Below are positions 1-64,000 of a stretch of 64,000 nt of DNA, one piece after another; the stretch's first letter is position 1; each line of letters opens with the position of its first letter. The position numbers were made by a program, and so were the translations under genes. The DNA comes from an uncultured Bacteroidota bacterium. Lineage in GTDB: Bacteria; Bacteroidota; Bacteroidia; Flavobacteriales; Flavobacteriaceae. Below the pieces are notes generated by a model that was not told where the DNA came from, made no database searches, and was given only the letters and a program-made list of their open reading frames with translations. Location: positions 12,224 to 76,223 of the forward strand of contig CACEKJ010000004.1 of the NCBI GenBank assembly GCA_902560045.1. The letters run 5' to 3'.

Positions 1-79
1 TCATTAACTCGTCTGATGGTTTGTATTCAGATTTAGGACGCCTGTAGTTTAAAGAGTACGTTAATTTCTTTTTTGACAT
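1..79 (-). CDS. 5' fragment of an unidentified ORF that runs off the left window edge
   Basis: A minus-strand ATG at 79-77 is followed by 26 open codons (MSKKKLTYSLNYRRPKSEYKPSDELM...) to position 1. A TAnnTTTG-type box lies upstream on the same strand (111-104). The fragment is too short to assign a family. Confidence 0.25.
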   Translation of the reverse strand, partial: MSKKKLTYSLNYRRPKSEYKPSDELM

Positions 80-140
80 TTCTAAATTTTAAACAAAAAT
101 ACTAATAATTTGATTTGAAATAAAAATTTTAACAAAAATA

Positions 141-161
141 TTGTAACACATTTTGTAACAC
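141..161. promoter_or_regulatory. Tandem pair of the 9-mer TTGTAACAC (141-149 and 153-161, 12-bp register), candidate operator
   Basis: Read directly from the sequence. It lies immediately next to a minus-strand TAnnTTTG-type box (CAAAAATA on the plus strand, 133-140). It is part of a cluster of 4 perfect copies plus 1 near-perfect copy within about 780 bp. Confidence 0.35.
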
Positions 162-199
162 GGTGATAATTAATATATTAGCTTATTTATATGATTAAT

Positions 200-219
200 T
201 TATAACACTATTGTAACAC
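200..219. promoter_or_regulatory. Second tandem pair: TTATAACAC (200-208, one mismatch) plus TTGTAACAC (211-219), 11-bp register
   Basis: Read directly from the sequence. It lies 13 bp beyond the sdhC stop codon. Confidence 0.3.
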
Positions 220-231
220 TTTAAATATGTT

Positions 232-894
232 TTAATGAGTGAAATGATGGAAAATTGCAATAAAACAAAAACCCAATGGAATGCCAACACTATAAATCAC
301 ACTAAGATTCTTTACAGATGAAGCATAAGACTTATTTGCACCCATAGATTTTAAAGACGATGAAAAACCGTGAAGCAAATGAAGGGATAACAAAACAAAT
401 GAAATACAATAAAAAATAACTCTTCTAATATCTTCAAATTTGTGAACTAATTCTTCGTAATATCTATTAGGATCTTCAGGTTTGAACTCAATATATTTAT
501 AATTCATTTCTGGAAACCAAAAATCTATAAAATGTAATACTAAGAAGGAAAGTATAACTAAACCACTCCAAATCATATTTCGACTCATCCATGTAGAATT
601 TGCCCCACCCCTTTCTTTAAAATATTCATACTTGCTCGCTCTTCTGTTTTGAATCTCTAGGTAAAAACCCATTACAAAATGAAAAATTACACCCGCTATT
701 AAAACAGGTTGTAAAACAAATTGAACCAAAGGGTTTGTCCCCATAAAGTGAGATAGCATATTAAAAAGATCTTCACTAAATACTGATGTTATATTAATTA
801 AAAAATGCTGAAGAAGGAAAACCATAAGAAAAATGGCTGAAATTGCCATTGCAACTTTCTTTCCGATTGAGGTTGATATGAAATTCTGCATCAT
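232..894 (-). CDS. sdhC: Succinate dehydrogenase/fumarate reductase cytochrome b subunit (Bacteroidota b558 type)
   Basis: 220-aa polytopic membrane protein. Its N-terminus SIGKKVAMAISAIFLMVFLLQHFLIN, the FHFVMGF and HLLHGFSS histidine motifs and the C-terminal FHH are characteristic of flavobacterial SdhC. Confidence 0.85.
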   Translation of the reverse strand: MMQNFISTSIGKKVAMAISAIFLMVFLLQHFLINITSVFSEDLFNMLSHFMGTNPLVQFVLQPVLIAGVIFHFVMGFYLEIQNRRASKYEYFKERGGANSTWMSRNMIWSGLVILSFLVLHFIDFWFPEMNYKYIEFKPEDPNRYYEELVHKFEDIRRVIFYCISFVLLSLHLLHGFSSSLKSMGANKSYASSVKNLSVIYSVGIPLGFCFIAIFHHFTH

Positions 895-900
895 TATTTA

Positions 901-916
901 TTGTAACACAAAAATA
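901..916 (-). promoter_or_regulatory. Candidate sdhC promoter: -7 box TATTTTTG (916-909, minus) overlapping a fourth TTGTAACAC copy (901-909)
   Basis: The box matches the Bacteroidota sigma-A -7 consensus TAnnTTTG. A possible -33 TTG (939-937, minus) lies 20 nt upstream. The sdhC start codon is at 894. Confidence 0.35.
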
Positions 917-1000
917 AGCACGATTCGATTCATAGGCAAAAAATTAATACTTTAAATATCTTAATATTATCTTTGGTAATGATAAATCAAATTAGATTAA

Positions 1001-2293
1001 ATGAAGTATCATAAAATAGATTCAAAATTATTTGTAAAAAACAGAAAGAATTTCATGTCTCGAATGAAAAAAAATAGCATTGCTTTTTTTAATTCAAATG
1101 ATATTTATCCTGTTAGTGCTGACTCTACATTACCGTTCGAGCAACACAGAGATATTTTCTATTTGAGTGGTGTTGATCAAGAAGAAAGTGTTTTAATGTT
1201 ATGTCCTAATGCCTCAAATCCAAACCACAGAGAGGTTTTGTTTTTAAAAGAAACCGATGATCATATTGCGGTTTGGGAAGGGCCAAAACTAAACAAGCAA
1301 CAGGCTTATGAAACAAGTGGGGTTAAATCAGTTTATTGGCTTGATGAAATTGAGAAAATAATTGACGAAGTTGTAAATGAATGTGATACTATTTACTATA
1401 ACCATAACGAGCATTATCGGGCGAAAATCGAGATGGAAACAAGAGAGGAAAGGTTTAATAAATGGCTTGAAAACAAGTTTCCAAAAAAAATAAAAGAAAG
1501 GAGTAATCCAATTCTTCAGCATTTTAGGGCTGTAAAAGACCCTATTGAATTGGGACTCATCCAAAAAGCGTGCGACATTACAAATATGGGTTTTAGAAGA
1601 GTCTTAAACTTTGTAAATGATGGGGTGTGGGAGTATGAAATTGAGGCTGAATTTATACACGAGTTTTTAAGGAATCGATCTAAAAAATTTGCATATACTC
1701 CAATAATTGCATCTGGAAATAATGCTAATATTCTTCACTATATAGAGAATAACAAACAATGCAAAAACGGTGAGTTAATACTTATGGATGTAGGTGCAGA
1801 ATATGCAAATTATTCTAGTGACATGACCAGAACAATTCCTGTTTCGGGTCGTTATACAAAAAGACAAAAGGATATATACAATGCGGTTCTCAGGGTTAAA
1901 AATGATGCAACAAAAATGCTCATCCCGGGTGCAGATTGGAAAGAGTATCATATTGAGGTGGGAAAGTTAATGACCTCAGAATTGCTTGGGCTTGGTTTGT
2001 TAGATAAATCTGATATTCAAAATGAGTCAAAAGAAAAACCAGCATATAAAAAGTACTTTATGCATGGAACATCACATCATATGGGGCTTGACACGCATGA
2101 CTATGGCTTATTGGACGAGCCAATGGTTGAAAATATGGTTTTCACGGTTGAACCTGGAATCTATTTACCAGAGGAGGGATTCGGGGTTAGATTAGAAGAT
2201 GATGTGGTTGTTCAAAATAGCGGTGAACCGATTAATCTTATGAAAAACATCCCCATAGAAATTGAAGAAATTGAAGATTTAATGAATAATTAA
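1001..2293 (+). CDS. pepP: Xaa-Pro aminopeptidase (M24B family)
   Basis: 430 aa with an aminopeptidase-P N-terminal domain and a pita-bread catalytic domain. Metal-ligand motifs are LMDVGAEY..SDMTRT, HGTSHHMGLDTHD and VEPGIY..VRLEDD. Confidence 0.9.
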   Translation: MKYHKIDSKLFVKNRKNFMSRMKKNSIAFFNSNDIYPVSADSTLPFEQHRDIFYLSGVDQEESVLMLCPNASNPNHREVLFLKETDDHIAVWEGPKLNKQQAYETSGVKSVYWLDEIEKIIDEVVNECDTIYYNHNEHYRAKIEMETREERFNKWLENKFPKKIKERSNPILQHFRAVKDPIELGLIQKACDITNMGFRRVLNFVNDGVWEYEIEAEFIHEFLRNRSKKFAYTPIIASGNNANILHYIENNKQCKNGELILMDVGAEYANYSSDMTRTIPVSGRYTKRQKDIYNAVLRVKNDATKMLIPGADWKEYHIEVGKLMTSELLGLGLLDKSDIQNESKEKPAYKKYFMHGTSHHMGLDTHDYGLLDEPMVENMVFTVEPGIYLPEEGFGVRLEDDVVVQNSGEPINLMKNIPIEIEEIEDLMNN

Positions 2294-5200
2294 TTTCTTA
2301 GTTAATCTATCAGTTCCTGATTCTAATTCGACAATATAAATACCGGTAGCCATCCCAATTGTTGAGATTTTTTGTATCCCCATATTATTTTGTAGAGTAG
2401 TGGATAATACTTCTAAACCTAGAATGTTATATAAACGAAACTTGGTTTCATTTGGTTGAGTAGCTAATCCTTCAATAGTGATGTAGTTAGCGTCTATTTC
2501 CTTGTATGCATTCAACATACTAATTGATACTTCACCATTACTCATTGTGTCTGCAGTCATGTGTATGAAGAATCTTCCAACACCTTCTAAATCACTTGTA
2601 GGTGCGTAAACAAAATCAGACTCATAAAGATTTGTGAAGGTCCCTTCCTCAATATCTTCCAAATACAAATTTGGATCAGGAATTGTTGATGTATGAAGAT
2701 TAATTCTAAACTCCTGACCAGCAGATTGATTAATAACGAGTGGAACAACCACATTTTCCATGGCATCAAGCCCCATGGCATTAATTGCCATTCCATAACC
2801 TTCATCCTCCTCAACCAATCTAGTCATAATTGAAGCTGATTGAGAGTAACTTCCTGCATCCCACCCCGGATCTAGAGCTAGTGTAAGATCATTGCCAAAG
2901 TATAATTTGGTATTTCCAACAGCATTACCACCGTTATATATTCTTAACACAACCTCAGTATTTTCCATATTGTCACCAGAGATAAAATCATCTCCTGTTG
3001 AAGTTGTTTGCATTTCTTCTTTGAATGTAATATTGGCAGCTGTTGTACTTCTTGCGGCAACAAAGAATCCTTGACCAGGTGCTATTTTTGATGACGAAGT
3101 GTTATTATAAATAGTATAATCAGATCCATTTGAATTATCAGCATCATAGCCATATACACCAACATATGAAGCGTCAATTACGTCGTCATTAACTTGTAAA
3201 AATGTATTTGAAGTGGAATTAGGCCCAATTGTAATAAATGATGGATAGGGATTTGATATTAAATTCCAACGGCGCCCTGATTCGTCAGTAAAACTTTCAA
3301 TGGCAATTGTTTCTGTTGCATCTGTGTCAATCGTTCCTGTAAATGCCATTGTTGCACCACTGTCCGTAGCCATTTGATAACCTTTTCCAGGCGTGAACTG
3401 GGTTGTACTTACGTTTGATGTAGTATAGTTAGCCCATGTGTTGTTACTAGGATCATATGTTCCAATTGCATACTCACCAACATCTCCTGCGCCACTACCA
3501 TTTCCAGTTGCTAAAGGAGAATCATTGGTAGTCGCAAAAGAACTGATTTGTAATCCATTAACAGGCGAACCAATTAAATCCCAGCCTGTACCTCCACTTA
3601 ATGAGTTTACATATCTGTTATATGTAATATTTCCCGATGAGGTTCCCTGAACAATTATTGAAGAAAATTCATTACTATCTGAATTTAAAGTTACCGTTCC
3701 TCTATTAGTAAAGTTTCCAGCAACAGTAAGATCATAACCCTTGTTTATTGTCAATGTCGCAGAAGTATTTACAGTGATGTTTTTTGATGACGCACCGGTA
3801 TTTGAAATTTCAGGGTAGCGAGTTGCACCCGTAGGAATAATAACATGCACATCAGATGTAGGTACGTATCCAGTTGACCAATTTGATGCAGTATTCCAAT
3901 CAGTTGTAGCTGCTGTTTTTTTCCATATGGTTGTATGAAATTTTGGAGTCCAATTAATTCCTGTTGTCCAAGATTCACCAACCTCAAATGCACCAATATC
4001 TGCACCTGAACCTGCATTTGTATGTGGAATAAGTTCATCCATCTGTCTGGAACTTCCTGTAATTGGTGTATAATTGAAATTCGATGAAGGCCCATAGGTG
4101 GCGGAGCCTGTCGGGGTACTTGATAGAGTAACTCCTTGATCAATAATCGTGTTACTTGTAGGATGATAATCAGATTCAGATTTGCCATCCGATGAATCAT
4201 AATTTATTAAACTCTCAACATCTGCATTGTAAGTTACCCCTGTCCTTGAAATATTTATTTGATCTATGTTGTTTTGTGCACTTCCTACTCCTGCTGTTGC
4301 ATTATAATAAGTGTCACCGTCTACACATGCCCTCCAAAAATCATCATCGGTATCCTCGGGTGTACTGTTCTCATCTTTCAAATATCCATAATTTGAACCA
4401 CCATTATTTCCAGCTATTGGCATGGGGCTATTTGCCGAAAGTGAAAATGTTGTAGCACTTCTGTGAGCCCCTATTTTTTCAGCAAGATTGTTAAACAGCC
4501 AAGTATTTGTATTCGAACAATCTTCAGAAAGAATGACAATATCATTTTTATTATTTTGAGTATTAATAATTGTGTTATGAGCAATAATTTGATTATTGCC
4601 TTTTATCATTAAACCGTTGGTATTGTCAGCAATATTGTGATGCATGATCCCATAACTTCCAGCTGACGAAGCATCACCTCCAGGCGCGTCATATCTGAAG
4701 GCATATTTTTCGGTATCATAGACATAATTATGGTGAACAACAGAACCAGAAACATTAGCTGATGTACCTTGAAATACTGCTCCATCAGATTGTAAAAGAC
4801 CAGTATTTGTAATATTATTGTAACTAAATATAGATCTTTCACCAGGTAGAACTGTAGCAGAAGCTCCGGTAGTATGAATTGAATTATTGTCAAAAATATT
4901 ATCATCACCAGTGCATAATATAGATACCATCAATGATTCAAGATCGGAAACACTCCAATCAATATGATGAAAATAATTATTCTCTATTGTATTGTTATCA
5001 CCCTTGATTCTTAAAGCTTCTCCTTCAGAATATTCAAATAAACATTTTAATATATGATTGTTATCAGCATTTCCTTCAAGTTCTGTAACATTTGGGGTAC
5101 CTACTCCGTTAGTTGTTCCTAACATTCTCTTTGAAGCACTAGGAAAATAAAAATTACATTCTTCTATAATATTGTTATCAGAATTACCGGACATTAAAAA

Positions 5201-6091
5201 AGTCGTAGCAAAAAAGTTAATCCCCTTTAATTTAACATAATTTGCAGCACTGAAAGTCACTCCGTAATCTGTTGTTTTTGCTTTAATTGACCTATTTGAA
5301 GGATCAGATCCATCATCAGGGAAAAGGTATAATATATTATTTGTTTTATCGTGAAACCACTCATTATTGGTATCAATAAATTCTTTTTTTCCCTCAAAAA
5401 AATAATAATGATGCTTTGTTTTATAGTTTCCAGTAAGATCTGATGAATTATAAGTTATAACATCACTAACTAAATTATGATTACTAATTTCCACGGTCGA
5501 AGTTTTAAATGAACCAATATTTAAAATTCCAATAGAACCACCTAAATCAATTGATCCTGGGTCGTGAACGCTGGTGTCGATTGTTAATGATCCATTTGAG
5601 CTGCTACCTTCTATTCCCTCAGCCCATGTTGAATGAGAAAATATAGAATCATCGTTAAACTGAGCATTTGGCCACCTTGCATTCACCATTAGTTGATCAT
5701 CAACAAAAAGTTGTGTAATATCTCCGGTGTAAGACAATTGATAAGCACCAGAAACATCATTATAAGTGCTCCAAGTTCCAGTCACATCAACTGTACCATC
5801 AATCGTAACCACCTCATTGTTATAATTTTGAATGGTAATTAAATTTCCTGAAGACCCGTCTTCATCAATAGTGATAGTTTCACGATAAGTACCTTCTCTT
5901 ACATATAAAATGTCACCAGCTGTTAACTGATCAATTGCATGCGCTAATGTTTCGAAAGGAGCTGCTAATGATGTTCCTGCATTACTGTTACTACCACCCG
6001 AAGCAGAAGGTGCAACATAATAAGTTGTTTGCGAAAAAAACTGAACAAACGAAAAAATTAAAATATATGTAAGCAGAAAGTTTTTTTTCAT
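2279..6091 (-). CDS. Large secreted right-handed beta-helix (pectin-lyase-fold) protein with a type-A T9SS C-terminal sorting domain
   Basis: The signal peptide MKKNFLLTYILIFSFVQFFSQ begins at the internal ATG 6091, so the track start at 6115 would overlap thiL. Repeated N/G-rich 'NN.I..N' beta-helix turns occur around residues 290-560. The C-terminal ~80 aa (FRLYNILGLEVLS...GIYIVELESGTDRLTKKLIIH) match the Por/T9SS CTD pattern. Confidence 0.8.
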   Translation of the reverse strand: MKKNFLLTYILIFSFVQFFSQTTYYVAPSASGGSNSNAGTSLAAPFETLAHAIDQLTAGDILYVREGTYRETITIDEDGSSGNLITIQNYNNEVVTIDGTVDVTGTWSTYNDVSGAYQLSYTGDITQLFVDDQLMVNARWPNAQFNDDSIFSHSTWAEGIEGSSSNGSLTIDTSVHDPGSIDLGGSIGILNIGSFKTSTVEISNHNLVSDVITYNSSDLTGNYKTKHHYYFFEGKKEFIDTNNEWFHDKTNNILYLFPDDGSDPSNRSIKAKTTDYGVTFSAANYVKLKGINFFATTFLMSGNSDNNIIEECNFYFPSASKRMLGTTNGVGTPNVTELEGNADNNHILKCLFEYSEGEALRIKGDNNTIENNYFHHIDWSVSDLESLMVSILCTGDDNIFDNNSIHTTGASATVLPGERSIFSYNNITNTGLLQSDGAVFQGTSANVSGSVVHHNYVYDTEKYAFRYDAPGGDASSAGSYGIMHHNIADNTNGLMIKGNNQIIAHNTIINTQNNKNDIVILSEDCSNTNTWLFNNLAEKIGAHRSATTFSLSANSPMPIAGNNGGSNYGYLKDENSTPEDTDDDFWRACVDGDTYYNATAGVGSAQNNIDQINISRTGVTYNADVESLINYDSSDGKSESDYHPTSNTIIDQGVTLSSTPTGSATYGPSSNFNYTPITGSSRQMDELIPHTNAGSGADIGAFEVGESWTTGINWTPKFHTTIWKKTAATTDWNTASNWSTGYVPTSDVHVIIPTGATRYPEISNTGASSKNITVNTSATLTINKGYDLTVAGNFTNRGTVTLNSDSNEFSSIIVQGTSSGNITYNRYVNSLSGGTGWDLIGSPVNGLQISSFATTNDSPLATGNGSGAGDVGEYAIGTYDPSNNTWANYTTSNVSTTQFTPGKGYQMATDSGATMAFTGTIDTDATETIAIESFTDESGRRWNLISNPYPSFITIGPNSTSNTFLQVNDDVIDASYVGVYGYDADNSNGSDYTIYNNTSSSKIAPGQGFFVAARSTTAANITFKEEMQTTSTGDDFISGDNMENTEVVLRIYNGGNAVGNTKLYFGNDLTLALDPGWDAGSYSQSASIMTRLVEEDEGYGMAINAMGLDAMENVVVPLVINQSAGQEFRINLHTSTIPDPNLYLEDIEEGTFTNLYESDFVYAPTSDLEGVGRFFIHMTADTMSNGEVSISMLNAYKEIDANYITIEGLATQPNETKFRLYNILGLEVLSTTLQNNMGIQKISTIGMATGIYIVELESGTDRLTKKLIIH

Positions 6092-6093
6092 AG

Positions 6094-7140
6094 CTAATTT
6101 TCTTTGGAGCCCCAACCTCTAGATTTTAATTCAACAACTGAATCATTTCTCAATACCAAGTTAGTTCCTGCATTTTCTTCTTTAATATATCCAATCACTG
6201 TAAAGTTTGGATTACCCTTAATTTTGTCATAATCCTTCTGTGAAATAGTCATTAAAAGCTCATAATCCTCCCCTCCGTTAAGCGCTAATGTTGTAACATT
6301 CAACTTAAATTCTTCACATGTGGAAATTAATTGTGGATCTAACGGTATTTTATTTTCGTACAAATCACAACCTACTTTACTCTGCTTACAAATATGTAAA
6401 AGTTCCGAAGAAAGACCATCGCTTACATCTATCATAGATGTTGGTTTAACTTTTAAATCTTCCAATAGTCTAACTACATCTTTTCTGGCTTCAGGTTTTA
6501 ATTGTCTTTCTATCAAATAAGTGTACTGATCTAAATCTGGTTGATTTTTGGGATTAACCTTAAATACTTCCTTCTCTCTTTCTAAAACTTTCAAGCCCAT
6601 AAACGCAGAACCCAAGTCACCAGAAACAACAATTAAGTCATTTGGTTTTGCCCCGTTTCTGTAAACAATATCTTTTAAATTAGCCTCCCCAATTGCGGTT
6701 ACTGAAATTGTTAAACCTGTAACAGAAGATGTTGTATCTCCACCAACGAAATCAACATCATATTTTTCACAAGCCAAAGTAATTCCAGTGTACAATTCCT
6801 CCATAGCCTCTTGAGTAAATCTATTTGAAATTGCAATAGATACGGTTATGTGCTTTGCAATCCCATTCATTGCATAAATATCAGATAAATTAACCATGAC
6901 CGACTTGTAGCCAAGATGTTTTAAAGGCATGTAAGAAAGGTCAAAGTGAACTCCTTCAACTAAGAAGTCTGTTGAAACAAGGACTTTTTTTGATTTGTAA
7001 TCCAAAACAGCAGCGTCATCGCCTATTGATTTAATGGTTGACTTGTGTTTAATTTTTAAATCCTTGGTTAAAAGATCAATCAGGTTAAATTCTCCTAAAT
7101 CCTCTAATTTTGTTAGGTTTTTATTTTTGTTTTCTAACAT
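6094..7140 (-). CDS. thiL: Thiamine-monophosphate kinase
   Basis: 348 aa with the AIR-synthase-related fold. It carries the motifs IGDDAAVL, DFLVEGVHF and GGDTT. Confidence 0.85.
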   Translation of the reverse strand: MLENKNKNLTKLEDLGEFNLIDLLTKDLKIKHKSTIKSIGDDAAVLDYKSKKVLVSTDFLVEGVHFDLSYMPLKHLGYKSVMVNLSDIYAMNGIAKHITVSIAISNRFTQEAMEELYTGITLACEKYDVDFVGGDTTSSVTGLTISVTAIGEANLKDIVYRNGAKPNDLIVVSGDLGSAFMGLKVLEREKEVFKVNPKNQPDLDQYTYLIERQLKPEARKDVVRLLEDLKVKPTSMIDVSDGLSSELLHICKQSKVGCDLYENKIPLDPQLISTCEEFKLNVTTLALNGGEDYELLMTISQKDYDKIKGNPNFTVIGYIKEENAGTNLVLRNDSVVELKSRGWGSKEN

Positions 7141-7228
7141 GAGTGCAAATTTACATTCTTTTCGTTAAAACTATGTTAATCAAATCAGGAATATTGTCAT
7201 TTTTAATAAAAAAAATGTGGTTATGTTG

Positions 7229-7236
7229 TATATTTG
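7229..7236 (+). promoter_or_regulatory. Candidate -7 box (TATATTTG) for the SUF operon
   Basis: Matches TAnnTTTG and lies 23 nt upstream of the GTG at 7259. There is no clear -33 TTG at the usual spacing. Confidence 0.3.
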
Positions 7237-7258
7237 TTGTTCGATTAAATTTAGTGGA

Positions 7259-7588
7259 GTGATTAGTATTTCAGAAGTTGCAAAAAATAAGGTGATTGAG
7301 TTGATGAAAGACGATGGTTTTAACTATTCATCTGACTTTGTTCGAGTTGGTGTTAAAAGTGGTGGTTGTTCTGGTCTTTCATATGAGATGAAATTTGACA
7401 ATCAACTTGAAGAAAACGATAAAATTTTTGAGGATAATGACATTAAAATTGTAGTCGATAAAAAGAGTTTATTGTATCTAGCTGGTACTACTTTAGAGTA
7501 TTCAGGCGGATTAAATGGCAAGGGGTTTGTATTTAGCAACCCGAATGCAAATAGGACCTGTGGATGTGGAGAAAGTTTTTCATTATAA
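7259..7588 (+). CDS. HesB/IscA-family iron-sulfur cluster insertion (A-type carrier) protein
   Basis: C-terminal CGCGESFS motif plus an internal GGCSG. I place the start at GTG 7259 (MISISEVAKNKVIEL), the usual family N-terminus. The track start at 7217 adds a hydrophobic MVMLYICCSIKFSG extension that overlaps the -7 box. Confidence 0.85.
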   Translation: MISISEVAKNKVIELMKDDGFNYSSDFVRVGVKSGGCSGLSYEMKFDNQLEENDKIFEDNDIKIVVDKKSLLYLAGTTLEYSGGLNGKGFVFSNPNANRTCGCGESFSL

Positions 7589-7594
7589 AAAATT

Positions 7595-9043
7595 ATGAGT
7601 AAGTATACAGAAGATGATTTAAAAAAGGAATTAGAAACTAAAGAATATGAGTATGGTTTCTATACAGACATTGAGTCTGACACACTTCCTGTAGGTCTAA
7701 ACGAAGATATTATTGTGGCTATTTCTAAGAAAAAAGAAGAACCAGATTGGATGACGGAATGGAGATTGGATGCATTTAAAAAATGGAAAGAGATGAAGGA
7801 GCCTGAATGGGCAAATGTTAAATATGAAAAGCCTGATCTTCAAAAAATTTCTTATTATTCAGCTCCATCTAACAAACCAAAATACAACAGCTTAGACGAA
7901 GTTGATCCAGAATTACTGGAAACCTTTAAAAAGTTGGGTATTTCTGTGGATGAACAGAAAAAACTTGCAGGGGTAGCAGTTGATGTTGTAATTGACTCTG
8001 TTTCTGTTGCTACATCTTTTAAAGACACATTAAGTGAAAAAGGGATTATTTTTTGCTCAATGAATGAAGCAATCAAAAAACATCCTGAACTGGTAAAAAA
8101 ATACCTCGGCACTGTAATACCTAAAACTGATAATTATTATGCAGCATTAAATTCTGCTGTTTTCAGTGATGGATCTTTTTGTTACATACCAAAAGGGGTA
8201 AAATGTCCAATGGAATTATCAACTTACTTCAGAATTAATGAAGCTGGAACAGGTCAATTTGAAAGAACACTGGTTGTTGCTGATAAAGGAAGTTATGTAA
8301 GCTATTTAGAAGGTTGTTCCGCTCCAAGCAGAGATGAAAACCAATTACATGCAGCTGTTGTTGAACTTATTGCTCTTGACGATGCTGAAATAAAATACAG
8401 TACTGTTCAAAACTGGTTTCCCGGAGATAGTGAGGGTAATGGTGGTGTATTCAATTTTGTAACAAAAAGAGGATTATGTGAAAACAATGCAAAAATTTCT
8501 TGGACACAAGTTGAAACCGGAAGTGCAGTAACATGGAAATATCCTTCGTGTGTTCTTAAGGGTAAGAACTCAATTGGAGAATTTTATTCAATTGCAGTTA
8601 CTAATAATTTTCAACAAGCAGACACGGGTACTAAAATGATCCACATCGGAGAAAATACTAAGTCAACAATAATTTCAAAAGGTATATCAGCTGGTAAATC
8701 ACAAAACAGTTATAGAGGACTTGTAAAAATAAACCCTAGAGCTAAAAACTCAAGAAATTTTTCACAGTGTGATAGTCTTTTAATTGGAAATGAATGTGGT
8801 GCACACACATTTCCATACATTGAAACAAAAAATAAATCTGCAAAAATAGAGCACGAAGCAACAACCAGTAAAATTGGAGAAGATCAAATATTTTATTGTA
8901 ATCAAAGAGGAATTGATACAGAAAAAGCCATAGCACTTATAGTTAACGGATTTAGTAAAGAGGTTCTTAATAAACTCCCGATGGAGTTTGCAGTGGAAGC
9001 ACAAAAATTATTAGAAATAAGTCTTGAAGGCTCAGTAGGATAA
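7595..9043 (+). CDS. sufB: Fe-S cluster assembly scaffold protein SufB
   Basis: 482 aa with typical SufB blocks ([44 protein letters not shown]). First large gene of the sufBCDS array. Confidence 0.95.
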
Positions 9044-9052
9044 AAATATATT

Positions 9053-9805
9053 ATGTTAAAAATTAAAAATATACACGCAAAAATTGAAGACAAAGGAATT
9101 CTGAAAGGAATTGACCTTGAAATTAAAGCTGGTGAAATTCATGCAATCATGGGGCCTAATGGATCCGGTAAAAGTACACTAGCGTCTGTCATAACGGGTA
9201 AGGAAGAATATGAGGTAACTGAGGGTGAGATTCTATTTGAAAACGAGGACTTAGAGGAAGTATCACCTGAGGAAAGAGCACATAAAGGGATATTTATGTC
9301 ATTTCAATATCCAATTGAAATTCCTGGGATCACGACTACCAACTTTATCAAAACTGCGATTAACGAAACAAGAAAAGCTAGAGGTGAAAATGATATGCCT
9401 GCAAAAGATATGCTTAAAATGTTAAGAGAGAAATGTGATCTGTTAGATATTGATCAAAAATTTCTTTCTCGCTCAATAAATGATGGCTTTTCGGGTGGAG
9501 AGAAAAAAAGAAATGAAATTTTTCAAATGGCTATGTTAGAACCCAAACTTGCAATACTAGATGAAACGGACTCAGGGCTTGATATCGACGCATTAAAAAT
9601 CGTTGCAAATGGAGTAAATAAATTAAAGAGTAAAGACAATGCAGTTTTAGTAATTACTCATTACCAAAGGCTTTTGGATTATATTGTTCCTGATTATGTT
9701 CATGTGTTATTTGACGGTAAAATTGTCAAGTCTGGAACAAAAGATTTAGCTCACGAATTAGAGAAAAAAGGTTATGACTGGATAAAAGAGGAAGTAAATA
9801 AGTAA
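9053..9805 (+). CDS. sufC: Fe-S cluster assembly ATPase SufC
   Basis: Walker A GPNGSGKST, ABC signature FSGGEKKR and Walker B ILDETDSGLD. Confidence 0.95.
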   Translation: MLKIKNIHAKIEDKGILKGIDLEIKAGEIHAIMGPNGSGKSTLASVITGKEEYEVTEGEILFENEDLEEVSPEERAHKGIFMSFQYPIEIPGITTTNFIKTAINETRKARGENDMPAKDMLKMLREKCDLLDIDQKFLSRSINDGFSGGEKKRNEIFQMAMLEPKLAILDETDSGLDIDALKIVANGVNKLKSKDNAVLVITHYQRLLDYIVPDYVHVLFDGKIVKSGTKDLAHELEKKGYDWIKEEVNK

Positions 9806-9807
9806 AC

Positions 9808-11124
9808 ATGTCACAGCTTAAAGAAAAATTATTATCGTCTTTTATCGCATTTGAGGAACAAAAAAATATTGACTCATATGTACACGGAATAAGAACAAAA
9901 GCAATCAAAAAGTTTGAAAAAGAGGGTTTTCCGACAAAAAAAATGGAAGCCTGGAAATATACTTCTCTTAAAAAGACACTCAATTACGACTATAAATTAT
10001 TTCCTACTGCTACAGAAACTTTAGAATTCAAAGACATTAAAGACTTTTTAATTGATGATATTGAGTCATACAAAATAATTTTTGTTGACGGAAAATATTG
10101 CTCTCATCTTTCTGAAACAACTCATGACGGTATGGATATCTGTATTCTATCCTCTGCGCTTTCTCAATCAAAATATGATCTAGTAATTGAAAATTATTTT
10201 GATAAAATTTCTAAAAAAGACGGGATAACATCTTTAAATACAGCGTTTTCAAGTGAAGGTTCTTACATACATATTCCAAAAAATGTACAAGTTGACAAGC
10301 CTATTCAAATAGTTTATTTTTCAACAGGTAAAAATGAATCAGTCCTTTATCAACCTAGGAATTTGATCGTTGTTGATGAAAATTCACATGTTGAAATTAT
10401 TGAAAGACATCAGAGTTTAAGCAGCAACAGTATTTTAGTTAATAGTGTGTCTGAAATATATTGCAATGAAAGGTCAATTGTACAGCATTATAAAATTCAA
10501 GATGATAACAGAAATGCCTCTTTAATTGATAACACATTTATAAGTCAACAAAGAAATAGTGACTACACGCTTCATACATTTTCTTTTGGAGGTGAATTAA
10601 CAAGAAATAATCTTAGCATTTTCCAAAATGGTGAAAGAATTGAATCAACAATAAAAGGAATTACTATTATTGGAGAAAATCAACATGTTGACCACAACAC
10701 TCTTATTCATCATAAAAAACCAAATTGTAACAGTTATCAAGACTATAAAGGGATTTTTGGTGAGAATTCTGTTGGCGTTTTTAACGGGCAAGTACTGGTT
10801 GAAAAAGAGGCTCAAAAGACCAATGCCTTTCAGGCAAATAATAATATTTTAATTTCAGATAAAGCAACAATCAATACAAAACCACAGCTTGAAATATTTG
10901 CTGATGATGTTAAGTGTTCTCATGGATGCACAGTAGGTCAACTTGATAAAAATGCTCTTTTTTACTTAAGATCTCGTGGTATTCCAGAAAAAGAAGCTAC
11001 TGCATTACTTATGTTTGGTTTTGCAAATAAAGTATTAAGCAGTGTTAGTATTCCTGAGGTCAAAACAAGAATCAATAATATTATAGCCAAAAAACTTGGG
11101 GTTAAAATAGGATTTGATATTTAA
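9808..11124 (+). CDS. sufD: Fe-S cluster assembly protein SufD
   Basis: 438 aa with a SufB/D-family beta-helix C-terminal region (LEIFADDVKCSHGCTVGQLD, LFYLRSRGI). It sits between sufC and sufS. Confidence 0.9.
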   Translation: MSQLKEKLLSSFIAFEEQKNIDSYVHGIRTKAIKKFEKEGFPTKKMEAWKYTSLKKTLNYDYKLFPTATETLEFKDIKDFLIDDIESYKIIFVDGKYCSHLSETTHDGMDICILSSALSQSKYDLVIENYFDKISKKDGITSLNTAFSSEGSYIHIPKNVQVDKPIQIVYFSTGKNESVLYQPRNLIVVDENSHVEIIERHQSLSSNSILVNSVSEIYCNERSIVQHYKIQDDNRNASLIDNTFISQQRNSDYTLHTFSFGGELTRNNLSIFQNGERIESTIKGITIIGENQHVDHNTLIHHKKPNCNSYQDYKGIFGENSVGVFNGQVLVEKEAQKTNAFQANNNILISDKATINTKPQLEIFADDVKCSHGCTVGQLDKNALFYLRSRGIPEKEATALLMFGFANKVLSSVSIPEVKTRINNIIAKKLGVKIGFDI

Positions 11125-11125
11125 A

Positions 11126-12349
11126 ATGGAAATTTTAAAAAACATAGAGTCAATTAGAAAGGATTTCCCAATTCTAAACACGAAAGTAAACGGTAATCAA
11201 TTAATATATTTTGATAATGCAGCAACTTCACAAACTCCTAATTGTGTAATCAAATCCATTTCAGATTATTATAAAAGTCTTAATTCAAATATCCACAGAG
11301 GTGTCCATAAATTAAGTCAATTAGCTACTGATAAATACGAGGAATCCAGAAAAAAGTTTAAAGAACATTTTAATGCAAGCAGTACTACTGAAATTATATT
11401 CACCCCAGGAACCACTCACAGCATTAATCTTATTTCAAACGGATTTATAAAGTTTTTAAAAAAAGACGATGAAATAATTGTTTCTCAATTGGAACATCAC
11501 AGCAATATAGTTCCATGGCAAATGCTATGTGAAAAGACTGGAGCAATTATGAAGGTTATTCCGATGAATGAAAAAGGAGAATTAAATCTTTCTAAATTTT
11601 CATCACTTTTGAATAGTAAAACAAAAATTGTTTTTGTAAATCATGTTTCAAATGCCTTAGGAACTGTTAATCCTATTGAAATTATAATTGAAAAATCTCA
11701 CCAGGCAGGAGCCGCTGTTTTGATTGATGGTGCTCAGGCTGCACCTCATTTTGAAATCGATGTTAAAAAACTCGATGTTGATTTTTATGTCTGCTCAGCT
11801 CATAAACTTTGCGGACCAACAGGCGTAGGGATTTTATATGGAAAAAAAGAATGGCTTGAAAAACTTCCTCCCTATCAAGGTGGAGGGGAAATGATTGACC
11901 AAGTATCTTTTGAAAAGTCTACCTATGCTGATCTTCCCAATAAATTTGAAGCTGGAACTCCGAATATCTCGGGGGTAATTGCCTCTGGAATAGCCTTAGA
12001 CTATATAAATAAACTTGGTCTTGAAAATATCAAGAAATACGAAGACTATTTACTTGATCATGCCACTTCCAAACTTAAAGAAATTGAAGGGGTAAAAATT
12101 TATGGAGAAGCTAAAATAAAAACTTCTGTGATATCATTTAATATTAAAAATATTCATCCCTATGATGTTGGTAGTGTTATTGACAATTTAGGAATCGCGG
12201 TTAGAACTGGGCATCATTGTGCACAACCCATTATGGATTATTTTGATATTCCTGGCACAATTAGAATCTCATTTAGTTTTTATAATACAATAGATGAAAT
12301 TAATATTTTAATTGAGGCGCTTAAAAAAGCCTCAAAAATGTTATCTTAA
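11126..12349 (+). CDS. sufS: Cysteine desulfurase, SufS subfamily (PLP-dependent)
   Basis: FDNAATSQ, the PLP-lysine region SAHKLCGPTG and the active-site loop RTGHHCAQP. ATG 11126 (MEILKN...) follows the sufD stop by 1 nt. The track's TTG at 11114 would overlap sufD. Confidence 0.9.
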   Translation: MEILKNIESIRKDFPILNTKVNGNQLIYFDNAATSQTPNCVIKSISDYYKSLNSNIHRGVHKLSQLATDKYEESRKKFKEHFNASSTTEIIFTPGTTHSINLISNGFIKFLKKDDEIIVSQLEHHSNIVPWQMLCEKTGAIMKVIPMNEKGELNLSKFSSLLNSKTKIVFVNHVSNALGTVNPIEIIIEKSHQAGAAVLIDGAQAAPHFEIDVKKLDVDFYVCSAHKLCGPTGVGILYGKKEWLEKLPPYQGGGEMIDQVSFEKSTYADLPNKFEAGTPNISGVIASGIALDYINKLGLENIKKYEDYLLDHATSKLKEIEGVKIYGEAKIKTSVISFNIKNIHPYDVGSVIDNLGIAVRTGHHCAQPIMDYFDIPGTIRISFSFYNTIDEINILIEALKKASKMLS

Positions 12350-12382
12350 TCTCAGTTAAATCATTTTCTAAAAAAATCACAT

Positions 12383-12802
12383 TTGAATATTAATAACATA
12401 CAAAATGAAATCGTAGAAGAGTTTGATATATTCGATACCTGGATGGATAAATACGAGTATCTAATAGAGCTTGGGAAATCTGTTCCTAAAATCAGTGAAG
12501 AAAATAAAAAAGAGGAGAATATAATAAAAGGATGTCAAAGTAAAGTTTGGCTTCATGCTGAAAAAGAAGATGGGCTGGTTAAATTTTATGCTGATAGTGA
12601 CGCAATTATTACCAAAGGAATTATTAGCTTATTGATTAGAACATTTTCAAATCAAAACCCTGCTGATATAATCAATGCCAACACAGATTTTATAGATAAA
12701 ATTGGTTTGAGGCAACATTTATCAGCCAACAGAGCCAATGGGCTTAATAACATGATAAAAAAAATAAAATATTATGCAATTGCATTTTCAAAATTAAGTT
12801 AA
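12383..12802 (+). CDS. sufE: SufE-family sulfur acceptor protein
   Basis: 139 aa with the conserved IKGCQSKVWL cysteine loop and ADSDA..KG motif. It apparently starts at TTG, as no in-frame ATG occurs near the N-terminus. Confidence 0.85.
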   Translation: MNINNIQNEIVEEFDIFDTWMDKYEYLIELGKSVPKISEENKKEENIIKGCQSKVWLHAEKEDGLVKFYADSDAIITKGIISLLIRTFSNQNPADIINANTDFIDKIGLRQHLSANRANGLNNMIKKIKYYAIAFSKLS

Positions 12803-13129
12803 ATGGGTAAAGAAAAATTTGATCCAAATATATTAGGTGAAAAAATAATCAAAACGATTAAAACAATTTTTGATCCTGAAATCCCTGTTGATATATATGA
12901 GCTTGGCTTAATTTATGATATTATGATAAATGAGGATTTTGATGTAAAAATTATGATGACTTTGACAACACCAAATTGTCCCGTTGCAGAAACACTTCCT
13001 GTTGATGTGGAGGAAAAAGTAAAAACTGTTGAAGGTGTAAATGACGTGAAAGTTGAAATTACATTTGAACCTGCTTGGTCACAAGATTTAATGAGTGATG
13101 AAGCTAAATTAGAATTAGGAATTTTATAG
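12803..13129 (+). CDS. SUF-associated DUF59 (MIP18/SufT-like) Fe-S assembly protein
   Basis: 108 aa with DPEIPVDIYELGLIY and LTTPNCPV motifs. Its start abuts the sufE stop. Confidence 0.85.
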   Translation: MGKEKFDPNILGEKIIKTIKTIFDPEIPVDIYELGLIYDIMINEDFDVKIMMTLTTPNCPVAETLPVDVEEKVKTVEGVNDVKVEITFEPAWSQDLMSDEAKLELGIL

Positions 13130-13132
13130 ATT

Positions 13133-14551
13133 ATGAAAAGAATAGGTATTGATGCAATTTCATACTATGTACCTTCTATTTACTTATCAATTGAAGAGCT
13201 TTCAAAAAATAGAAACTTAAATTACGAGAAGTTAAATAAAGGATTGGGGTTAGAAAAAATGGCCATCGCTGACTCAAATGAAGACCCCTCATCATTTGCA
13301 GCCAATGCATTAATTGATTTATTTGAAAAAAATAAGCTTAACCCGAAACATGTAGGAAGAATTTATATGGGTACTGAGAGTGCGCTGGATGCCTCTAAAC
13401 CTTCAGCAACTTATGCTACAGATTTGGTCGAAAAATACTTTGAAAAAGAATATGGGGAAAGATGTTTGAAAAATTGTGATATTGCTGATCTGACATTTGC
13501 ATGTATTGGCGGAGTAGATGCATTACAAAATACAATTGATTGGATATCAAGAAATCCTGGTAAAAAAGCTATTGTCGTGTCTTCAGATTTATCAAAATAT
13601 GAACTTAATTCAACAGGTGAATATACTCAAGGAGCAGGAGCGGTTGCATTACTTATTTCTGAAAATCCTTCTATTCTTTCCATTGAAAATCAATGGGGTG
13701 TCGCCACAAAGAGTGAAAACGATTTTTTTAAACCAAGAAGGGCTTTTGATAAAACGACACTTATCAATGAAATAATTTCCAAATTACAATTGAATATTTC
13801 TGACAAAGAATTTGAAAAAAACTTATCTGATTCTTCATTCTGGAATAACAATAGTGATATAATCGAAGTGTTTAAAGATGAACCTATTTTTGACGGTCAA
13901 TTTTCAAATTCGTGTTATGTTGATAGAATGCAGGAAGCATTTACTCATTTTCAAGAACAGAAAAAAACCAATTTTTTAAATGACTGGAATCACCTAATCT
14001 TTCATTTACCTTATGCTTTTCATGGTAGAAGAATGATTTTTAATAATTGGTTGAAATGGGTTAAGGATGATCCAATTTATAAAGACTTAACCAATGAAGT
14101 AGGCCCCGAGACAAATGAAGACTTCAATAAGAAAGCATATAAGTCATCACTTTATAAAGCGTTTGTTGAAAAGAAAATTTGTCCCGGTGAAAAAGCTTCT
14201 TCATCAATCGGAAACATGTATTCAGCCTCAGTTTTTATGTCACTACTTAGCATGCTTAATTATCATTTTGATAGGAATAATGAACTGGCTGGTGAAAAAG
14301 TAGGATTTATAAGTTACGGAAGTGGATCAAAAGCAAAAATATTTCAAGGTATTATCCAAGATGATTGGAAAAGTAAAATTAAAACCTCTAAACTTTTTGA
14401 CTCTTTACAAACTAGAAAAGAAATATCTTTTTCAAACTATGAAAACTTACATAAAAATAAGGATGTTTCTCCCCTGTCTAATCAAAATGCAAGATTTTCA
14501 CACACTGATAAAGAGATAAACTCTAAAGGTTATAGACGTTATAAAATTTAA
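13133..14551 (+). CDS. mvaS: Hydroxymethylglutaryl-CoA synthase (mevalonate pathway), long flavobacterial form
   Basis: Thiolase-like fold with GTESALDASKP (catalytic Glu region), FACIGGVDAL (catalytic Cys), HLPYAFHGRRM (His) and GNMYSAS. Confidence 0.8.
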   Translation: MKRIGIDAISYYVPSIYLSIEELSKNRNLNYEKLNKGLGLEKMAIADSNEDPSSFAANALIDLFEKNKLNPKHVGRIYMGTESALDASKPSATYATDLVEKYFEKEYGERCLKNCDIADLTFACIGGVDALQNTIDWISRNPGKKAIVVSSDLSKYELNSTGEYTQGAGAVALLISENPSILSIENQWGVATKSENDFFKPRRAFDKTTLINEIISKLQLNISDKEFEKNLSDSSFWNNNSDIIEVFKDEPIFDGQFSNSCYVDRMQEAFTHFQEQKKTNFLNDWNHLIFHLPYAFHGRRMIFNNWLKWVKDDPIYKDLTNEVGPETNEDFNKKAYKSSLYKAFVEKKICPGEKASSSIGNMYSASVFMSLLSMLNYHFDRNNELAGEKVGFISYGSGSKAKIFQGIIQDDWKSKIKTSKLFDSLQTRKEISFSNYENLHKNKDVSPLSNQNARFSHTDKEINSKGYRRYKI

Positions 14552-15060
14552 TGGACGAAAATATTATAAATAGAGTTCAAAAAAGCGGAATAATTACCAT
14601 CGATCTCGATGATGTTAATATTCCTGATAATTTATTTGAAATTGATATTAAAAATTGGCTTCATGATGAATTATTTTTAAAGGAAAAAGAGTATAGAAAT
14701 AATATTTTAAATCATGATTGGAGTAAATATAAAAATGGTTATGTTTTTATTCATTGCAGCAGTGATGCAATTATCCCTACCTGGGCATACATGCTTATTT
14801 CATCAAAAATTGAAGAGGTAACTGATAAAGTAGTAATTGGAGATTTGAAAAAAATTTATGACCTAATTTTTGACGAATACCTAAGTGACTTAGATTTTAC
14901 AAAATTTACAAATAAATCAGTGATTGTTAAAGGTTGTTCAAGGGAAACAATTCCTCTTTCAGCATATCATACATTAACTATAAAACTTAAACCTTTTGCT
15001 AAAAGTATTATGTATGGAGAAGCTTGCTCTGCAGTACCCGTTTTTAAAAAACCTAAATAA
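14551..15060 (+). CDS. DUF2480-family protein (conserved SUF-neighbour in Bacteroidota)
   Basis: 169 aa with the N-terminus INRVQKSGIITIDLDD typical of the family. Its ATG overlaps the mvaS stop codon by 1 nt (TAATG). Confidence 0.7.
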   Translation: MDENIINRVQKSGIITIDLDDVNIPDNLFEIDIKNWLHDELFLKEKEYRNNILNHDWSKYKNGYVFIHCSSDAIIPTWAYMLISSKIEEVTDKVVIGDLKKIYDLIFDEYLSDLDFTKFTNKSVIVKGCSRETIPLSAYHTLTIKLKPFAKSIMYGEACSAVPVFKKPK

Positions 15061-16231
15061 TTTCAGGATATAAAAAGTTATTATAAGGAAATCTTGTGAC
15101 ATGTATTTCTCTGACTTTAGAATACATTAATTCTTTTAAGTCATCAATATTTTTTTTATCCTTTGCTGAAATAAAAATTACATTTTCACCCAGTTCATTC
15201 ATCCAGGTTTTCTTCCACTGGTCTAAAGTATAGTGTTTCTTTGTTCTCTCAGTAATTAAGTCATCTTCTTCAATTTCAACTGCCTGATAATTGTCAATTT
15301 TATTAAAAACAAGTAATGTGGGTTTATTTAAAGATTTTATCTCACTTAGAATTTTTTCAACCGACTGTTTGTGTTCTTCAAAATTAGAGTGTGTAATATC
15401 AATAACATGTAATAAGAGATCTGCCTCTCGAACTTCATCCAATGTACTCTTAAATGATTCAACAAGCTGTGTTGGTAATTTTCTTATAAAACCAACAGTA
15501 TCACTGATTAAAAAGGGAAGGTTTCCAATAACTAATTTTCTAACCGTAGTATCTAAAGTTGCAAACAACTTATCTTCTGCAAATACTTTTGACTTACATA
15601 ATAAATTCATCAAAGTAGATTTTCCAACATTGGTATAGCCAACGATTGCAACACGAACAAGCTTTCCTCTGTTACCTCTTTGGACATGCATTTGCTTATC
15701 AATTGCCTTAATCTTATTCTTTAATAATGAAATTTTATTTCGTACTATTCTCCTATCAGTTTCAATTTCAGTTTCTCCGGGACCTCTCATTCCAATACCC
15801 CCTTTTTGCCTTTCGAGATGTGTCCACATTCCTTTTAGTCTAGGAAGTAGATATTGACATTGTGCGAGCTCAACCTGTGTTTTTGCATAACTAGTCTTGG
15901 CTCTTTGAGCAAAAATATCTAGTATCAGATTTGTTCTATCAAGAATTTTACAATTAAATATTTTGCTAATATTTCTTTCTTGTGTAGCAGAAAGTTCGTC
16001 GTCAAAAATTACAGTTTGAATATTATTTTCTTTTATGTATTCACGAATTTCGTTTATTTTTCCCTCACCAATAAAGGTTTTTGGATTTGGGTTATTTAAC
16101 TTTTGGGTAAAAGTTTTAGTCACGGTTCCGCCAGCGGTCATTGTTAAAAAAGCCAATTCATCTAAATAGTCCATTGACTTCTCTAGTCCTTGCTCGTGAG
16201 TTATAATTCCTATAAGTACGGTTTTTTCCAA
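15053..16231 (-). CDS. hflX: GTPase HflX
   Basis: HflX N-terminal domain plus G-domain motifs GYTNVGKST, DTVGF and NKID. Confidence 0.9.
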   Translation of the reverse strand: MEKTVLIGIITHEQGLEKSMDYLDELAFLTMTAGGTVTKTFTQKLNNPNPKTFIGEGKINEIREYIKENNIQTVIFDDELSATQERNISKIFNCKILDRTNLILDIFAQRAKTSYAKTQVELAQCQYLLPRLKGMWTHLERQKGGIGMRGPGETEIETDRRIVRNKISLLKNKIKAIDKQMHVQRGNRGKLVRVAIVGYTNVGKSTLMNLLCKSKVFAEDKLFATLDTTVRKLVIGNLPFLISDTVGFIRKLPTQLVESFKSTLDEVREADLLLHVIDITHSNFEEHKQSVEKILSEIKSLNKPTLLVFNKIDNYQAVEIEEDDLITERTKKHYTLDQWKKTWMNELGENVIFISAKDKKNIDDLKELMYSKVREIHVTRFPYNNFLYPEII

Positions 16232-16269
16232 CTTTTAAAATATTCAGGTTGACAAATTTAAGCTAATTA

Positions 16270-16277
16270 TAAATTTG
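16270..16277 (+). promoter_or_regulatory. Candidate promoter of the T9SS type-B cargo locus (-7 TAAATTTG; -33 TTG at 16249-16251)
   Basis: Matches TAnnTTTG with a TTG 18 nt upstream. It lies in the 113-bp gap between divergent hflX and cargo gene 1. Confidence 0.35.
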
Positions 16278-16344
16278 ATTATCAAAAATCATAATTTTTC
16301 ATATTCCATTTGTATATTTAAGTAACTAATCAAATACATTTAAC

Positions 16345-19300
16345 TTGAGATATATAATAATATTTGTGTTAAGTATTTTTCATCTAACTACTTATGCACA
16401 GCAGAATTTAACTGTTGATTGTACTGCTGGTCCAGTTTCTACAACTTTTTGTTATGACACTGGTCTAGACAACAGCTATACTTTCACCTCCAATGACGGA
16501 ACACCTTTAAACTTAACCATTGATGAAGGTCAAGTGGAAAACAATTGGGATGAGTTAGTCATCCGTGATTCTGATGGAACTGAATTATATAATGGCTACG
16601 GAAACGTAGGTGATATCTCAGGACTAACCTTTCAATCTAGTGGGGATACAATTGAATTTGAAGTAGTTGAAGATGGAAGTATCAGTTGTGTATCGTCTGG
16701 ATATATCCCTATCACATTTACAGTATCATGTGCTACATGTATAAATCCACAAGTTAATTATGAAGTTGTTTCTGATTGTTTAAATGCTCCTCAATTTTTT
16801 GTAGATGTGGATGTAGTTGACCTAGGATCTGCTGGAAGTTTAACACTTTCAGATAATCAAGGAAATAGTTCAAGTGTAAATAATACAGGAACTGTTCAGT
16901 TTGGTCCTTATGCAAATAATACAGATGTACAATTTACAGCAGAAAATGATGATGATGTGAATTGCTCAATTTCAAGTGGATCTTTAACCCAAGAATATTG
17001 TGCAGTTACATTGGTTGATTGTGGGGTTGGACCCGTATCGAGCTCATACTGTTCTGGAAATAATGATACTACACAATTCGAATACGTTAGCTCTGACGGA
17101 TCCCCCTTAAATCTTACAATTGATTCGGGAAATGTTGAAAATAATTACGATGAACTTGTAATTGTTGACTCCGATGGAGTAACTGAGCTATATAATGGCT
17201 ATGGAAATTCTGGAGATATAACAGGACTAACTTTTCAGTCTTCTGGAAATACCATTTATTTTTCGGTTATTTCTGATGGGTCTGTAAGTTGTCAATCCGG
17301 ATCTGGTGCATTAGCAGACGGAATTAATTATACTGTGGCTTGTGCTACTTGTACAAACCCATCTGCTGAATATACGGTAATTGACGATTGTGCCAATGGA
17401 GATCAATTCTTGATCGATGTTAATATTACAAGTATGGGTGACGCAGATTCATTAACAATTTCTGATAACTATAGCACAAATACGGAACAAACTACTACGA
17501 CTGGTATTGTACAAATGGGGCCTTATCCATTCTTAACCGATATTGTAATTACAACATCTAACGACCAAGATGTAAACTGTGTAATAAATAGTAATCCAAT
17601 ACAATTATTTGCATGCCCGCCAGAAAATGATAATTGTAGTGGGGCAATAGAAGCAGTGGTAAATGCTGATCAGTCATGTAGCTTAACAACTCAAGGGACA
17701 TTAAGTGGCGCCTCCTATTCTGGAAATGACAGTAGTTGCTTAGCCGATATGGATGATGATGTGTGGTTTTCTTTTTCAGCACTAAGTGAAGTACAATCTA
17801 TTTCGATTCAAAATATAAGCGGAAGCACAAGTAACCTAGGTCATGCACTTTATGTTGGAACTGGAGATGTCTTATGTAGTACTCTTGAGGAGTTATATTG
17901 TGTCAATGAAACTGCGAGTGTCACTACGGACCTTACCATCGGAGTAACCTATCACGTCAGGGTTTTCTCCATTGGTCAAGAGCCTCAAGATGTTAATTTT
18001 GATTTATGTATAAGTGATGCTCCAGATAATACAGTTTGTGATAACGCTACAAATTTTTGTGGGGAAGGTGGAGCTCTTTACGGGGCAAACATATTTGATT
18101 ATCCTAGTCTTGGACAGATAGCCTGCTTGTATACAACTCCTAATCCATCGTGGAATACAATTCAAATTGGTGAGTCAGGAGACATTGATATTCAAATCAC
18201 TCAAAATACAGCATTTGACGATGATGGAAATGCAGTTGGAGCTGGGTTAGATGTAGATTTTGTAATATGGGGCCCTTTTGAAGCAGGATATAATTTTTGT
18301 GAAGATGGTATTCTTGACCAAGGCTGTCCTGACCCTGGAAATTGTCCAAATAATACCTCTAATGCAAACTTCTACCCATATGGAAACATTATTGATTGTA
18401 GCTACTCAGTATACAGTGTCGAAAATCTAACTATTGAAAATGCACTGGCCGGAGAAGTTTATATACTACTTGTGACAAATTACTCTAATAACCCTGGAAT
18501 AATTCAAATTGAGCAAACCAATGCCGGTGAGAATGGAGCTGGTTCTACTGTTGGGGAAATTGAAGTTGATTTGGGAAGCGATCAAACTTTTTGTGGATTC
18601 CCTGAATATGAAATTGTAGCAGAGGCTCCTTTTGGAGATTACTTCGAGTGGTATATTGACGGGGAGTTTATTGATAGTACAGAAAACAATTCTTTAGTGG
18701 TTAGCGAAACAGGTGAATATTCCGTGATTGTTTATGATCAACAATGTGGTTCTTCTGCTGAAGATTCTGTGCAAATAAATCTTTACCCAGAGTCTTATGC
18801 TTATACAACAGAAGATATAATAACATGTGACGACAGTTCAGACGATGGAGTTGAAAATTTTGATCTCTCTATTCAAAATGAAAATATTCTTGGAGGTCAA
18901 GATCCAGATGAATATTTAGTTACATATTATGAAACATTACAAGATGCTCAGTCTGGTGAAAATTCGGTAAGCACAGACTATACTAATACATCAAATCCAC
19001 AACAAATTTTTGCAAGAGTGGAAAATGTTGATGCTGTAGGTTCAAATTCTGGTTGTTTCTCAATCTCTGATTTTATGATTGAGGTAACAGGTGCTGTGCC
19101 TGATGCAATTTCACCTGAAGAGTATGTTTTATGTAATCCATTAGACCTTTCAAACACGCAAGTCTTTGATTTGAGTTCACAAAATGAAATTATTTTAGAA
19201 GGTCAAAATGTTGACAATTTTGAGGTTACCTATCATCTCTCTGAAGAAGATGCATTAAACGGTGTTAACTCTTTGGATACTCAATACCAAAATATCAGTA

Positions 19301-19632
19301 ATCCCCAGACTGTGTATGCGAGAGTTGAAAGCAACAATGCATTTGATTGTTTTAGCACTACAAGTTTTGATCTTGTAATTTGTTTAATTCCGGAAGGAAT
19401 ATCTCCAAATAATGATGGATATAATGATAGTTTTGAACTTAAAGGATATGATGTCAAAAGTTTAAAAATATACAATAGATATGGAAAGCTGGTATTTAGT
19501 ACAACAAACTATAATGACACATGGGAAGGACAATCAAATGAAGGAAATAAATTACCTGTTGGAACTTATTTTTATCATATGATTTACGATGAAAATTTAG
19601 AAAAAACAGGATGGGTATATGTAAACTATTAA
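16345..19632 (+). CDS. T9SS type-B (gliding-motility-associated C-terminal domain) cargo protein 1, 1,095 aa multidomain surface protein
   Basis: TTG start and signal peptide (…HLTTYAQQ). Two ~200-aa CUB-like/Cys-rich repeats are followed by a Cys-containing 'DDDVWF' domain and an Ig-like module. Next come two copies of the 'FDL..QN..IL.GQ....V.Y..S..DA..G.N......Y.N..NPQ..YARVE' repeat. The C-terminus PEGISPNNDGYNDSFEL...VGTYFYHMIY...VYVNY is the TIGR04131-type CTD. Confidence 0.85.
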   Translation: MRYIIIFVLSIFHLTTYAQQNLTVDCTAGPVSTTFCYDTGLDNSYTFTSNDGTPLNLTIDEGQVENNWDELVIRDSDGTELYNGYGNVGDISGLTFQSSGDTIEFEVVEDGSISCVSSGYIPITFTVSCATCINPQVNYEVVSDCLNAPQFFVDVDVVDLGSAGSLTLSDNQGNSSSVNNTGTVQFGPYANNTDVQFTAENDDDVNCSISSGSLTQEYCAVTLVDCGVGPVSSSYCSGNNDTTQFEYVSSDGSPLNLTIDSGNVENNYDELVIVDSDGVTELYNGYGNSGDITGLTFQSSGNTIYFSVISDGSVSCQSGSGALADGINYTVACATCTNPSAEYTVIDDCANGDQFLIDVNITSMGDADSLTISDNYSTNTEQTTTTGIVQMGPYPFLTDIVITTSNDQDVNCVINSNPIQLFACPPENDNCSGAIEAVVNADQSCSLTTQGTLSGASYSGNDSSCLADMDDDVWFSFSALSEVQSISIQNISGSTSNLGHALYVGTGDVLCSTLEELYCVNETASVTTDLTIGVTYHVRVFSIGQEPQDVNFDLCISDAPDNTVCDNATNFCGEGGALYGANIFDYPSLGQIACLYTTPNPSWNTIQIGESGDIDIQITQNTAFDDDGNAVGAGLDVDFVIWGPFEAGYNFCEDGILDQGCPDPGNCPNNTSNANFYPYGNIIDCSYSVYSVENLTIENALAGEVYILLVTNYSNNPGIIQIEQTNAGENGAGSTVGEIEVDLGSDQTFCGFPEYEIVAEAPFGDYFEWYIDGEFIDSTENNSLVVSETGEYSVIVYDQQCGSSAEDSVQINLYPESYAYTTEDIITCDDSSDDGVENFDLSIQNENILGGQDPDEYLVTYYETLQDAQSGENSVSTDYTNTSNPQQIFARVENVDAVGSNSGCFSISDFMIEVTGAVPDAISPEEYVLCNPLDLSNTQVFDLSSQNEIILEGQNVDNFEVTYHLSEEDALNGVNSLDTQYQNISNPQTVYARVESNNAFDCFSTTSFDLVICLIPEGISPNNDGYNDSFELKGYDVKSLKIYNRYGKLVFSTTNYNDTWEGQSNEGNKLPVGTYFYHMIYDENLEKTGWVYVNY
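16414..17645 (+). repeat. Copy 1 of a base-perfect 1,232-bp direct repeat (partner 19802-21033)
   Basis: Line-by-line comparison at an offset of 3,388 bp, plus identical ORF translations (Val24-Ala434 versus Val25-Ala435). I saw no mismatch. Confidence 0.9.
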
Positions 19633-19729
19633 TCTCTAGTAGATTATCTTGTTATTTATTAAAATAAATACTAGTTTTAGTTCAATTGAGACCAAATTAG
19701 ATTACACATCCAACTATCAATAAATTAAT

Positions 19730-22700
19730 ATGAGAAGATATCTATTCTTTATTGCTCTGTTTTTAACAGGTCAACTTATACACGCGCAGCAGAATTCAAC
19801 CGTTGATTGTACTGCTGGTCCAGTTTCTACAACTTTTTGTTATGACACTGGTCTAGACAACAGCTATACTTTCACCTCCAATGACGGAACACCTTTAAAC
19901 TTAACCATTGATGAAGGTCAAGTGGAAAACAATTGGGATGAGTTAGTCATCCGTGATTCTGATGGAACTGAATTATATAATGGCTACGGAAACGTAGGTG
20001 ATATCTCAGGACTAACCTTTCAATCTAGTGGGGATACAATTGAATTTGAAGTAGTTGAAGATGGAAGTATCAGTTGTGTATCGTCTGGATATATCCCTAT
20101 CACATTTACAGTATCATGTGCTACATGTATAAATCCACAAGTTAATTATGAAGTTGTTTCTGATTGTTTAAATGCTCCTCAATTTTTTGTAGATGTGGAT
20201 GTAGTTGACCTAGGATCTGCTGGAAGTTTAACACTTTCAGATAATCAAGGAAATAGTTCAAGTGTAAATAATACAGGAACTGTTCAGTTTGGTCCTTATG
20301 CAAATAATACAGATGTACAATTTACAGCAGAAAATGATGATGATGTGAATTGCTCAATTTCAAGTGGATCTTTAACCCAAGAATATTGTGCAGTTACATT
20401 GGTTGATTGTGGGGTTGGACCCGTATCGAGCTCATACTGTTCTGGAAATAATGATACTACACAATTCGAATACGTTAGCTCTGACGGATCCCCCTTAAAT
20501 CTTACAATTGATTCGGGAAATGTTGAAAATAATTACGATGAACTTGTAATTGTTGACTCCGATGGAGTAACTGAGCTATATAATGGCTATGGAAATTCTG
20601 GAGATATAACAGGACTAACTTTTCAGTCTTCTGGAAATACCATTTATTTTTCGGTTATTTCTGATGGGTCTGTAAGTTGTCAATCCGGATCTGGTGCATT
20701 AGCAGACGGAATTAATTATACTGTGGCTTGTGCTACTTGTACAAACCCATCTGCTGAATATACGGTAATTGACGATTGTGCCAATGGAGATCAATTCTTG
20801 ATCGATGTTAATATTACAAGTATGGGTGACGCAGATTCATTAACAATTTCTGATAACTATAGCACAAATACGGAACAAACTACTACGACTGGTATTGTAC
20901 AAATGGGGCCTTATCCATTCTTAACCGATATTGTAATTACAACATCTAACGACCAAGATGTAAACTGTGTAATAAATAGTAATCCAATACAATTATTTGC
21001 ATGCCCGCCAGAAAATGATAATTGTAGTGGGGCTGTTCAAATAGAAGCTAATGATGGTGGAGAATGTATTTCATCAGGATCAGGTACACTTGTAGCAGCC
21101 ACGCCCTCTTCTGAGCCTAACTCATGTGATGGATCTGCTGATGATGATGTATGGTTTGAATTCACAGCAGTTTCTGAAAATCATGCAATTTCTCTATCTA
21201 ATATAGTGGGCGATACACAAGACTTATATCATGTGCTTTACCAAGGTGATGATTGTGGTAATTTAACCCAAATATACTGTAGTGATGATGAAAATAGTAC
21301 AGCTAATGACTTGTCAGTTGGAGAAAATTATTTTGTAAGGGTATATTCCTATACAGCCAATGAGCTATCCAATCTAACTTTTGATATTTGTGTATTCACT
21401 GTGCCTCCTCCGATATTTACAAGTACAACATTGTATACAGTGGAAGAATTAGTAACGGATGTTTTGATTGATTCTGAATGTAATCAATCCTTCAATATAT
21501 CTTCCAGCACTGGATCTGATTTTGGAAGCACTAACGGAATTGGTTATTTTGAATCTAATGGTTCTAGTTGGCCTTTTGAAAATGGTTTAATAATGACCTC
21601 TGGTGATGTTGCAAATGCAGTTGGTCCAGAAAGTGGAGTTATCAGTGATGGAGATTATAACTGGCCTGGTGACGCAGATTTAGAAGCATATATTCCTGGT
21701 TTAAATGCGGGAGATACAAATAATGCATCTATCTTAGAATTTAATTTTGTGCCTGTTTCAAACAATATAAGTTTTGACTTCATTTTTGCTGCAGAAGAAT
21801 ACGGCACATTTCAATGTACTTTTACAGATGCCTTTGCATTTCTTCTTACTGACTCATCTGGAAATACTACAAATCTCGCTATTGTTCCCGGAACAACTGA
21901 TCCAATTTCTGTTCTTACAGTTAGGGATGGGCAATACAATGATTCTTGCGAATCAGTAAATGAAGAATGGTTTGCAGATTACTATGGACCTGGAGGTCTT
22001 CCTCCTTTAACTAGTCCTACTAATTTTTTAGGCCATACAGAGGTAATGACTGCTCAATCTAACGTGACTCCAAATGAACTTTATACAATTAAACTAGTTG
22101 TTGCAGATGATGGCGATACACTATACGACTCTGCAGTATTTATAGACGGAGGAAGCTTTGATATTGGTCAGCTTGATCTGGGTGAAGACATTTTAGTATC
22201 ATCTGGAAATGCTCTCTGTGAAGGTCAAGAAATTGTTTTAGATGCCGGAGCATTACCTAACAATTCTTCTATTGAATGGTTTATGGATGGGTCATTAATA
22301 GAAAATGCCAATGACGTAACACTAGTAGTTACCGAAACCGCTTTTTATAGTGCTACTATCACTGTAGACAATACTGATTGTAGTTATTCTGACGATATAC
22401 TTGTTGAATTTTTCCAATCGCCAGTAATTGTCCCCGTTAATGATTACGTGATTAAATGTGCAAATGAAGGATTTGAATTGGAAGTAAATATTGAAAATAT
22501 TGATCAACTAAATTCATTGACTTACATATGGACACTTGACGGAGTTGATCTTCAAATAGGCCCTGATAATACGTATTATTTAGATGAAAATTCTGAAGAA
22601 TCTGGAGAATTTACCGTAACGGTATTTGATGATTTGACCTACTGCTGGAATTCTACAACAATTGATATTGAATTTTATGAAAATAGATATTGTGTTGATC

Positions 22701-22960
22701 TTCCTCAAGGCTTATCACCCAACGGAGACGGTTTCAATGATTGTTTAATTTTAGATCATTTGGAAGACGAAGAAGATATAGACAGAATTGATGTATTTAA
22801 CAGATATGGAACTAAAATATATGAGTTAAATGATTATGTTGATCAGTGGTGTGGTGATAATCAGGATGGTGAAATAATGCCTGTAGGCACCTATTTTTAT
22901 ATCATTTATTTTAATTCATCTAAAGAGCCGATAACAAGTTGGATTTATCTTAACTATTAA
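19730..22960 (+). CDS. T9SS type-B cargo protein 2, 1,076 aa, with a choice-of-anchor-L-like domain
   Basis: ATG start and a different signal peptide (MRRYLFFIALFLTGQLIHAQQ). The N-terminal 411-aa module is identical to cargo 1, followed by a diverged 'DDDVWF' domain. The next region (TVEELVTDVLIDS...SILEFNFVP.SNNISFDFIFAAEEY...TDAFAFLL) resembles choice-of-anchor L. Ig-like modules follow, and the C-terminus PQGLSPNGDGFNDCLIL...VGTYFYIIYF...IYLNY is a type-B CTD. Confidence 0.85.
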   Translation: MRRYLFFIALFLTGQLIHAQQNSTVDCTAGPVSTTFCYDTGLDNSYTFTSNDGTPLNLTIDEGQVENNWDELVIRDSDGTELYNGYGNVGDISGLTFQSSGDTIEFEVVEDGSISCVSSGYIPITFTVSCATCINPQVNYEVVSDCLNAPQFFVDVDVVDLGSAGSLTLSDNQGNSSSVNNTGTVQFGPYANNTDVQFTAENDDDVNCSISSGSLTQEYCAVTLVDCGVGPVSSSYCSGNNDTTQFEYVSSDGSPLNLTIDSGNVENNYDELVIVDSDGVTELYNGYGNSGDITGLTFQSSGNTIYFSVISDGSVSCQSGSGALADGINYTVACATCTNPSAEYTVIDDCANGDQFLIDVNITSMGDADSLTISDNYSTNTEQTTTTGIVQMGPYPFLTDIVITTSNDQDVNCVINSNPIQLFACPPENDNCSGAVQIEANDGGECISSGSGTLVAATPSSEPNSCDGSADDDVWFEFTAVSENHAISLSNIVGDTQDLYHVLYQGDDCGNLTQIYCSDDENSTANDLSVGENYFVRVYSYTANELSNLTFDICVFTVPPPIFTSTTLYTVEELVTDVLIDSECNQSFNISSSTGSDFGSTNGIGYFESNGSSWPFENGLIMTSGDVANAVGPESGVISDGDYNWPGDADLEAYIPGLNAGDTNNASILEFNFVPVSNNISFDFIFAAEEYGTFQCTFTDAFAFLLTDSSGNTTNLAIVPGTTDPISVLTVRDGQYNDSCESVNEEWFADYYGPGGLPPLTSPTNFLGHTEVMTAQSNVTPNELYTIKLVVADDGDTLYDSAVFIDGGSFDIGQLDLGEDILVSSGNALCEGQEIVLDAGALPNNSSIEWFMDGSLIENANDVTLVVTETAFYSATITVDNTDCSYSDDILVEFFQSPVIVPVNDYVIKCANEGFELEVNIENIDQLNSLTYIWTLDGVDLQIGPDNTYYLDENSEESGEFTVTVFDDLTYCWNSTTIDIEFYENRYCVDLPQGLSPNGDGFNDCLILDHLEDEEDIDRIDVFNRYGTKIYELNDYVDQWCGDNQDGEIMPVGTYFYIIYFNSSKEPITSWIYLNY
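19802..21033 (+). repeat. Copy 2 of the base-perfect 1,232-bp direct repeat
   Basis: See copy 1. Just upstream of the repeat (19784-19801 versus 16396-16413) there are 3 mismatches, and further upstream the sequences are unrelated. Immediately downstream, nucleotide identity collapses. Confidence 0.9.
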
Positions 22961-22970
22961 TAAATTAATT

Positions 22971-23882
22971 ATGAAAAAAAGAGTTTTAGTTATACTTATT
23001 TTGCTAATTGCATTTAATATTAATGCACAGCAAGACCCACAGTATACGCAATATATGTATAACATGAATGTTATAAATCCGGCATATGCTGGATCTGGTG
23101 ATGGTGCAAGTTTTGGTATTTTGTACAGAGACCAGTGGGAAGGTTTAGAGGGGGCTCCCAAGACAGCAACAATGAATGTTCATTTTCCAGCTGGAAGAAA
23201 TGTTGGACTTGGATTCTCAGCCATTTCTGATGAAATTGGACCTGTAAGTGAAACAAATTTATATGTTGATTTTTCCTATACATTAAATTTTTCAAATGAT
23301 AATAGACTAGCTTTTGGTGTAAAAGCAGGAGGAACTTTTCATGATGTGGGCTTAATTGATTTAAGCTTAATAGATCCAAATGATCCTTTCTTTGCAAATG
23401 ATATTAATGAAAACACACCCAATGTTGGTGCTGGAATATATTTTTATAAACCAAATAACTACTACATTTCGGTTTCCGTTCCAAATATTTTAGAATCTGT
23501 TCATTTAGACAATAATGATTTTAATATTGGTTCTGAAACCAGGCATATCTTTGCTGCTGCTGGATATGTTTTTGATATAAATGAAAATTTTAAATTTAAG
23601 CCGCACACATTTGTGAAATATGCTTCACAGTCTCCAATTAGTTTGGATGTAAATGCCAATCTTTTTATGTATGATTTAGTGGAGATTGGTGCAGGATATA
23701 GAACTGATGATTCAATAACTGCAATGATAAATTTTATGGTGTCGCCATCAATTAGAATTGGATATGCATATGACAGTATTCAGTCTGAATTAAACTTTTT
23801 GACAAAAGCATCACACGAAATTTTTATCAATTTTGATATTAACTTTAAATCTAAAGTATCTAGATCACCAAGATATTTCTAA
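22971..23882 (+). CDS. PorP/SprF-family type IX secretion system outer-membrane protein
   Basis: After the signal peptide comes the family signature QQDPQYTQYMYNMNVINPAYAG. 303-aa beta-barrel-like protein located 10 bp after the cargo 2 stop. Confidence 0.9.
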   Translation: MKKRVLVILILLIAFNINAQQDPQYTQYMYNMNVINPAYAGSGDGASFGILYRDQWEGLEGAPKTATMNVHFPAGRNVGLGFSAISDEIGPVSETNLYVDFSYTLNFSNDNRLAFGVKAGGTFHDVGLIDLSLIDPNDPFFANDINENTPNVGAGIYFYKPNNYYISVSVPNILESVHLDNNDFNIGSETRHIFAAAGYVFDINENFKFKPHTFVKYASQSPISLDVNANLFMYDLVEIGAGYRTDDSITAMINFMVSPSIRIGYAYDSIQSELNFLTKASHEIFINFDINFKSKVSRSPRYF

Positions 23883-23899
23883 TTGTATAATACTTTATT

Positions 23900-25789
23900 A
23901 TGAAAAAGACCTTAACATTAATACTTGTAACATTATTTAGTTATTCTTTTGTGTTTTCACAAAATAATTCAACGAAGAAAGCTGATCGACTTTATGATCG
24001 ACTTCAATTTGTAAAAGCTGCTGAGGAATATCTTAAATTAAGCGACTCAGAATTAAATTCTGATTATGTTATAACCAAACTTGCCAATTGTTATTACAAT
24101 TTATTTGAAACAAGTGAGGCGGAAAAATGGTTTAAAAAAATAGTTAACAAGAATCCTGACGCGGAATTAATATACAAATATTCGCAAATGCTTAAAGCCA
24201 ACGGAAAATATAAAGAATCAAATTTATGGATGAATAAATTTTCTGAAATGAAACCTTATGACTCAAGAGCAGTATCGTTTAAAAACACACCTAATTACAT
24301 TGATAAAATTATCAATAAGGGTAAAAGATTTAACATTCAAAACCTTAAAATTAACTCTGAGTATTCAGATTTTGGAGCAACTATTTATAAAAATAAATTA
24401 TATTTTGTTTCATCTAGAAATGAAAAAGCAACAAGCAGAAACTATGGGTGGAACGATGAACCTTTTTTAGATATTTTTTCCTCAACAATTAACGATAAAG
24501 GATCACATCTTCCTGCAGATTTATTTGACGAACTTAACAGTAAGTTTCATGAAGGTATTGTTTCCTTTACTCCTGAAGGAAACACAGCTTACTTTACTAG
24601 AGAAAGTTACTATGAAGACGAATATCAGAAAGACAGTTTGAATAATACAAAATATAGTCAACTGTACATATACAAAGCTACCAAATTAAAGGATTCTTGG
24701 GATACTTTTGAATCTCTTGAAATAAATGATGTAAATTTTTCAAATAAAAACCCAATGGTCAGCCCGGACGGTAAACATCTTTATTTTTCTTCAAACATGC
24801 CAGGTGGATTTGGACTATATGACTTGTATAAAGCTGAGATAAAAGATGATGGTTCTTTGGGTAAAGCAGAAAACTTAGGGCAAAAAATTAACACGGAAGG
24901 TCAAGAAGCTTTTCCTTTTATAACTGGTGAAAATATGATATACTTTTCGTCTGATGGTCATTTAGGCTTGGGAGGATTAGACGTGTTTTATTCAAAAAAT
25001 GTTGACGATAAATGGTCAAATTCAAAAAATGTGGGTATTCCAGTAAATAGTGGAGCAGACGATTTTGCCTTTATGATCAAAGAAGAAAATGGTTATGTTT
25101 CTTCAAATAGAACTGGTGGAGTTGGAAAAGATGATATATATGCTTTGAAAAAAATAAGACCTTTGTGTGATTTGTTACTTGAAACTGTTGTTTTAGATTC
25201 TAAAACAAACAACCCTATTGAAACGGCATTAACCTCTGTTTCAGACGGAGTAGGAACTATTAATAACAGTAAAACAACAAATGAAAAGGGTCTTGTAGAG
25301 TTTATGATTGAATGTGAAAACGATATAAAATTTGTTGTTAGTAAAGAGGGGTATGAAAGTAAAATATTAGACATTAAATTACTAGATATTGACCCTCCTT
25401 TATTAGAAGTAATGCTTGATCCGATAGAAGAACTTATTGTTGAGGAAAAAGTTGAGCTTAGTCCAATCTATTTTGAATTTGACAAATTTAACATCACAAA
25501 TGAAGGTGCATTTGAATTAGATAAACTTGTTGCCATAATGCAAAAATATCCTGAAATGAAAATTAGAGTAGAAGCTCACACAGACAACAGAGGGCCAAGC
25601 TCATATAATTTAAAACTTTCTGAAAATAGAGCTAAATCAACAGCACAGTATATTATTTCAAAAGGTATTGATGAAAATAGAATCTCTGGGGTTGGAAAAG
25701 GTGAAAATGAACCTGTCATAGAATGCTCTGGAAGTTGTTCAAATGAAGATCATAGAACAAATAGAAGATCAGAATTTATAATACTATAA
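23900..25789 (+). CDS. OmpA-family protein with N-terminal TPR-like region, TolB-like beta-propeller repeats, CarboxypepD_reg-like domain and C-terminal OmpA peptidoglycan-binding domain
   Basis: The C-terminus carries FEFDKFNITNEG...VEAHTDNRGPSSYNLKLSENRA...NRRSEF (OmpA_C). The middle region has repeated 'YF.S.R.GG.G..D.Y' propeller blades. This is the usual partner of PorP/SprF in type-B cargo operons. Confidence 0.85.
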   Translation: MKKTLTLILVTLFSYSFVFSQNNSTKKADRLYDRLQFVKAAEEYLKLSDSELNSDYVITKLANCYYNLFETSEAEKWFKKIVNKNPDAELIYKYSQMLKANGKYKESNLWMNKFSEMKPYDSRAVSFKNTPNYIDKIINKGKRFNIQNLKINSEYSDFGATIYKNKLYFVSSRNEKATSRNYGWNDEPFLDIFSSTINDKGSHLPADLFDELNSKFHEGIVSFTPEGNTAYFTRESYYEDEYQKDSLNNTKYSQLYIYKATKLKDSWDTFESLEINDVNFSNKNPMVSPDGKHLYFSSNMPGGFGLYDLYKAEIKDDGSLGKAENLGQKINTEGQEAFPFITGENMIYFSSDGHLGLGGLDVFYSKNVDDKWSNSKNVGIPVNSGADDFAFMIKEENGYVSSNRTGGVGKDDIYALKKIRPLCDLLLETVVLDSKTNNPIETALTSVSDGVGTINNSKTTNEKGLVEFMIECENDIKFVVSKEGYESKILDIKLLDIDPPLLEVMLDPIEELIVEEKVELSPIYFEFDKFNITNEGAFELDKLVAIMQKYPEMKIRVEAHTDNRGPSSYNLKLSENRAKSTAQYIISKGIDENRISGVGKGENEPVIECSGSCSNEDHRTNRRSEFIIL

Positions 25790-25799
25790 ATAACCTTTT

Positions 25800-25833
25800 A
25801 ATCGAGAAGGATATATTAATATTCTTCTCGATT
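25800..25833. terminator. Inverted repeat/hairpin between convergent genes (possible bidirectional terminator)
   Basis: A perfect 10-bp stem AATCGAGAAG/CTTCTCGATT is extendable by 5 more pairs around a 4-nt loop. Caveat: the flanking runs are T-run then hairpin then A-run, the reverse of a canonical U-tract arrangement. The stem also overlaps the osmC-like stop codon. Confidence 0.4.
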
Positions 25834-26239
25834 AAAAATTATAAAAAACCTCCTGCACTAAATCTTTACTCAAACTTTGTGCTACAGGACATCCTTTAGC
25901 TACAGCAATTAGTTTTTCCTTTTGCTGGTCAGATAAATTGTTTTTTTCAAAGTTTATTTCTAAGATAATCTTTGAAATTCTTCTTGGATTTGAAGACATT
26001 ACCTTAGTTACATTTGATTTTGAATTGGGTAATTCAAAATTATTTTTTTCAGCGCATATACCCATAACAGTAGTCATACAGCTACATAAAGCAGAAGCAA
26101 CTAAGTCAGTCGGGGAAAATGCATTTCCTTTTCCATTATTATCGGTTGGAGCATCAGTTATTATTGTTCTTGATGACTTTAAATGAGTAGATTCTGTTCT
26201 AAGGTCTCCTAGATACCGGTTTTCTATAGAATGTGACAT
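25832..26239 (-). CDS. OsmC/Ohr-family peroxiredoxin-like protein
   Basis: 135 aa with the two conserved Cys contexts (ALCSCMTTVMG and AKGCPV). Confidence 0.8.
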   Translation of the reverse strand: MSHSIENRYLGDLRTESTHLKSSRTIITDAPTDNNGKGNAFSPTDLVASALCSCMTTVMGICAEKNNFELPNSKSNVTKVMSSNPRRISKIILEINFEKNNLSDQQKEKLIAVAKGCPVAQSLSKDLVQEVFYNF

Positions 26240-26246
26240 TAAATAA

Positions 26247-27602
26247 TTATTCTCCTGTAACTAAAACATTATCAATTTCATAAGTGGCTGAATTAGAACC
26301 GGTAGAAATATATTTAAATCCAATATATACATTACTTCCTGCGTATGAACTTAAATCTACATTTCCAGAATCAGTCCAAGAAGACCAACTACTATCATCA
26401 GTGTCTAAAACAACTGAAAGTTCTTCCCAGTTTCCATCTGAAGATGGGTTTCCTCCCGAATAATCACTTGAGATATACACCTGTAATGATGGGCCTGAGT
26501 ATCTAACAACTGACTGAAAATTTAATGTTACAGTTGATAATGAACTAAGATCAATTTGAGAAGTAATTAACCAATCTTCATTAACATTACTTCCACCACT
26601 AAAGCCAGACATTTTTGCACTAGGTGCAGGATTACCATATGGTGTAATCTCCCATGTTTGCTCTCCTTCAACGTTAACAACCGTCCAATTATTTAAGTTA
26701 TTTGATGAAAAATCATCGGAGAATAATGGGTCACACCTTGATGAATCAAAATTTACATCATCAGTGGTGTTTAACATCATTACTCTGTTATCCCCAAAGT
26801 AATCCTTGGTAATAATTCCTGTGATTGTCCCACTACCATCAACAGGGAGCATTTTATCATTAAAGCTGGAGAAAGCACTTGTCTCTAATTTTAGAGTACC
26901 TGAATCAACACAACTTTCAAGATCCCTTTGTGTATCATAATCCTCTTGAGGATCAACGTAAGTTAAACCACCAAGTGAACTAGCAAATTGAGCACTTAAT
27001 CCACTTACATAAATTCCTATATGCATGTCATTTATCTCTGATAAATTAAGAGCTAAAGGCACTAGCGAATAGGTATTAGATGATCTAAGTATACAAGTAG
27101 CTGCATTATTTTCGGTAATTTCAGAAAGTTCGTCGCCATACTCGTTTGCTCCTCCTCCGATCGCTATAACCCCATCGCCTGAATTGGTTTCACCGATAGA
27201 TAAACCTTGTAATTTTACATAAACTTCTCTTCCTACATTAAACTGATTATAACTGTCAACTTGGTTAAGAGATACTTTTATTCCAGCAGTCGGATTTTCT
27301 ATTTCATCTTGCATGTAAAATTCTTTGTAAAAATTTCCTGTATAATCAGAAGAAGAAACGTATCCTTTAACCACAAGGTTTGATTCAATTTCATTTACCT
27401 CTCCTTCCACAAAGAAACTTTTAAGTTGAGATATTGTCATCAAATCTGCTGATCCATTTTCTATTTCAGCTAGTAGTTGATTTAAGTTTGCATTTTCTTC
27501 TTGACCAATACTTGCAGGTACAGAATAATCATCATCTTGGACACAAGAAAAATTAATAATTGTAAGAAAAGCAAAAATTGATATTGTATTAATTAATTTC
27601 AT
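26247..27602 (-). CDS. Surface lipoprotein: N-terminal OB-fold (DUF5689-like) domain plus C-terminal choice-of-anchor-J-like domain
   Basis: Lipobox INFSC. The N-terminal VKGYVSSSDYTGNFYKEFYMQDE...GIKVSL...FNVGREVYVKLQGLSIGE resembles the OB module of ExeM/NucH-type extracellular nucleases. The C-terminal FSDDFSSNNLNNWTVVNVEGEQTWE...EDWLITSQIDLS...LNFQ...YISSDY resembles choice-of-anchor J. It lies 12 bp downstream of the TBDR. Confidence 0.65.
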   Translation of the reverse strand: MKLINTISIFAFLTIINFSCVQDDDYSVPASIGQEENANLNQLLAEIENGSADLMTISQLKSFFVEGEVNEIESNLVVKGYVSSSDYTGNFYKEFYMQDEIENPTAGIKVSLNQVDSYNQFNVGREVYVKLQGLSIGETNSGDGVIAIGGGANEYGDELSEITENNAATCILRSSNTYSLVPLALNLSEINDMHIGIYVSGLSAQFASSLGGLTYVDPQEDYDTQRDLESCVDSGTLKLETSAFSSFNDKMLPVDGSGTITGIITKDYFGDNRVMMLNTTDDVNFDSSRCDPLFSDDFSSNNLNNWTVVNVEGEQTWEITPYGNPAPSAKMSGFSGGSNVNEDWLITSQIDLSSLSTVTLNFQSVVRYSGPSLQVYISSDYSGGNPSSDGNWEELSVVLDTDDSSWSSWTDSGNVDLSSYAGSNVYIGFKYISTGSNSATYEIDNVLVTGE

Positions 27603-27614
27603 ATTATTTAATTT

Positions 27615-30197
27615 TTAAAATCTAAAGTATAAGTTTAAAAAGTAGTTAGTTCCTCTACCATACCAGTATTTAGGACCAAAAACTCTTTTTGGGTTATTAG
27701 TATCTTGTAGTAATTCTTGATAGTTGGCATTTCTTCCTTGTTCGAATCCTCCTGTTCTATATTTTTGATTAAGAACATTATTTATACTGGCAAAAAAACC
27801 AACATAATAATCTTCAATTTTCCATGACTTACCACCAATTATATTAACAACCATGTAGTCATCAAATTTTTCTTGTCTCAATAAATCCCTTGCAATATCT
27901 AAATCATAGTCATTAAAAGGAAGACCGTCTTGAGCCAGATAAAAATTTTGAGTTCTCGTTAACGGGCTGATATCAACATATGTATTTGTGAAAAAATTTG
28001 AGGTAACTCCAACAAACCAGTAATCAGGATCTCTGTATTCGAAACCAAATGAATAGGCTTTCTGTGGACCTCCAGCTAGTTTATAATTTTTTAGTTTGGA
28101 AGGACCTACAGCTACAGTATTTTCATCCGCTCCTAAATATAAATAAGGGTCGTTATCATATGTATATTGACCAACAGAAGCTGCTGCCTTTAACTTGACA
28201 GAAGAAATTATTTGAGCTTCAACTCCAAATTCTAAGCCAAGATATTTTTTGTCAATACCTTGTAAGATTTCCTGGACGAATTCACTATCGTCTTGAAATC
28301 CAACTAGACCATCTGCATAATAGAAAGAAATTTCATTAGCGTCTTTTACTTCAGAGTAAAACCCAGTTATTCTACCATTAAATATTGGGGTTCTAAATAT
28401 ATAATTAGCATCAAATGACATTATTTTTTCCTCAGTAATTGGCGTATCGTTAATTAGACCGTTAACATCACTACCTACTACATTATGATTCACCCTTGAG
28501 TTTGTGTATGTGTTTCTAATTGAAGGCGCTTTTTGTATGTATGCAGAATTAAAATCAATTATATGTTTTCCTGAAAATTTGTATGTTAAACCTGTTTTAA
28601 GTCCATAACCATCAAAAGAAATTTTGTCACCTAAACCAGCAGAATTACCTACATTGGCTTCGTTTTCAAAAACTCCGTCTCTTTGATAGTTGGTATTTGT
28701 AACATTACCCGCAATAAAAAATTCAAGTTTATTAAATGAAAAATCAACCATTGCAAAAGCACTAAGTTCGTCAACATTCATTTTGTAATGATATCTGAAT
28801 TTATCACCTTCAGAAGCAATGCTGTTTGGCACTAATAGATTGTAATCAAGAAAATCAAACGAATCAATGTTTGAATAACCTGAGCCTCCTAACATATCTG
28901 TAATTTCAGCAAAATTATCAGAGATTAAATTTCTGTAATTAACAGATGTGCTAATTTTAATATTATCATTAATCTCTCTTAAATATGCAGAGTTAAAAGT
29001 AATTTGAGAGTCATCAACTCTATCTTCATATAAGACGTAGGCCGCATTTATATTTGCCAGATTATTTGTGATGTTTGCATCATAGATTCGATTCCAATTT
29101 ATCTGGCCGTTATTGACAAAGTTTTCTTGGGCTATGTATGCTCCCTGATAATCGGGGCCATTGCTGTCAGCAAGAAAGTAACTGGGCAAATCCTGATAAT
29201 ACGCAGGGCTTGGATTAGATCCTCCAGCATAACCTAATCTACTATTTCCCATTTCTCCAAACTGGAATCCTATACTTGTTTCCAAAGATGAATTTTCATC
29301 AATTATCCAATCATGATTTAAAATTACAATTGGCTCAACAACCCTTTTTACTCTTGAATTTCTTTTTTCACCATCTTGCCATCCCCAATATTCATTATAC
29401 TTTGTTCCTTTTAAATCATACACCTCTTGTGTATTCGGTGATACTTTACCTCGTCTATTTGGTGCATAAATCATTGCAAGATTTAAGCTATGCTTGTTGT
29501 TAAATATTTTTTGAACAGATAAAAATGCTGAATTAGAGTCATAGAATGAAGCATCTTGATATCCTTCATTACCCCACCTTCTTCCAATTGATAAAGAATA
29601 TGACCAACCCTTTGGGAGCATCCCTGAGTTATAGGTTGCCATTAATCTATTTGCATAACTTCGATTTGAAGAAGAATAGGTTATTCTACCTCCCTGACCA
29701 TACTCTGATGCTCTGATGTTTATATTATTTGATCCTAAAATGCCTCCAAAATTATATTTAAGAGGGATAGAGCCGTTTGATAATTCTTGGTTTCTTAAAA
29801 CATCGTTTAATCCACCCCAATTACTCCATTGAGGTCTTCCATTATACAGCTTATTCATTTTAATCCCGTTTATCTGGACAATTGCATTGTCAGAATCTAA
29901 ACCTCTAACTTTGAAAAAAGAGGAGCTAAATTCATATGCTGCTGTACGATAAAAAACATCCATCGATGAATTTAACAATCCAGAAATATTATCAGAAGCA
30001 GAAGTATCGTCATTTAATTCATCATCACTTAGTGAAATACTGAATAGATCTAAAACATCATCAGTTACAGATAAATCTGAGATCGTATCTGTTGAAATGG
30101 TTTGATTGGCTTCGGATTGAGAATAAAGATTGAAGTTTATAAATAAAATTATAACAAATATTAATCTTGTTTTGTGCATATTAATAAATATTTTCAA
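27615..30197 (-). CDS. TonB-dependent receptor (not SusC-type; no SusD partner)
   Basis: Signal peptide (the start may be the internal Met at 30179). Plug region FKVRGLDSDNAIVQINGIKMN.., a long beta-barrel and a terminal aromatic residue ...NLYFRF. Confidence 0.85.
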   Translation of the reverse strand: MKIFINMHKTRLIFVIILFINFNLYSQSEANQTISTDTISDLSVTDDVLDLFSISLSDDELNDDTSASDNISGLLNSSMDVFYRTAAYEFSSSFFKVRGLDSDNAIVQINGIKMNKLYNGRPQWSNWGGLNDVLRNQELSNGSIPLKYNFGGILGSNNINIRASEYGQGGRITYSSSNRSYANRLMATYNSGMLPKGWSYSLSIGRRWGNEGYQDASFYDSNSAFLSVQKIFNNKHSLNLAMIYAPNRRGKVSPNTQEVYDLKGTKYNEYWGWQDGEKRNSRVKRVVEPIVILNHDWIIDENSSLETSIGFQFGEMGNSRLGYAGGSNPSPAYYQDLPSYFLADSNGPDYQGAYIAQENFVNNGQINWNRIYDANITNNLANINAAYVLYEDRVDDSQITFNSAYLREINDNIKISTSVNYRNLISDNFAEITDMLGGSGYSNIDSFDFLDYNLLVPNSIASEGDKFRYHYKMNVDELSAFAMVDFSFNKLEFFIAGNVTNTNYQRDGVFENEANVGNSAGLGDKISFDGYGLKTGLTYKFSGKHIIDFNSAYIQKAPSIRNTYTNSRVNHNVVGSDVNGLINDTPITEEKIMSFDANYIFRTPIFNGRITGFYSEVKDANEISFYYADGLVGFQDDSEFVQEILQGIDKKYLGLEFGVEAQIISSVKLKAAASVGQYTYDNDPYLYLGADENTVAVGPSKLKNYKLAGGPQKAYSFGFEYRDPDYWFVGVTSNFFTNTYVDISPLTRTQNFYLAQDGLPFNDYDLDIARDLLRQEKFDDYMVVNIIGGKSWKIEDYYVGFFASINNVLNQKYRTGGFEQGRNANYQELLQDTNNPKRVFGPKYWYGRGTNYFLNLYFRF

Positions 30198-30266
30198 CTA
30201 TAATAATAATTGAGTTAAATTTACACTTTATTTACTACTTAATTCAAAATATATAAATACTTTTTT

Positions 30267-31313
30267 ATGAAAATGAAATCCTTTTTTACTTTCAGCTTTA
30301 TGCTAATAATGTTATCAAATATAACAGCCCAGGAAAATAAGAGAAATTTTAAAATACATACCGTTGCATTTTATAATCTTGAAAATTTATTTGACACAAT
30401 AAACGATGTAAACAAAAATGATGAAGCAAGTCCTATTATGGAAATTAGATTTAACAGAGGGAAAATATACAGAGAAAAGGTATCAAATATGGCTGAGGTA
30501 GTTTCTCAAATTGGTTTTGATGTAACCAAAAGACCTCCATCAATAGTTGGAATTTGTGAAGTTGAGAACAGAATGGTTGTAGAGGATTTGATTTCAGATG
30601 AAAAATTAAGAGAATACAACTACGGAATTGTTCATTATGAATCTCCAGACGATAGAGGAATAGATGTAGGTTTAATCTACAATAAAGATGTTTTTAAAGT
30701 AAAAAATTCAAATTCTCATGATGTGTTTATTACGGATAATAATTCTAGTAAAAGAAGAAACACAAGAGATCAACTTGTAGTAAGTGGACATCTTGACGGA
30801 GAATTAATGCATTTTATAGTAAATCATTGGCCCTCCAGAGGAGCTGATGAAACCAAAAGGATCGCAGCGGCAGAGGTAAATAATTTCATCATAGACTCTT
30901 TGAGAAATAAATATGAAAGCCCAAAAATAATTACCATGGGTGACTTTAATGATGACCCTTTTGACAAAAGCATTAAAAAAATATTAGGTGCTAAAAAAAA
31001 TATTAATGATGTTAAGAAAAATGATCTGTATAATCCGTTTGAAACTATTTTGGTTGACGAGGGTGTAGGTAGTAATGCTTACAGAGATAAGTGGCAATTA
31101 TTTGATCAAATAATTCTTTCAAAACCTTTTTTGGATAAAAATTACAAAGACTATCAGTTATACAAAGCTGGAGTTTTTAATAAGTCATTTCTAATAAATA
31201 AAAAGGGGAAGTTTAAAGGCTATCCATTTAGAAGTTTTTCTTACGGAACATTCACAGGTGGATACAGTGATCATTTACCTCCTTACATATATCTACTCAA
31301 AGAAATTAAATAA
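30267..31313 (+). CDS. Secreted endonuclease/exonuclease/phosphatase (EEP, DNase I-like) family protein
   Basis: Signal peptide ...SNITAQ and the N-terminal catalytic block HTVAFYNLENLFD. Further blocks are ICEVEN, VNHWPSRG, MGDFND and SDHLP (terminal His). Confidence 0.8.
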   Translation: MKMKSFFTFSFMLIMLSNITAQENKRNFKIHTVAFYNLENLFDTINDVNKNDEASPIMEIRFNRGKIYREKVSNMAEVVSQIGFDVTKRPPSIVGICEVENRMVVEDLISDEKLREYNYGIVHYESPDDRGIDVGLIYNKDVFKVKNSNSHDVFITDNNSSKRRNTRDQLVVSGHLDGELMHFIVNHWPSRGADETKRIAAAEVNNFIIDSLRNKYESPKIITMGDFNDDPFDKSIKKILGAKKNINDVKKNDLYNPFETILVDEGVGSNAYRDKWQLFDQIILSKPFLDKNYKDYQLYKAGVFNKSFLINKKGKFKGYPFRSFSYGTFTGGYSDHLPPYIYLLKEIK

Positions 31314-31315
31314 AT

Positions 31316-31347
31316 AAAAAAAGGCCTGCATGTAGCAGGCCTTTTTT
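31316..31347. terminator. Canonical bidirectional rho-independent terminator
   Basis: A-run, then the GC-rich stem GGCCTGC (31323-31329) / GCAGGCC (31335-31341) with a 5-nt loop, then a T-run (31342-31347). It lies between the convergent EEP and TBDR genes. Confidence 0.85.
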
Positions 31348-31366
31348 ACATTATAAAAAAGTTTTT

Positions 31367-33850
31367 TTAGAAATTGTATCTTAAACCTACATTCCAGGTT
31401 CTTCCTAATCCGAAGTAACCTTGGTTAGCAGTGTCAATTCCATTATATAATACACCTGTACCATCACCAGCTGCAATAGCAGATCTTAATTCACTAATGT
31501 ATACATTATCGAATACATTATTTACATTAAGTCTAATATCTAAAGTTCCTTCACTTACAAACATTTTGTAAGAAAGTCCCATATCAACTACATGATAGTT
31601 TGGTAATTCTAAATTTTCTTTAACAGCTCCAACATTAGCATATAACTCATCGTAAAATCTAATATCTGAGTCAAAAGAAAGTCTATCTGCTAAATCTACA
31701 TCTATACCAAGTCCAGCAGTAAACTGTGCAGCATCACCAACTTTTCCACCGTCAACATCTTGTGTTTCAGTTTCAAGTACATTTTGATCTTCATCTTGTA
31801 CTCTAGTGATTGCATCACCTTCATAAATCCAGTCACCAATAGATAAGAATCCTTTTAAAGTATAAGGAACATCTGGTTGAGGATTAGCCATAAATGTAAT
31901 CTCAACACCTTGGTGAAGCTGACTAACTCCTTCAGAAACTTCATAGAATAATTGGTCATTACTTACATAAGAAGATGAAGTTACTCTATCTGCCCATGAT
32001 GTTCTGTATAAATCTACTCTAGCAGAAAAGTTATCTACTTCGTAAATATATCCAGCTTCTAAACCAATAATCGTTTCATTAGAAGTATTAGGATTGATTC
32101 TGTTTGTATAATTTAGATAAATGTTATCAAAGTAAGGAGCTCTTGAATAATATCCAGCATTAACATATGCCTTACCATTTGCACCTAAACCGAATCCAAC
32201 TCCTGCTTTAGCATTGTAACCAAAGTTGTCAACTTGCTCTGACTCAACTCCATCAACAGTACCTTCAGGCAATGCCTCTCCAGTCCATTGAGTTGATGTA
32301 CCGTCAATTAACGATTGATCAGCATATTGATAGTGATCCCATCTTTGGTACATTGTCTGAGAAACCGAACCTTGGAAGAATGCAGAGAAATCATCTTTAG
32401 TATACTCTAACTGAGTAAATAATCCACCGTAAGAAATTCTCTCGTCGTTACTATAAGCGATTTTTTGATCTTCATCAAAATTTGTAAAGGTAGCATCCCA
32501 AGGATTAGCACCCATGCTTTCAGTAGCAACTACATATTTATAAGTACCATAAGTACCATAAGTGTCATGGTTATTATTTGGATCTCTTAATCTAATATTC
32601 TCTTGCCAAGAAGTTAAACCGTGGAAATTTTCAACAATTCTAAAGTGCTCACCATAATAAGTTCTTAAATCAGCACCAACATTAAAAGACAAGTTGTCTG
32701 ATAATTGAGTTTCGTAATTTGAAACCAAACCAAACCAGTTATGCATATTCATCGATGCTCTTGTAATATAACCCCCTTCTGCAGCATAGTTTCCACCTGC
32801 TCCTGAAGTTGAGTTGTTGTAAGCATAAATAGCATTATAATCTATATAACCTTCATCAGTTCTAATTCTATTACCTCTACCTCCAGTACCTCCACCGTTT
32901 CCAGTTGAAGCATACAATACGGTTGACAAACTAGATTTTTCGTCGATTGTATAATCCCAGTTTAAATTAAATACTGGCTTGTGGTAAAAGTTTCTTCTCT
33001 CTGTAAGGTATCTATCTCCATAATAACCGTAGTTGTTATTATATTTTCTACCATGATCTAAGTAAGTTGCAATAGACTTAGTAAAGTTTTGATCATGCCA
33101 TTGAGGAGCACCAGTCATTAAGAAATTAAAATTGTGCTTGTCGTTCATTTTATATCCTAATGAAAGGAAATAAGTTTGACCTTGACCAAAAGTTCCTTCA
33201 GCATATCCATCACCTTGCCAGTGAGTTAATAACATACTTGTAGACCATCCATTGTCCTTTTCTCCTGTATCATAAGAGAAAGTAGTTTTTAAATAGTTGT
33301 CGTTAGCAAAACCTGCATATGCAAATCCGCCTTCACTTTTAGTTGTAGATCTCATTACAAAGTTTACTGTACCACCAACAGATGATATAGCTAACTTTGA
33401 AGCTCCAAGACCTCTTTGAATCTGAACAACATTCGCAATGTCATTCATACCAGACCAGTTTGACCAATACATTTTACCATCTTCCATTCCGTTAATTGGC
33501 TGACCATTTAACATGAAAGCTGTATTTGTTTGATCAAAACCACGCACAGAAATTCTTGTATCTCCAAATGCACCAGATTGACCTGCTACGTAAACAGATG
33601 GTGTATTTGCAAGAGTCATTGTGATGTCTTGCGTTCCAATTTTCTTTTGAATTTCTTCTCCAGTAATAGTGGAAACAGCCAGGGGAGTTACTCTATCTTC
33701 AGCAAGGTCAACTACCCCGCCTCCAACTAAAACAACTTCCTCTAATTCCTCAAGATCGTCCCAATCTTCATCGGTAGATTCTTGAGCATAAATTGTAGTT
33801 CCAAAAAGCAATAGAGCTACAAAAAATAATTTGTGAGTAATGTTTTTCAT
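31367..33850 (-). CDS. TonB-dependent receptor
   Basis: Signal peptide ...TTIYAQ, an acidic linker and the plug (ISVRGFDQTNTAFMLNGQPINGMEDG, VQIQRGLGASK). The beta-barrel has the C-terminus GLRYNF. Codon usage is rich in GGT/GCT/ACT, suggesting high expression. Confidence 0.9.
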   Translation of the reverse strand: MKNITHKLFFVALLLFGTTIYAQESTDEDWDDLEELEEVVLVGGGVVDLAEDRVTPLAVSTITGEEIQKKIGTQDITMTLANTPSVYVAGQSGAFGDTRISVRGFDQTNTAFMLNGQPINGMEDGKMYWSNWSGMNDIANVVQIQRGLGASKLAISSVGGTVNFVMRSTTKSEGGFAYAGFANDNYLKTTFSYDTGEKDNGWSTSMLLTHWQGDGYAEGTFGQGQTYFLSLGYKMNDKHNFNFLMTGAPQWHDQNFTKSIATYLDHGRKYNNNYGYYGDRYLTERRNFYHKPVFNLNWDYTIDEKSSLSTVLYASTGNGGGTGGRGNRIRTDEGYIDYNAIYAYNNSTSGAGGNYAAEGGYITRASMNMHNWFGLVSNYETQLSDNLSFNVGADLRTYYGEHFRIVENFHGLTSWQENIRLRDPNNNHDTYGTYGTYKYVVATESMGANPWDATFTNFDEDQKIAYSNDERISYGGLFTQLEYTKDDFSAFFQGSVSQTMYQRWDHYQYADQSLIDGTSTQWTGEALPEGTVDGVESEQVDNFGYNAKAGVGFGLGANGKAYVNAGYYSRAPYFDNIYLNYTNRINPNTSNETIIGLEAGYIYEVDNFSARVDLYRTSWADRVTSSSYVSNDQLFYEVSEGVSQLHQGVEITFMANPQPDVPYTLKGFLSIGDWIYEGDAITRVQDEDQNVLETETQDVDGGKVGDAAQFTAGLGIDVDLADRLSFDSDIRFYDELYANVGAVKENLELPNYHVVDMGLSYKMFVSEGTLDIRLNVNNVFDNVYISELRSAIAAGDGTGVLYNGIDTANQGYFGLGRTWNVGLRYNF

Positions 33851-33974
33851 AATTTGTTTAAAGTTTAATTATATTATTACCCTACAAAAATAGATAATAT
33901 TTATCACTTATCCCCATCTGTTGGTGAATAAATTATACCGGAATTGTTAACAAAATATTAAGAAATCGATGTAA

Positions 33975-35570
33975 TTAATCTATAGATTTAAATTCTTTTA
34001 ACAAACTCTGTGTTGATGAATCATGATTGCTAAAATCACCAGATTTTAGGTCATTTAAGATATTACTTGCAAGTTTTTTACCGAGCTCAACACCTGCCTG
34101 ATCATAGCTTAATATGTTCCAAATAACACCTAAAGTAAATATCTTATGCTCGTACATAGCAATCAATGAGCCTAAGTTTTCAGGTTTTAAACTATCTATT
34201 AACAGGGTGTTTGTTGGGCGATTGCCTAAAAACTCTTTGTGGTTGTCGTTCTGAGGCTCTGCTACAGTTCCTTCCATTAAGGCTTTTGTTTGAGCAAAGA
34301 AGTTAGCCATCAATATATCGTGGTGTAAATCATTTTCTTTCTGAGGTTTTCTAAAACCAATAAAATCTGAAGGAATAATTTTTGTTCCCTGGTGCAGTAA
34401 CTGAAAGAAAGAATGCTGAGCATTTGTGCCTGTCTGACCCCAAATTACTTGACCTGTCTGATAATCCACAAAATTTCCAGATCTGTCTGTTTGTTTTCCG
34501 TTGCTTTCCATTGAAGATTGTTGTAAATATTTACTAAAACTTTTTAAATCTTCTGAATAAGGAATTACCGCATGAGTAGAATAATTAAAGAAATTATTAT
34601 ACCACATACTAAGACATGCTAAAATAACAGGGATATTTTCACTGAATTTAGAATTTCTAAAATGAGAATCCATTTTACTTGCACCGTCTAATAATTTTGA
34701 GAAATTATCATATCCTAAAGAGAGGGAAATAGACAATCCAACGGTACTCCAAAGAGAAAATCTTCCTCCTACCCAATCCCACATCGGAAATATATTTTCT
34801 GGCTTGATTCCAAAATTTACAGCTTTTTCAATATTGCTGCTAACAGCAACGAAGTGTTTTGGTATGTCTTCTTCACTAGTATTTTTCAAAAACCAATCTC
34901 TAACAGTATTTGCATTAGTCAATGTTTCTATTGTTGTAAATGTTTTTGAAACAATTATAAATAATGTTGTTTCAGGATTGATTTTTTCAAGGATATTACT
35001 CACATGATCTCCGTCAACATTACTTATAAAATAAGTATTTATATGATTTTTATAATGCCTGAGAGATTCAATTACCATGGAAGGACCCAGATCTGATCCA
35101 CCAATACCAATGTTAACAACAGTGTCTATGTTATCTCCTTTAAATCCTTTATGAGATCCAGATAATAAATTTTCAGTGAACAACCTCATTTTGTTTTTAG
35201 CTTCTGAAATTTTAGTAACAATATTGAAATCATCAATAAAAATCTTATCATCTTTGTTAGCTCGTAGAGCAGTGTGTAATACTGATCTAGATTCAGTAGA
35301 ATTAATCTTTTCTCCAGAAAAATATTTTTCAACGGAGCTCTTAAAGTTTATTTCATTTAAAAGCTCTTCAAAAAGTAACATTGTTTTTTCTTTTATTTTA
35401 TTTTTTGAGTAGTCAAAATAAAATTTGTTCCAGGAAATACTAAATTTGTCAGCTCTTCGATTATCCTTTTTGAAATAATCATAAAAATGATCTTTCTTCA
35501 GCTCATTGAAGTGAGCTTGTAATTTTGGCCACGCTTTGGTTAATTTGGGATTTATAGATGTCAGCGACAT
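33975..35570 (-). CDS. pgi: Glucose-6-phosphate isomerase
   Basis: 531 aa with NIGIGGSDLGP, the SIS domains and GVELGK near the C-terminus. Confidence 0.9.
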   Translation of the reverse strand: MSLTSINPKLTKAWPKLQAHFNELKKDHFYDYFKKDNRRADKFSISWNKFYFDYSKNKIKEKTMLLFEELLNEINFKSSVEKYFSGEKINSTESRSVLHTALRANKDDKIFIDDFNIVTKISEAKNKMRLFTENLLSGSHKGFKGDNIDTVVNIGIGGSDLGPSMVIESLRHYKNHINTYFISNVDGDHVSNILEKINPETTLFIIVSKTFTTIETLTNANTVRDWFLKNTSEEDIPKHFVAVSSNIEKAVNFGIKPENIFPMWDWVGGRFSLWSTVGLSISLSLGYDNFSKLLDGASKMDSHFRNSKFSENIPVILACLSMWYNNFFNYSTHAVIPYSEDLKSFSKYLQQSSMESNGKQTDRSGNFVDYQTGQVIWGQTGTNAQHSFFQLLHQGTKIIPSDFIGFRKPQKENDLHHDILMANFFAQTKALMEGTVAEPQNDNHKEFLGNRPTNTLLIDSLKPENLGSLIAMYEHKIFTLGVIWNILSYDQAGVELGKKLASNILNDLKSGDFSNHDSSTQSLLKEFKSID

Positions 35571-35575
35571 AAAAT

Positions 35576-36823
35576 TTAATTTATTTCGTCTAATAATTTT
35601 TTAAACAGAATTATAGCTTCATCAAAATTAGACTTTAATTTTTTAGGAACAGGCTTGCCTGGCGGTAATTTTTGCTTAAATGGATCAACTTGCTTACCAT
35701 TTTTCCAAAATCTATAACAAACATGGGGGCCAGAAGTGTTTCCTGTCATTCCAATTTTGCCAATAACATCACCTTGTTTAACATATTTCCCCTGTTTTAT
35801 CCTGCCCTTTTTTTGCATATGCAAATATTGGGTTGAATATGTATCATTGTGCTGAATTTTAACATAATAACCATTTCCTCTAGTATATGAAGACTTAACC
35901 ACTCTACCATCAGCAGTGGCCATGATTGGTGTTCCAGTTGGGGCTGCAAAGTCAGTTCCCCTGTGAGGCCTAACTTTATTTCCATAATAAGCAATTCTTC
36001 TTTTTAAGTTGTATCGTGAAGAAATATTGCTGAATCTTAACGGAGATTTTAAAAATGTTCTTTGTAAACTATTTCCAGATTCGTCATAAAACTCTGCTGT
36101 TTTTTTAACTGAATCTGTAACAAAACTAAAAGCATATAATTCTTCATTATTATGCTCAAAAAAAGCTGCATCTATACTTTTAATCCCGACTAATATTGTA
36201 TCCTCAATATATCTTTCATTATAAATAATTTTAAATTTATCTCCTTTTTGAATTCTTGCAAAATCAATTGTCCAAGCATAAATATCTGATAATTGATTGA
36301 TCAATTCCCATGGCAAACCATTTTGGTCCATTGTTTCAGATAAACTATTATTTATAACACCAGAAGTGGATTTTTTAATTATTTTGAATGGTTTTTTCTT
36401 ATTAGCGGCATTGATTGAATCAAAATTTGAAAAATCTATTACCACATAATTTAACAGATTAGGCTGATAAATAAAGTATTGAGGTGTGCTCAAACTATCC
36501 TTTGAGGAAAGAATTGTGTATGGCTTTCCTGCTGTTAGCCACCTTACATCAAACGAGTCTTTTATTTTTTCAACGATTTTATAGATTTGAGGGTAAGTCA
36601 TTTTTTTTTGAATTAAAATCTCACCAAAGCTATCTCCAAATTTAATCGTGTCCCTGGAAACATAAAAATTGTCTAAATTTAATCCAAACTCAATATTTTC
36701 CTTTTTTTCTACCTTTATTTCAGATGAAATTAATGAGGAAGCCTTACCAAATAGAAAAAAGATCAGGTATAAAAAAAGTGTAATTAAAATTGAAGCTATT
36801 ATGACTTTTAAAACACTTTTCAT
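35576..36823 (-). CDS. M23-family metallopeptidase (peptidoglycan DD-endopeptidase-like), membrane anchored
   Basis: N-terminal TM helix and HRGTDFAAPTGTPI (the HxxxD motif). The C-terminal motif is GNTSGPHVCYRF, so the usual HxH reads HxC. Confidence 0.8.
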   Translation of the reverse strand: MKSVLKVIIASILITLFLYLIFFLFGKASSLISSEIKVEKKENIEFGLNLDNFYVSRDTIKFGDSFGEILIQKKMTYPQIYKIVEKIKDSFDVRWLTAGKPYTILSSKDSLSTPQYFIYQPNLLNYVVIDFSNFDSINAANKKKPFKIIKKSTSGVINNSLSETMDQNGLPWELINQLSDIYAWTIDFARIQKGDKFKIIYNERYIEDTILVGIKSIDAAFFEHNNEELYAFSFVTDSVKKTAEFYDESGNSLQRTFLKSPLRFSNISSRYNLKRRIAYYGNKVRPHRGTDFAAPTGTPIMATADGRVVKSSYTRGNGYYVKIQHNDTYSTQYLHMQKKGRIKQGKYVKQGDVIGKIGMTGNTSGPHVCYRFWKNGKQVDPFKQKLPPGKPVPKKLKSNFDEAIILFKKLLDEIN

Positions 36824-37618
36824 TTAATTAAATTTAATTTCAAAAGGGTTATTAAGATTGCTAAAAGATTCTAAATCAACTCTTATAGATCCGACGATTA
36901 AATCTGCCTTTACCCTAATCGGAATCCTATTCTTATCAGCAGTAATCCACATGGTTAAACTCTCATCTTTTTTAAACACTCTTCCAGACTGAACATAAGG
37001 TTGAATTTTGAAACATAAAATTTTTCCAAAATTAGTATTTATATATTCAGTGGACAAATGCTTGATTTTTAATTTGTAATTCTCTGAATCAAAAAACATA
37101 TTAATTGTTAGCTCATTATTTTGGTCTAAATCTTCAAGACTATAAAAATTTCTCAAAAAATAGAAAACGGAAACCATATCCTGTGAATTATCAATTAAAG
37201 AAAAGGTATTTGACAAATTTCTTTTAAAATCGTTAACTCTTGCCTCATTTAAATTATGATTAAATAGTATTTCTAAATTCTTGGTGTAACCACCTTCGTT
37301 TATATTCCTTATAAATTTAATTGGAATAATGTTTTTCTTATCGAAGTAACTTTCATATCTGTCATAAACCTTAAAAAATAGGTTTATGGGACCAGTAGTT
37401 TGGCCAATCATTTTTGCATGGAATTGGTCTTTATTATTTTGAGTTAGATTAACAGTTGCCTCTCCAGCTTTAAACCAACCGCTATATGAAATTTTATAAT
37501 TTAACCATTCTCCAGATTTAAATGCATATTTATTTTGAGAATTGGAATTGTTAAAAACCAAAAATGCTATCAAAAAAAGAAAATACCTTATTGTATTTTT
37601 AAGAATTAAAATGATCAT
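36824..37618 (-). CDS. DUF3108-family protein
   Basis: 264 aa with a signal peptide and the motif FKSGEWLNYKISYSGWFKAGEATVNL typical of DUF3108. It sits between uvrC and the M23 peptidase. Confidence 0.65.
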   Translation of the reverse strand: MIILILKNTIRYFLFLIAFLVFNNSNSQNKYAFKSGEWLNYKISYSGWFKAGEATVNLTQNNKDQFHAKMIGQTTGPINLFFKVYDRYESYFDKKNIIPIKFIRNINEGGYTKNLEILFNHNLNEARVNDFKRNLSNTFSLIDNSQDMVSVFYFLRNFYSLEDLDQNNELTINMFFDSENYKLKIKHLSTEYINTNFGKILCFKIQPYVQSGRVFKKDESLTMWITADKNRIPIRVKADLIVGSIRVDLESFSNLNNPFEIKFN

Positions 37619-39419
37619 AAATTTTTTTGGCTTTTTTGCTTCCCACTATCTGATTAAGTTCTTCAATTTTTTGCATTTTTATATTTTTCAAAGACTTGAA
37701 TTTTTTCATTAGATTCAGGAATGTTTTTTCTCCAATACCTGGAATACGTTGTAATTCACTGTCCAAAAAAGAATTATCTCTTCTATTTCTATATTGTCTT
37801 AGACTAAATCGGTGTGCTTCATCTCTTAATTTTTGTATTAATTTTAAAGAAGGAGATCTTTTATCAATATAAACTGGAGTGCTTTCACCATAAAAATATA
37901 TTTCTTCTAATCTTTTGGCGATACCTATAATACTGATTTTTTTTTCAAGACCTAATTTTTTCAAGGACTTGACCGACGAGGATAATTGTCCCTTACCTCC
38001 GTCAATAATTATTAGGTTTGGCAAACTTTTATTTTCATCTATCAATCTAGAGTACCTTCTGAAAACAACCTCTTCCATGGAGGCAAAATCATCTGGAGAG
38101 GTAACTGATTTGATGTTAAAATGTCTATAATCTTTCTTTGAAGGCCTTCCGTTTTTAAAAACAACACATGCTGATGAAGGAAAACTTCCTTGAAAATTTG
38201 AATTATCAAAACACTCTATGTGTTTTGGAAGAGTATTCATGTTTAGGTCGTTTTTTAATATTTTCAATATCTTTTGAAATGAATCTAAATTTTCAAGATT
38301 TTTATTTGATTTAAAAATATTAATCTTATAATTTTTAATGTTTCTAATTGACATTAGCAGCAAATGATTTTTGTCACCTGCCTTTGGTACAATGCATTTT
38401 TTATAATCCATCGAATCAACAAAAATATTTGAACACAACTCGGTTGATTTTGATCTAAATTTAACTTTAATCTGAGAAATCAACTGTTCAAGTATAAGTT
38501 GATCTTCAGTCACATTTGTTTTTTTTACATGTGTGTTGAAGGAACTTATTATAAACCCATTAGAAACCTGAGTAAAATTTATATAGGCATAATTATTATC
38601 TGAAATGATTGAATAAATATCTAAATTCTTTATTCTTGAACTAACAATCATTGATTTAGACTGATAGTTTTCTAATGCCTTCAATTTGTTCTTGCATTCT
38701 AATGCCTTTTCAAATTCCTCTTTATTTGAAAAGCTTAACATCTGCTGTTTTAACTGAATTTTTGATTTTGAAAACCTGCCTTTTAAAATATTTTTTACGG
38801 AGTTTATTATAAGATTATAATTTTTTTCTGAAATTAAGTTTTTAGAATTGTGATTTTCAGTTTCAAATCCCAAAATAATAAAGTGGCTTTTTTTCTCTAA
38901 AACCCTTAAAGAAATTTTATTGTTTAAGTCATTAATAAATTTTTGATTTAAATTATAGTTTCCTTTCCTAATTGGATATATATTATTAATCAAATCCAAA
39001 AGAGTATTTATCGTTTTAATATTTGTGTAGGGACCAAAATATTCTGAACCATCATTAATTATTTTTCTGGTTGAAAAAATCCTTGGGAATCTTTCATTTT
39101 TTATACAAATCCATGGATAAGATTTCCCATCTTTCAGCAAAATATTATACTTAGGTTTAAATTTCTTTATTAGATTGTTCTCTAAAAGAAGTGCATCTGA
39201 CTCGGTATCTACCAAAACAACTGAGATGCTTGAAATGTTAGAAACTAGGGATCTTGTTTTTTCATCACTTTTTTTCCCAGTGAAATATGATCTGACTCTT
39301 TTTTTTAAATTTTTGGCCTTTCCAACATAAATTACTCTGTCCTTGTTGTTCAAAAATTTATAAACACCTGGAGAAGTCGTAATGTTTTTTAAATATTCAG
39401 AAATAGGACTCTTTTCCAT
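37599..39419 (-). CDS. uvrC: Excinuclease ABC subunit C
   Basis: GIY-YIG N-terminus (GVYKFLN..VIYVGKAKNLKKRVRSYF), the UvrBC-interaction region, the endonuclease V-like domain and a C-terminal (HhH)2. Confidence 0.9.
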   Translation of the reverse strand: MEKSPISEYLKNITTSPGVYKFLNNKDRVIYVGKAKNLKKRVRSYFTGKKSDEKTRSLVSNISSISVVLVDTESDALLLENNLIKKFKPKYNILLKDGKSYPWICIKNERFPRIFSTRKIINDGSEYFGPYTNIKTINTLLDLINNIYPIRKGNYNLNQKFINDLNNKISLRVLEKKSHFIILGFETENHNSKNLISEKNYNLIINSVKNILKGRFSKSKIQLKQQMLSFSNKEEFEKALECKNKLKALENYQSKSMIVSSRIKNLDIYSIISDNNYAYINFTQVSNGFIISSFNTHVKKTNVTEDQLILEQLISQIKVKFRSKSTELCSNIFVDSMDYKKCIVPKAGDKNHLLLMSIRNIKNYKINIFKSNKNLENLDSFQKILKILKNDLNMNTLPKHIECFDNSNFQGSFPSSACVVFKNGRPSKKDYRHFNIKSVTSPDDFASMEEVVFRRYSRLIDENKSLPNLIIIDGGKGQLSSSVKSLKKLGLEKKISIIGIAKRLEEIYFYGESTPVYIDKRSPSLKLIQKLRDEAHRFSLRQYRNRRDNSFLDSELQRIPGIGEKTFLNLMKKFKSLKNIKMQKIEELNQIVGSKKAKKIYDHFNS

Positions 39420-39466
39420 TACTCAAATATACCACGAAATGTTTCTACTATATAAAAAGGATTCAG

Positions 39467-39850
39467 CTATTTCTGCATGTTTTTAGCTTCAATACTTAAA
39501 GTGGCATGAGGCACAAGCTTTAGTCTTTCAATAGATATAAGCTTACCGGTAACTCTACATATCCCGTAAGTTTTATTCTCAATTCTAATCAATGCAGTTT
39601 TTAAGTCCCTTATAAACTTTTCTTGTCTTAGGGCTAATTGTGAATTTGATTCTTTACTCATAACGGTACTACCCTCGTCAAAAGCTTTAAATGTTGGAGA
39701 GGTATCTTCAGTACCGTTATTATGGTCGTTCATGTAAGCACTCTTGATCAACTCAAGATCATGCTTTGCTTTGTCTATTTTTTCATTTATTAGCTTTTTG
39801 AATTCTGCTAAATCTGAATCTGAATATCTAATATTTACATCTTTACTCAT
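39467..39850 (-). CDS. DksA/TraR-family protein with a degenerate (Cys-poor) zinc finger
   Basis: 127 aa with a coiled-coil N-terminus and the C-terminal sequence YGICRVTGKLISIERLKLVPHATLSIEAK. It lies directly downstream of ileS, the usual position in Bacteroidota. Confidence 0.75.
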   Translation of the reverse strand: MSKDVNIRYSDSDLAEFKKLINEKIDKAKHDLELIKSAYMNDHNNGTEDTSPTFKAFDEGSTVMSKESNSQLALRQEKFIRDLKTALIRIENKTYGICRVTGKLISIERLKLVPHATLSIEAKNMQK

Positions 39851-39854
39851 AGTT

Positions 39855-42800
39855 TTAAACTTTTGTTATAAATATTTTAGTTTTTAATTTGTCAAAAAAT
39901 ATTTCGTGACCCCCCTCTTGCTGGACATTAAACTGTATAGCATTCGCAAGTGTCTCTGATTTTACATACTCTAAATTGTTATTAATAGCTTTTTCAATTT
40001 CAAAATCACCTGAGAAATTTAAACCAATTCTGTCAGTAACCTCAAAACCATTCGATTTTCTCAAATTTTGAATCTTACTAACAATTTCTCTTGCAATTCC
40101 TTCTTCCATTAATTCTTGGTCTATGGAAATATCTAATGCAACAGTTATATTGCCTTCGTTAGCTACCAACCAACCTTCGATATCTTTAGAGGAAATATCA
40201 AAATCATCTACGTTGAAAGTTATAGATTTTTTATTAATAATTAAATCAATTTTTCCTGTTTTTTCCAACTCTAGAATTCTGGTGTTTTCAAGTAAATTAG
40301 TTTTAGAGGAAATTTCTTTCATGAACTTTCCGTATTTAGGACCTAATTTTTTAAAATTGGGTTTGATTGATTTCACAAGTAAATCAGATTTTCCTTCAAT
40401 GAATTCTATATTCTTTACATTAACCTCTCTTTTAATTTCTTCTGAAACTGAGTTAATTATATTTTTTTTATTTAAGCTGTCAACTGGGATTAAAATCCTA
40501 TTTAAAGGCTGTCTTACCTTAATTTTTTCTTTTGCCCTTAAAGACAATGTAAGAGAAGAAATTATTTGCGCATAGTTTATCTTTTCTTGTAAGTCTTTGT
40601 CAATCTTAGATGCATCAGAAACCGGAAAGCTTTCAAGGTGAACACTCTCTGAAAATTTTCCATCAACATTTCTGGTTAAATCCTGAAACATTTTGTCCAT
40701 AAAAAAAGGGGAAATTGGTGCAGAAATTTTACATATATCAGCTAAAACAGTGAATAATGTTTGATATGCAGAAATTTTATCAAGCTCATATTCTCCTTTC
40801 CAAAATCTTCTTCTACTTAATCTAACATACCAATTACTCAAATTGTCAATAACAAAATTAGATATCTCTCTAGCTGCTTTTGTAGGTTCATAATCCTCGT
40901 AAAATTTTTCAACTTTAGAAATAAGTGTGTTTAATTCTGAAATAATCCATCTGTCTAATTCTGGTTTTTCTTCGAATTTGATTTCATTTTCTTTATAATT
41001 AAAGTTGTCAATATTGGCATATAAGGCGAAAAACGAATAGGTATTATAAAGTGTTCCAAAAAATTTTCTTTTAACCTCGTCAACTCCGTTAATGTCAAAC
41101 TTTAAATTATCCCAAGGATTTGAATTTGAAATCATATACCACCTTGTAGCATCAGGTCCATAATCAGAAAGGGTTTTGAACGGATCTATCGCATTGCCTA
41201 ATCTTTTTGACATCTTTTGACCATTTTTGTCTAGTACCAATCCATTTGAAATAACATTTTTATATGAAACAGAATCAAAAACCATTGTACTAATTGCGTG
41301 TAAGGTATAAAACCAGCCTCTGGTTTGGTCAACTCCTTCAGCAATAAAATCAGCAGGAAAAAATTTATTGCTATCTATATTCTCTTTATTTTCAAATGGA
41401 TAGTGCCATTGAGCATAAGGCATACTTCCAGAATCAAACCAAACATCTATTAAATCTTCTTCTCTTTTCATTTTCTTTCCAGAATTTGAAACCAAGATTA
41501 TACTGTCAACAACATTTTTATGAAGATCTATTTTTGAGTAATTTTCATCAGACATGTTGTTTAATTTGAATTCAGAAAATATATTTTCCCTCATGAAACC
41601 TTTTTCTACAGACTTTTCAATTTCTTTGATCAATTCTTCTACAGAGCCGATACATATCTCTTCTTTTCCATCCTCGGTTCTCCAAATCGGAAGGGGTATA
41701 CCCCAAAATCTAGATCTTGAAAGATTCCAATCGTTTACATTTTCAAGCCATTTCTCAAACCTACCTTCACCGGTTGATTTTGGTTTCCAATTAATTTTAT
41801 TGTTTAATGATACCATTTTGTCTCTAAAGGAAGAAGCTTTAATAAACCAAGAATCAATCGGATAATACAAAATGGGTTTATCAGTTCTCCAACAATTTGG
41901 GTAACTGTGTTTGTATTTTTCTACTTTAAAAGCTTTGTTTTCTGTTTTTAGTTTAATTGCAATTTCAACATCAACTGACTTTTCTGGGACATTATCCTTT
42001 TCATAATACTCATTTTTCACAAACTTACCAGCTAATTCGCGCATTTCAGGTCTAAATTTTCCTTGTAAATCAACCAAGGGGACCAAATCACCATTAGAGT
42101 CTTTTACTAACATTGGGGGAACCGGAGGTTTTGCAGATTTAGCTACTAATGCATCATCTGCACCAAATGTAGGGGCAGTATGAACGATTCCGGTACCGTC
42201 AGTAGTCGTTACAAAATCACCTAAAATTATCCTAAAAGCGTCTTTTGGGTTTTCATAGGGGACTGCATAATCAATTAATTGTTCGTATTTGATATTTTCT
42301 AATTCTTTACCCAAAAAGGAATTTATTTTTACAAAGGGAATTTTCTTTGCATTGAATTCATATTCTGCTAAATCTTGTAAATTATCAGATTCATAATATA
42401 CATTTGAAAACTGTTTTGAAATTAAATCTTCTGCAACAATATAGTCAGCCTTGATTCCTGTATATTGATTAAATGATCTTATTAAAGAATACTTGATTTT
42501 TGGACCTACGGTCAAAGCAGTATTACTTGGCAAAGTCCACGGAGTAGTTGTCCATGCTATTACAAAAATATCTGTATCACTATTTAAAAAATCAGGTAAA
42601 TTTTTGTTTAGAAGTTTAAACTGAGCCGTGACAGTTGTGTCAGAAACGTCTTGATATGTACCCGGCTGATTCAACTCATGAGAACTAATTGCTGTTCCTG
42701 CTTTTGGAGAATATGGTTGAATCGTATACCCTTTATACATAAGTTCTTTGTCATAAATTTGTTTTAATAACCACCAAACAGATTCCATGTATTTAGGAGT

Positions 42801-43253
42801 ATATGTTACGTATGGGTTATTAACATCTACCCAGTATCCCATTTTTAAAGTCAAATCATTCCAAATATCTGTGTATTTCATGACTGCTTTTTTGCACTCC
42901 TCATTATAATCCTCAACACTAATCTTTTTACCTATATCCTCCTTTGTGATTCCTAAACTATTTTCAACTCCAAGTTCAACGGGCAAACCATGAGTGTCCC
43001 ATCCGGCTTTTCTCTGCACATAAAAACCTTTCATAGTTTTAAATCTTAAAAAAATATCCTTAATTGATCTAGCTAAAACATGGTGAATTCCAGGAAGCCC
43101 ATTTGCCGAAGGAGGTCCTTCAAAAAATATATATGGATTTTTACCTGAGGTCTTATTTACAGATTTTTTGAAAATTTCATTTTTTTTCCAATAGGAAAGT
43201 ATTTCTTCAGAAATTTTTGGAAGGTCTAGATATTTATATTCGTTAAAATTCAT
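39855..43253 (-). CDS. ileS: Isoleucine-tRNA ligase (long, type 2 form)
   Basis: 1,132 aa with PPSANGLPGIHHV (HIGH region) and KMSKRLGN (KMSKS), plus the CP1 editing domain. Confidence 0.95.
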   Translation of the reverse strand: MNFNEYKYLDLPKISEEILSYWKKNEIFKKSVNKTSGKNPYIFFEGPPSANGLPGIHHVLARSIKDIFLRFKTMKGFYVQRKAGWDTHGLPVELGVENSLGITKEDIGKKISVEDYNEECKKAVMKYTDIWNDLTLKMGYWVDVNNPYVTYTPKYMESVWWLLKQIYDKELMYKGYTIQPYSPKAGTAISSHELNQPGTYQDVSDTTVTAQFKLLNKNLPDFLNSDTDIFVIAWTTTPWTLPSNTALTVGPKIKYSLIRSFNQYTGIKADYIVAEDLISKQFSNVYYESDNLQDLAEYEFNAKKIPFVKINSFLGKELENIKYEQLIDYAVPYENPKDAFRIILGDFVTTTDGTGIVHTAPTFGADDALVAKSAKPPVPPMLVKDSNGDLVPLVDLQGKFRPEMRELAGKFVKNEYYEKDNVPEKSVDVEIAIKLKTENKAFKVEKYKHSYPNCWRTDKPILYYPIDSWFIKASSFRDKMVSLNNKINWKPKSTGEGRFEKWLENVNDWNLSRSRFWGIPLPIWRTEDGKEEICIGSVEELIKEIEKSVEKGFMRENIFSEFKLNNMSDENYSKIDLHKNVVDSIILVSNSGKKMKREEDLIDVWFDSGSMPYAQWHYPFENKENIDSNKFFPADFIAEGVDQTRGWFYTLHAISTMVFDSVSYKNVISNGLVLDKNGQKMSKRLGNAIDPFKTLSDYGPDATRWYMISNSNPWDNLKFDINGVDEVKRKFFGTLYNTYSFFALYANIDNFNYKENEIKFEEKPELDRWIISELNTLISKVEKFYEDYEPTKAAREISNFVIDNLSNWYVRLSRRRFWKGEYELDKISAYQTLFTVLADICKISAPISPFFMDKMFQDLTRNVDGKFSESVHLESFPVSDASKIDKDLQEKINYAQIISSLTLSLRAKEKIKVRQPLNRILIPVDSLNKKNIINSVSEEIKREVNVKNIEFIEGKSDLLVKSIKPNFKKLGPKYGKFMKEISSKTNLLENTRILELEKTGKIDLIINKKSITFNVDDFDISSKDIEGWLVANEGNITVALDISIDQELMEEGIAREIVSKIQNLRKSNGFEVTDRIGLNFSGDFEIEKAINNNLEYVKSETLANAIQFNVQQEGGHEIFFDKLKTKIFITKV

Positions 43254-43307
43254 TGGTTATTTGAAAAATTTACCGAGTCAACGAAAATACTAAATTTAGT
43301 TTAACAA

Positions 43308-44666
43308 TTATGAAATGTGATCTATCAAATCCTCAATTCTTGTCAAATAAACAACTTCGATTTTTTTAGAAGAAATTACGTCACAATATTTTGAAACAAA
43401 TATTTTGGAAAATCCAAGTTTTTCGGCTTCTTTAATTCTTTGATCAATTCTACTAACTGGTCTAATTTCACCGGAAAGACCAACTTCTGCAGCAAAACAA
43501 TATTCCTCAGGAATACTAATGTCATTATTTGAAGACATAATTGCAGAAATTATAGCTAAATCATTTCCTGTATCCTCAACTTTCAGCCCACCTGTAATAT
43601 TTATAAATATGTCTTTTGATCCTAGATGAAAGCCTGCTCTTTTTTCTAATACTGCCAACAACATATTAAGTCTTTTAGAATTTATGCCTGTTGAACTTCT
43701 TTGAGGCGTGCCGTATACTGCAGAACTAACCAACGCTTGCACCTCAACAAGGAATGGTCTTGAGCCTTCAACAGATGCGCATATAGCGGTGCCACTTAAT
43801 TTTTGATCTGATTTTCCAATTAAAATTTCTGACGGATTAACTATTTCTTTCAGCCCCTCATTGATCATTTCGTATATTCCTATTTCATTTGTCGACCCAA
43901 ACCTATTCTTTTTAACTCTTAAAATTCTGTACAAATGATTTCTATCACCTTCGAATTGTAATACGGTGTCTACCATGTGTTCTAAAACTTTTGGGCCAGC
44001 AATATTACCATCTTTATTGATGTGACCAATTAACATTATTGGGATTGAGGTTCTTTTCCCAAAATTTATCAACTCAGCAGTACATGTTTTTAATTGGGTT
44101 ATGCTTCCCTGCATTGAATCAATTGAACTTGTGGTTAAAGTCTGTATTGAATCAATTATTAATAAGTTTGGTTTAGTTTTTTCAGCTTGAGAAAAAATAT
44201 TTTCCAATTTATTTTCTGCATAGATTAAACAATCTTTGTTAGAGTAACTTATTCTGTTGGCTCTAATTTTAATCTGACTCTCACTCTCTTCACCAGAAAC
44301 ATATAAAACTCTTTGTCTAATTTTTAGTGAGAGCTGTAAAAACAATGTGCTTTTTCCAATACCTGGCTCTCCTCCCAAAAGTGTGATTGAACCGGGTACT
44401 ATACCTCCACCAAGTACTCTATTGAACTCATTATCATTTGTTTTAATCCTGAATTCATCTTTAATTTTAATTTCATCAATGGATTTTGGAGTATTTTTTG
44501 TACTGTTTAGGTCTGATTTTGTATGATCCCACAATGATTTTTTAGAAACTTCTATGAACTCCTCTGAAATTGAATTCCATGAATTACATTTATTGCATTG
44601 ACCTTGCCATTTTGCATATTGAGCTCCACAGTTTTGACAATAAAAAGAACTTTTCAATTTTGACAT
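43308..44666 (-). CDS. radA: DNA repair protein RadA/Sms
   Basis: N-terminal zinc ribbon CQNCGAQ...CNKCNSW, Walker A GEPGIGKST, the KNRFG motif and a Lon-like C-terminal domain. Confidence 0.95.
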   Translation of the reverse strand: MSKLKSSFYCQNCGAQYAKWQGQCNKCNSWNSISEEFIEVSKKSLWDHTKSDLNSTKNTPKSIDEIKIKDEFRIKTNDNEFNRVLGGGIVPGSITLLGGEPGIGKSTLFLQLSLKIRQRVLYVSGEESESQIKIRANRISYSNKDCLIYAENKLENIFSQAEKTKPNLLIIDSIQTLTTSSIDSMQGSITQLKTCTAELINFGKRTSIPIMLIGHINKDGNIAGPKVLEHMVDTVLQFEGDRNHLYRILRVKKNRFGSTNEIGIYEMINEGLKEIVNPSEILIGKSDQKLSGTAICASVEGSRPFLVEVQALVSSAVYGTPQRSSTGINSKRLNMLLAVLEKRAGFHLGSKDIFINITGGLKVEDTGNDLAIISAIMSSNNDISIPEEYCFAAEVGLSGEIRPVSRIDQRIKEAEKLGFSKIFVSKYCDVISSKKIEVVYLTRIEDLIDHIS

Positions 44667-44668
44667 AA

Positions 44669-45844
44669 TTAAAAATTAAAATCATCTTGAATTCTGTCTG
44701 CTAATTCTAGTAAATAATCTTTTGTTAAACCCTGAACTTCATTCATATTGTATGCAGATCTATAAATTTTCATAGCTCTCTCAGGATCTCCGGTTTCTTC
44801 ATAATATCTACCCTTGTAATAACTTGGTAAAATTGTTCCAGAATAAAATTCATTTGCATATTTAGAAAGCTCGTCATAATAATTATATTGTTCTTTCGAC
44901 TCTATATATTCTTCGATTGCCATAAAATCATTCATTGAAACTTTTTTTTCTAAACCATAATAACTCTTTATGTTTTTATATTTTTCTCTTAAATAATCAA
45001 CAGGTGATGATTCCAACTTTGAGATTATCGAATCATACTCAATTTTGTCTATATCTTTGTAAAGTGAATAAGTCTCACGGATAGATCTTGGAACGCTTAA
45101 TGTTGGAAGAGTATAATGATTTTCTTGGTCATAAATAAAAGATTTGAATTTCAAACTTTTATTTTTAACAGAATCTAAGGATTTAGAAAAATTTAGAACA
45201 TCTTCATAAATAGTTTCAAAATCTTGTTTTGATGAAGAAACTGTGTAAAGAATATTAGCATTGGTCCGACTTAAATTCTCGATCAAATATTCCTTCATAT
45301 TTTTTGAGAATTTAGGACTTATAGAAATATACCCCCTTATGAGTGGGTCATTCTTTAATAAAAAGAAATTAATAAAATTAGCAGTCCGTTCCTGTCCTAA
45401 AACTGTAATAAAATCAGACGCTCTATAATTTTTTGACAGGTATGGTATTAGTTCTTGAACGATAAAATCATAAAAATTTGCAGTCGATGTTATCGGAGTA
45501 TTATTTACATTATCAAAAACACTTGAGTCTTTGAATCTGGAATCAATTTGTTTTATACCCACAACCAAGTTTTCTGGAATATCGCCCCAATAGGACAAGT
45601 AATCTACCGTACCAGAAACCATATTAAATAAATGATCTCCATCCATTATTATCATTAACGGGTATTTTTTCTTATCATCTTTGTCAAATGATCTAGGTAG
45701 CTGAATTTCAAAGGCTCTTTTCTCCAGTAAAATTTTAGATGCTATCGTGTCGTTAATTTTGGAAACATACAATGAATCTAAATTTTGGCCAAAACAAAAA
45801 TTTGAGTAGACTATAAATAGAAAAATAAACCTGAGGAATTTCAT
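44669..45844 (-). CDS. Putative esterase-family alpha/beta hydrolase with TPR-like C-terminal region
   Basis: Signal peptide. The block YPLMIIMDGDHLFN...YWGDIPENLVVGI resembles the PF00756 'putative esterase' family. I found no clear GxSxG, so the assignment is tentative. Confidence 0.5.
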   Translation of the reverse strand: MKFLRFIFLFIVYSNFCFGQNLDSLYVSKINDTIASKILLEKRAFEIQLPRSFDKDDKKKYPLMIIMDGDHLFNMVSGTVDYLSYWGDIPENLVVGIKQIDSRFKDSSVFDNVNNTPITSTANFYDFIVQELIPYLSKNYRASDFITVLGQERTANFINFFLLKNDPLIRGYISISPKFSKNMKEYLIENLSRTNANILYTVSSSKQDFETIYEDVLNFSKSLDSVKNKSLKFKSFIYDQENHYTLPTLSVPRSIRETYSLYKDIDKIEYDSIISKLESSPVDYLREKYKNIKSYYGLEKKVSMNDFMAIEEYIESKEQYNYYDELSKYANEFYSGTILPSYYKGRYYEETGDPERAMKIYRSAYNMNEVQGLTKDYLLELADRIQDDFNF

Positions 45845-46800
45845 ATGCTCTTACTTCTGTTAATGAAAGGTAAGACAAATAGTGATAATCCTCCAAAAAT
45901 TACAACCATCAATGTTTGAGATAGCCACATCACCCAACCAAAAGCAAGGCCTGTAGCTGATTGTACTCCATACCATCCTAAAGACTCTTCAACAGCCAAA
46001 GGATAAATTCCTATCCCTCCGTTTGAAAGCATAATTGATAAGGCAGCCAAAGTAAAAGAAATCGTCAACTGGAAAAAAGTAACCTGATTTAAATCAACAA
46101 ATGCTTTTGAAGTAAAATAAAACATTAAGACATACATTAACCATATAAAAATAGAATGAAATATAAATTGATTTCTGTTTTTCATTTTAAAAATTATGGT
46201 AATTCCGTCAATTAATCCACTTAAAAATGATTTGATTTTTTTATAAAATTTAAATCTTTTAATGACAAAATAAACCGTTGCCGTTACAATTACTGCAATC
46301 AATATAGATAATAGAACTGTTGAAAAATCTGATTCCTCGACAAAGTCAATTAATTTATTTGAAATTTTATCAAATTCTTTGATTAAACCAATCAAGATTA
46401 TAATAAGAATACACAGTACATCCACAGCTCTTTCAGCTACAATGGTCCCAATTGCTTTTTCAAAAGGAATATTTTCATATTTAGAAATAAATGTACCCCT
46501 TGCAATATCGCCTGCCCTAGGAACCGTGTAATTAATAAGATATGCTGAAAAAACAGTTAAAACACTATTAATAAAACCCAATTTATAGCCCAAAGGTTCA
46601 ATTAAAAACTTCCATCTATATGACCTTGAAATGTGACTTAAAGCTCCAAGGAAAATTCCAACAAATACCCATAAATAATTTATTTTAGTAAAGTATTCTT
46701 TGAATTCAGAAAAACTTATGTCTTTAAAGGAATAATAAATACAAAACACTCCGACAAAAATTGGAAGCAAATTTTTTAAGTTTATTTTATTAGCGCTCAA
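45841..46800 (-). CDS. UPF0104 / lysylphosphatidylglycerol-synthase-TM-like (flippase-like) membrane protein
   Basis: 319-aa polytopic membrane protein with the conserved RSYRWKFL and PRAGDIARG motifs of this family. Confidence 0.7.
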   Translation of the reverse strand: MSANKINLKNLLPIFVGVFCIYYSFKDISFSEFKEYFTKINYLWVFVGIFLGALSHISRSYRWKFLIEPLGYKLGFINSVLTVFSAYLINYTVPRAGDIARGTFISKYENIPFEKAIGTIVAERAVDVLCILIIILIGLIKEFDKISNKLIDFVEESDFSTVLLSILIAVIVTATVYFVIKRFKFYKKIKSFLSGLIDGITIIFKMKNRNQFIFHSIFIWLMYVLMFYFTSKAFVDLNQVTFFQLTISFTLAALSIMLSNGGIGIYPLAVEESLGWYGVQSATGLAFGWVMWLSQTLMVVIFGGLSLFVLPFINRSKSI

Positions 46801-46801
46801 T

Positions 46802-47155
46802 TTATTTTAATAGATTATTTTCTTCATTCGGAAAAATTATACTTGGTTTAAAATTCTTAGCTTCTTCAAAACTAATGGATGCATATGTGATTAAAATTAA
46901 AATATCTCCGATACTTACCTTTCTTGCTGCAGCACCATTTACGGTAATTTCGCCCGAACCTCTTGAGCCAGGAATCACATAGGTCTCTAATCTTTCTCCG
47001 TTATTATTATTTACAATTTGGATTTTTTCACCCTCAATAATATTTGCAGCATCCATCAGATCTTTGTCAATTGTTATACTTCCAATATAATTTAAATCAG
47101 CTCCGGTTACTTTTACCCTGTGAATCTTAGATTTTAAAATTTCAATATTCATCAA
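46802..47155 (-). CDS. panD: Aspartate 1-decarboxylase
   Basis: 117 aa with [23 protein letters not shown], containing the self-processing Gly-Ser site. Confidence 0.95.
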
Positions 47156-47158
47156 AAA

Positions 47159-48007
47159 TCAATATAATTTTATATTATCAATTAGTCTTACACCAGAAAT
47201 ATCGGCTGCTATAAACGCTCGATATTTTTGATTTTTTTTCTTATGCTTAATTGGCTTTAAGTCATTTTCATCAGCGATTGCAAAATAATCAATACTAATC
47301 TGAGGAAAATTTTGAAGAAGATCTTCAACTTTAGCGTATATTACTTCTAAATCTAGAGTGTCGAAATTCTTTTTTGCAAAACTAAGTGCTTTGAACAAAT
47401 TTGTTGCTATATTTTGTGAAGAAATATCTAATTTTTTATTTCTAGAACTAAGTGCAAGCCCATCATTTTGCCTAATGGTTTTACATCTTATGACATTTAA
47501 TTTATATCCATTTTTTTGTACAAGAACTTCGATTATTCTTAACTGCTGAAAGTCTTTTTCCCCAAAATAAACATTATCGGCCGATACTATTTCAAACAGC
47601 TTATTTACAACTGTTGCAACTCCCTGAAAATGACCCTTTCTGTGCTTACCTTCCATATATTTATCTAAATCACCGAAGTCGTATGAGTCGGAAACAACCT
47701 TTCCTGAATATATTTCTTCGGTATCTGGTTTAAATAAAATTATATTTTCTGAAATTGAGTCCAAAAGTTCAATATCTCTAGAAATATTAATTGGATAGGA
47801 TTTGTAATCATTGATATTATTAAACTGTGTAGGATTTATAAATATAGAGACTACAGAATAATCATTTTCTAAAACAGATTTTTTTATAAGAGATGTATGT
47901 CCGTTATGTAACGCCCCCATTGTAGGTACAAATCCGATTTTTACATTATCATTTTTTAATTTTCTTAAATGATTTTTAAAACCTACGATATTATTAAAAA
48001 TTATCAT
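47159..48007 (-). CDS. panC: Pantoate-beta-alanine ligase
   Basis: PTMGALHNGH, FINPTQF and FGEKDFQQ motifs. Confidence 0.95.
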   Translation of the reverse strand: MIIFNNIVGFKNHLRKLKNDNVKIGFVPTMGALHNGHTSLIKKSVLENDYSVVSIFINPTQFNNINDYKSYPINISRDIELLDSISENIILFKPDTEEIYSGKVVSDSYDFGDLDKYMEGKHRKGHFQGVATVVNKLFEIVSADNVYFGEKDFQQLRIIEVLVQKNGYKLNVIRCKTIRQNDGLALSSRNKKLDISSQNIATNLFKALSFAKKNFDTLDLEVIYAKVEDLLQNFPQISIDYFAIADENDLKPIKHKKKNQKYRAFIAADISGVRLIDNIKLY

Positions 48008-48068
48008 TTTAATAAAAAATTAACAGCATGTAAACTTAATACATTGCAATTAATCTACATAATTTTTG

Positions 48069-48076
48069 TAATTTTG
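48069..48076 (+). promoter_or_regulatory. Candidate -7 box (TAATTTTG) for the glgA-like/DUF4270 genes
   Basis: Matches TAnnTTTG with a TTG at 48044-48046, 22 nt upstream. It lies 34 nt before ATG 48111. Confidence 0.3.
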
Positions 48077-48110
48077 CTTCCTCTTAGGGACACTTCAAAA
48101 AAAAGAATTA

Positions 48111-48917
48111 ATGAAAAATAGAAAGATTTTATACGTATCCTCTGAAGTAGTTCCATATTTACCAGAAAACGAAATTTCTTCAATGTCTTTTGAAATACCT
48201 AAAATGGTTAACAAACAGGGTGGCCAAATTAGAATTTTTATGCCTAAATATGGAAATATTAATGAAAGAAGGCATCAGTTACACGAAGTTATAAGATTAT
48301 CTGGACTTAACCTTGTGGTTAATGATCTTGATATGCCTTTGATAATTAAGGTTGCGTCAATCCCAAAAGAAAGAATTCAGGTTTATTTTATTGATAATGA
48401 AGAATACTTTAACAGAAAAGCTACTTTTAAAGATTCTAGTGATAAATTATTCGATGATAATGATGAGAGATGTATCTTTTTTACCAAAGGTGTTTTGGAA
48501 ACCATTAAAAGGTTGAACTGGTCGCCAGATATTATACATGTTCATGGATGGATGTCAGCATTACTACCGATATATCTAAAGGAGATTTTTAAAAACGAGC
48601 CAATATTTCAAAAAAGTAAAATTGTAACCTCATTATATGCAAATGAGTTTGAAAAAAACCTAAATAAAGATATGATCAATAAAGTTTTATTTGATGAAAT
48701 TGATCAAAAAAATATATCAGATTTAAAAGATCCTACTTATGAAAATCTTATGAGAATTGCCGTTGATTATTCAGATGCAATTATTATTGGATCTGAAAAT
48801 GTGTCATCAAAAACTATAGAATATTTAAAATCTTATAAAAACCCTATTTTGGATTTTCAACCTAAAGATTCCTTTTCAGAATCCTACACTGAATTTTATA
48901 ATAATTTGTTTGATTAA
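48111..48917 (+). CDS. Glycogen/starch synthase-like protein (short Bacteroidota form, N-terminal GT5 domain only)
   Basis: 268 aa with ILYVSSEVVPY...GG and PDIIHVHGWMSAL motifs. It is in the conserved position between panC and the DUF4270 gene. Confidence 0.75.
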   Translation: MKNRKILYVSSEVVPYLPENEISSMSFEIPKMVNKQGGQIRIFMPKYGNINERRHQLHEVIRLSGLNLVVNDLDMPLIIKVASIPKERIQVYFIDNEEYFNRKATFKDSSDKLFDDNDERCIFFTKGVLETIKRLNWSPDIIHVHGWMSALLPIYLKEIFKNEPIFQKSKIVTSLYANEFEKNLNKDMINKVLFDEIDQKNISDLKDPTYENLMRIAVDYSDAIIIGSENVSSKTIEYLKSYKNPILDFQPKDSFSESYTEFYNNLFD

Positions 48918-48922
48918 AAATA

Positions 48923-50560
48923 ATGAGTACAAATATTTTTAGAATACTAATTTTTCTTTTGATTCTGACATCTTGTGAAAAAGATTTTGCAAGCTTTGAT
49001 TCTGAGGTTATTAACTCAGAAAATGCGATAAATTTCTCCACTAATAGTATTGAATATAATCTTCAAAGTGTTTCTGAAAAAGTTAATCCAGTTCAAACGA
49101 ACAACCTCTCCTCCTTTTTATTGGGTAGTTATAACCACCCTCAGTACGGAAATTCAATAAGTAGTTTTATTGGTCAAATGGTTCCCGAAGAATACAATCA
49201 TGACTTTGGAGATAATGTTGTTCTTGATTCTGTTGTACTTACCATGCCATATTACTCGAGAGGAATCGAAACAAGCGAAGAAGGAGATATTACTTATGAA
49301 ATTGATTCGGTATATGGAAATTCTCCAATTAAAATTTCTGTTTACAGAAATAATTTCTTTTTAAGAACCTTTGATCCCTACGGAGATTTTGATGCAAGTC
49401 AAAAATATTTTTCAAATGCTTCGTTGTCTGCCGAAGAAATAATTGATTTTAATCAAATGGAAGGTGAACTCCTTTTTGAAATTGAAGATTTTACGCCAAG
49501 CGCAGAGCAAATTAATTTGACTGAAATTGACACCTCTGGAAATTCATTTGTTTCTCAAAGGCTTGCTCCTGCCTTAAGATTTAAGCTTAATAATCCAAAT
49601 GATAATTTTTGGGAAAACAATTTCTTTGAAAATGAGGGTGAGCCAGTCTTAACAAATGAACCAAATTTTAAAGATTTTTTTAGAGGGCTTTATATTAAAG
49701 TTGAAAATGTTAGTCAAGATGGGACAATGATGCTGTTAAATTTAGCTTCTTCAAATTCAAAACTTACAATACACTATACGTCTGATAATACCTCTATTGG
49801 AGACAATGATACTGGATCAGTTGATGAAATTGAAACAAATCAGCACGAATATGTAATGAACTTTTCTGGAAATTTATTTAATGTTTTTGAAGATGAAAAT
49901 CTTATCAGTGTTTCGTCAATGGATCAAACAAATGGTAATCAAAATATTTATCTTGATGGAGGAGAGGGGATAATCACAAAACTTGATTTATTCTCTGGAA
50001 CAGCAATTAACGAAGTGGGAGAAGAAATAGGTGAATTTGAACATTTTAAAAACTATTTCTACGATGAAATTTCAGATCAACCTAAAAGAATTATTAACGA
50101 AGCCTTTATCGAATTTTATGTAAATCAAAATTATCTTAATGCTGATGAGCCTGACAGAATTTATATATATAATTATGATCAAAATTCAGCTTTAATTGAT
50201 TATTTTCTTGATCAATCTATAAGTTCTACAACAATAAATGCAAAAATTAATCACTTAGTGCCATTAACTAGAGATAGTTTATCTGACAACAGAGGGATAA
50301 AATATAAAGTTAGAATTACAGAGCATCTTAACAATTTAATCTTAAGAGATTCAACAAATGCCAAGTTAGGACTTGCTGTTATTTCTGATATTGCATCGGT
50401 TCAAAATTTTGGCATTTTAGACGAAGAAGAATCAAATAATAAAAGTTTAGCATCAGGAATAATTCTAAGTCCAAAAGGAACTATTCTTCACGGAAATTTA
50501 AGTTTTGATTCTGAAAAAAGACCAATGATTAAAATATATTATACTGAGCCTGAAGATTAG
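48923..50560 (+). CDS. DUF4270-family lipoprotein
   Basis: Lipobox LILTSC and 545 aa. It shows the conserved flavobacterial synteny glgA-like, DUF4270, glmS. The family call is from memory of that synteny and general sequence character. Confidence 0.6.
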   Translation: MSTNIFRILIFLLILTSCEKDFASFDSEVINSENAINFSTNSIEYNLQSVSEKVNPVQTNNLSSFLLGSYNHPQYGNSISSFIGQMVPEEYNHDFGDNVVLDSVVLTMPYYSRGIETSEEGDITYEIDSVYGNSPIKISVYRNNFFLRTFDPYGDFDASQKYFSNASLSAEEIIDFNQMEGELLFEIEDFTPSAEQINLTEIDTSGNSFVSQRLAPALRFKLNNPNDNFWENNFFENEGEPVLTNEPNFKDFFRGLYIKVENVSQDGTMMLLNLASSNSKLTIHYTSDNTSIGDNDTGSVDEIETNQHEYVMNFSGNLFNVFEDENLISVSSMDQTNGNQNIYLDGGEGIITKLDLFSGTAINEVGEEIGEFEHFKNYFYDEISDQPKRIINEAFIEFYVNQNYLNADEPDRIYIYNYDQNSALIDYFLDQSISSTTINAKINHLVPLTRDSLSDNRGIKYKVRITEHLNNLILRDSTNAKLGLAVISDIASVQNFGILDEEESNNKSLASGIILSPKGTILHGNLSFDSEKRPMIKIYYTEPED

Positions 50561-50626
50561 TGCCAGATATTATAATTCATATTAAAAAATGATTCGTTAA
50601 AAACTAAATCTGATAAATTTGATCTT

Positions 50627-52474
50627 ATGTGTGGAATTGTTGGTTACTTAGGTGAAAAAGACTCATTAAATATAATTTTAAATGGATTAAAAAGGCTTGA
50701 ATATCGCGGATATGATAGCGCAGGTATAGCTGTTTACAACGGATCTACAATTGCTTGCTGTAAATCCAAAGGAAAAATAAGTAAACTTGAGAAAAGCTTA
50801 TCCAAGAGAAAAAATTTAAAAGGTGGCTTAGGAATTGGACACACAAGATGGGCCACTCATGGAGAACCTAATAATGTTAATGCACATCCTCAATTTTCTA
50901 ATTCCAATAAACTTTGTTTAGTGCATAATGGAATCATTGAAAATTACTCAACAATAAAACAAAAACTTGTCAAAGAAGGATTCACTTTTAAATCTGAAAC
51001 TGACACTGAAGTTTTGGTTAATTTAATTGAATTCGTAAAAACTAAAGAAGATGTAAAGTTAGGTGAAGCAGTTCAAATTGCGTTAAATCAAGTCATAGGA
51101 GCATATGCAATTGCAGTTATTGATAATGACAAACCTGATGAAATTGTGGTCGCTAAATTGGGTAGTCCTCTTTGTATTGGAGTTGGAGATGACGAATATT
51201 TTATTGGAAGTGATGTAACTCCATTTATCGAATACACTAAGAATGTAGTTTATTTGGAGGACGGTGAACTAGGCATTATAAGAAACCATAAAGAAACCTT
51301 TTACAGAAAGATAGTTGATGATAAAATTATTTCTCCAACTGTAAGTAAGTTAGAGCTAAGTTTAGATAAAATAGAAAAACAGGGCTTTGATCATTACATG
51401 TTAAAAGAGATTTATGAACAACCAAAAGCCATTAAAGATACATTAAGAGGAAGATTGAATATTTCAAAAGGTATAATCAAATTGTCGGGTATAGATGATT
51501 ACATTAATAAATTTTTATCTGCTAATAAAATAACAATTATAGCATGTGGTACATCATGGCATTCAGCTTTGGTTGCCGAATACATGTTTGAAAAAATTGC
51601 AAGAATTCCTGTAGAAGTTGAATATGCTTCTGAGTTTAGATACAGAGATCCTATAGTTGATAAAAATGATATCATTATTGCTATTTCTCAGTCTGGTGAA
51701 ACCGCTGATACTTTAGCAGCTATTAAACTAGCTAAGTCAAGAGGAGCATTTGTTTATGGAGTCTGTAATGTTGTTGGTTCCTCAATAGCCAGGGAATCTG
51801 ACACTGGTTCATATACACATGCCGGGCCTGAAATTGGAGTAGCTTCAACAAAAGCATTTACCACTCAAATGACTGTCCTTTATTTAATGGCAGTTAAATT
51901 AAGTAAGTCAAAGGGTGTTATTTCAGAAAAAATATTTCAAAAATATATATATGAAATTTCAAAAATTGGAGATTATGTACACAAAACTCTTGCAACGAAT
52001 AATAAAATAAAAAAAATAGCAAAAGAGTTCCAAAAATCTAAAAACTGTTTATATCTAGGAAGGGGCTATAACTTTCCGATTGCTTTGGAAGGAGCTTTGA
52101 AGCTTAAAGAAATTTCTTATATCCATGCTGAAGGCTATCCTGCAGCTGAAATGAAACACGGTCCAATTGCTTTGATTGATAAAGATATGCCAACAATAGT
52201 TATTGCTACCAATAAAATAAACTATGATAAAATCGTAAGCAATATTCAGGAAATTAAATCTAGAAAAGGAAAAATAGTAGCTATTGTTTCTGAGGGGGAC
52301 AAAGAAGTTAAAAAAATTGCTGATCACGTTATAGAAGTTCCTGATAGTGTTGAATCCATAACCCCTTTTATCACAGTTATTCCTCTTCAATTACTTTCTT
52401 ACCATATTGCAGTGTTGCTGGGTAAAGATGTTGATCAACCAAGAAATCTAGCGAAATCTGTTACCGTGGAGTAA
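50627..52474 (+). CDS. glmS: Glutamine-fructose-6-phosphate aminotransferase (isomerizing)
   Basis: MCGIVGY N-terminal nucleophile, two SIS domains and the C-terminus ...KSVTVE. Confidence 0.95.
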   Translation: MCGIVGYLGEKDSLNIILNGLKRLEYRGYDSAGIAVYNGSTIACCKSKGKISKLEKSLSKRKNLKGGLGIGHTRWATHGEPNNVNAHPQFSNSNKLCLVHNGIIENYSTIKQKLVKEGFTFKSETDTEVLVNLIEFVKTKEDVKLGEAVQIALNQVIGAYAIAVIDNDKPDEIVVAKLGSPLCIGVGDDEYFIGSDVTPFIEYTKNVVYLEDGELGIIRNHKETFYRKIVDDKIISPTVSKLELSLDKIEKQGFDHYMLKEIYEQPKAIKDTLRGRLNISKGIIKLSGIDDYINKFLSANKITIIACGTSWHSALVAEYMFEKIARIPVEVEYASEFRYRDPIVDKNDIIIAISQSGETADTLAAIKLAKSRGAFVYGVCNVVGSSIARESDTGSYTHAGPEIGVASTKAFTTQMTVLYLMAVKLSKSKGVISEKIFQKYIYEISKIGDYVHKTLATNNKIKKIAKEFQKSKNCLYLGRGYNFPIALEGALKLKEISYIHAEGYPAAEMKHGPIALIDKDMPTIVIATNKINYDKIVSNIQEIKSRKGKIVAIVSEGDKEVKKIADHVIEVPDSVESITPFITVIPLQLLSYHIAVLLGKDVDQPRNLAKSVTVE

Positions 52475-52524
52475 TTTATTGGGTACAAAGTTTGTATATT
52501 GAAATTGATTTATAATTATAGTTT

Positions 52525-53778
52525 ATGCCTTTTACAAACGATGCTATAGTATTTGGAATTTTAATGATTTCATTAGGTTTTGTTTTCTACACAGAATCTA
52601 AAAAGAAAGGTTTCTGGTTTAAATTTTATAAAGTTATTCCAGGGCTTCTAATGTGTTATTTTATTCCAGCTATTTTTAATTCTTTGGGAATAATTTCATC
52701 TGAAGAATCTCAAACTTATTACATAGCAAGTCGATATTTACTTCCAGCATCATTATTATTAATGACATTAAGTATAGATTTAAAAGCAATTTATAATCTT
52801 GGTTACAAGGCACTAGTGATGTTTTTTACAGGAACCATTGGAATTATAATTGGCGGGCCCATATCAATTTTAATTTTATCAATGTTTTTTCCTGAATTAT
52901 TTAATGGAGCAGGGCCAGATGCTATCTGGAGAGGTCTTTCAACTTTAGCTGGGAGCTGGATTGGAGGAGGAGCGAATCAAGCAGCAATGTTAGAGATATT
53001 TGAATACAATCCTCAAAAGTACGGAGGTATGGTTCTGGTTGATATAGTAGTTGCTAATATTTGGATGGCGATGATTTTGTTTGGAATTGGTAAAAAAGAT
53101 GCTATAAATAAGTGGTTAAAAGCTGATACTTCTGCTATTGAAGAATTAAAAGAAAAAGTTAGTTCATTTTCAAATAGCAATAAAAAAATTCCAAGCTTAA
53201 CAGATTATATGATTCTTCTGGCTATTGCTTTTGGAACGGTTGGTTTTTCACATTTGGGAGCCGAATACATCTCAGAGTTTTTAACCTCTAATTTTGAAGC
53301 GGTTGCTGATAAAAGCTCCGGATTATCATCTTTTGCTTCAAAGTTTTTTTGGATGATTTCAATTGCAACATTTATAGGAATTGGTCTATCATTTACTAAA
53401 GCGAGAAATTTTGAAGGAATTGGAGCTAGTAAAATCGGAAGTATTTTCATTTATATACTTGTTGCCACTATTGGAATGAAAATGGATTTAGGATCTATTC
53501 TCGATGAGCCTAAATTAATATTAATTGGTGTTATATGGATGTCAATTCACGCAAGCCTTTTAATTGTAGTGGCAAAATTAATTAGAGCTCCCTATTTCTT
53601 TCTAGCGGTTGGAAGTCAAGCAAACGTTGGTGGTGCTGCATCTGCTCCCGTTGTTGCTGCAGCGTTTCATCCTTCTTTGGCTACAGTTGGGGTATTATTA
53701 GCTGTATTTGGATATGTGGTAGGTACTTATGGTGCAATGATATGTACATGGCTAATGGAATATACTTCAAACTTATAA
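52525..53778 (+). CDS. DUF819-family integral membrane protein
   Basis: 417 aa with about 11-12 TM helices and motifs GSWIGGGANQAAM and GSQANVGGAASAPVVA typical of DUF819. Confidence 0.7.
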   Translation: MPFTNDAIVFGILMISLGFVFYTESKKKGFWFKFYKVIPGLLMCYFIPAIFNSLGIISSEESQTYYIASRYLLPASLLLMTLSIDLKAIYNLGYKALVMFFTGTIGIIIGGPISILILSMFFPELFNGAGPDAIWRGLSTLAGSWIGGGANQAAMLEIFEYNPQKYGGMVLVDIVVANIWMAMILFGIGKKDAINKWLKADTSAIEELKEKVSSFSNSNKKIPSLTDYMILLAIAFGTVGFSHLGAEYISEFLTSNFEAVADKSSGLSSFASKFFWMISIATFIGIGLSFTKARNFEGIGASKIGSIFIYILVATIGMKMDLGSILDEPKLILIGVIWMSIHASLLIVVAKLIRAPYFFLAVGSQANVGGAASAPVVAAAFHPSLATVGVLLAVFGYVVGTYGAMICTWLMEYTSNL

Positions 53779-53781
53779 TTA

Positions 53782-53961
53782 ATGGAAAAGAAAACTACAC
53801 ACATATTTAGAAAAGAAAAAGGTCAAATAGTTGTTCATGGTGAGGTTAATTTAACAGATTTAGAAGGAAATAAAATTCCTCATGGTGAAAAATTTACATT
53901 GTGCGGTTGTGCAAAATCCAAAAAACTTCCCTTTTGTGATGGCTCACATAAAGTTGATTAA
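53782..53961 (+). CDS. CDGSH iron-sulfur domain mini-protein (59 aa), not in the supplied ORF track
   Basis: ATG 53782 to TAA 53959-53961 translates to MEKKTTHIFRKEKGQIVVHGEVNLTDLEGNKIPHGEKFTLCGCAKSKKLPFCDGSHKVD. It contains an exact C-x-C-x2-S-x3-P-x-C-D-G-S-H signature. It starts 3 nt after the DUF819 stop. Confidence 0.8.
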   Translation: MEKKTTHIFRKEKGQIVVHGEVNLTDLEGNKIPHGEKFTLCGCAKSKKLPFCDGSHKVD

Positions 53962-53982
53962 TTAAATCATGGAATAAAATTT

Positions 53983-56340
53983 GTGAGAGTTATAAGTGTG
54001 AAAAACATTTTATCATTATTATTAGTTTTACCTACACTATTATTTTCTCAAATTGATGGTTCAATAATCGGTTACATTTATGATTCTAAAAGCCAACTAC
54101 CTCTATTAGGCGCTAATGTAATTATTGAAGGAACTGAAAAAGGTGCAATTTCAGATGAAAACGGGTTTTTTGAAATCACAAACATATCTCCAAAATCTTA
54201 TAACTTATCTGTGAGCTATGTAGGATACCAATCCAAAAAGATTTTTAATATCATAATTAAAAGTAAAGGAAACCAAACTTTAGAAATTCTTCTCGTTGAA
54301 TCTTCTGAAGAACTTGAGGAGATTATTTTATATGAAAGCCCTTTTAAAAAGTCTGTAGAAACTCCTCTTTCGGTTAATACTTTTTCAAGAGTTGAGATTG
54401 AAAGTTATCCTGGTGCTGATAATGATGTAACAAAGGTAGTTCAAAGTATGCCGGGTCTTTCCCCGTCTGTTGGTGGATTTAGAAATGATATTATTATTAG
54501 GGGTGGTGCACCAAACGAAACCGTTTATTATTTAGATGAAATCGAAATCCCAAATATTAATCACTTCAGTACCCAAGGAAGTGCAGGTGGGCCACAAGGA
54601 ATGATTAATATTTCCTTTATTGATGAGGTAACTTTAAGTACATCTGCATTTGGAGTCGAATATGACAATCCACTTAGTGGTGTATTACAGTTCAATCAGA
54701 AAAATGGAAATCCAAAGGAAATAAGCGGTAATTTTAGATTTGGAGCAAGTGATTCCGCAATAACCATTGAAGGCCCTTTTTCAAAAAGTGAAGACAATAA
54801 GACCACTTTTATTTTTTCTGCAAGAAAAAGTTACCTGCAGTTTCTTTTTGAACTAATTGGGCTACCAATTAGACCTGATTATTGGGACTTTCAGTGGAAA
54901 GTAAACCATAAAATAGATGATTATAACTCGATAAATTTTATAGGGCTTGGAGCAATCGATGATTTTTCGGTTGAAGCACCAGATGATTTTGATTTTACCC
55001 AGCAATCATTTTTAGAACAAGTTCCTATAATTCAGCAAAATTCAACAACAACTGGTATTTCGTGGATCAGAAAGTTTAAGGAAAAAAAGGGTCAATTTAT
55101 CTTAGCTCTAAGTACAAATAAATTAAAAAATATCTTTTCCAGATACGTTGATAATGAAAATTTAAATGGACTTTATTTTAGAAATGATTCTCATGAATGG
55201 GAAACTAAATTAAGATTGAAAACGGTGAATTATGTAAATGATTGGAAAATATCATGGGGTGGAAATATTCAATACTCAGATTACTTCAATAATACATCTG
55301 ATCTATATAATCAAGCAGAATACATAACCAAATTTAATTTTTACAAGTATGGGTTATTTGGGAATATTTCTAAGAGCTTTTTTGAAAATAAACTTGATGT
55401 ATCAATCGGAATTCGCTCCGACGAAGACACTTTTAGCAGTGGATCTAAACTAACAAACAATTTATCTCCAAGATTATCAACCTCGCTGTCAATTTCAAAA
55501 GATAGAAGGTTAAAATGGAATTCAAGTTTAGGCACTTATTACAAGATTCCTGTTTATACAGTTCTTGGGTTTAAAAACAATTTAGGAGAGTTTGCTAATC
55601 AAGATGCTCAATATACAAAAAGCAATCACTTTGTAACAGGCTTTGACTATGCTTTAGGAAATGCATCAAAAATATCCGTTGAAGGATTTTTAAAAAAATA
55701 TGATCAATTTCCAATATCTGTGGTTGACGGAGTATCTCTCGCAAATAAAGGAGCTGATTTTGAAGTTTTGGGTAATGAAAATATTATAACAGAGGGTAAA
55801 GGAAAAACAAGAGGACTAGAATTTCTTTTTCAACAAAAGTTGACTAATAATTTTTACGGAATATTTTCTTACACGTTCTTTAAGAGTGAGTTTACAGATA
55901 TAAACGGAAATTATTTACCCTCCGTATGGGACAGTAAGCATCTATCCTCTTTTAGTGGAGGCTATAAGCTCAAAAAGAATTGGGAAATAAGTTCAAGATG
56001 GCGTTTTTCAGGAAAAACTCCTTATGTGCCCTATAATTTGGATGCAAGCTTAGCAAATTATCCTAATATGATCCTAGATTATTCACAACTTGGAAATGTT
56101 AAACTTGGAAACTTTTCACAAGTAGATATAAGATTTGATAAAAAATGGAATAAAGAGAATATTTCTATAAACTTCTTTATTGAAATTTTAAATCTTCTTG
56201 CTCAAAAAATACCATCGCCGTCAGAATTTGGGTTGGAAAGGGATGGTAGTGGAAATATTATCACTCCTTTTAACCTTGTCGAGATTGATGTAAATAGGGA
56301 GTCTATGATCCCTTCTTTTGGTTTTTCTATTGATTTTTAG
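53983..56340 (+). CDS. TonB-dependent receptor with N-terminal carboxypeptidase-regulatory-like domain
   Basis: GTG start (or GTG 53998, giving MKNILSLLLVLPTLLFSQ). It has a CarboxypepD_reg module (GYIYDSKSQLPLLGANVII..GFFEI), a plug (RGGAPNETVYYLDEIEI) and a barrel ending ...FGFSIDF. Confidence 0.85.
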   Translation: MRVISVKNILSLLLVLPTLLFSQIDGSIIGYIYDSKSQLPLLGANVIIEGTEKGAISDENGFFEITNISPKSYNLSVSYVGYQSKKIFNIIIKSKGNQTLEILLVESSEELEEIILYESPFKKSVETPLSVNTFSRVEIESYPGADNDVTKVVQSMPGLSPSVGGFRNDIIIRGGAPNETVYYLDEIEIPNINHFSTQGSAGGPQGMINISFIDEVTLSTSAFGVEYDNPLSGVLQFNQKNGNPKEISGNFRFGASDSAITIEGPFSKSEDNKTTFIFSARKSYLQFLFELIGLPIRPDYWDFQWKVNHKIDDYNSINFIGLGAIDDFSVEAPDDFDFTQQSFLEQVPIIQQNSTTTGISWIRKFKEKKGQFILALSTNKLKNIFSRYVDNENLNGLYFRNDSHEWETKLRLKTVNYVNDWKISWGGNIQYSDYFNNTSDLYNQAEYITKFNFYKYGLFGNISKSFFENKLDVSIGIRSDEDTFSSGSKLTNNLSPRLSTSLSISKDRRLKWNSSLGTYYKIPVYTVLGFKNNLGEFANQDAQYTKSNHFVTGFDYALGNASKISVEGFLKKYDQFPISVVDGVSLANKGADFEVLGNENIITEGKGKTRGLEFLFQQKLTNNFYGIFSYTFFKSEFTDINGNYLPSVWDSKHLSSFSGGYKLKKNWEISSRWRFSGKTPYVPYNLDASLANYPNMILDYSQLGNVKLGNFSQVDIRFDKKWNKENISINFFIEILNLLAQKIPSPSEFGLERDGSGNIITPFNLVEIDVNRESMIPSFGFSIDF

Positions 56341-56561
56341 TGATTTTAGCCTAGATAAACATTATTTAATAAAAATGTTAAATTATTAGATTTATTGTAT
56401 GATTTTATAAAAATTAATACACAATTCATTGACAATTTAACAAAATACTAAGAATATTTTTAATAAAAATTTATTTTTTACCCCATTTTTTTGTCAATAT
56501 TCATGGCGTTAACAGATTATTAACATATATTTAACCCATAAAAATTAAACATAAACAAATT

Positions 56562-59354
56562 ATGAGAACAATTCTTAAGATTTTAATAATGTTAGTTGGT
56601 GTTTTTAGTTACGCTCAAACTACTGTTTCTGGTAGTGTAACTGACAAAAATGACCAGCCATTATCTGGAGCAACAATTATTGTTGTTGGAACATCAAATG
56701 GTGTTGCAGCTGATTTTGACGGTAATTATTCGATTACTGTTGATATGGATGCTCCATTTAGTATCGAAGCAAGTAGTGTTGGATTTACAGCTGCTACAGT
56801 TGAAGTAACAGGTACATCGACTGTGAATATTGTATTAGAAGACAATACAGCTTTAGATGAAGTTGTTGTTTCTGCTTCTAGAACTCCTCAAAGAGTTTTC
56901 GAATCACCAGTTACAATTGAAAGATTCGGTACAAAAGACATCAGAACAACTGCTTCTGCAGATTTTTATGATGGTTTAGAAAACTTAAAGGGTGTAGATA
57001 TAAATGTAAACAGTTTCACATTTAAATCTATTAACACTAGAGGTTTTGCAACATTTGCTAATACTAGATTCGTACAGTTAGTAGATGGTATGGACAACTC
57101 TGCTCCTGCACTTAATTTCCCATTAGGAAACTTACTTGGAATGGTAGAAACAGATGTTCTTAATGTAGAATTAGTACCAGGTACTTCTTCTGCACTTTAT
57201 GGTGCAAATGCCTTTAATGGAATTCTATTAATGAATAGTAAAAATCCTTTTGATCACCAAGGAGTTAGTGGTCAATACAAAAGAGGGATCACTTCACAAG
57301 ATGCTGCTGGAGATAATCAATTCCAAGATGTTCAAATCAGATGGGGACACAAATTCAGCGACAAACTTGCGATGAAAGTTAATTTTGGTTATTTAATCGG
57401 AACTGACTGGATTGCAAATAGTGAGGCAGACAAATTAAATAGAACTGTATTCCCAGGAGATTATAACCACGATGGTATTAACATCTATGGTGATGAGGTA
57501 GCAACAAGTATTTATAGTGTTGCTCAGACTATGGTTCAATTAGGTCTATTACCTGCTGGTGCTGAAGCACTAGTTCCTAATGAAGTTGTAAGCAGAACAG
57601 GTTACAATGAAATGGATATGGCAGAGCCAGAGGCTACAAGTAAAAAAGCTGACTGGGGTGTATACTACAGACCTGTAGAAGGAAGTAATCTTGAATTATC
57701 ATACGTTGGAAAATGGGGTACTGGTAAAACTTTATACCAAGGTATTAACAGATACGCTATCAAAAACTTTACAATGAATCAGCACAAACTTGAAGTTACT
57801 AATGACAACTGGTTTGTAAGAGGATATGTTGTTGAAGATGATGCGGGAGATTCTTATGATATGACATTCGCTGCAATTAATGTAAACAGAAGATGGAAGC
57901 CAGATCTTAACTGGTTTGCTGAATATGTAGGTGGTATTGTTAACGGTCAATTGGCTGGACTAAATATTGATCAAGCTCACGCGTTGGCAAGACAAACTGC
58001 AGACACTGGAAGATGGTTGCCAGGATCTGAAGAATTTAATGCAAATTTAGCTGAAGTAATTCAAGATCCAGATTTAACAACGGGTGCTAGATTTACCGAT
58101 AATTCTAAATTCTATCACTTAGACTACAACTATAACTTTGGTCACATGTGGGATTGGGCAGAAGTACAAGTTGGTGGATCTGCAAGAATGTATTCACTTA
58201 ACTCTGGTGGAACAATCTTTACAGATGTTGACGGACCAATTGAATACCAAGAAATGGGATTCTATTCACAAGCCGTTAAGAAAATGTTTGATGACAGACT
58301 TGTTCTTACAGGTGCAATCAGATATGATAAGTCAGAATACTTTGATGGACAGTTCTCACCAAGAGGTGTATTAAGTTATACTGCAGGTGAATATAAGAAT
58401 CACAACTTCAGAGTTTCTTATCAAACAGGATTTAGAACTCCAACTACACAAGACTTATTTATCGGTCTAGACGCTGGTCAAGCAAGATTAGTTGGATCTG
58501 CTGAAGGTAACCCTGAAAGATATATCAGAGATTACAATATTAGTGCTGCTGGACAAGCATTAGGAATTCCAGCAAGTGTTACTATTAGTGGTGCTGCTGC
58601 ATATAATAATGCATATGAGGCTAGTTCTGTTCAAGCTTTTGCTGCTGCGGGTAATCCTGCACTTCTTAGCGTAGCCGATGTTGACTATGTTAAGCCTGAA
58701 CAAATGCAATCAATGGAGTTTGGTTATAGAGGAAAATTATCTAGAACCTTTACAATTGATGCTGCAGTTTATAGAAATGATTTCCAAGATTTCATTAATA
58801 CTCAGGTAGTACTTTCTCCACTTTATGGAGAAGTAGGTGACGGTGGATTATCTGTGTTAGCAATGGCTAATGGAGACTTTGAAACTTGGAGCTCATACAC
58901 TAATTCTCCTGCAGAAATTTCTTCTTGGGGAATGGCAATAGGAATGGCTACTAAGATCTTTGGAAACTTTGATCTATCTGCTAACTACACAAAATCTAAA
59001 CTAGAGTTTGAACAATCACTTTATCCAGACTTTAGAACAAACTGGAATACACCTGAGCACAAGATCAAAGCTCAATTTGGAAATACAAACCTTTTCAAAA
59101 TCAGTGATAGAACAGTTGGATTTAACGTAGCTTGGAGATACTGGAGTGAGTACTTATGGCAAGCATCTTTCGGAGATGGTATGGTTCCTGAAACTCACGT
59201 AGTTGATGCACAGATTAATTTTACACTTCCTAAGTGGAAGTCAACAGTTAAAATTGGAGCAACTAATATTGGAAATAACGAATACTTTACAGCATTCGGT
59301 TCTGGATTTATTGGAACACAGTATTATGTTTCATGGACTGCTAACAACTTTTAA
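56562..59354 (+). CDS. TonB-dependent receptor with carboxypeptidase-regulatory-like domain (930 aa)
   Basis: Signal peptide ...FSYAQ and the module TVSGSVTDKNDQPLSGATIIVVG...DGNYSI. The plug is VTIERFGTKDI...NTRGFA...VQLVDGMDN, and the barrel ends ...SWTANNF. Codon usage is biased like atpD, suggesting high expression. Confidence 0.9.
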   Translation: MRTILKILIMLVGVFSYAQTTVSGSVTDKNDQPLSGATIIVVGTSNGVAADFDGNYSITVDMDAPFSIEASSVGFTAATVEVTGTSTVNIVLEDNTALDEVVVSASRTPQRVFESPVTIERFGTKDIRTTASADFYDGLENLKGVDINVNSFTFKSINTRGFATFANTRFVQLVDGMDNSAPALNFPLGNLLGMVETDVLNVELVPGTSSALYGANAFNGILLMNSKNPFDHQGVSGQYKRGITSQDAAGDNQFQDVQIRWGHKFSDKLAMKVNFGYLIGTDWIANSEADKLNRTVFPGDYNHDGINIYGDEVATSIYSVAQTMVQLGLLPAGAEALVPNEVVSRTGYNEMDMAEPEATSKKADWGVYYRPVEGSNLELSYVGKWGTGKTLYQGINRYAIKNFTMNQHKLEVTNDNWFVRGYVVEDDAGDSYDMTFAAINVNRRWKPDLNWFAEYVGGIVNGQLAGLNIDQAHALARQTADTGRWLPGSEEFNANLAEVIQDPDLTTGARFTDNSKFYHLDYNYNFGHMWDWAEVQVGGSARMYSLNSGGTIFTDVDGPIEYQEMGFYSQAVKKMFDDRLVLTGAIRYDKSEYFDGQFSPRGVLSYTAGEYKNHNFRVSYQTGFRTPTTQDLFIGLDAGQARLVGSAEGNPERYIRDYNISAAGQALGIPASVTISGAAAYNNAYEASSVQAFAAAGNPALLSVADVDYVKPEQMQSMEFGYRGKLSRTFTIDAAVYRNDFQDFINTQVVLSPLYGEVGDGGLSVLAMANGDFETWSSYTNSPAEISSWGMAIGMATKIFGNFDLSANYTKSKLEFEQSLYPDFRTNWNTPEHKIKAQFGNTNLFKISDRTVGFNVAWRYWSEYLWQASFGDGMVPETHVVDAQINFTLPKWKSTVKIGATNIGNNEYFTAFGSGFIGTQYYVSWTANNF

Positions 59355-59375
59355 TAATATTAAATATTAATAATT

Positions 59376-60836
59376 ATGAAATTTAAATATATATTTTTAT
59401 CTGTTTTATTTTTAGGTCTTATGGCTTGTGAAACAGATGTAGAAAACCCTGGTGCAACTTATCCAGACGCCTATCTAGATATAGATTCTGGTGATGCTGA
59501 TTTTAGCACTTATGTTTCCATGGGTGAAAGTATTACAGCTGGAGTTTCAGACAATTCATTGTTTGCTGCTGCGCAAATGAATTCATACCCAAATATCATG
59601 GCAGGAGTTATGTCAATGGCCGGTGGTGGAGATTTTACTCAGCCATATGTTAACGATAATGTGGGGGGAATTAATGTAGCTGGTGAGCAATTTTGGGGAC
59701 CAAGACTATTTTTTAACGGTGCTGGACCTGCATTTGTTTCAGGTAGTATTACTACTGAAGCTACAAGTGTTGAACCTGGACCGTATTCTAATATGGCAAT
59801 GCCTTACGCTATAGCTGGTTCTTTTGTAGTACCAGGTGTAGGAAGTATGGAAGGTTTGATGGCTGGTCAAGCCAACCCTTGGTATGTAAGAACTGCTTCA
59901 AGTAATGGTGCAACTATGGTTGGTGATGCAATGATGCAACAACCAACATTTGTAACACTTGTTCCAGGAAATGATTTTGCAAGTTACGCTCAATTTGGAG
60001 CTTCAGGATTTCCATTTGGATTTGTTGAATTAGATGGGCCAACTGGAATGTTAGCTGCTGTCGTAGGAACAATTCAAGCATTAAGCTCAACTGTTCCTAA
60101 CGGAGTTATTACAACATTACCAGACCCTACAATGACACCTGACTGGAATACTGTTACTTATGATGCTATTCCTTTGGATCAGGCAACTGCTGACCAACTT
60201 AATGTATTAGTTGCTGCTTACAATGGAGGTCTTGCATTTTTTCAATCTATAGGTGCACTTACAGCTGAAGAAGTAGCGCTAAGAACACTAGCAAATCGTG
60301 TTCCAGGAGCGAATCCAGTATTAATTGCTGATGAAACTTTAACTGACTTGTCAGCATTAGAATTGCCATCATGGAGAGATGCTAATGCAAATGATAAAAT
60401 TTCACTGCAAGCTTCAACCTTTTTAGGACAACCTGTTGATGGAGTAGATCCAAACTCTGGCATATGGGGAGTTTCTGCAGGTTTACCAGACTTTGGTGTT
60501 TTACTTCCTAGTGAAGTTGAAGAGATTCAAACCAAGTTAGCTACAGCAAATGCTGCTATTGCAGGATCTGTTCCTAGTGGATGGGCGTTATTTGATTTAG
60601 CTGCTCTTTATAATGATGTTGTTACAACAGGAGTTATGGAAGATAGTTTCAATATGACAGGAGATTTAGTGTTTGGTGGATTCTTTAGTTTAGATGGATA
60701 CACTCCAACTTCTAGAGGTAGTGCTTTAATTGCTAAAAGAATGATGGAAGCAATTGATGCAACTTGGGGATCAAATCTTTCTGATGCAGGATTAGATATT
60801 GGTCAATATCCAACAAACTATCCTAATGGTTTATAG
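59376..60836 (+). CDS. SGNH/GDSL-hydrolase-like surface lipoprotein with apparently degenerate catalytic motifs
   Basis: Lipobox GLMAC. Block I is GES(52)ITAG instead of GDS, and block III is VPGNDF. Block V reads SLD(440)GYT(443)PTSRGSALIA where the family normally has DGVHPT. It lies 21 bp downstream of the TBDR. Confidence 0.6.
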   Translation: MKFKYIFLSVLFLGLMACETDVENPGATYPDAYLDIDSGDADFSTYVSMGESITAGVSDNSLFAAAQMNSYPNIMAGVMSMAGGGDFTQPYVNDNVGGINVAGEQFWGPRLFFNGAGPAFVSGSITTEATSVEPGPYSNMAMPYAIAGSFVVPGVGSMEGLMAGQANPWYVRTASSNGATMVGDAMMQQPTFVTLVPGNDFASYAQFGASGFPFGFVELDGPTGMLAAVVGTIQALSSTVPNGVITTLPDPTMTPDWNTVTYDAIPLDQATADQLNVLVAAYNGGLAFFQSIGALTAEEVALRTLANRVPGANPVLIADETLTDLSALELPSWRDANANDKISLQASTFLGQPVDGVDPNSGIWGVSAGLPDFGVLLPSEVEEIQTKLATANAAIAGSVPSGWALFDLAALYNDVVTTGVMEDSFNMTGDLVFGGFFSLDGYTPTSRGSALIAKRMMEAIDATWGSNLSDAGLDIGQYPTNYPNGL

Positions 60837-60860
60837 CCTTTAAAAAAACAAACTAAAACA

Positions 60861-60895
60861 AAAAAAAGTCTGGATTAATTCCAGACTTTTTTTTT
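60861..60895 (+). terminator. Rho-independent terminator after the TBDR/lipoprotein pair
   Basis: A-run, then the 8-bp stem AGTCTGGA (60867-60874) / TCCAGACT (60880-60887) with a 5-nt loop, then an 8-nt T-run (60888-60895). Confidence 0.85.
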
Positions 60896-60952
60896 GTTTA
60901 TAATAGTTGATTATTTGTTAAAAAATCTATTGAATATATTTCATAAAAAATC

Positions 60953-60960
60953 TATATTTG
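60953..60960 (+). promoter_or_regulatory. Candidate atpDC promoter (-7 TATATTTG; -33 TTG at 60930-60932)
   Basis: Matches TAnnTTTG with a TTG 20 nt upstream. It lies 43 nt before ATG 61004. Confidence 0.4.
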
Positions 60961-60976
60961 CGACTTATTATTATAA

Positions 60977-62506
<1,530 letters not shown>

Positions 62507-62516
62507 AAAAGGATCA

Positions 62517-62792
62517 ATGATTTTAGAAATAATTTCCCCTGAAAAAATAGTCTTTAACGGTGAGGTTTCATCTGTTGCTGTTCCCGGAGTTGATGGAGAG
62601 TTTGAAATGCTAAATAATCACGCAGCGATTGTTTCAAACCTCAAAAAGGGATCTATTAAAGTTTACGGAGATATCTCTTTAGACGAGTCACAAAAAGAAG
62701 TTTTCAAAAAAGAAGGAAGGGGTTATTTTTATAGTATTAATTCTGGTACTGTTGAAATGAAAAACAATAAAGTTACAGCTCTAGTTGAATAA
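62517..62792 (+). CDS. atpC: F0F1 ATP synthase subunit epsilon (short form)
   Basis: 91 aa whose N-terminal beta-sandwich carries the pattern LEIISPEKIVFNGEVSSVAVPGVDGEFEMLNNHA. It lies directly after atpD. Confidence 0.9.
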   Translation: MILEIISPEKIVFNGEVSSVAVPGVDGEFEMLNNHAAIVSNLKKGSIKVYGDISLDESQKEVFKKEGRGYFYSINSGTVEMKNNKVTALVE

Positions 62793-62798
62793 GTAAGA

Positions 62799-63233
62799 CT
62801 ATAACTTTTTTACAACATTAGTTACTATACCCCAAATAATTAACTCGTTATCATCTTTTATTTCTATGGGTTGATATTTTGAGTTTTCAGGCTGTAACCA
62901 AATTTTTCCTTTTTTAACTCTCAACCTTTTTACTGTAAATTCCCCGTCGATATAACAGACAGCTATCTTATTATTCGATGGTTCTATACTTCTGTCAATA
63001 ATGATTAAATCACCATCCTCTAAACCAGCATTAACCATTGATTCACCAGAAACTCTGGCAAAAAAAGTAGCTTCCTGATTCTTTATCAATTCTTTATCTA
63101 AACTAATCCTCTCTTGTTTGTAATCTCCTGCAGGAGAAGGAAAGCCTGCTGAGATTCCTGTGTTTATCAAAATTGCGTCCAAACCCGTTTCTTTTTTGGG
63201 AATAAAAAAACTTAAGCCATTATTTTTTTTCAT
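62799..63233 (-). CDS. umuD: UmuD-like S24 (LexA-family) self-cleaving peptidase, translesion polymerase accessory subunit
   Basis: 144 aa with the GFPSPAGDY cleavage-region motif, the catalytic Ser in VSGESM and the Lys in FTVKRL. Its start overlaps the umuC-like stop by 4 nt (ATGA). Confidence 0.85.
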   Translation of the reverse strand: MKKNNGLSFFIPKKETGLDAILINTGISAGFPSPAGDYKQERISLDKELIKNQEATFFARVSGESMVNAGLEDGDLIIIDRSIEPSNNKIAVCYIDGEFTVKRLRVKKGKIWLQPENSKYQPIEIKDDNELIIWGIVTNVVKKL

Positions 63234-64000
63234 TTGATCTTAATTATGTCGCTAATCTTAGTGGTATAACTTGGAGATAAGAACTCTTGCTTCATTTTCC
63301 ATTTTTTTGTTAAATCCTGATTCGCTAATTTTATTTTATCACCATACATTAAATTTATACGATCTATTGTTTTCATAAGTGGCTTGTGCCTATAATCTTC
63401 ATTTTCAAAAATACCTAACTGATAATTATCACTAGGCAAAAGACTCGTTACAATTACACCGGCTTTCTTATAACTTATATTGGGCTCAAACATTTCTTCA
63501 ATTGCTTTTAAAGCATAGTTATTTAAAACAAAAGAAGAATTCGTTGGATAAGGAAGTGTAACGACTCTGGAACAGGAGTGTTGTTTTAAATCTTTTCTAA
63601 AAAAATTACTCCTTATAAATACAATCATAATATTTGAAATCGAGTTTTGTCTTCTTAGCTTTTCAGCACAAGACAGCGCAAAGGTTGACACCCTTTCTTT
63701 TAACTTATATAAGTCAGAAACAGGATTGTCAAACGACCGAGTAGTTGCTATGGATTTTTTTGAGGCAAAAGATTCTAAATTCAGATTAGCAATTCCTTTT
63801 AGTTCTTGTTGTATTTTTAGTTCAACAATCGACAAGTTAGACTTAACCCATTTTTCTGGTAAATTAACAAAATCTAAAGCATTTTTACAGCCTACAAGCT
63901 CAAGGCGCCGAGTTAATCTTTTTCCAATACCCCAAATATTATTCAACTTAAAATACCTCAAGGATTTTAGTCTTTTATATTCAGTATCAAGTAAGTAAAC
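63230..64000 (-). CDS. umuC: Y-family DNA polymerase (UmuC-like), C-terminal 256 aa; N-terminus lies beyond the window
   Basis: The reading frame is open to position 64000, so the track 'start' at 63961 is only an internal TTG. It has IWGIGKRL (compare VWGVGRR), SIATTRSF, YKKAGV and the terminal FLSPSYTTKISDIIKIK (compare the E. coli UmuC end MLSPRYTT...). Confidence 0.85.
   Translation of the reverse strand, partial: VYLLDTEYKRLKSLRYFKLNNIWGIGKRLTRRLELVGCKNALDFVNLPEKWVKSNLSIVELKIQQELKGIANLNLESFASKKSIATTRSFDNPVSDLYKLKERVSTFALSCAEKLRRQNSISNIMIVFIRSNFFRKDLKQHSCSRVVTLPYPTNSSFVLNNYALKAIEEMFEPNISYKKAGVIVTSLLPSDNYQLGIFENEDYRHKPLMKTIDRINLMYGDKIKLANQDLTKKWKMKQEFLSPSYTTKISDIIKIK

Follow-up and report, generated by a model that had tools for sequence, protein, structure and literature searches.

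Organization of the Locus

Two genes for T9SS type-B cargo proteins lie in tandem on the forward strand of the window, i.e., the whole 64-kb stretch of DNA analyzed here. As assigned by ORF and domain profiles, cargo 1 (16345..19632) starts with TTG and encodes 1,095 aa, and cargo 2 (19730..22960) starts with ATG and encodes 1,076 aa. Cargo 1 is composed of a signal peptide, an N-terminal module, a GBD_T9SS_assoc-like domain, an uncharacterized region and a CHU_C C-terminal domain (CTD; aa 1015–1093). In cargo 2, the signal peptide, the module and the GBD_T9SS_assoc-like domain are followed by a choice-of-anchor-L domain (aa 598–810) and the CHU_C CTD (aa 990–1074). The C-terminal end of both cargos is thus a CHU_C/TIGR04131 type-B sorting domain, which scored 81 and 78 bits with PF13585 (cut-off 27) and 52.8 and 43.1 bits with TIGR04131 (cut-off 35).

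The tandem cargos precede one gene for a PorP/SprF-family outer-membrane protein (22971..23882, forward strand; PF11751, 6.9e-82; TIGR03519, 263 bits, cut-off 90.55) and one gene for a PorE-like or CHU_0125-like OmpA-family protein (23900..25789, forward strand), for which profile matches indicated TPR, beta-propeller and OmpA parts. The latter scored below the curated cut-offs of both NF052230 (333 bits, cut-off 600) and NF053607 (385 bits, cut-off 620); its profile alignment was full-length, and OmpA and PD40 matched in Pfam. Upstream, the HflX GTPase gene on the reverse strand (15053..16231; TIGR03156, 432 bits) served as a conserved synteny anchor. No recombinase or mobile element was found near the locus, its neighbors being Suf, HMG-CoA synthase, HflX, OsmC, TonB-type receptors and IleRS. 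Scanning the window for Rfam families and tRNA genes gave no hits, and a scan for sigma-70 promoters and terminators gave background level with a sigma-70 model that is ill-suited to Bacteroidetes.

Non-mobile type-B cargos have been proposed to be tethered through PorP–PorE-like complexes, and cassettes with a type-B CTD gene beside porP/sprF-like and porE-like genes have been described (Gorasia et al. 2022, PMC9143113). The present locus resembles these cassettes; it differs in that two cargos with an identical head precede a single PorP/PorE-like pair. The PorP/SprF protein is presumed to be the common anchor of both cargos, which would be displayed on the cell surface through PorP.

An Exact Repeat Encodes the N-Terminal Module of Both Cargos

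The initial annotation, made from the sequence without database searches, had described a base-perfect direct repeat covering the N-terminal part of both genes. Base-by-base comparison at an offset of 3,388 nt bore this out: positions 16414–17645 (copy 1, cargo 1) and 19802–21033 (copy 2, cargo 2), both on the forward strand, form one perfect run of 1,232 nt, and the second-longest identical run around it is 11 nt. The repeat accounts for the first 411 residues of both mature cargo proteins. Its borders are abrupt, as identity per 60 nt amounts to 33–45% upstream and 27–60% downstream. On the 5' side, an 18-nt shoulder (16396..16413, forward strand) covers the last codons of the signal peptide (AQQN-x-T) and matches 19784–19801 with exactly the three mismatches counted earlier; blastn of the repeat pair including this shoulder gave 99.76% identity over 1,250 nt. 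The first 3' mismatch falls at 17646/21034 within the Ala434/Ala435 codon (GCA versus GCT), again as annotated. By blastn, neither a third copy of the module nor any other long repeat was found within the window, and no inverted repeats or silent cassettes were found there. Both copies sit in complete ORFs with their own start codon and signal peptide.

Beyond the 3' border, the galactose-binding-like domain d3 of cargo 1 (17647..18084, forward strand; PF23759, E 1.2e-5), which adjoins the border, and that of cargo 2 (21035..21472, forward strand; PF23759, E 3.6e-9) share only about 50% nt identity. The low-identity homology described earlier just past the border was found over about 146 aa, with 38–40% aa identity. 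Further downstream, the two proteins had been described as unrelated in architecture. This holds for the choice-of-anchor-L domain, present solely in cargo 2, but a weak 25% match over 187 aa was detected and the CTD class is common to both.

The Head Module Is Predicted to Contain CUB-Like Domains

The head module was modeled with AF2 (pLDDT 89.8). The best Foldseek matches in the PDB were proteins with CUB domains in tandem, namely PCPE-1, C1r/C1s, MASP-2, cubilin and neuropilin (probability 1.0, E from 1e-8 to 1e-6), with low whole-model TM scores because the query has four domains. By this model, the head consists of two units, each with a CUB-like domain and a beta-sandwich, and a CUB beta-sandwich fold is predicted. 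The Pfam CUB profile (PF00431) did not match the module units of the window at E ≤ 1; a homologue (P0019) reached 20.1 bits, below the cut-off of 21.4. Since Pfam and NCBIfam profiles found no family on the module, the fold assignment derives solely from AF2 and Foldseek.

Modules Are More Similar within Genomes than between Genomes

Because exact-protein look-ups of both cargos gave nothing, relatives were located via PorP. The comparison set comprised 11 genome loci with one gene order, namely the window and ten species-representative SAGs/MAGs, in which the synteny HMGS-DUF2480-HflX(-)-cargo1-cargo2-PorP-OmpA is kept. The TTG start of cargo 1 is kept in all orthologues.

Within a genome, the two modules were 88.8–100% identical in 10 of the 11 loci and at least 97% identical in nine (median 99.8%), as compared to 61–92% nt identity of orthologous modules between genomes. 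In these ten loci, homogenization covered the whole tract or the greater part of it. Cargo 1 and cargo 2 modules did not differ at all in L011, differed at 1–7 positions in L014, L015, L016, L017, L022 and L023, at 32 in L018 and at 150 in L021, where identity starts at +324. With 371 differences, the module of L012 is not homogenized and represents an escaped lineage. For d3, the pattern was reversed: paralogues shared about 50% and orthologues 61–91% nt identity, so that d3 clusters by gene across species. Between genomes, dS ranged from 0.33 to saturation (>2), with module values of 0.33–1.4 and a module dN/dS of 0.04–0.10. As identity within a genome reaches synonymous sites, it is not explained by constraint at the protein level. 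Diversifying selection on the head was rejected on the basis of the low dN/dS. GC3 of the module was no higher than that of the flanks and thus gave no independent mark of long-term biased conversion.

The 3' border was located at one codon (...CPPxNDNCxGA) in nine of the ten homogenized genomes, L018 showing a gradient instead. The 5' border varied across genomes, from before -201 to +324. Partially homogenized tracts were present in L021, L018, AG-313-F11 and AH-321-D14, and paralogue identity in two-copy metagenome contigs formed a continuum (100, 99.9, 99.6, 99.2, 99.1, 97.7, 93.9, 86.5 and 85.0%).

The tandem arrangement and the higher identity within than between genomes could also be expected if each lineage had recently duplicated the gene anew. 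This explanation is extremely improbable. Both d3 and the remainder of the genes cluster by gene (orthologues 61–91%, paralogues about 50%), gene order, flanks and the TTG (cargo 1) versus ATG (cargo 2) starts are all conserved, and every lineage would require an identical duplication of the module only, placed into the gene at one and the same codon. Independent duplications were therefore rejected, since d3 and the C-terminal parts are orthologous across genomes. Taken together, a module more similar within than between genomes next to a d3 with the opposite pattern indicates that the duplication is old and that the module has been re-homogenized repeatedly, i.e., concerted evolution. The orthologue comparison had been proposed in the initial annotation, whose reading, namely concerted evolution or a recent gene conversion bounded precisely by domains, was supported and extended, since nine or more further species-level genomes homogenized the same pair independently.

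Core Types Indicate the Direction of Probable Conversion

The second CUB-like core exists in divergent types. In the window, cargo 2 carries the "a-type" core of cargo 1, while conspecific strains carry a divergent "c-type" there (about 300 nt). Five conspecific contigs (L085, L131, L004, L007 and L002) have a c-type core in cargo 2 with 63–79% nt identity to the window, between flanks that are mostly at least 90% identical (mean about 95%). In the close relatives L051, L058 and L052, cargo 1 is a-type (91–96% aa). Given the divergent cargo 2 core in conspecific strains, the last conversion in the window must be a recent one, with cargo 1 as source and cargo 2 as recipient. Its minimal footprint is the second core of cargo 2 (approximately 20490..20800, forward strand), and the corresponding core of cargo 1 (approximately 17102..17412, forward strand), being a-type in close relatives, is the likely donor.

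The a/a combination was found in the window, L011, L017, L018, L022 and L023, the c/c combination in L014–16, L021 and L088, and the a/c combination in L012, AG-313-F11 and AH-321-D14. Thus, conversion ran in both directions, in other lineages opposite to that in the window, and what had been suggested as conversion stands as conversion but not as a single event. Nor is the module homogenized evenly in every strain, because some genomes retain divergent islands at the cores of the CUB-like domains. The a- and c-type cores share 62% nt identity, compared to 73–77% within one type. A b-type core occurs in cargo 1 of L012, but L093 and L096 have theirs in cargo 2; in L021, a c-type core lies in the first unit of cargo 2.

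Assembly of the Repeat

The comparison genomes are mostly short-read SAGs/MAGs, in which a tandem loop is traversable through a single collapsed graph edge. By bubble-popping, copies of about 99% identity can come out exactly identical.

The initial annotation had considered an assembly artefact. In that case, the copies would be merely similar, or cargo 2 would be c-type, and one collapsed repeat edge threaded twice would have produced a false perfect repeat. The 1.2-kb repeat does exceed short-read length, many related SAG contigs end inside the module (L051, L052, L058, L061, L063, L064 and L066), the public gene catalogue lacks the exact cargo proteins although the neighboring PorP is on 23 contigs, and conspecific contigs have a different core in cargo 2. 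Against this, near-identity was observed in at least 17 independent assemblies from different pipelines, including the 396-kb contig L118 with one mismatch. Moreover, assemblers retained 1–165 mismatches and also fully diverged copies such as those of L012, collapse would not be expected below about 98% identity, and a 3' border conserved at a domain junction can be explained biologically. The pattern recurs, with anything from 0 to 165 mismatches retained, across many SAGs, MAGs and metagenomes that were assembled independently; it is unlikely to be generally explained by assembly, and the false-repeat scenario appears quite unlikely for the window as well. The exact zero divergence in the window, which is an assembled sequence, could be in part an effect of assembly or polishing. 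The repeat itself is a real feature and a fresh example of a known process.

Candidate Deletion Products

Loss of a 3.4-kb unit by recombination between the copies, which would put the promoter and signal peptide of cargo 1 in front of the cargo 2 body, had been predicted. Nine metagenome contigs with a single gene in the order HflX-module-cargo2 are candidates for such products, the most convincing being L110, in which a mosaic module links cargo 1 upstream sequence with the body of cargo 2. Of 25 metagenome contigs, 9 had the deletion form, against none of 8 SAGs (Fisher p = 0.07), a contrast expected if many of these contigs are assembly collapses. The candidates are indistinguishable from assembler collapse: the contigs are either natural deletion products or the result of loop-collapse.

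These contigs bear on the rather unlikely notion that the four CUB-like positions (two units in each of two genes) form a recombining cassette system, in which the old a/a1, b and c core types are reassorted among positions and genes by conversion and the 3.4-kb unit is deleted and re-duplicated through the repeat, so that populations would switch the heads displayed on a single PorP/PorE-like anchor. It is unlikely, too, that the repeat is a selected recombination device, with head identity, or a/b/c core switching at the four positions, and RecA-mediated deletion or re-duplication yielding population-level variation of head and stalk on a common PorP anchor. Such a device would fit the dimorphism of the CUB cores, which predates the species and whose types change position from genome to genome, the nine single-gene contigs, the mosaic join of L110, and the two reciprocal hybrids P0009 and P0036. 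However, dN/dS is low and diversifying selection was not seen, the deletion form came only from metagenome contigs, neither silent cassettes nor a dedicated recombinase were found, and neutral conversion accounts for the data.

Discussion

Recurrent interlocus gene conversion between the copies, with a probability of roughly 0.8, maintains the near-identical heads of this old tandem pair. Anciently duplicated type-B genes upstream of one PorP/SprF and PorE-like anchor pair would undergo recurrent non-reciprocal homologous recombination, which would keep their heads near-identical within each genome. From the galactose-binding-like domain on, the genes (about 50% nt identity) would be too diverged to recombine and would evolve independently; the divergence of d3 blocking recombination may be what holds the 3' border in place where the two domains meet. 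After the window lineage had split from conspecific strains, whose flanks are about 95–97% identical, the latest event would have replaced the second CUB-like core of cargo 2, if not more, by that of cargo 1, leaving 1,232 nt without a single difference. A RecA-type mechanism probably operates, by conversion rather than by cycles of unequal crossing-over, and presumably no dedicated enzyme is involved.

In Helicobacter pylori, the outer-membrane adhesin paralogues babA/babB are known to evolve in concert through gene conversion. There, as here, segments are near-identical by intragenomic recombination while others differ, the location of alleles depends on the strain, and chimeras occur. Unlike babA/babB, the present genes are tandem T9SS type-B cargos of free-living marine Flavobacteriaceae, homogenization affects an N-terminal CUB-like head whose end lies at a fixed domain junction, host immune pressure is not evident, and dN/dS is low. 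Neisseria pilE/pilS and Borrelia vlsE represent cassette-based antigenic variation by non-reciprocal recombination. As in these systems, sequence moves non-reciprocally between homologous segments of surface-protein genes; unlike them, the locus has no promoterless silent cassettes but two complete genes, both presumably expressed, and mainly yields homogenization instead of diversification. The layout of cassette-type programmed antigenic variation, with one expression locus and promoterless silent donors, was not seen in the window, which holds only two copies, both of them complete ORFs.

A survey of concerted evolution in prokaryotes listed 26 genes, mostly for subunits of core complexes and none from Bacteroidetes (PMC6053082). 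In common with those cases, paralogues are closer within species than orthologues between species in many lineages, synteny indicates one old duplication, and identity includes synonymous sites. Here, the process affects one module of a multidomain surface protein, some lineages (L012) have escaped, and divergent islands lie inside the tract. Nothing relevant on conversion in flavobacterial T9SS genes was found in the literature; the process is known but was previously undescribed for the T9SS type-B class of surface proteins.

For sequence databases, the finding means that short-read assemblies break or collapse at the repeat, so that gene catalogues hold truncated or possibly chimeric cargo proteins. 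Among prokaryotes, concerted evolution of the recurrent kind is regarded as rare (PMC6053082); the locus provides a clean case limited to one protein module. The proteins concerned are T9SS type-B surface proteins, their hosts are uncultured marine Flavobacteriaceae that are widespread, and natural "before" and "after" states occur within one species. The uncharacterized head of twice a CUB-like domain and a beta-sandwich is the unit common to the two cargos and offers an entry point to what these cells bind. If the cassette-like reassortment of cores were true, populations of abundant uncultured marine flavobacteria would switch which binding heads they display.

A Perfect Repeat Links Two Tandem Type-B Cargo Genes

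Comparing the window base by base with a copy of itself shifted by 3,388 nt revealed a single perfect run of 1,232 nt (16414–17645 and 19802–21033), the next longest run nearby being 11 nt. Thus, the repeat had been correctly located and described in the initial annotation. Three mismatches occur in the 18 nt upstream (blastn alignment of 1,250 nt at 99.76%), and on the 3' side the copies first differ in the third position of an Ala codon (GCA versus GCT). Neither further module copies nor other long repeats were found in the 64-kb window, inverted repeats were absent from 14–26 kb, and no tRNA genes or Rfam families reached threshold across 1–64000.

The repeat lies in cargo 1 (16345–19632; TTG start, 1,095 aa) and cargo 2 (19730–22960; ATG start, 1,076 aa). 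Both proteins end in the CHU_C/TIGR04131 type-B T9SS sorting domain, and cargo 2 additionally contains a choice-of-anchor-L domain. Downstream are a PorP/SprF-family gene (22971–23882; 263 bits versus a cut-off of 90.55) and a gene for a PorE-like/CHU_0125-like OmpA protein (23900–25789) scoring under the curated cut-offs. Type-B cargos bind PorP-like proteins, and PorP–PorE-like pairs were proposed to act as cell-wall tethers for non-mobile cargos (PMC9143113). By analogy with this published work, both cargos appear to use one common anchor pair. The window holds a second large uncharacterised T9SS cargo, a 1,278-aa ORF (2279–6115, minus strand) with a type-A sorting tail (Por_Secre_tail) and otherwise no Pfam domain at E <= 1e-5. 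An 860-aa ORF (27615–30197, minus strand) adjoining a DUF5689/DUF5017 gene had no Pfam match at the same threshold.

The 411-aa module had no family match in Pfam or NCBIfam. Its two ~200-aa units (16414–17016 and 17017–17646) represent an internal duplication and share 54% aa identity. An AlphaFold2 model built from 41 sequences was confident (pLDDT 89.8). Its best PDB matches were the tandem-CUB proteins PCPE-1, C1r/C1s, MASP-2, cubilin and neuropilin (E 1e-8 to 1e-6), and it also matched fragments of the Aureispira T9SS grappling-hook protein. Because of these matches, each unit is read as a putative CUB-like domain plus beta-sandwich. Directly 3' of the repeat, both cargos carry a galactose-binding-like PF23759 domain (d3), with 38–40% aa identity between the two. 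In other genera, three or four module-type units are arranged in tandem per gene (loci L029, L137, L124 and L145).

Module Copies Are Closer within than between Genomes

Scanning species-representative genomes yielded 73 loci, 10 of which, all from SAGs or MAGs of uncultured marine Flavobacteriaceae, showed the order HMGS-DUF2480-HflX(-)-cargo1-cargo2-PorP-OmpA. Cargo 1 was aligned with cargo 2 inside each genome across the 1,232-nt tract. No differences between the two copies were found in the window and locus L011, 1–7 in L014, L015, L016, L017, L022 and L023, and 32 in L018. L021 showed 150 differences, with identity only from +324 to +1226, and L012 (371 differences) was not homogenised. 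In two-copy metagenome contigs, paralogue identity formed a continuum (100, 99.9, 99.6, 99.2, 99.1, 97.7, 93.9, 86.5 and 85.0%). In contrast, orthologous modules across genomes were only 61–92% identical (mean 71.5%), while d3 showed the opposite pattern (orthologues 61–91%, paralogues about 50%). Between-genome dS ranged from 0.33 to saturation. The opposite behavior of d3 and module, together with these dS values, indicates that the cargo duplication predates these species. Module dN/dS was 0.04–0.10; purifying selection therefore acts on the proteins.

The identity of the copies inside a genome extends to every synonymous site, the hallmark of recurrent gene conversion. Thus, the initial proposal of recent gene conversion or concerted evolution was supported, as paralogous modules are closer than orthologues across genomes. 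A single conversion event does not explain this pattern and was rejected, as were protein-level constraint, since identity extends to synonymous sites, and independent duplications, given the reversed pattern of d3.

The exact zero divergence between the two copies in the window might instead reflect assembly, since a short-read assembler can pass through a tandem loop via one collapsed edge and pop small bubbles. This is improbable, however, because near-identity recurred in 17 or more independent assemblies produced by different pipelines, among them the 396-kb contig L118 with one mismatch. Moreover, assemblers retained 1–165 mismatches or fully diverged copies where present, and collapse is not expected for copies less than about 98% identical.

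The 3' Border Is Mostly Constant and the 5' Border Varies

In 9 of 10 homogenised genomes, identity ends at the module-closing ...CPPxNDNCxGA codons; L018 shows a gradient of divergence ahead of this border. The same junction bounds 2,282 identical nt in two cargo genes 8.3 kb apart in an Algicola MAG (L067). The 5' border varied among genomes, lying beyond -201 in L022 and L113 (promoter, signal peptide and an extra ~290-aa domain identical too). L011 and L017 have it at -66 or -63 (whole signal peptide included), L014 and L016 near -20, L015 at +1, the window at 0 and L021 at +324. The 3' border may be held because d3 (about 50% nt) would be too diverged for strand exchange, and differing functions of the two d3 domains possibly also fix it. 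The 5' border would be free to shift because signal peptides are presumably interchangeable.

The identical tract reaches 2.1 kb in L022 (5254–7365 = 9134–11245) and L113 (927–3053 = 5114–7240). In the sister genome L023, only cargo 2 has the extra N-terminal domain; in L022 and L113, cargo 1 would have received it by copying, despite a lack of homology upstream.

Conversion Occurred in Both Directions

In the flanks, conspecific contigs (L085, L131, L004, L007 and L002) matched the window at about 95–97% identity, but over a ~300-nt stretch of cargo 2 (20500–20800) at only 63–79%. These nucleotides encode the core of the second CUB-like domain, a core that exists as two old types, a (GNVENNYDELVIVDSDGVTELYNGYGN) and c (GLIEAGWDIIIVTDSDGSILFQGDNGG). 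Types a and c share 62% nt identity, compared with 73–77% for same-type cores across species, and the split is absent from the flanks of the cores. Unconverted genomes such as L012 and the SAGs AG-313-F11 (L058/L066) and AH-321-D14 (L052/L061) carry a in cargo 1 and c in cargo 2; the contigs of the latter two break precisely at the end of paralogue identity. Since the window carries type a in both genes, its last conversion ran from cargo 1 to cargo 2, and the comparison with conspecifics shows it to be younger than within-species divergence. Both a/a (L011, L017, L018, L022 and L023) and c/c (L014–16, L021 and L088) outcomes exist, so conversion is bidirectional.

The first CUB-like core is polymorphic too (a1 versus b), and core types occupy different positions in different genomes. 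The first ~300 nt of the window module resemble cargo 2 alleles of unconverted strains, and its 3' part is similar to alleles of cargo 1. This mixture requires two or more events running in opposite directions. Some core types (b-type, TPAQPFYG insertion) resemble those that other lineages carry at the other unit position, a hint that units, and not only genes, exchange sequence. A cargo 2 allele lacking d3 (937 aa instead of 1,076) occurs in the same or closely related species (L012:10164–12629, L002:1198–4011, L110, L112 and L120), together with the unconverted c-type core.

Candidate Deletion Products

RecA-mediated loss of a 3.4-kb unit had been predicted to join the start of cargo 1 to the body of cargo 2. 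Nine metagenome contigs (L086, L090, L105, L108, L109, L110, L119, L135 and L139) showed the order HflX-module-cargo 2 body-PorP without the cargo 1 body. The strongest candidate, L110, has an upstream region, a TTG start and a signal peptide of cargo 1 type, and its mosaic module matches the L012 cargo 2 allele at 90–100% (mostly >=95%) from about +300, switching near the 27-nt longest perfect run common to the two L012 copies. Proteins P0009 (cargo 1 signal peptide, cargo 2 d3) and P0036 (cargo 2-like signal peptide, cargo 1 d3) represent two reciprocal hybrid types. However, the single-gene state was found in 0/8 SAGs versus 9/25 metagenome contigs (p = 0.07); therefore, many single-gene contigs may have arisen through collapse by the assembler, and deletion is a plausible but unproven route.

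Homogenisation in a Wider Context

In very close relatives (L064, L125, L051 and L085), the housekeeping flanks (HMGS, DUF2480 and HflX) were 98–100% aa identical across window 13133–26239, and the cargo 1 body only 80–93%, making the cargo genes a local focus of divergence or recombination. Two type-B cargo loci 8–9 kb apart also share repeats of 1.1–2.7 kb with 90–100% identity in other genera, represented by an Algicola MAG, Mesonia profundi, Mangrovimonas and Psychroserpens (L067, L053, L055, L044 and L073), for example L067:1–2282 = 8346–10627 and L053:5473–6813 = 12908–14248. The Mesonia repeat spans a cargo gene end and the PorP start. The first ~120 nt of MAG contig L020 (1–120) are G+C-rich and differ from the remainder, suggesting a vector, adapter or chimeric origin of this contig end.

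Cassette-type antigenic variation has silent cassettes, whereas the window locus has none and holds two complete genes; with no recombinase near the locus, this process was ruled out. The process is best read as ordinary interlocus gene conversion, or concerted evolution, which is mechanistically unsurprising and is known from tuf genes and the H. pylori bab paralogues. In a prokaryote-wide survey, long-lasting concerted evolution was rare (26 genes, none in Bacteroidetes; PMC6053082), and a literature search returned nothing on gene conversion in T9SS cargo genes. The repeat phenomenon may be widespread in Flavobacteriaceae, and homogenisation is more pervasive than a single window conveys, being multi-species and bidirectional, with persistent divergent CUB cores.
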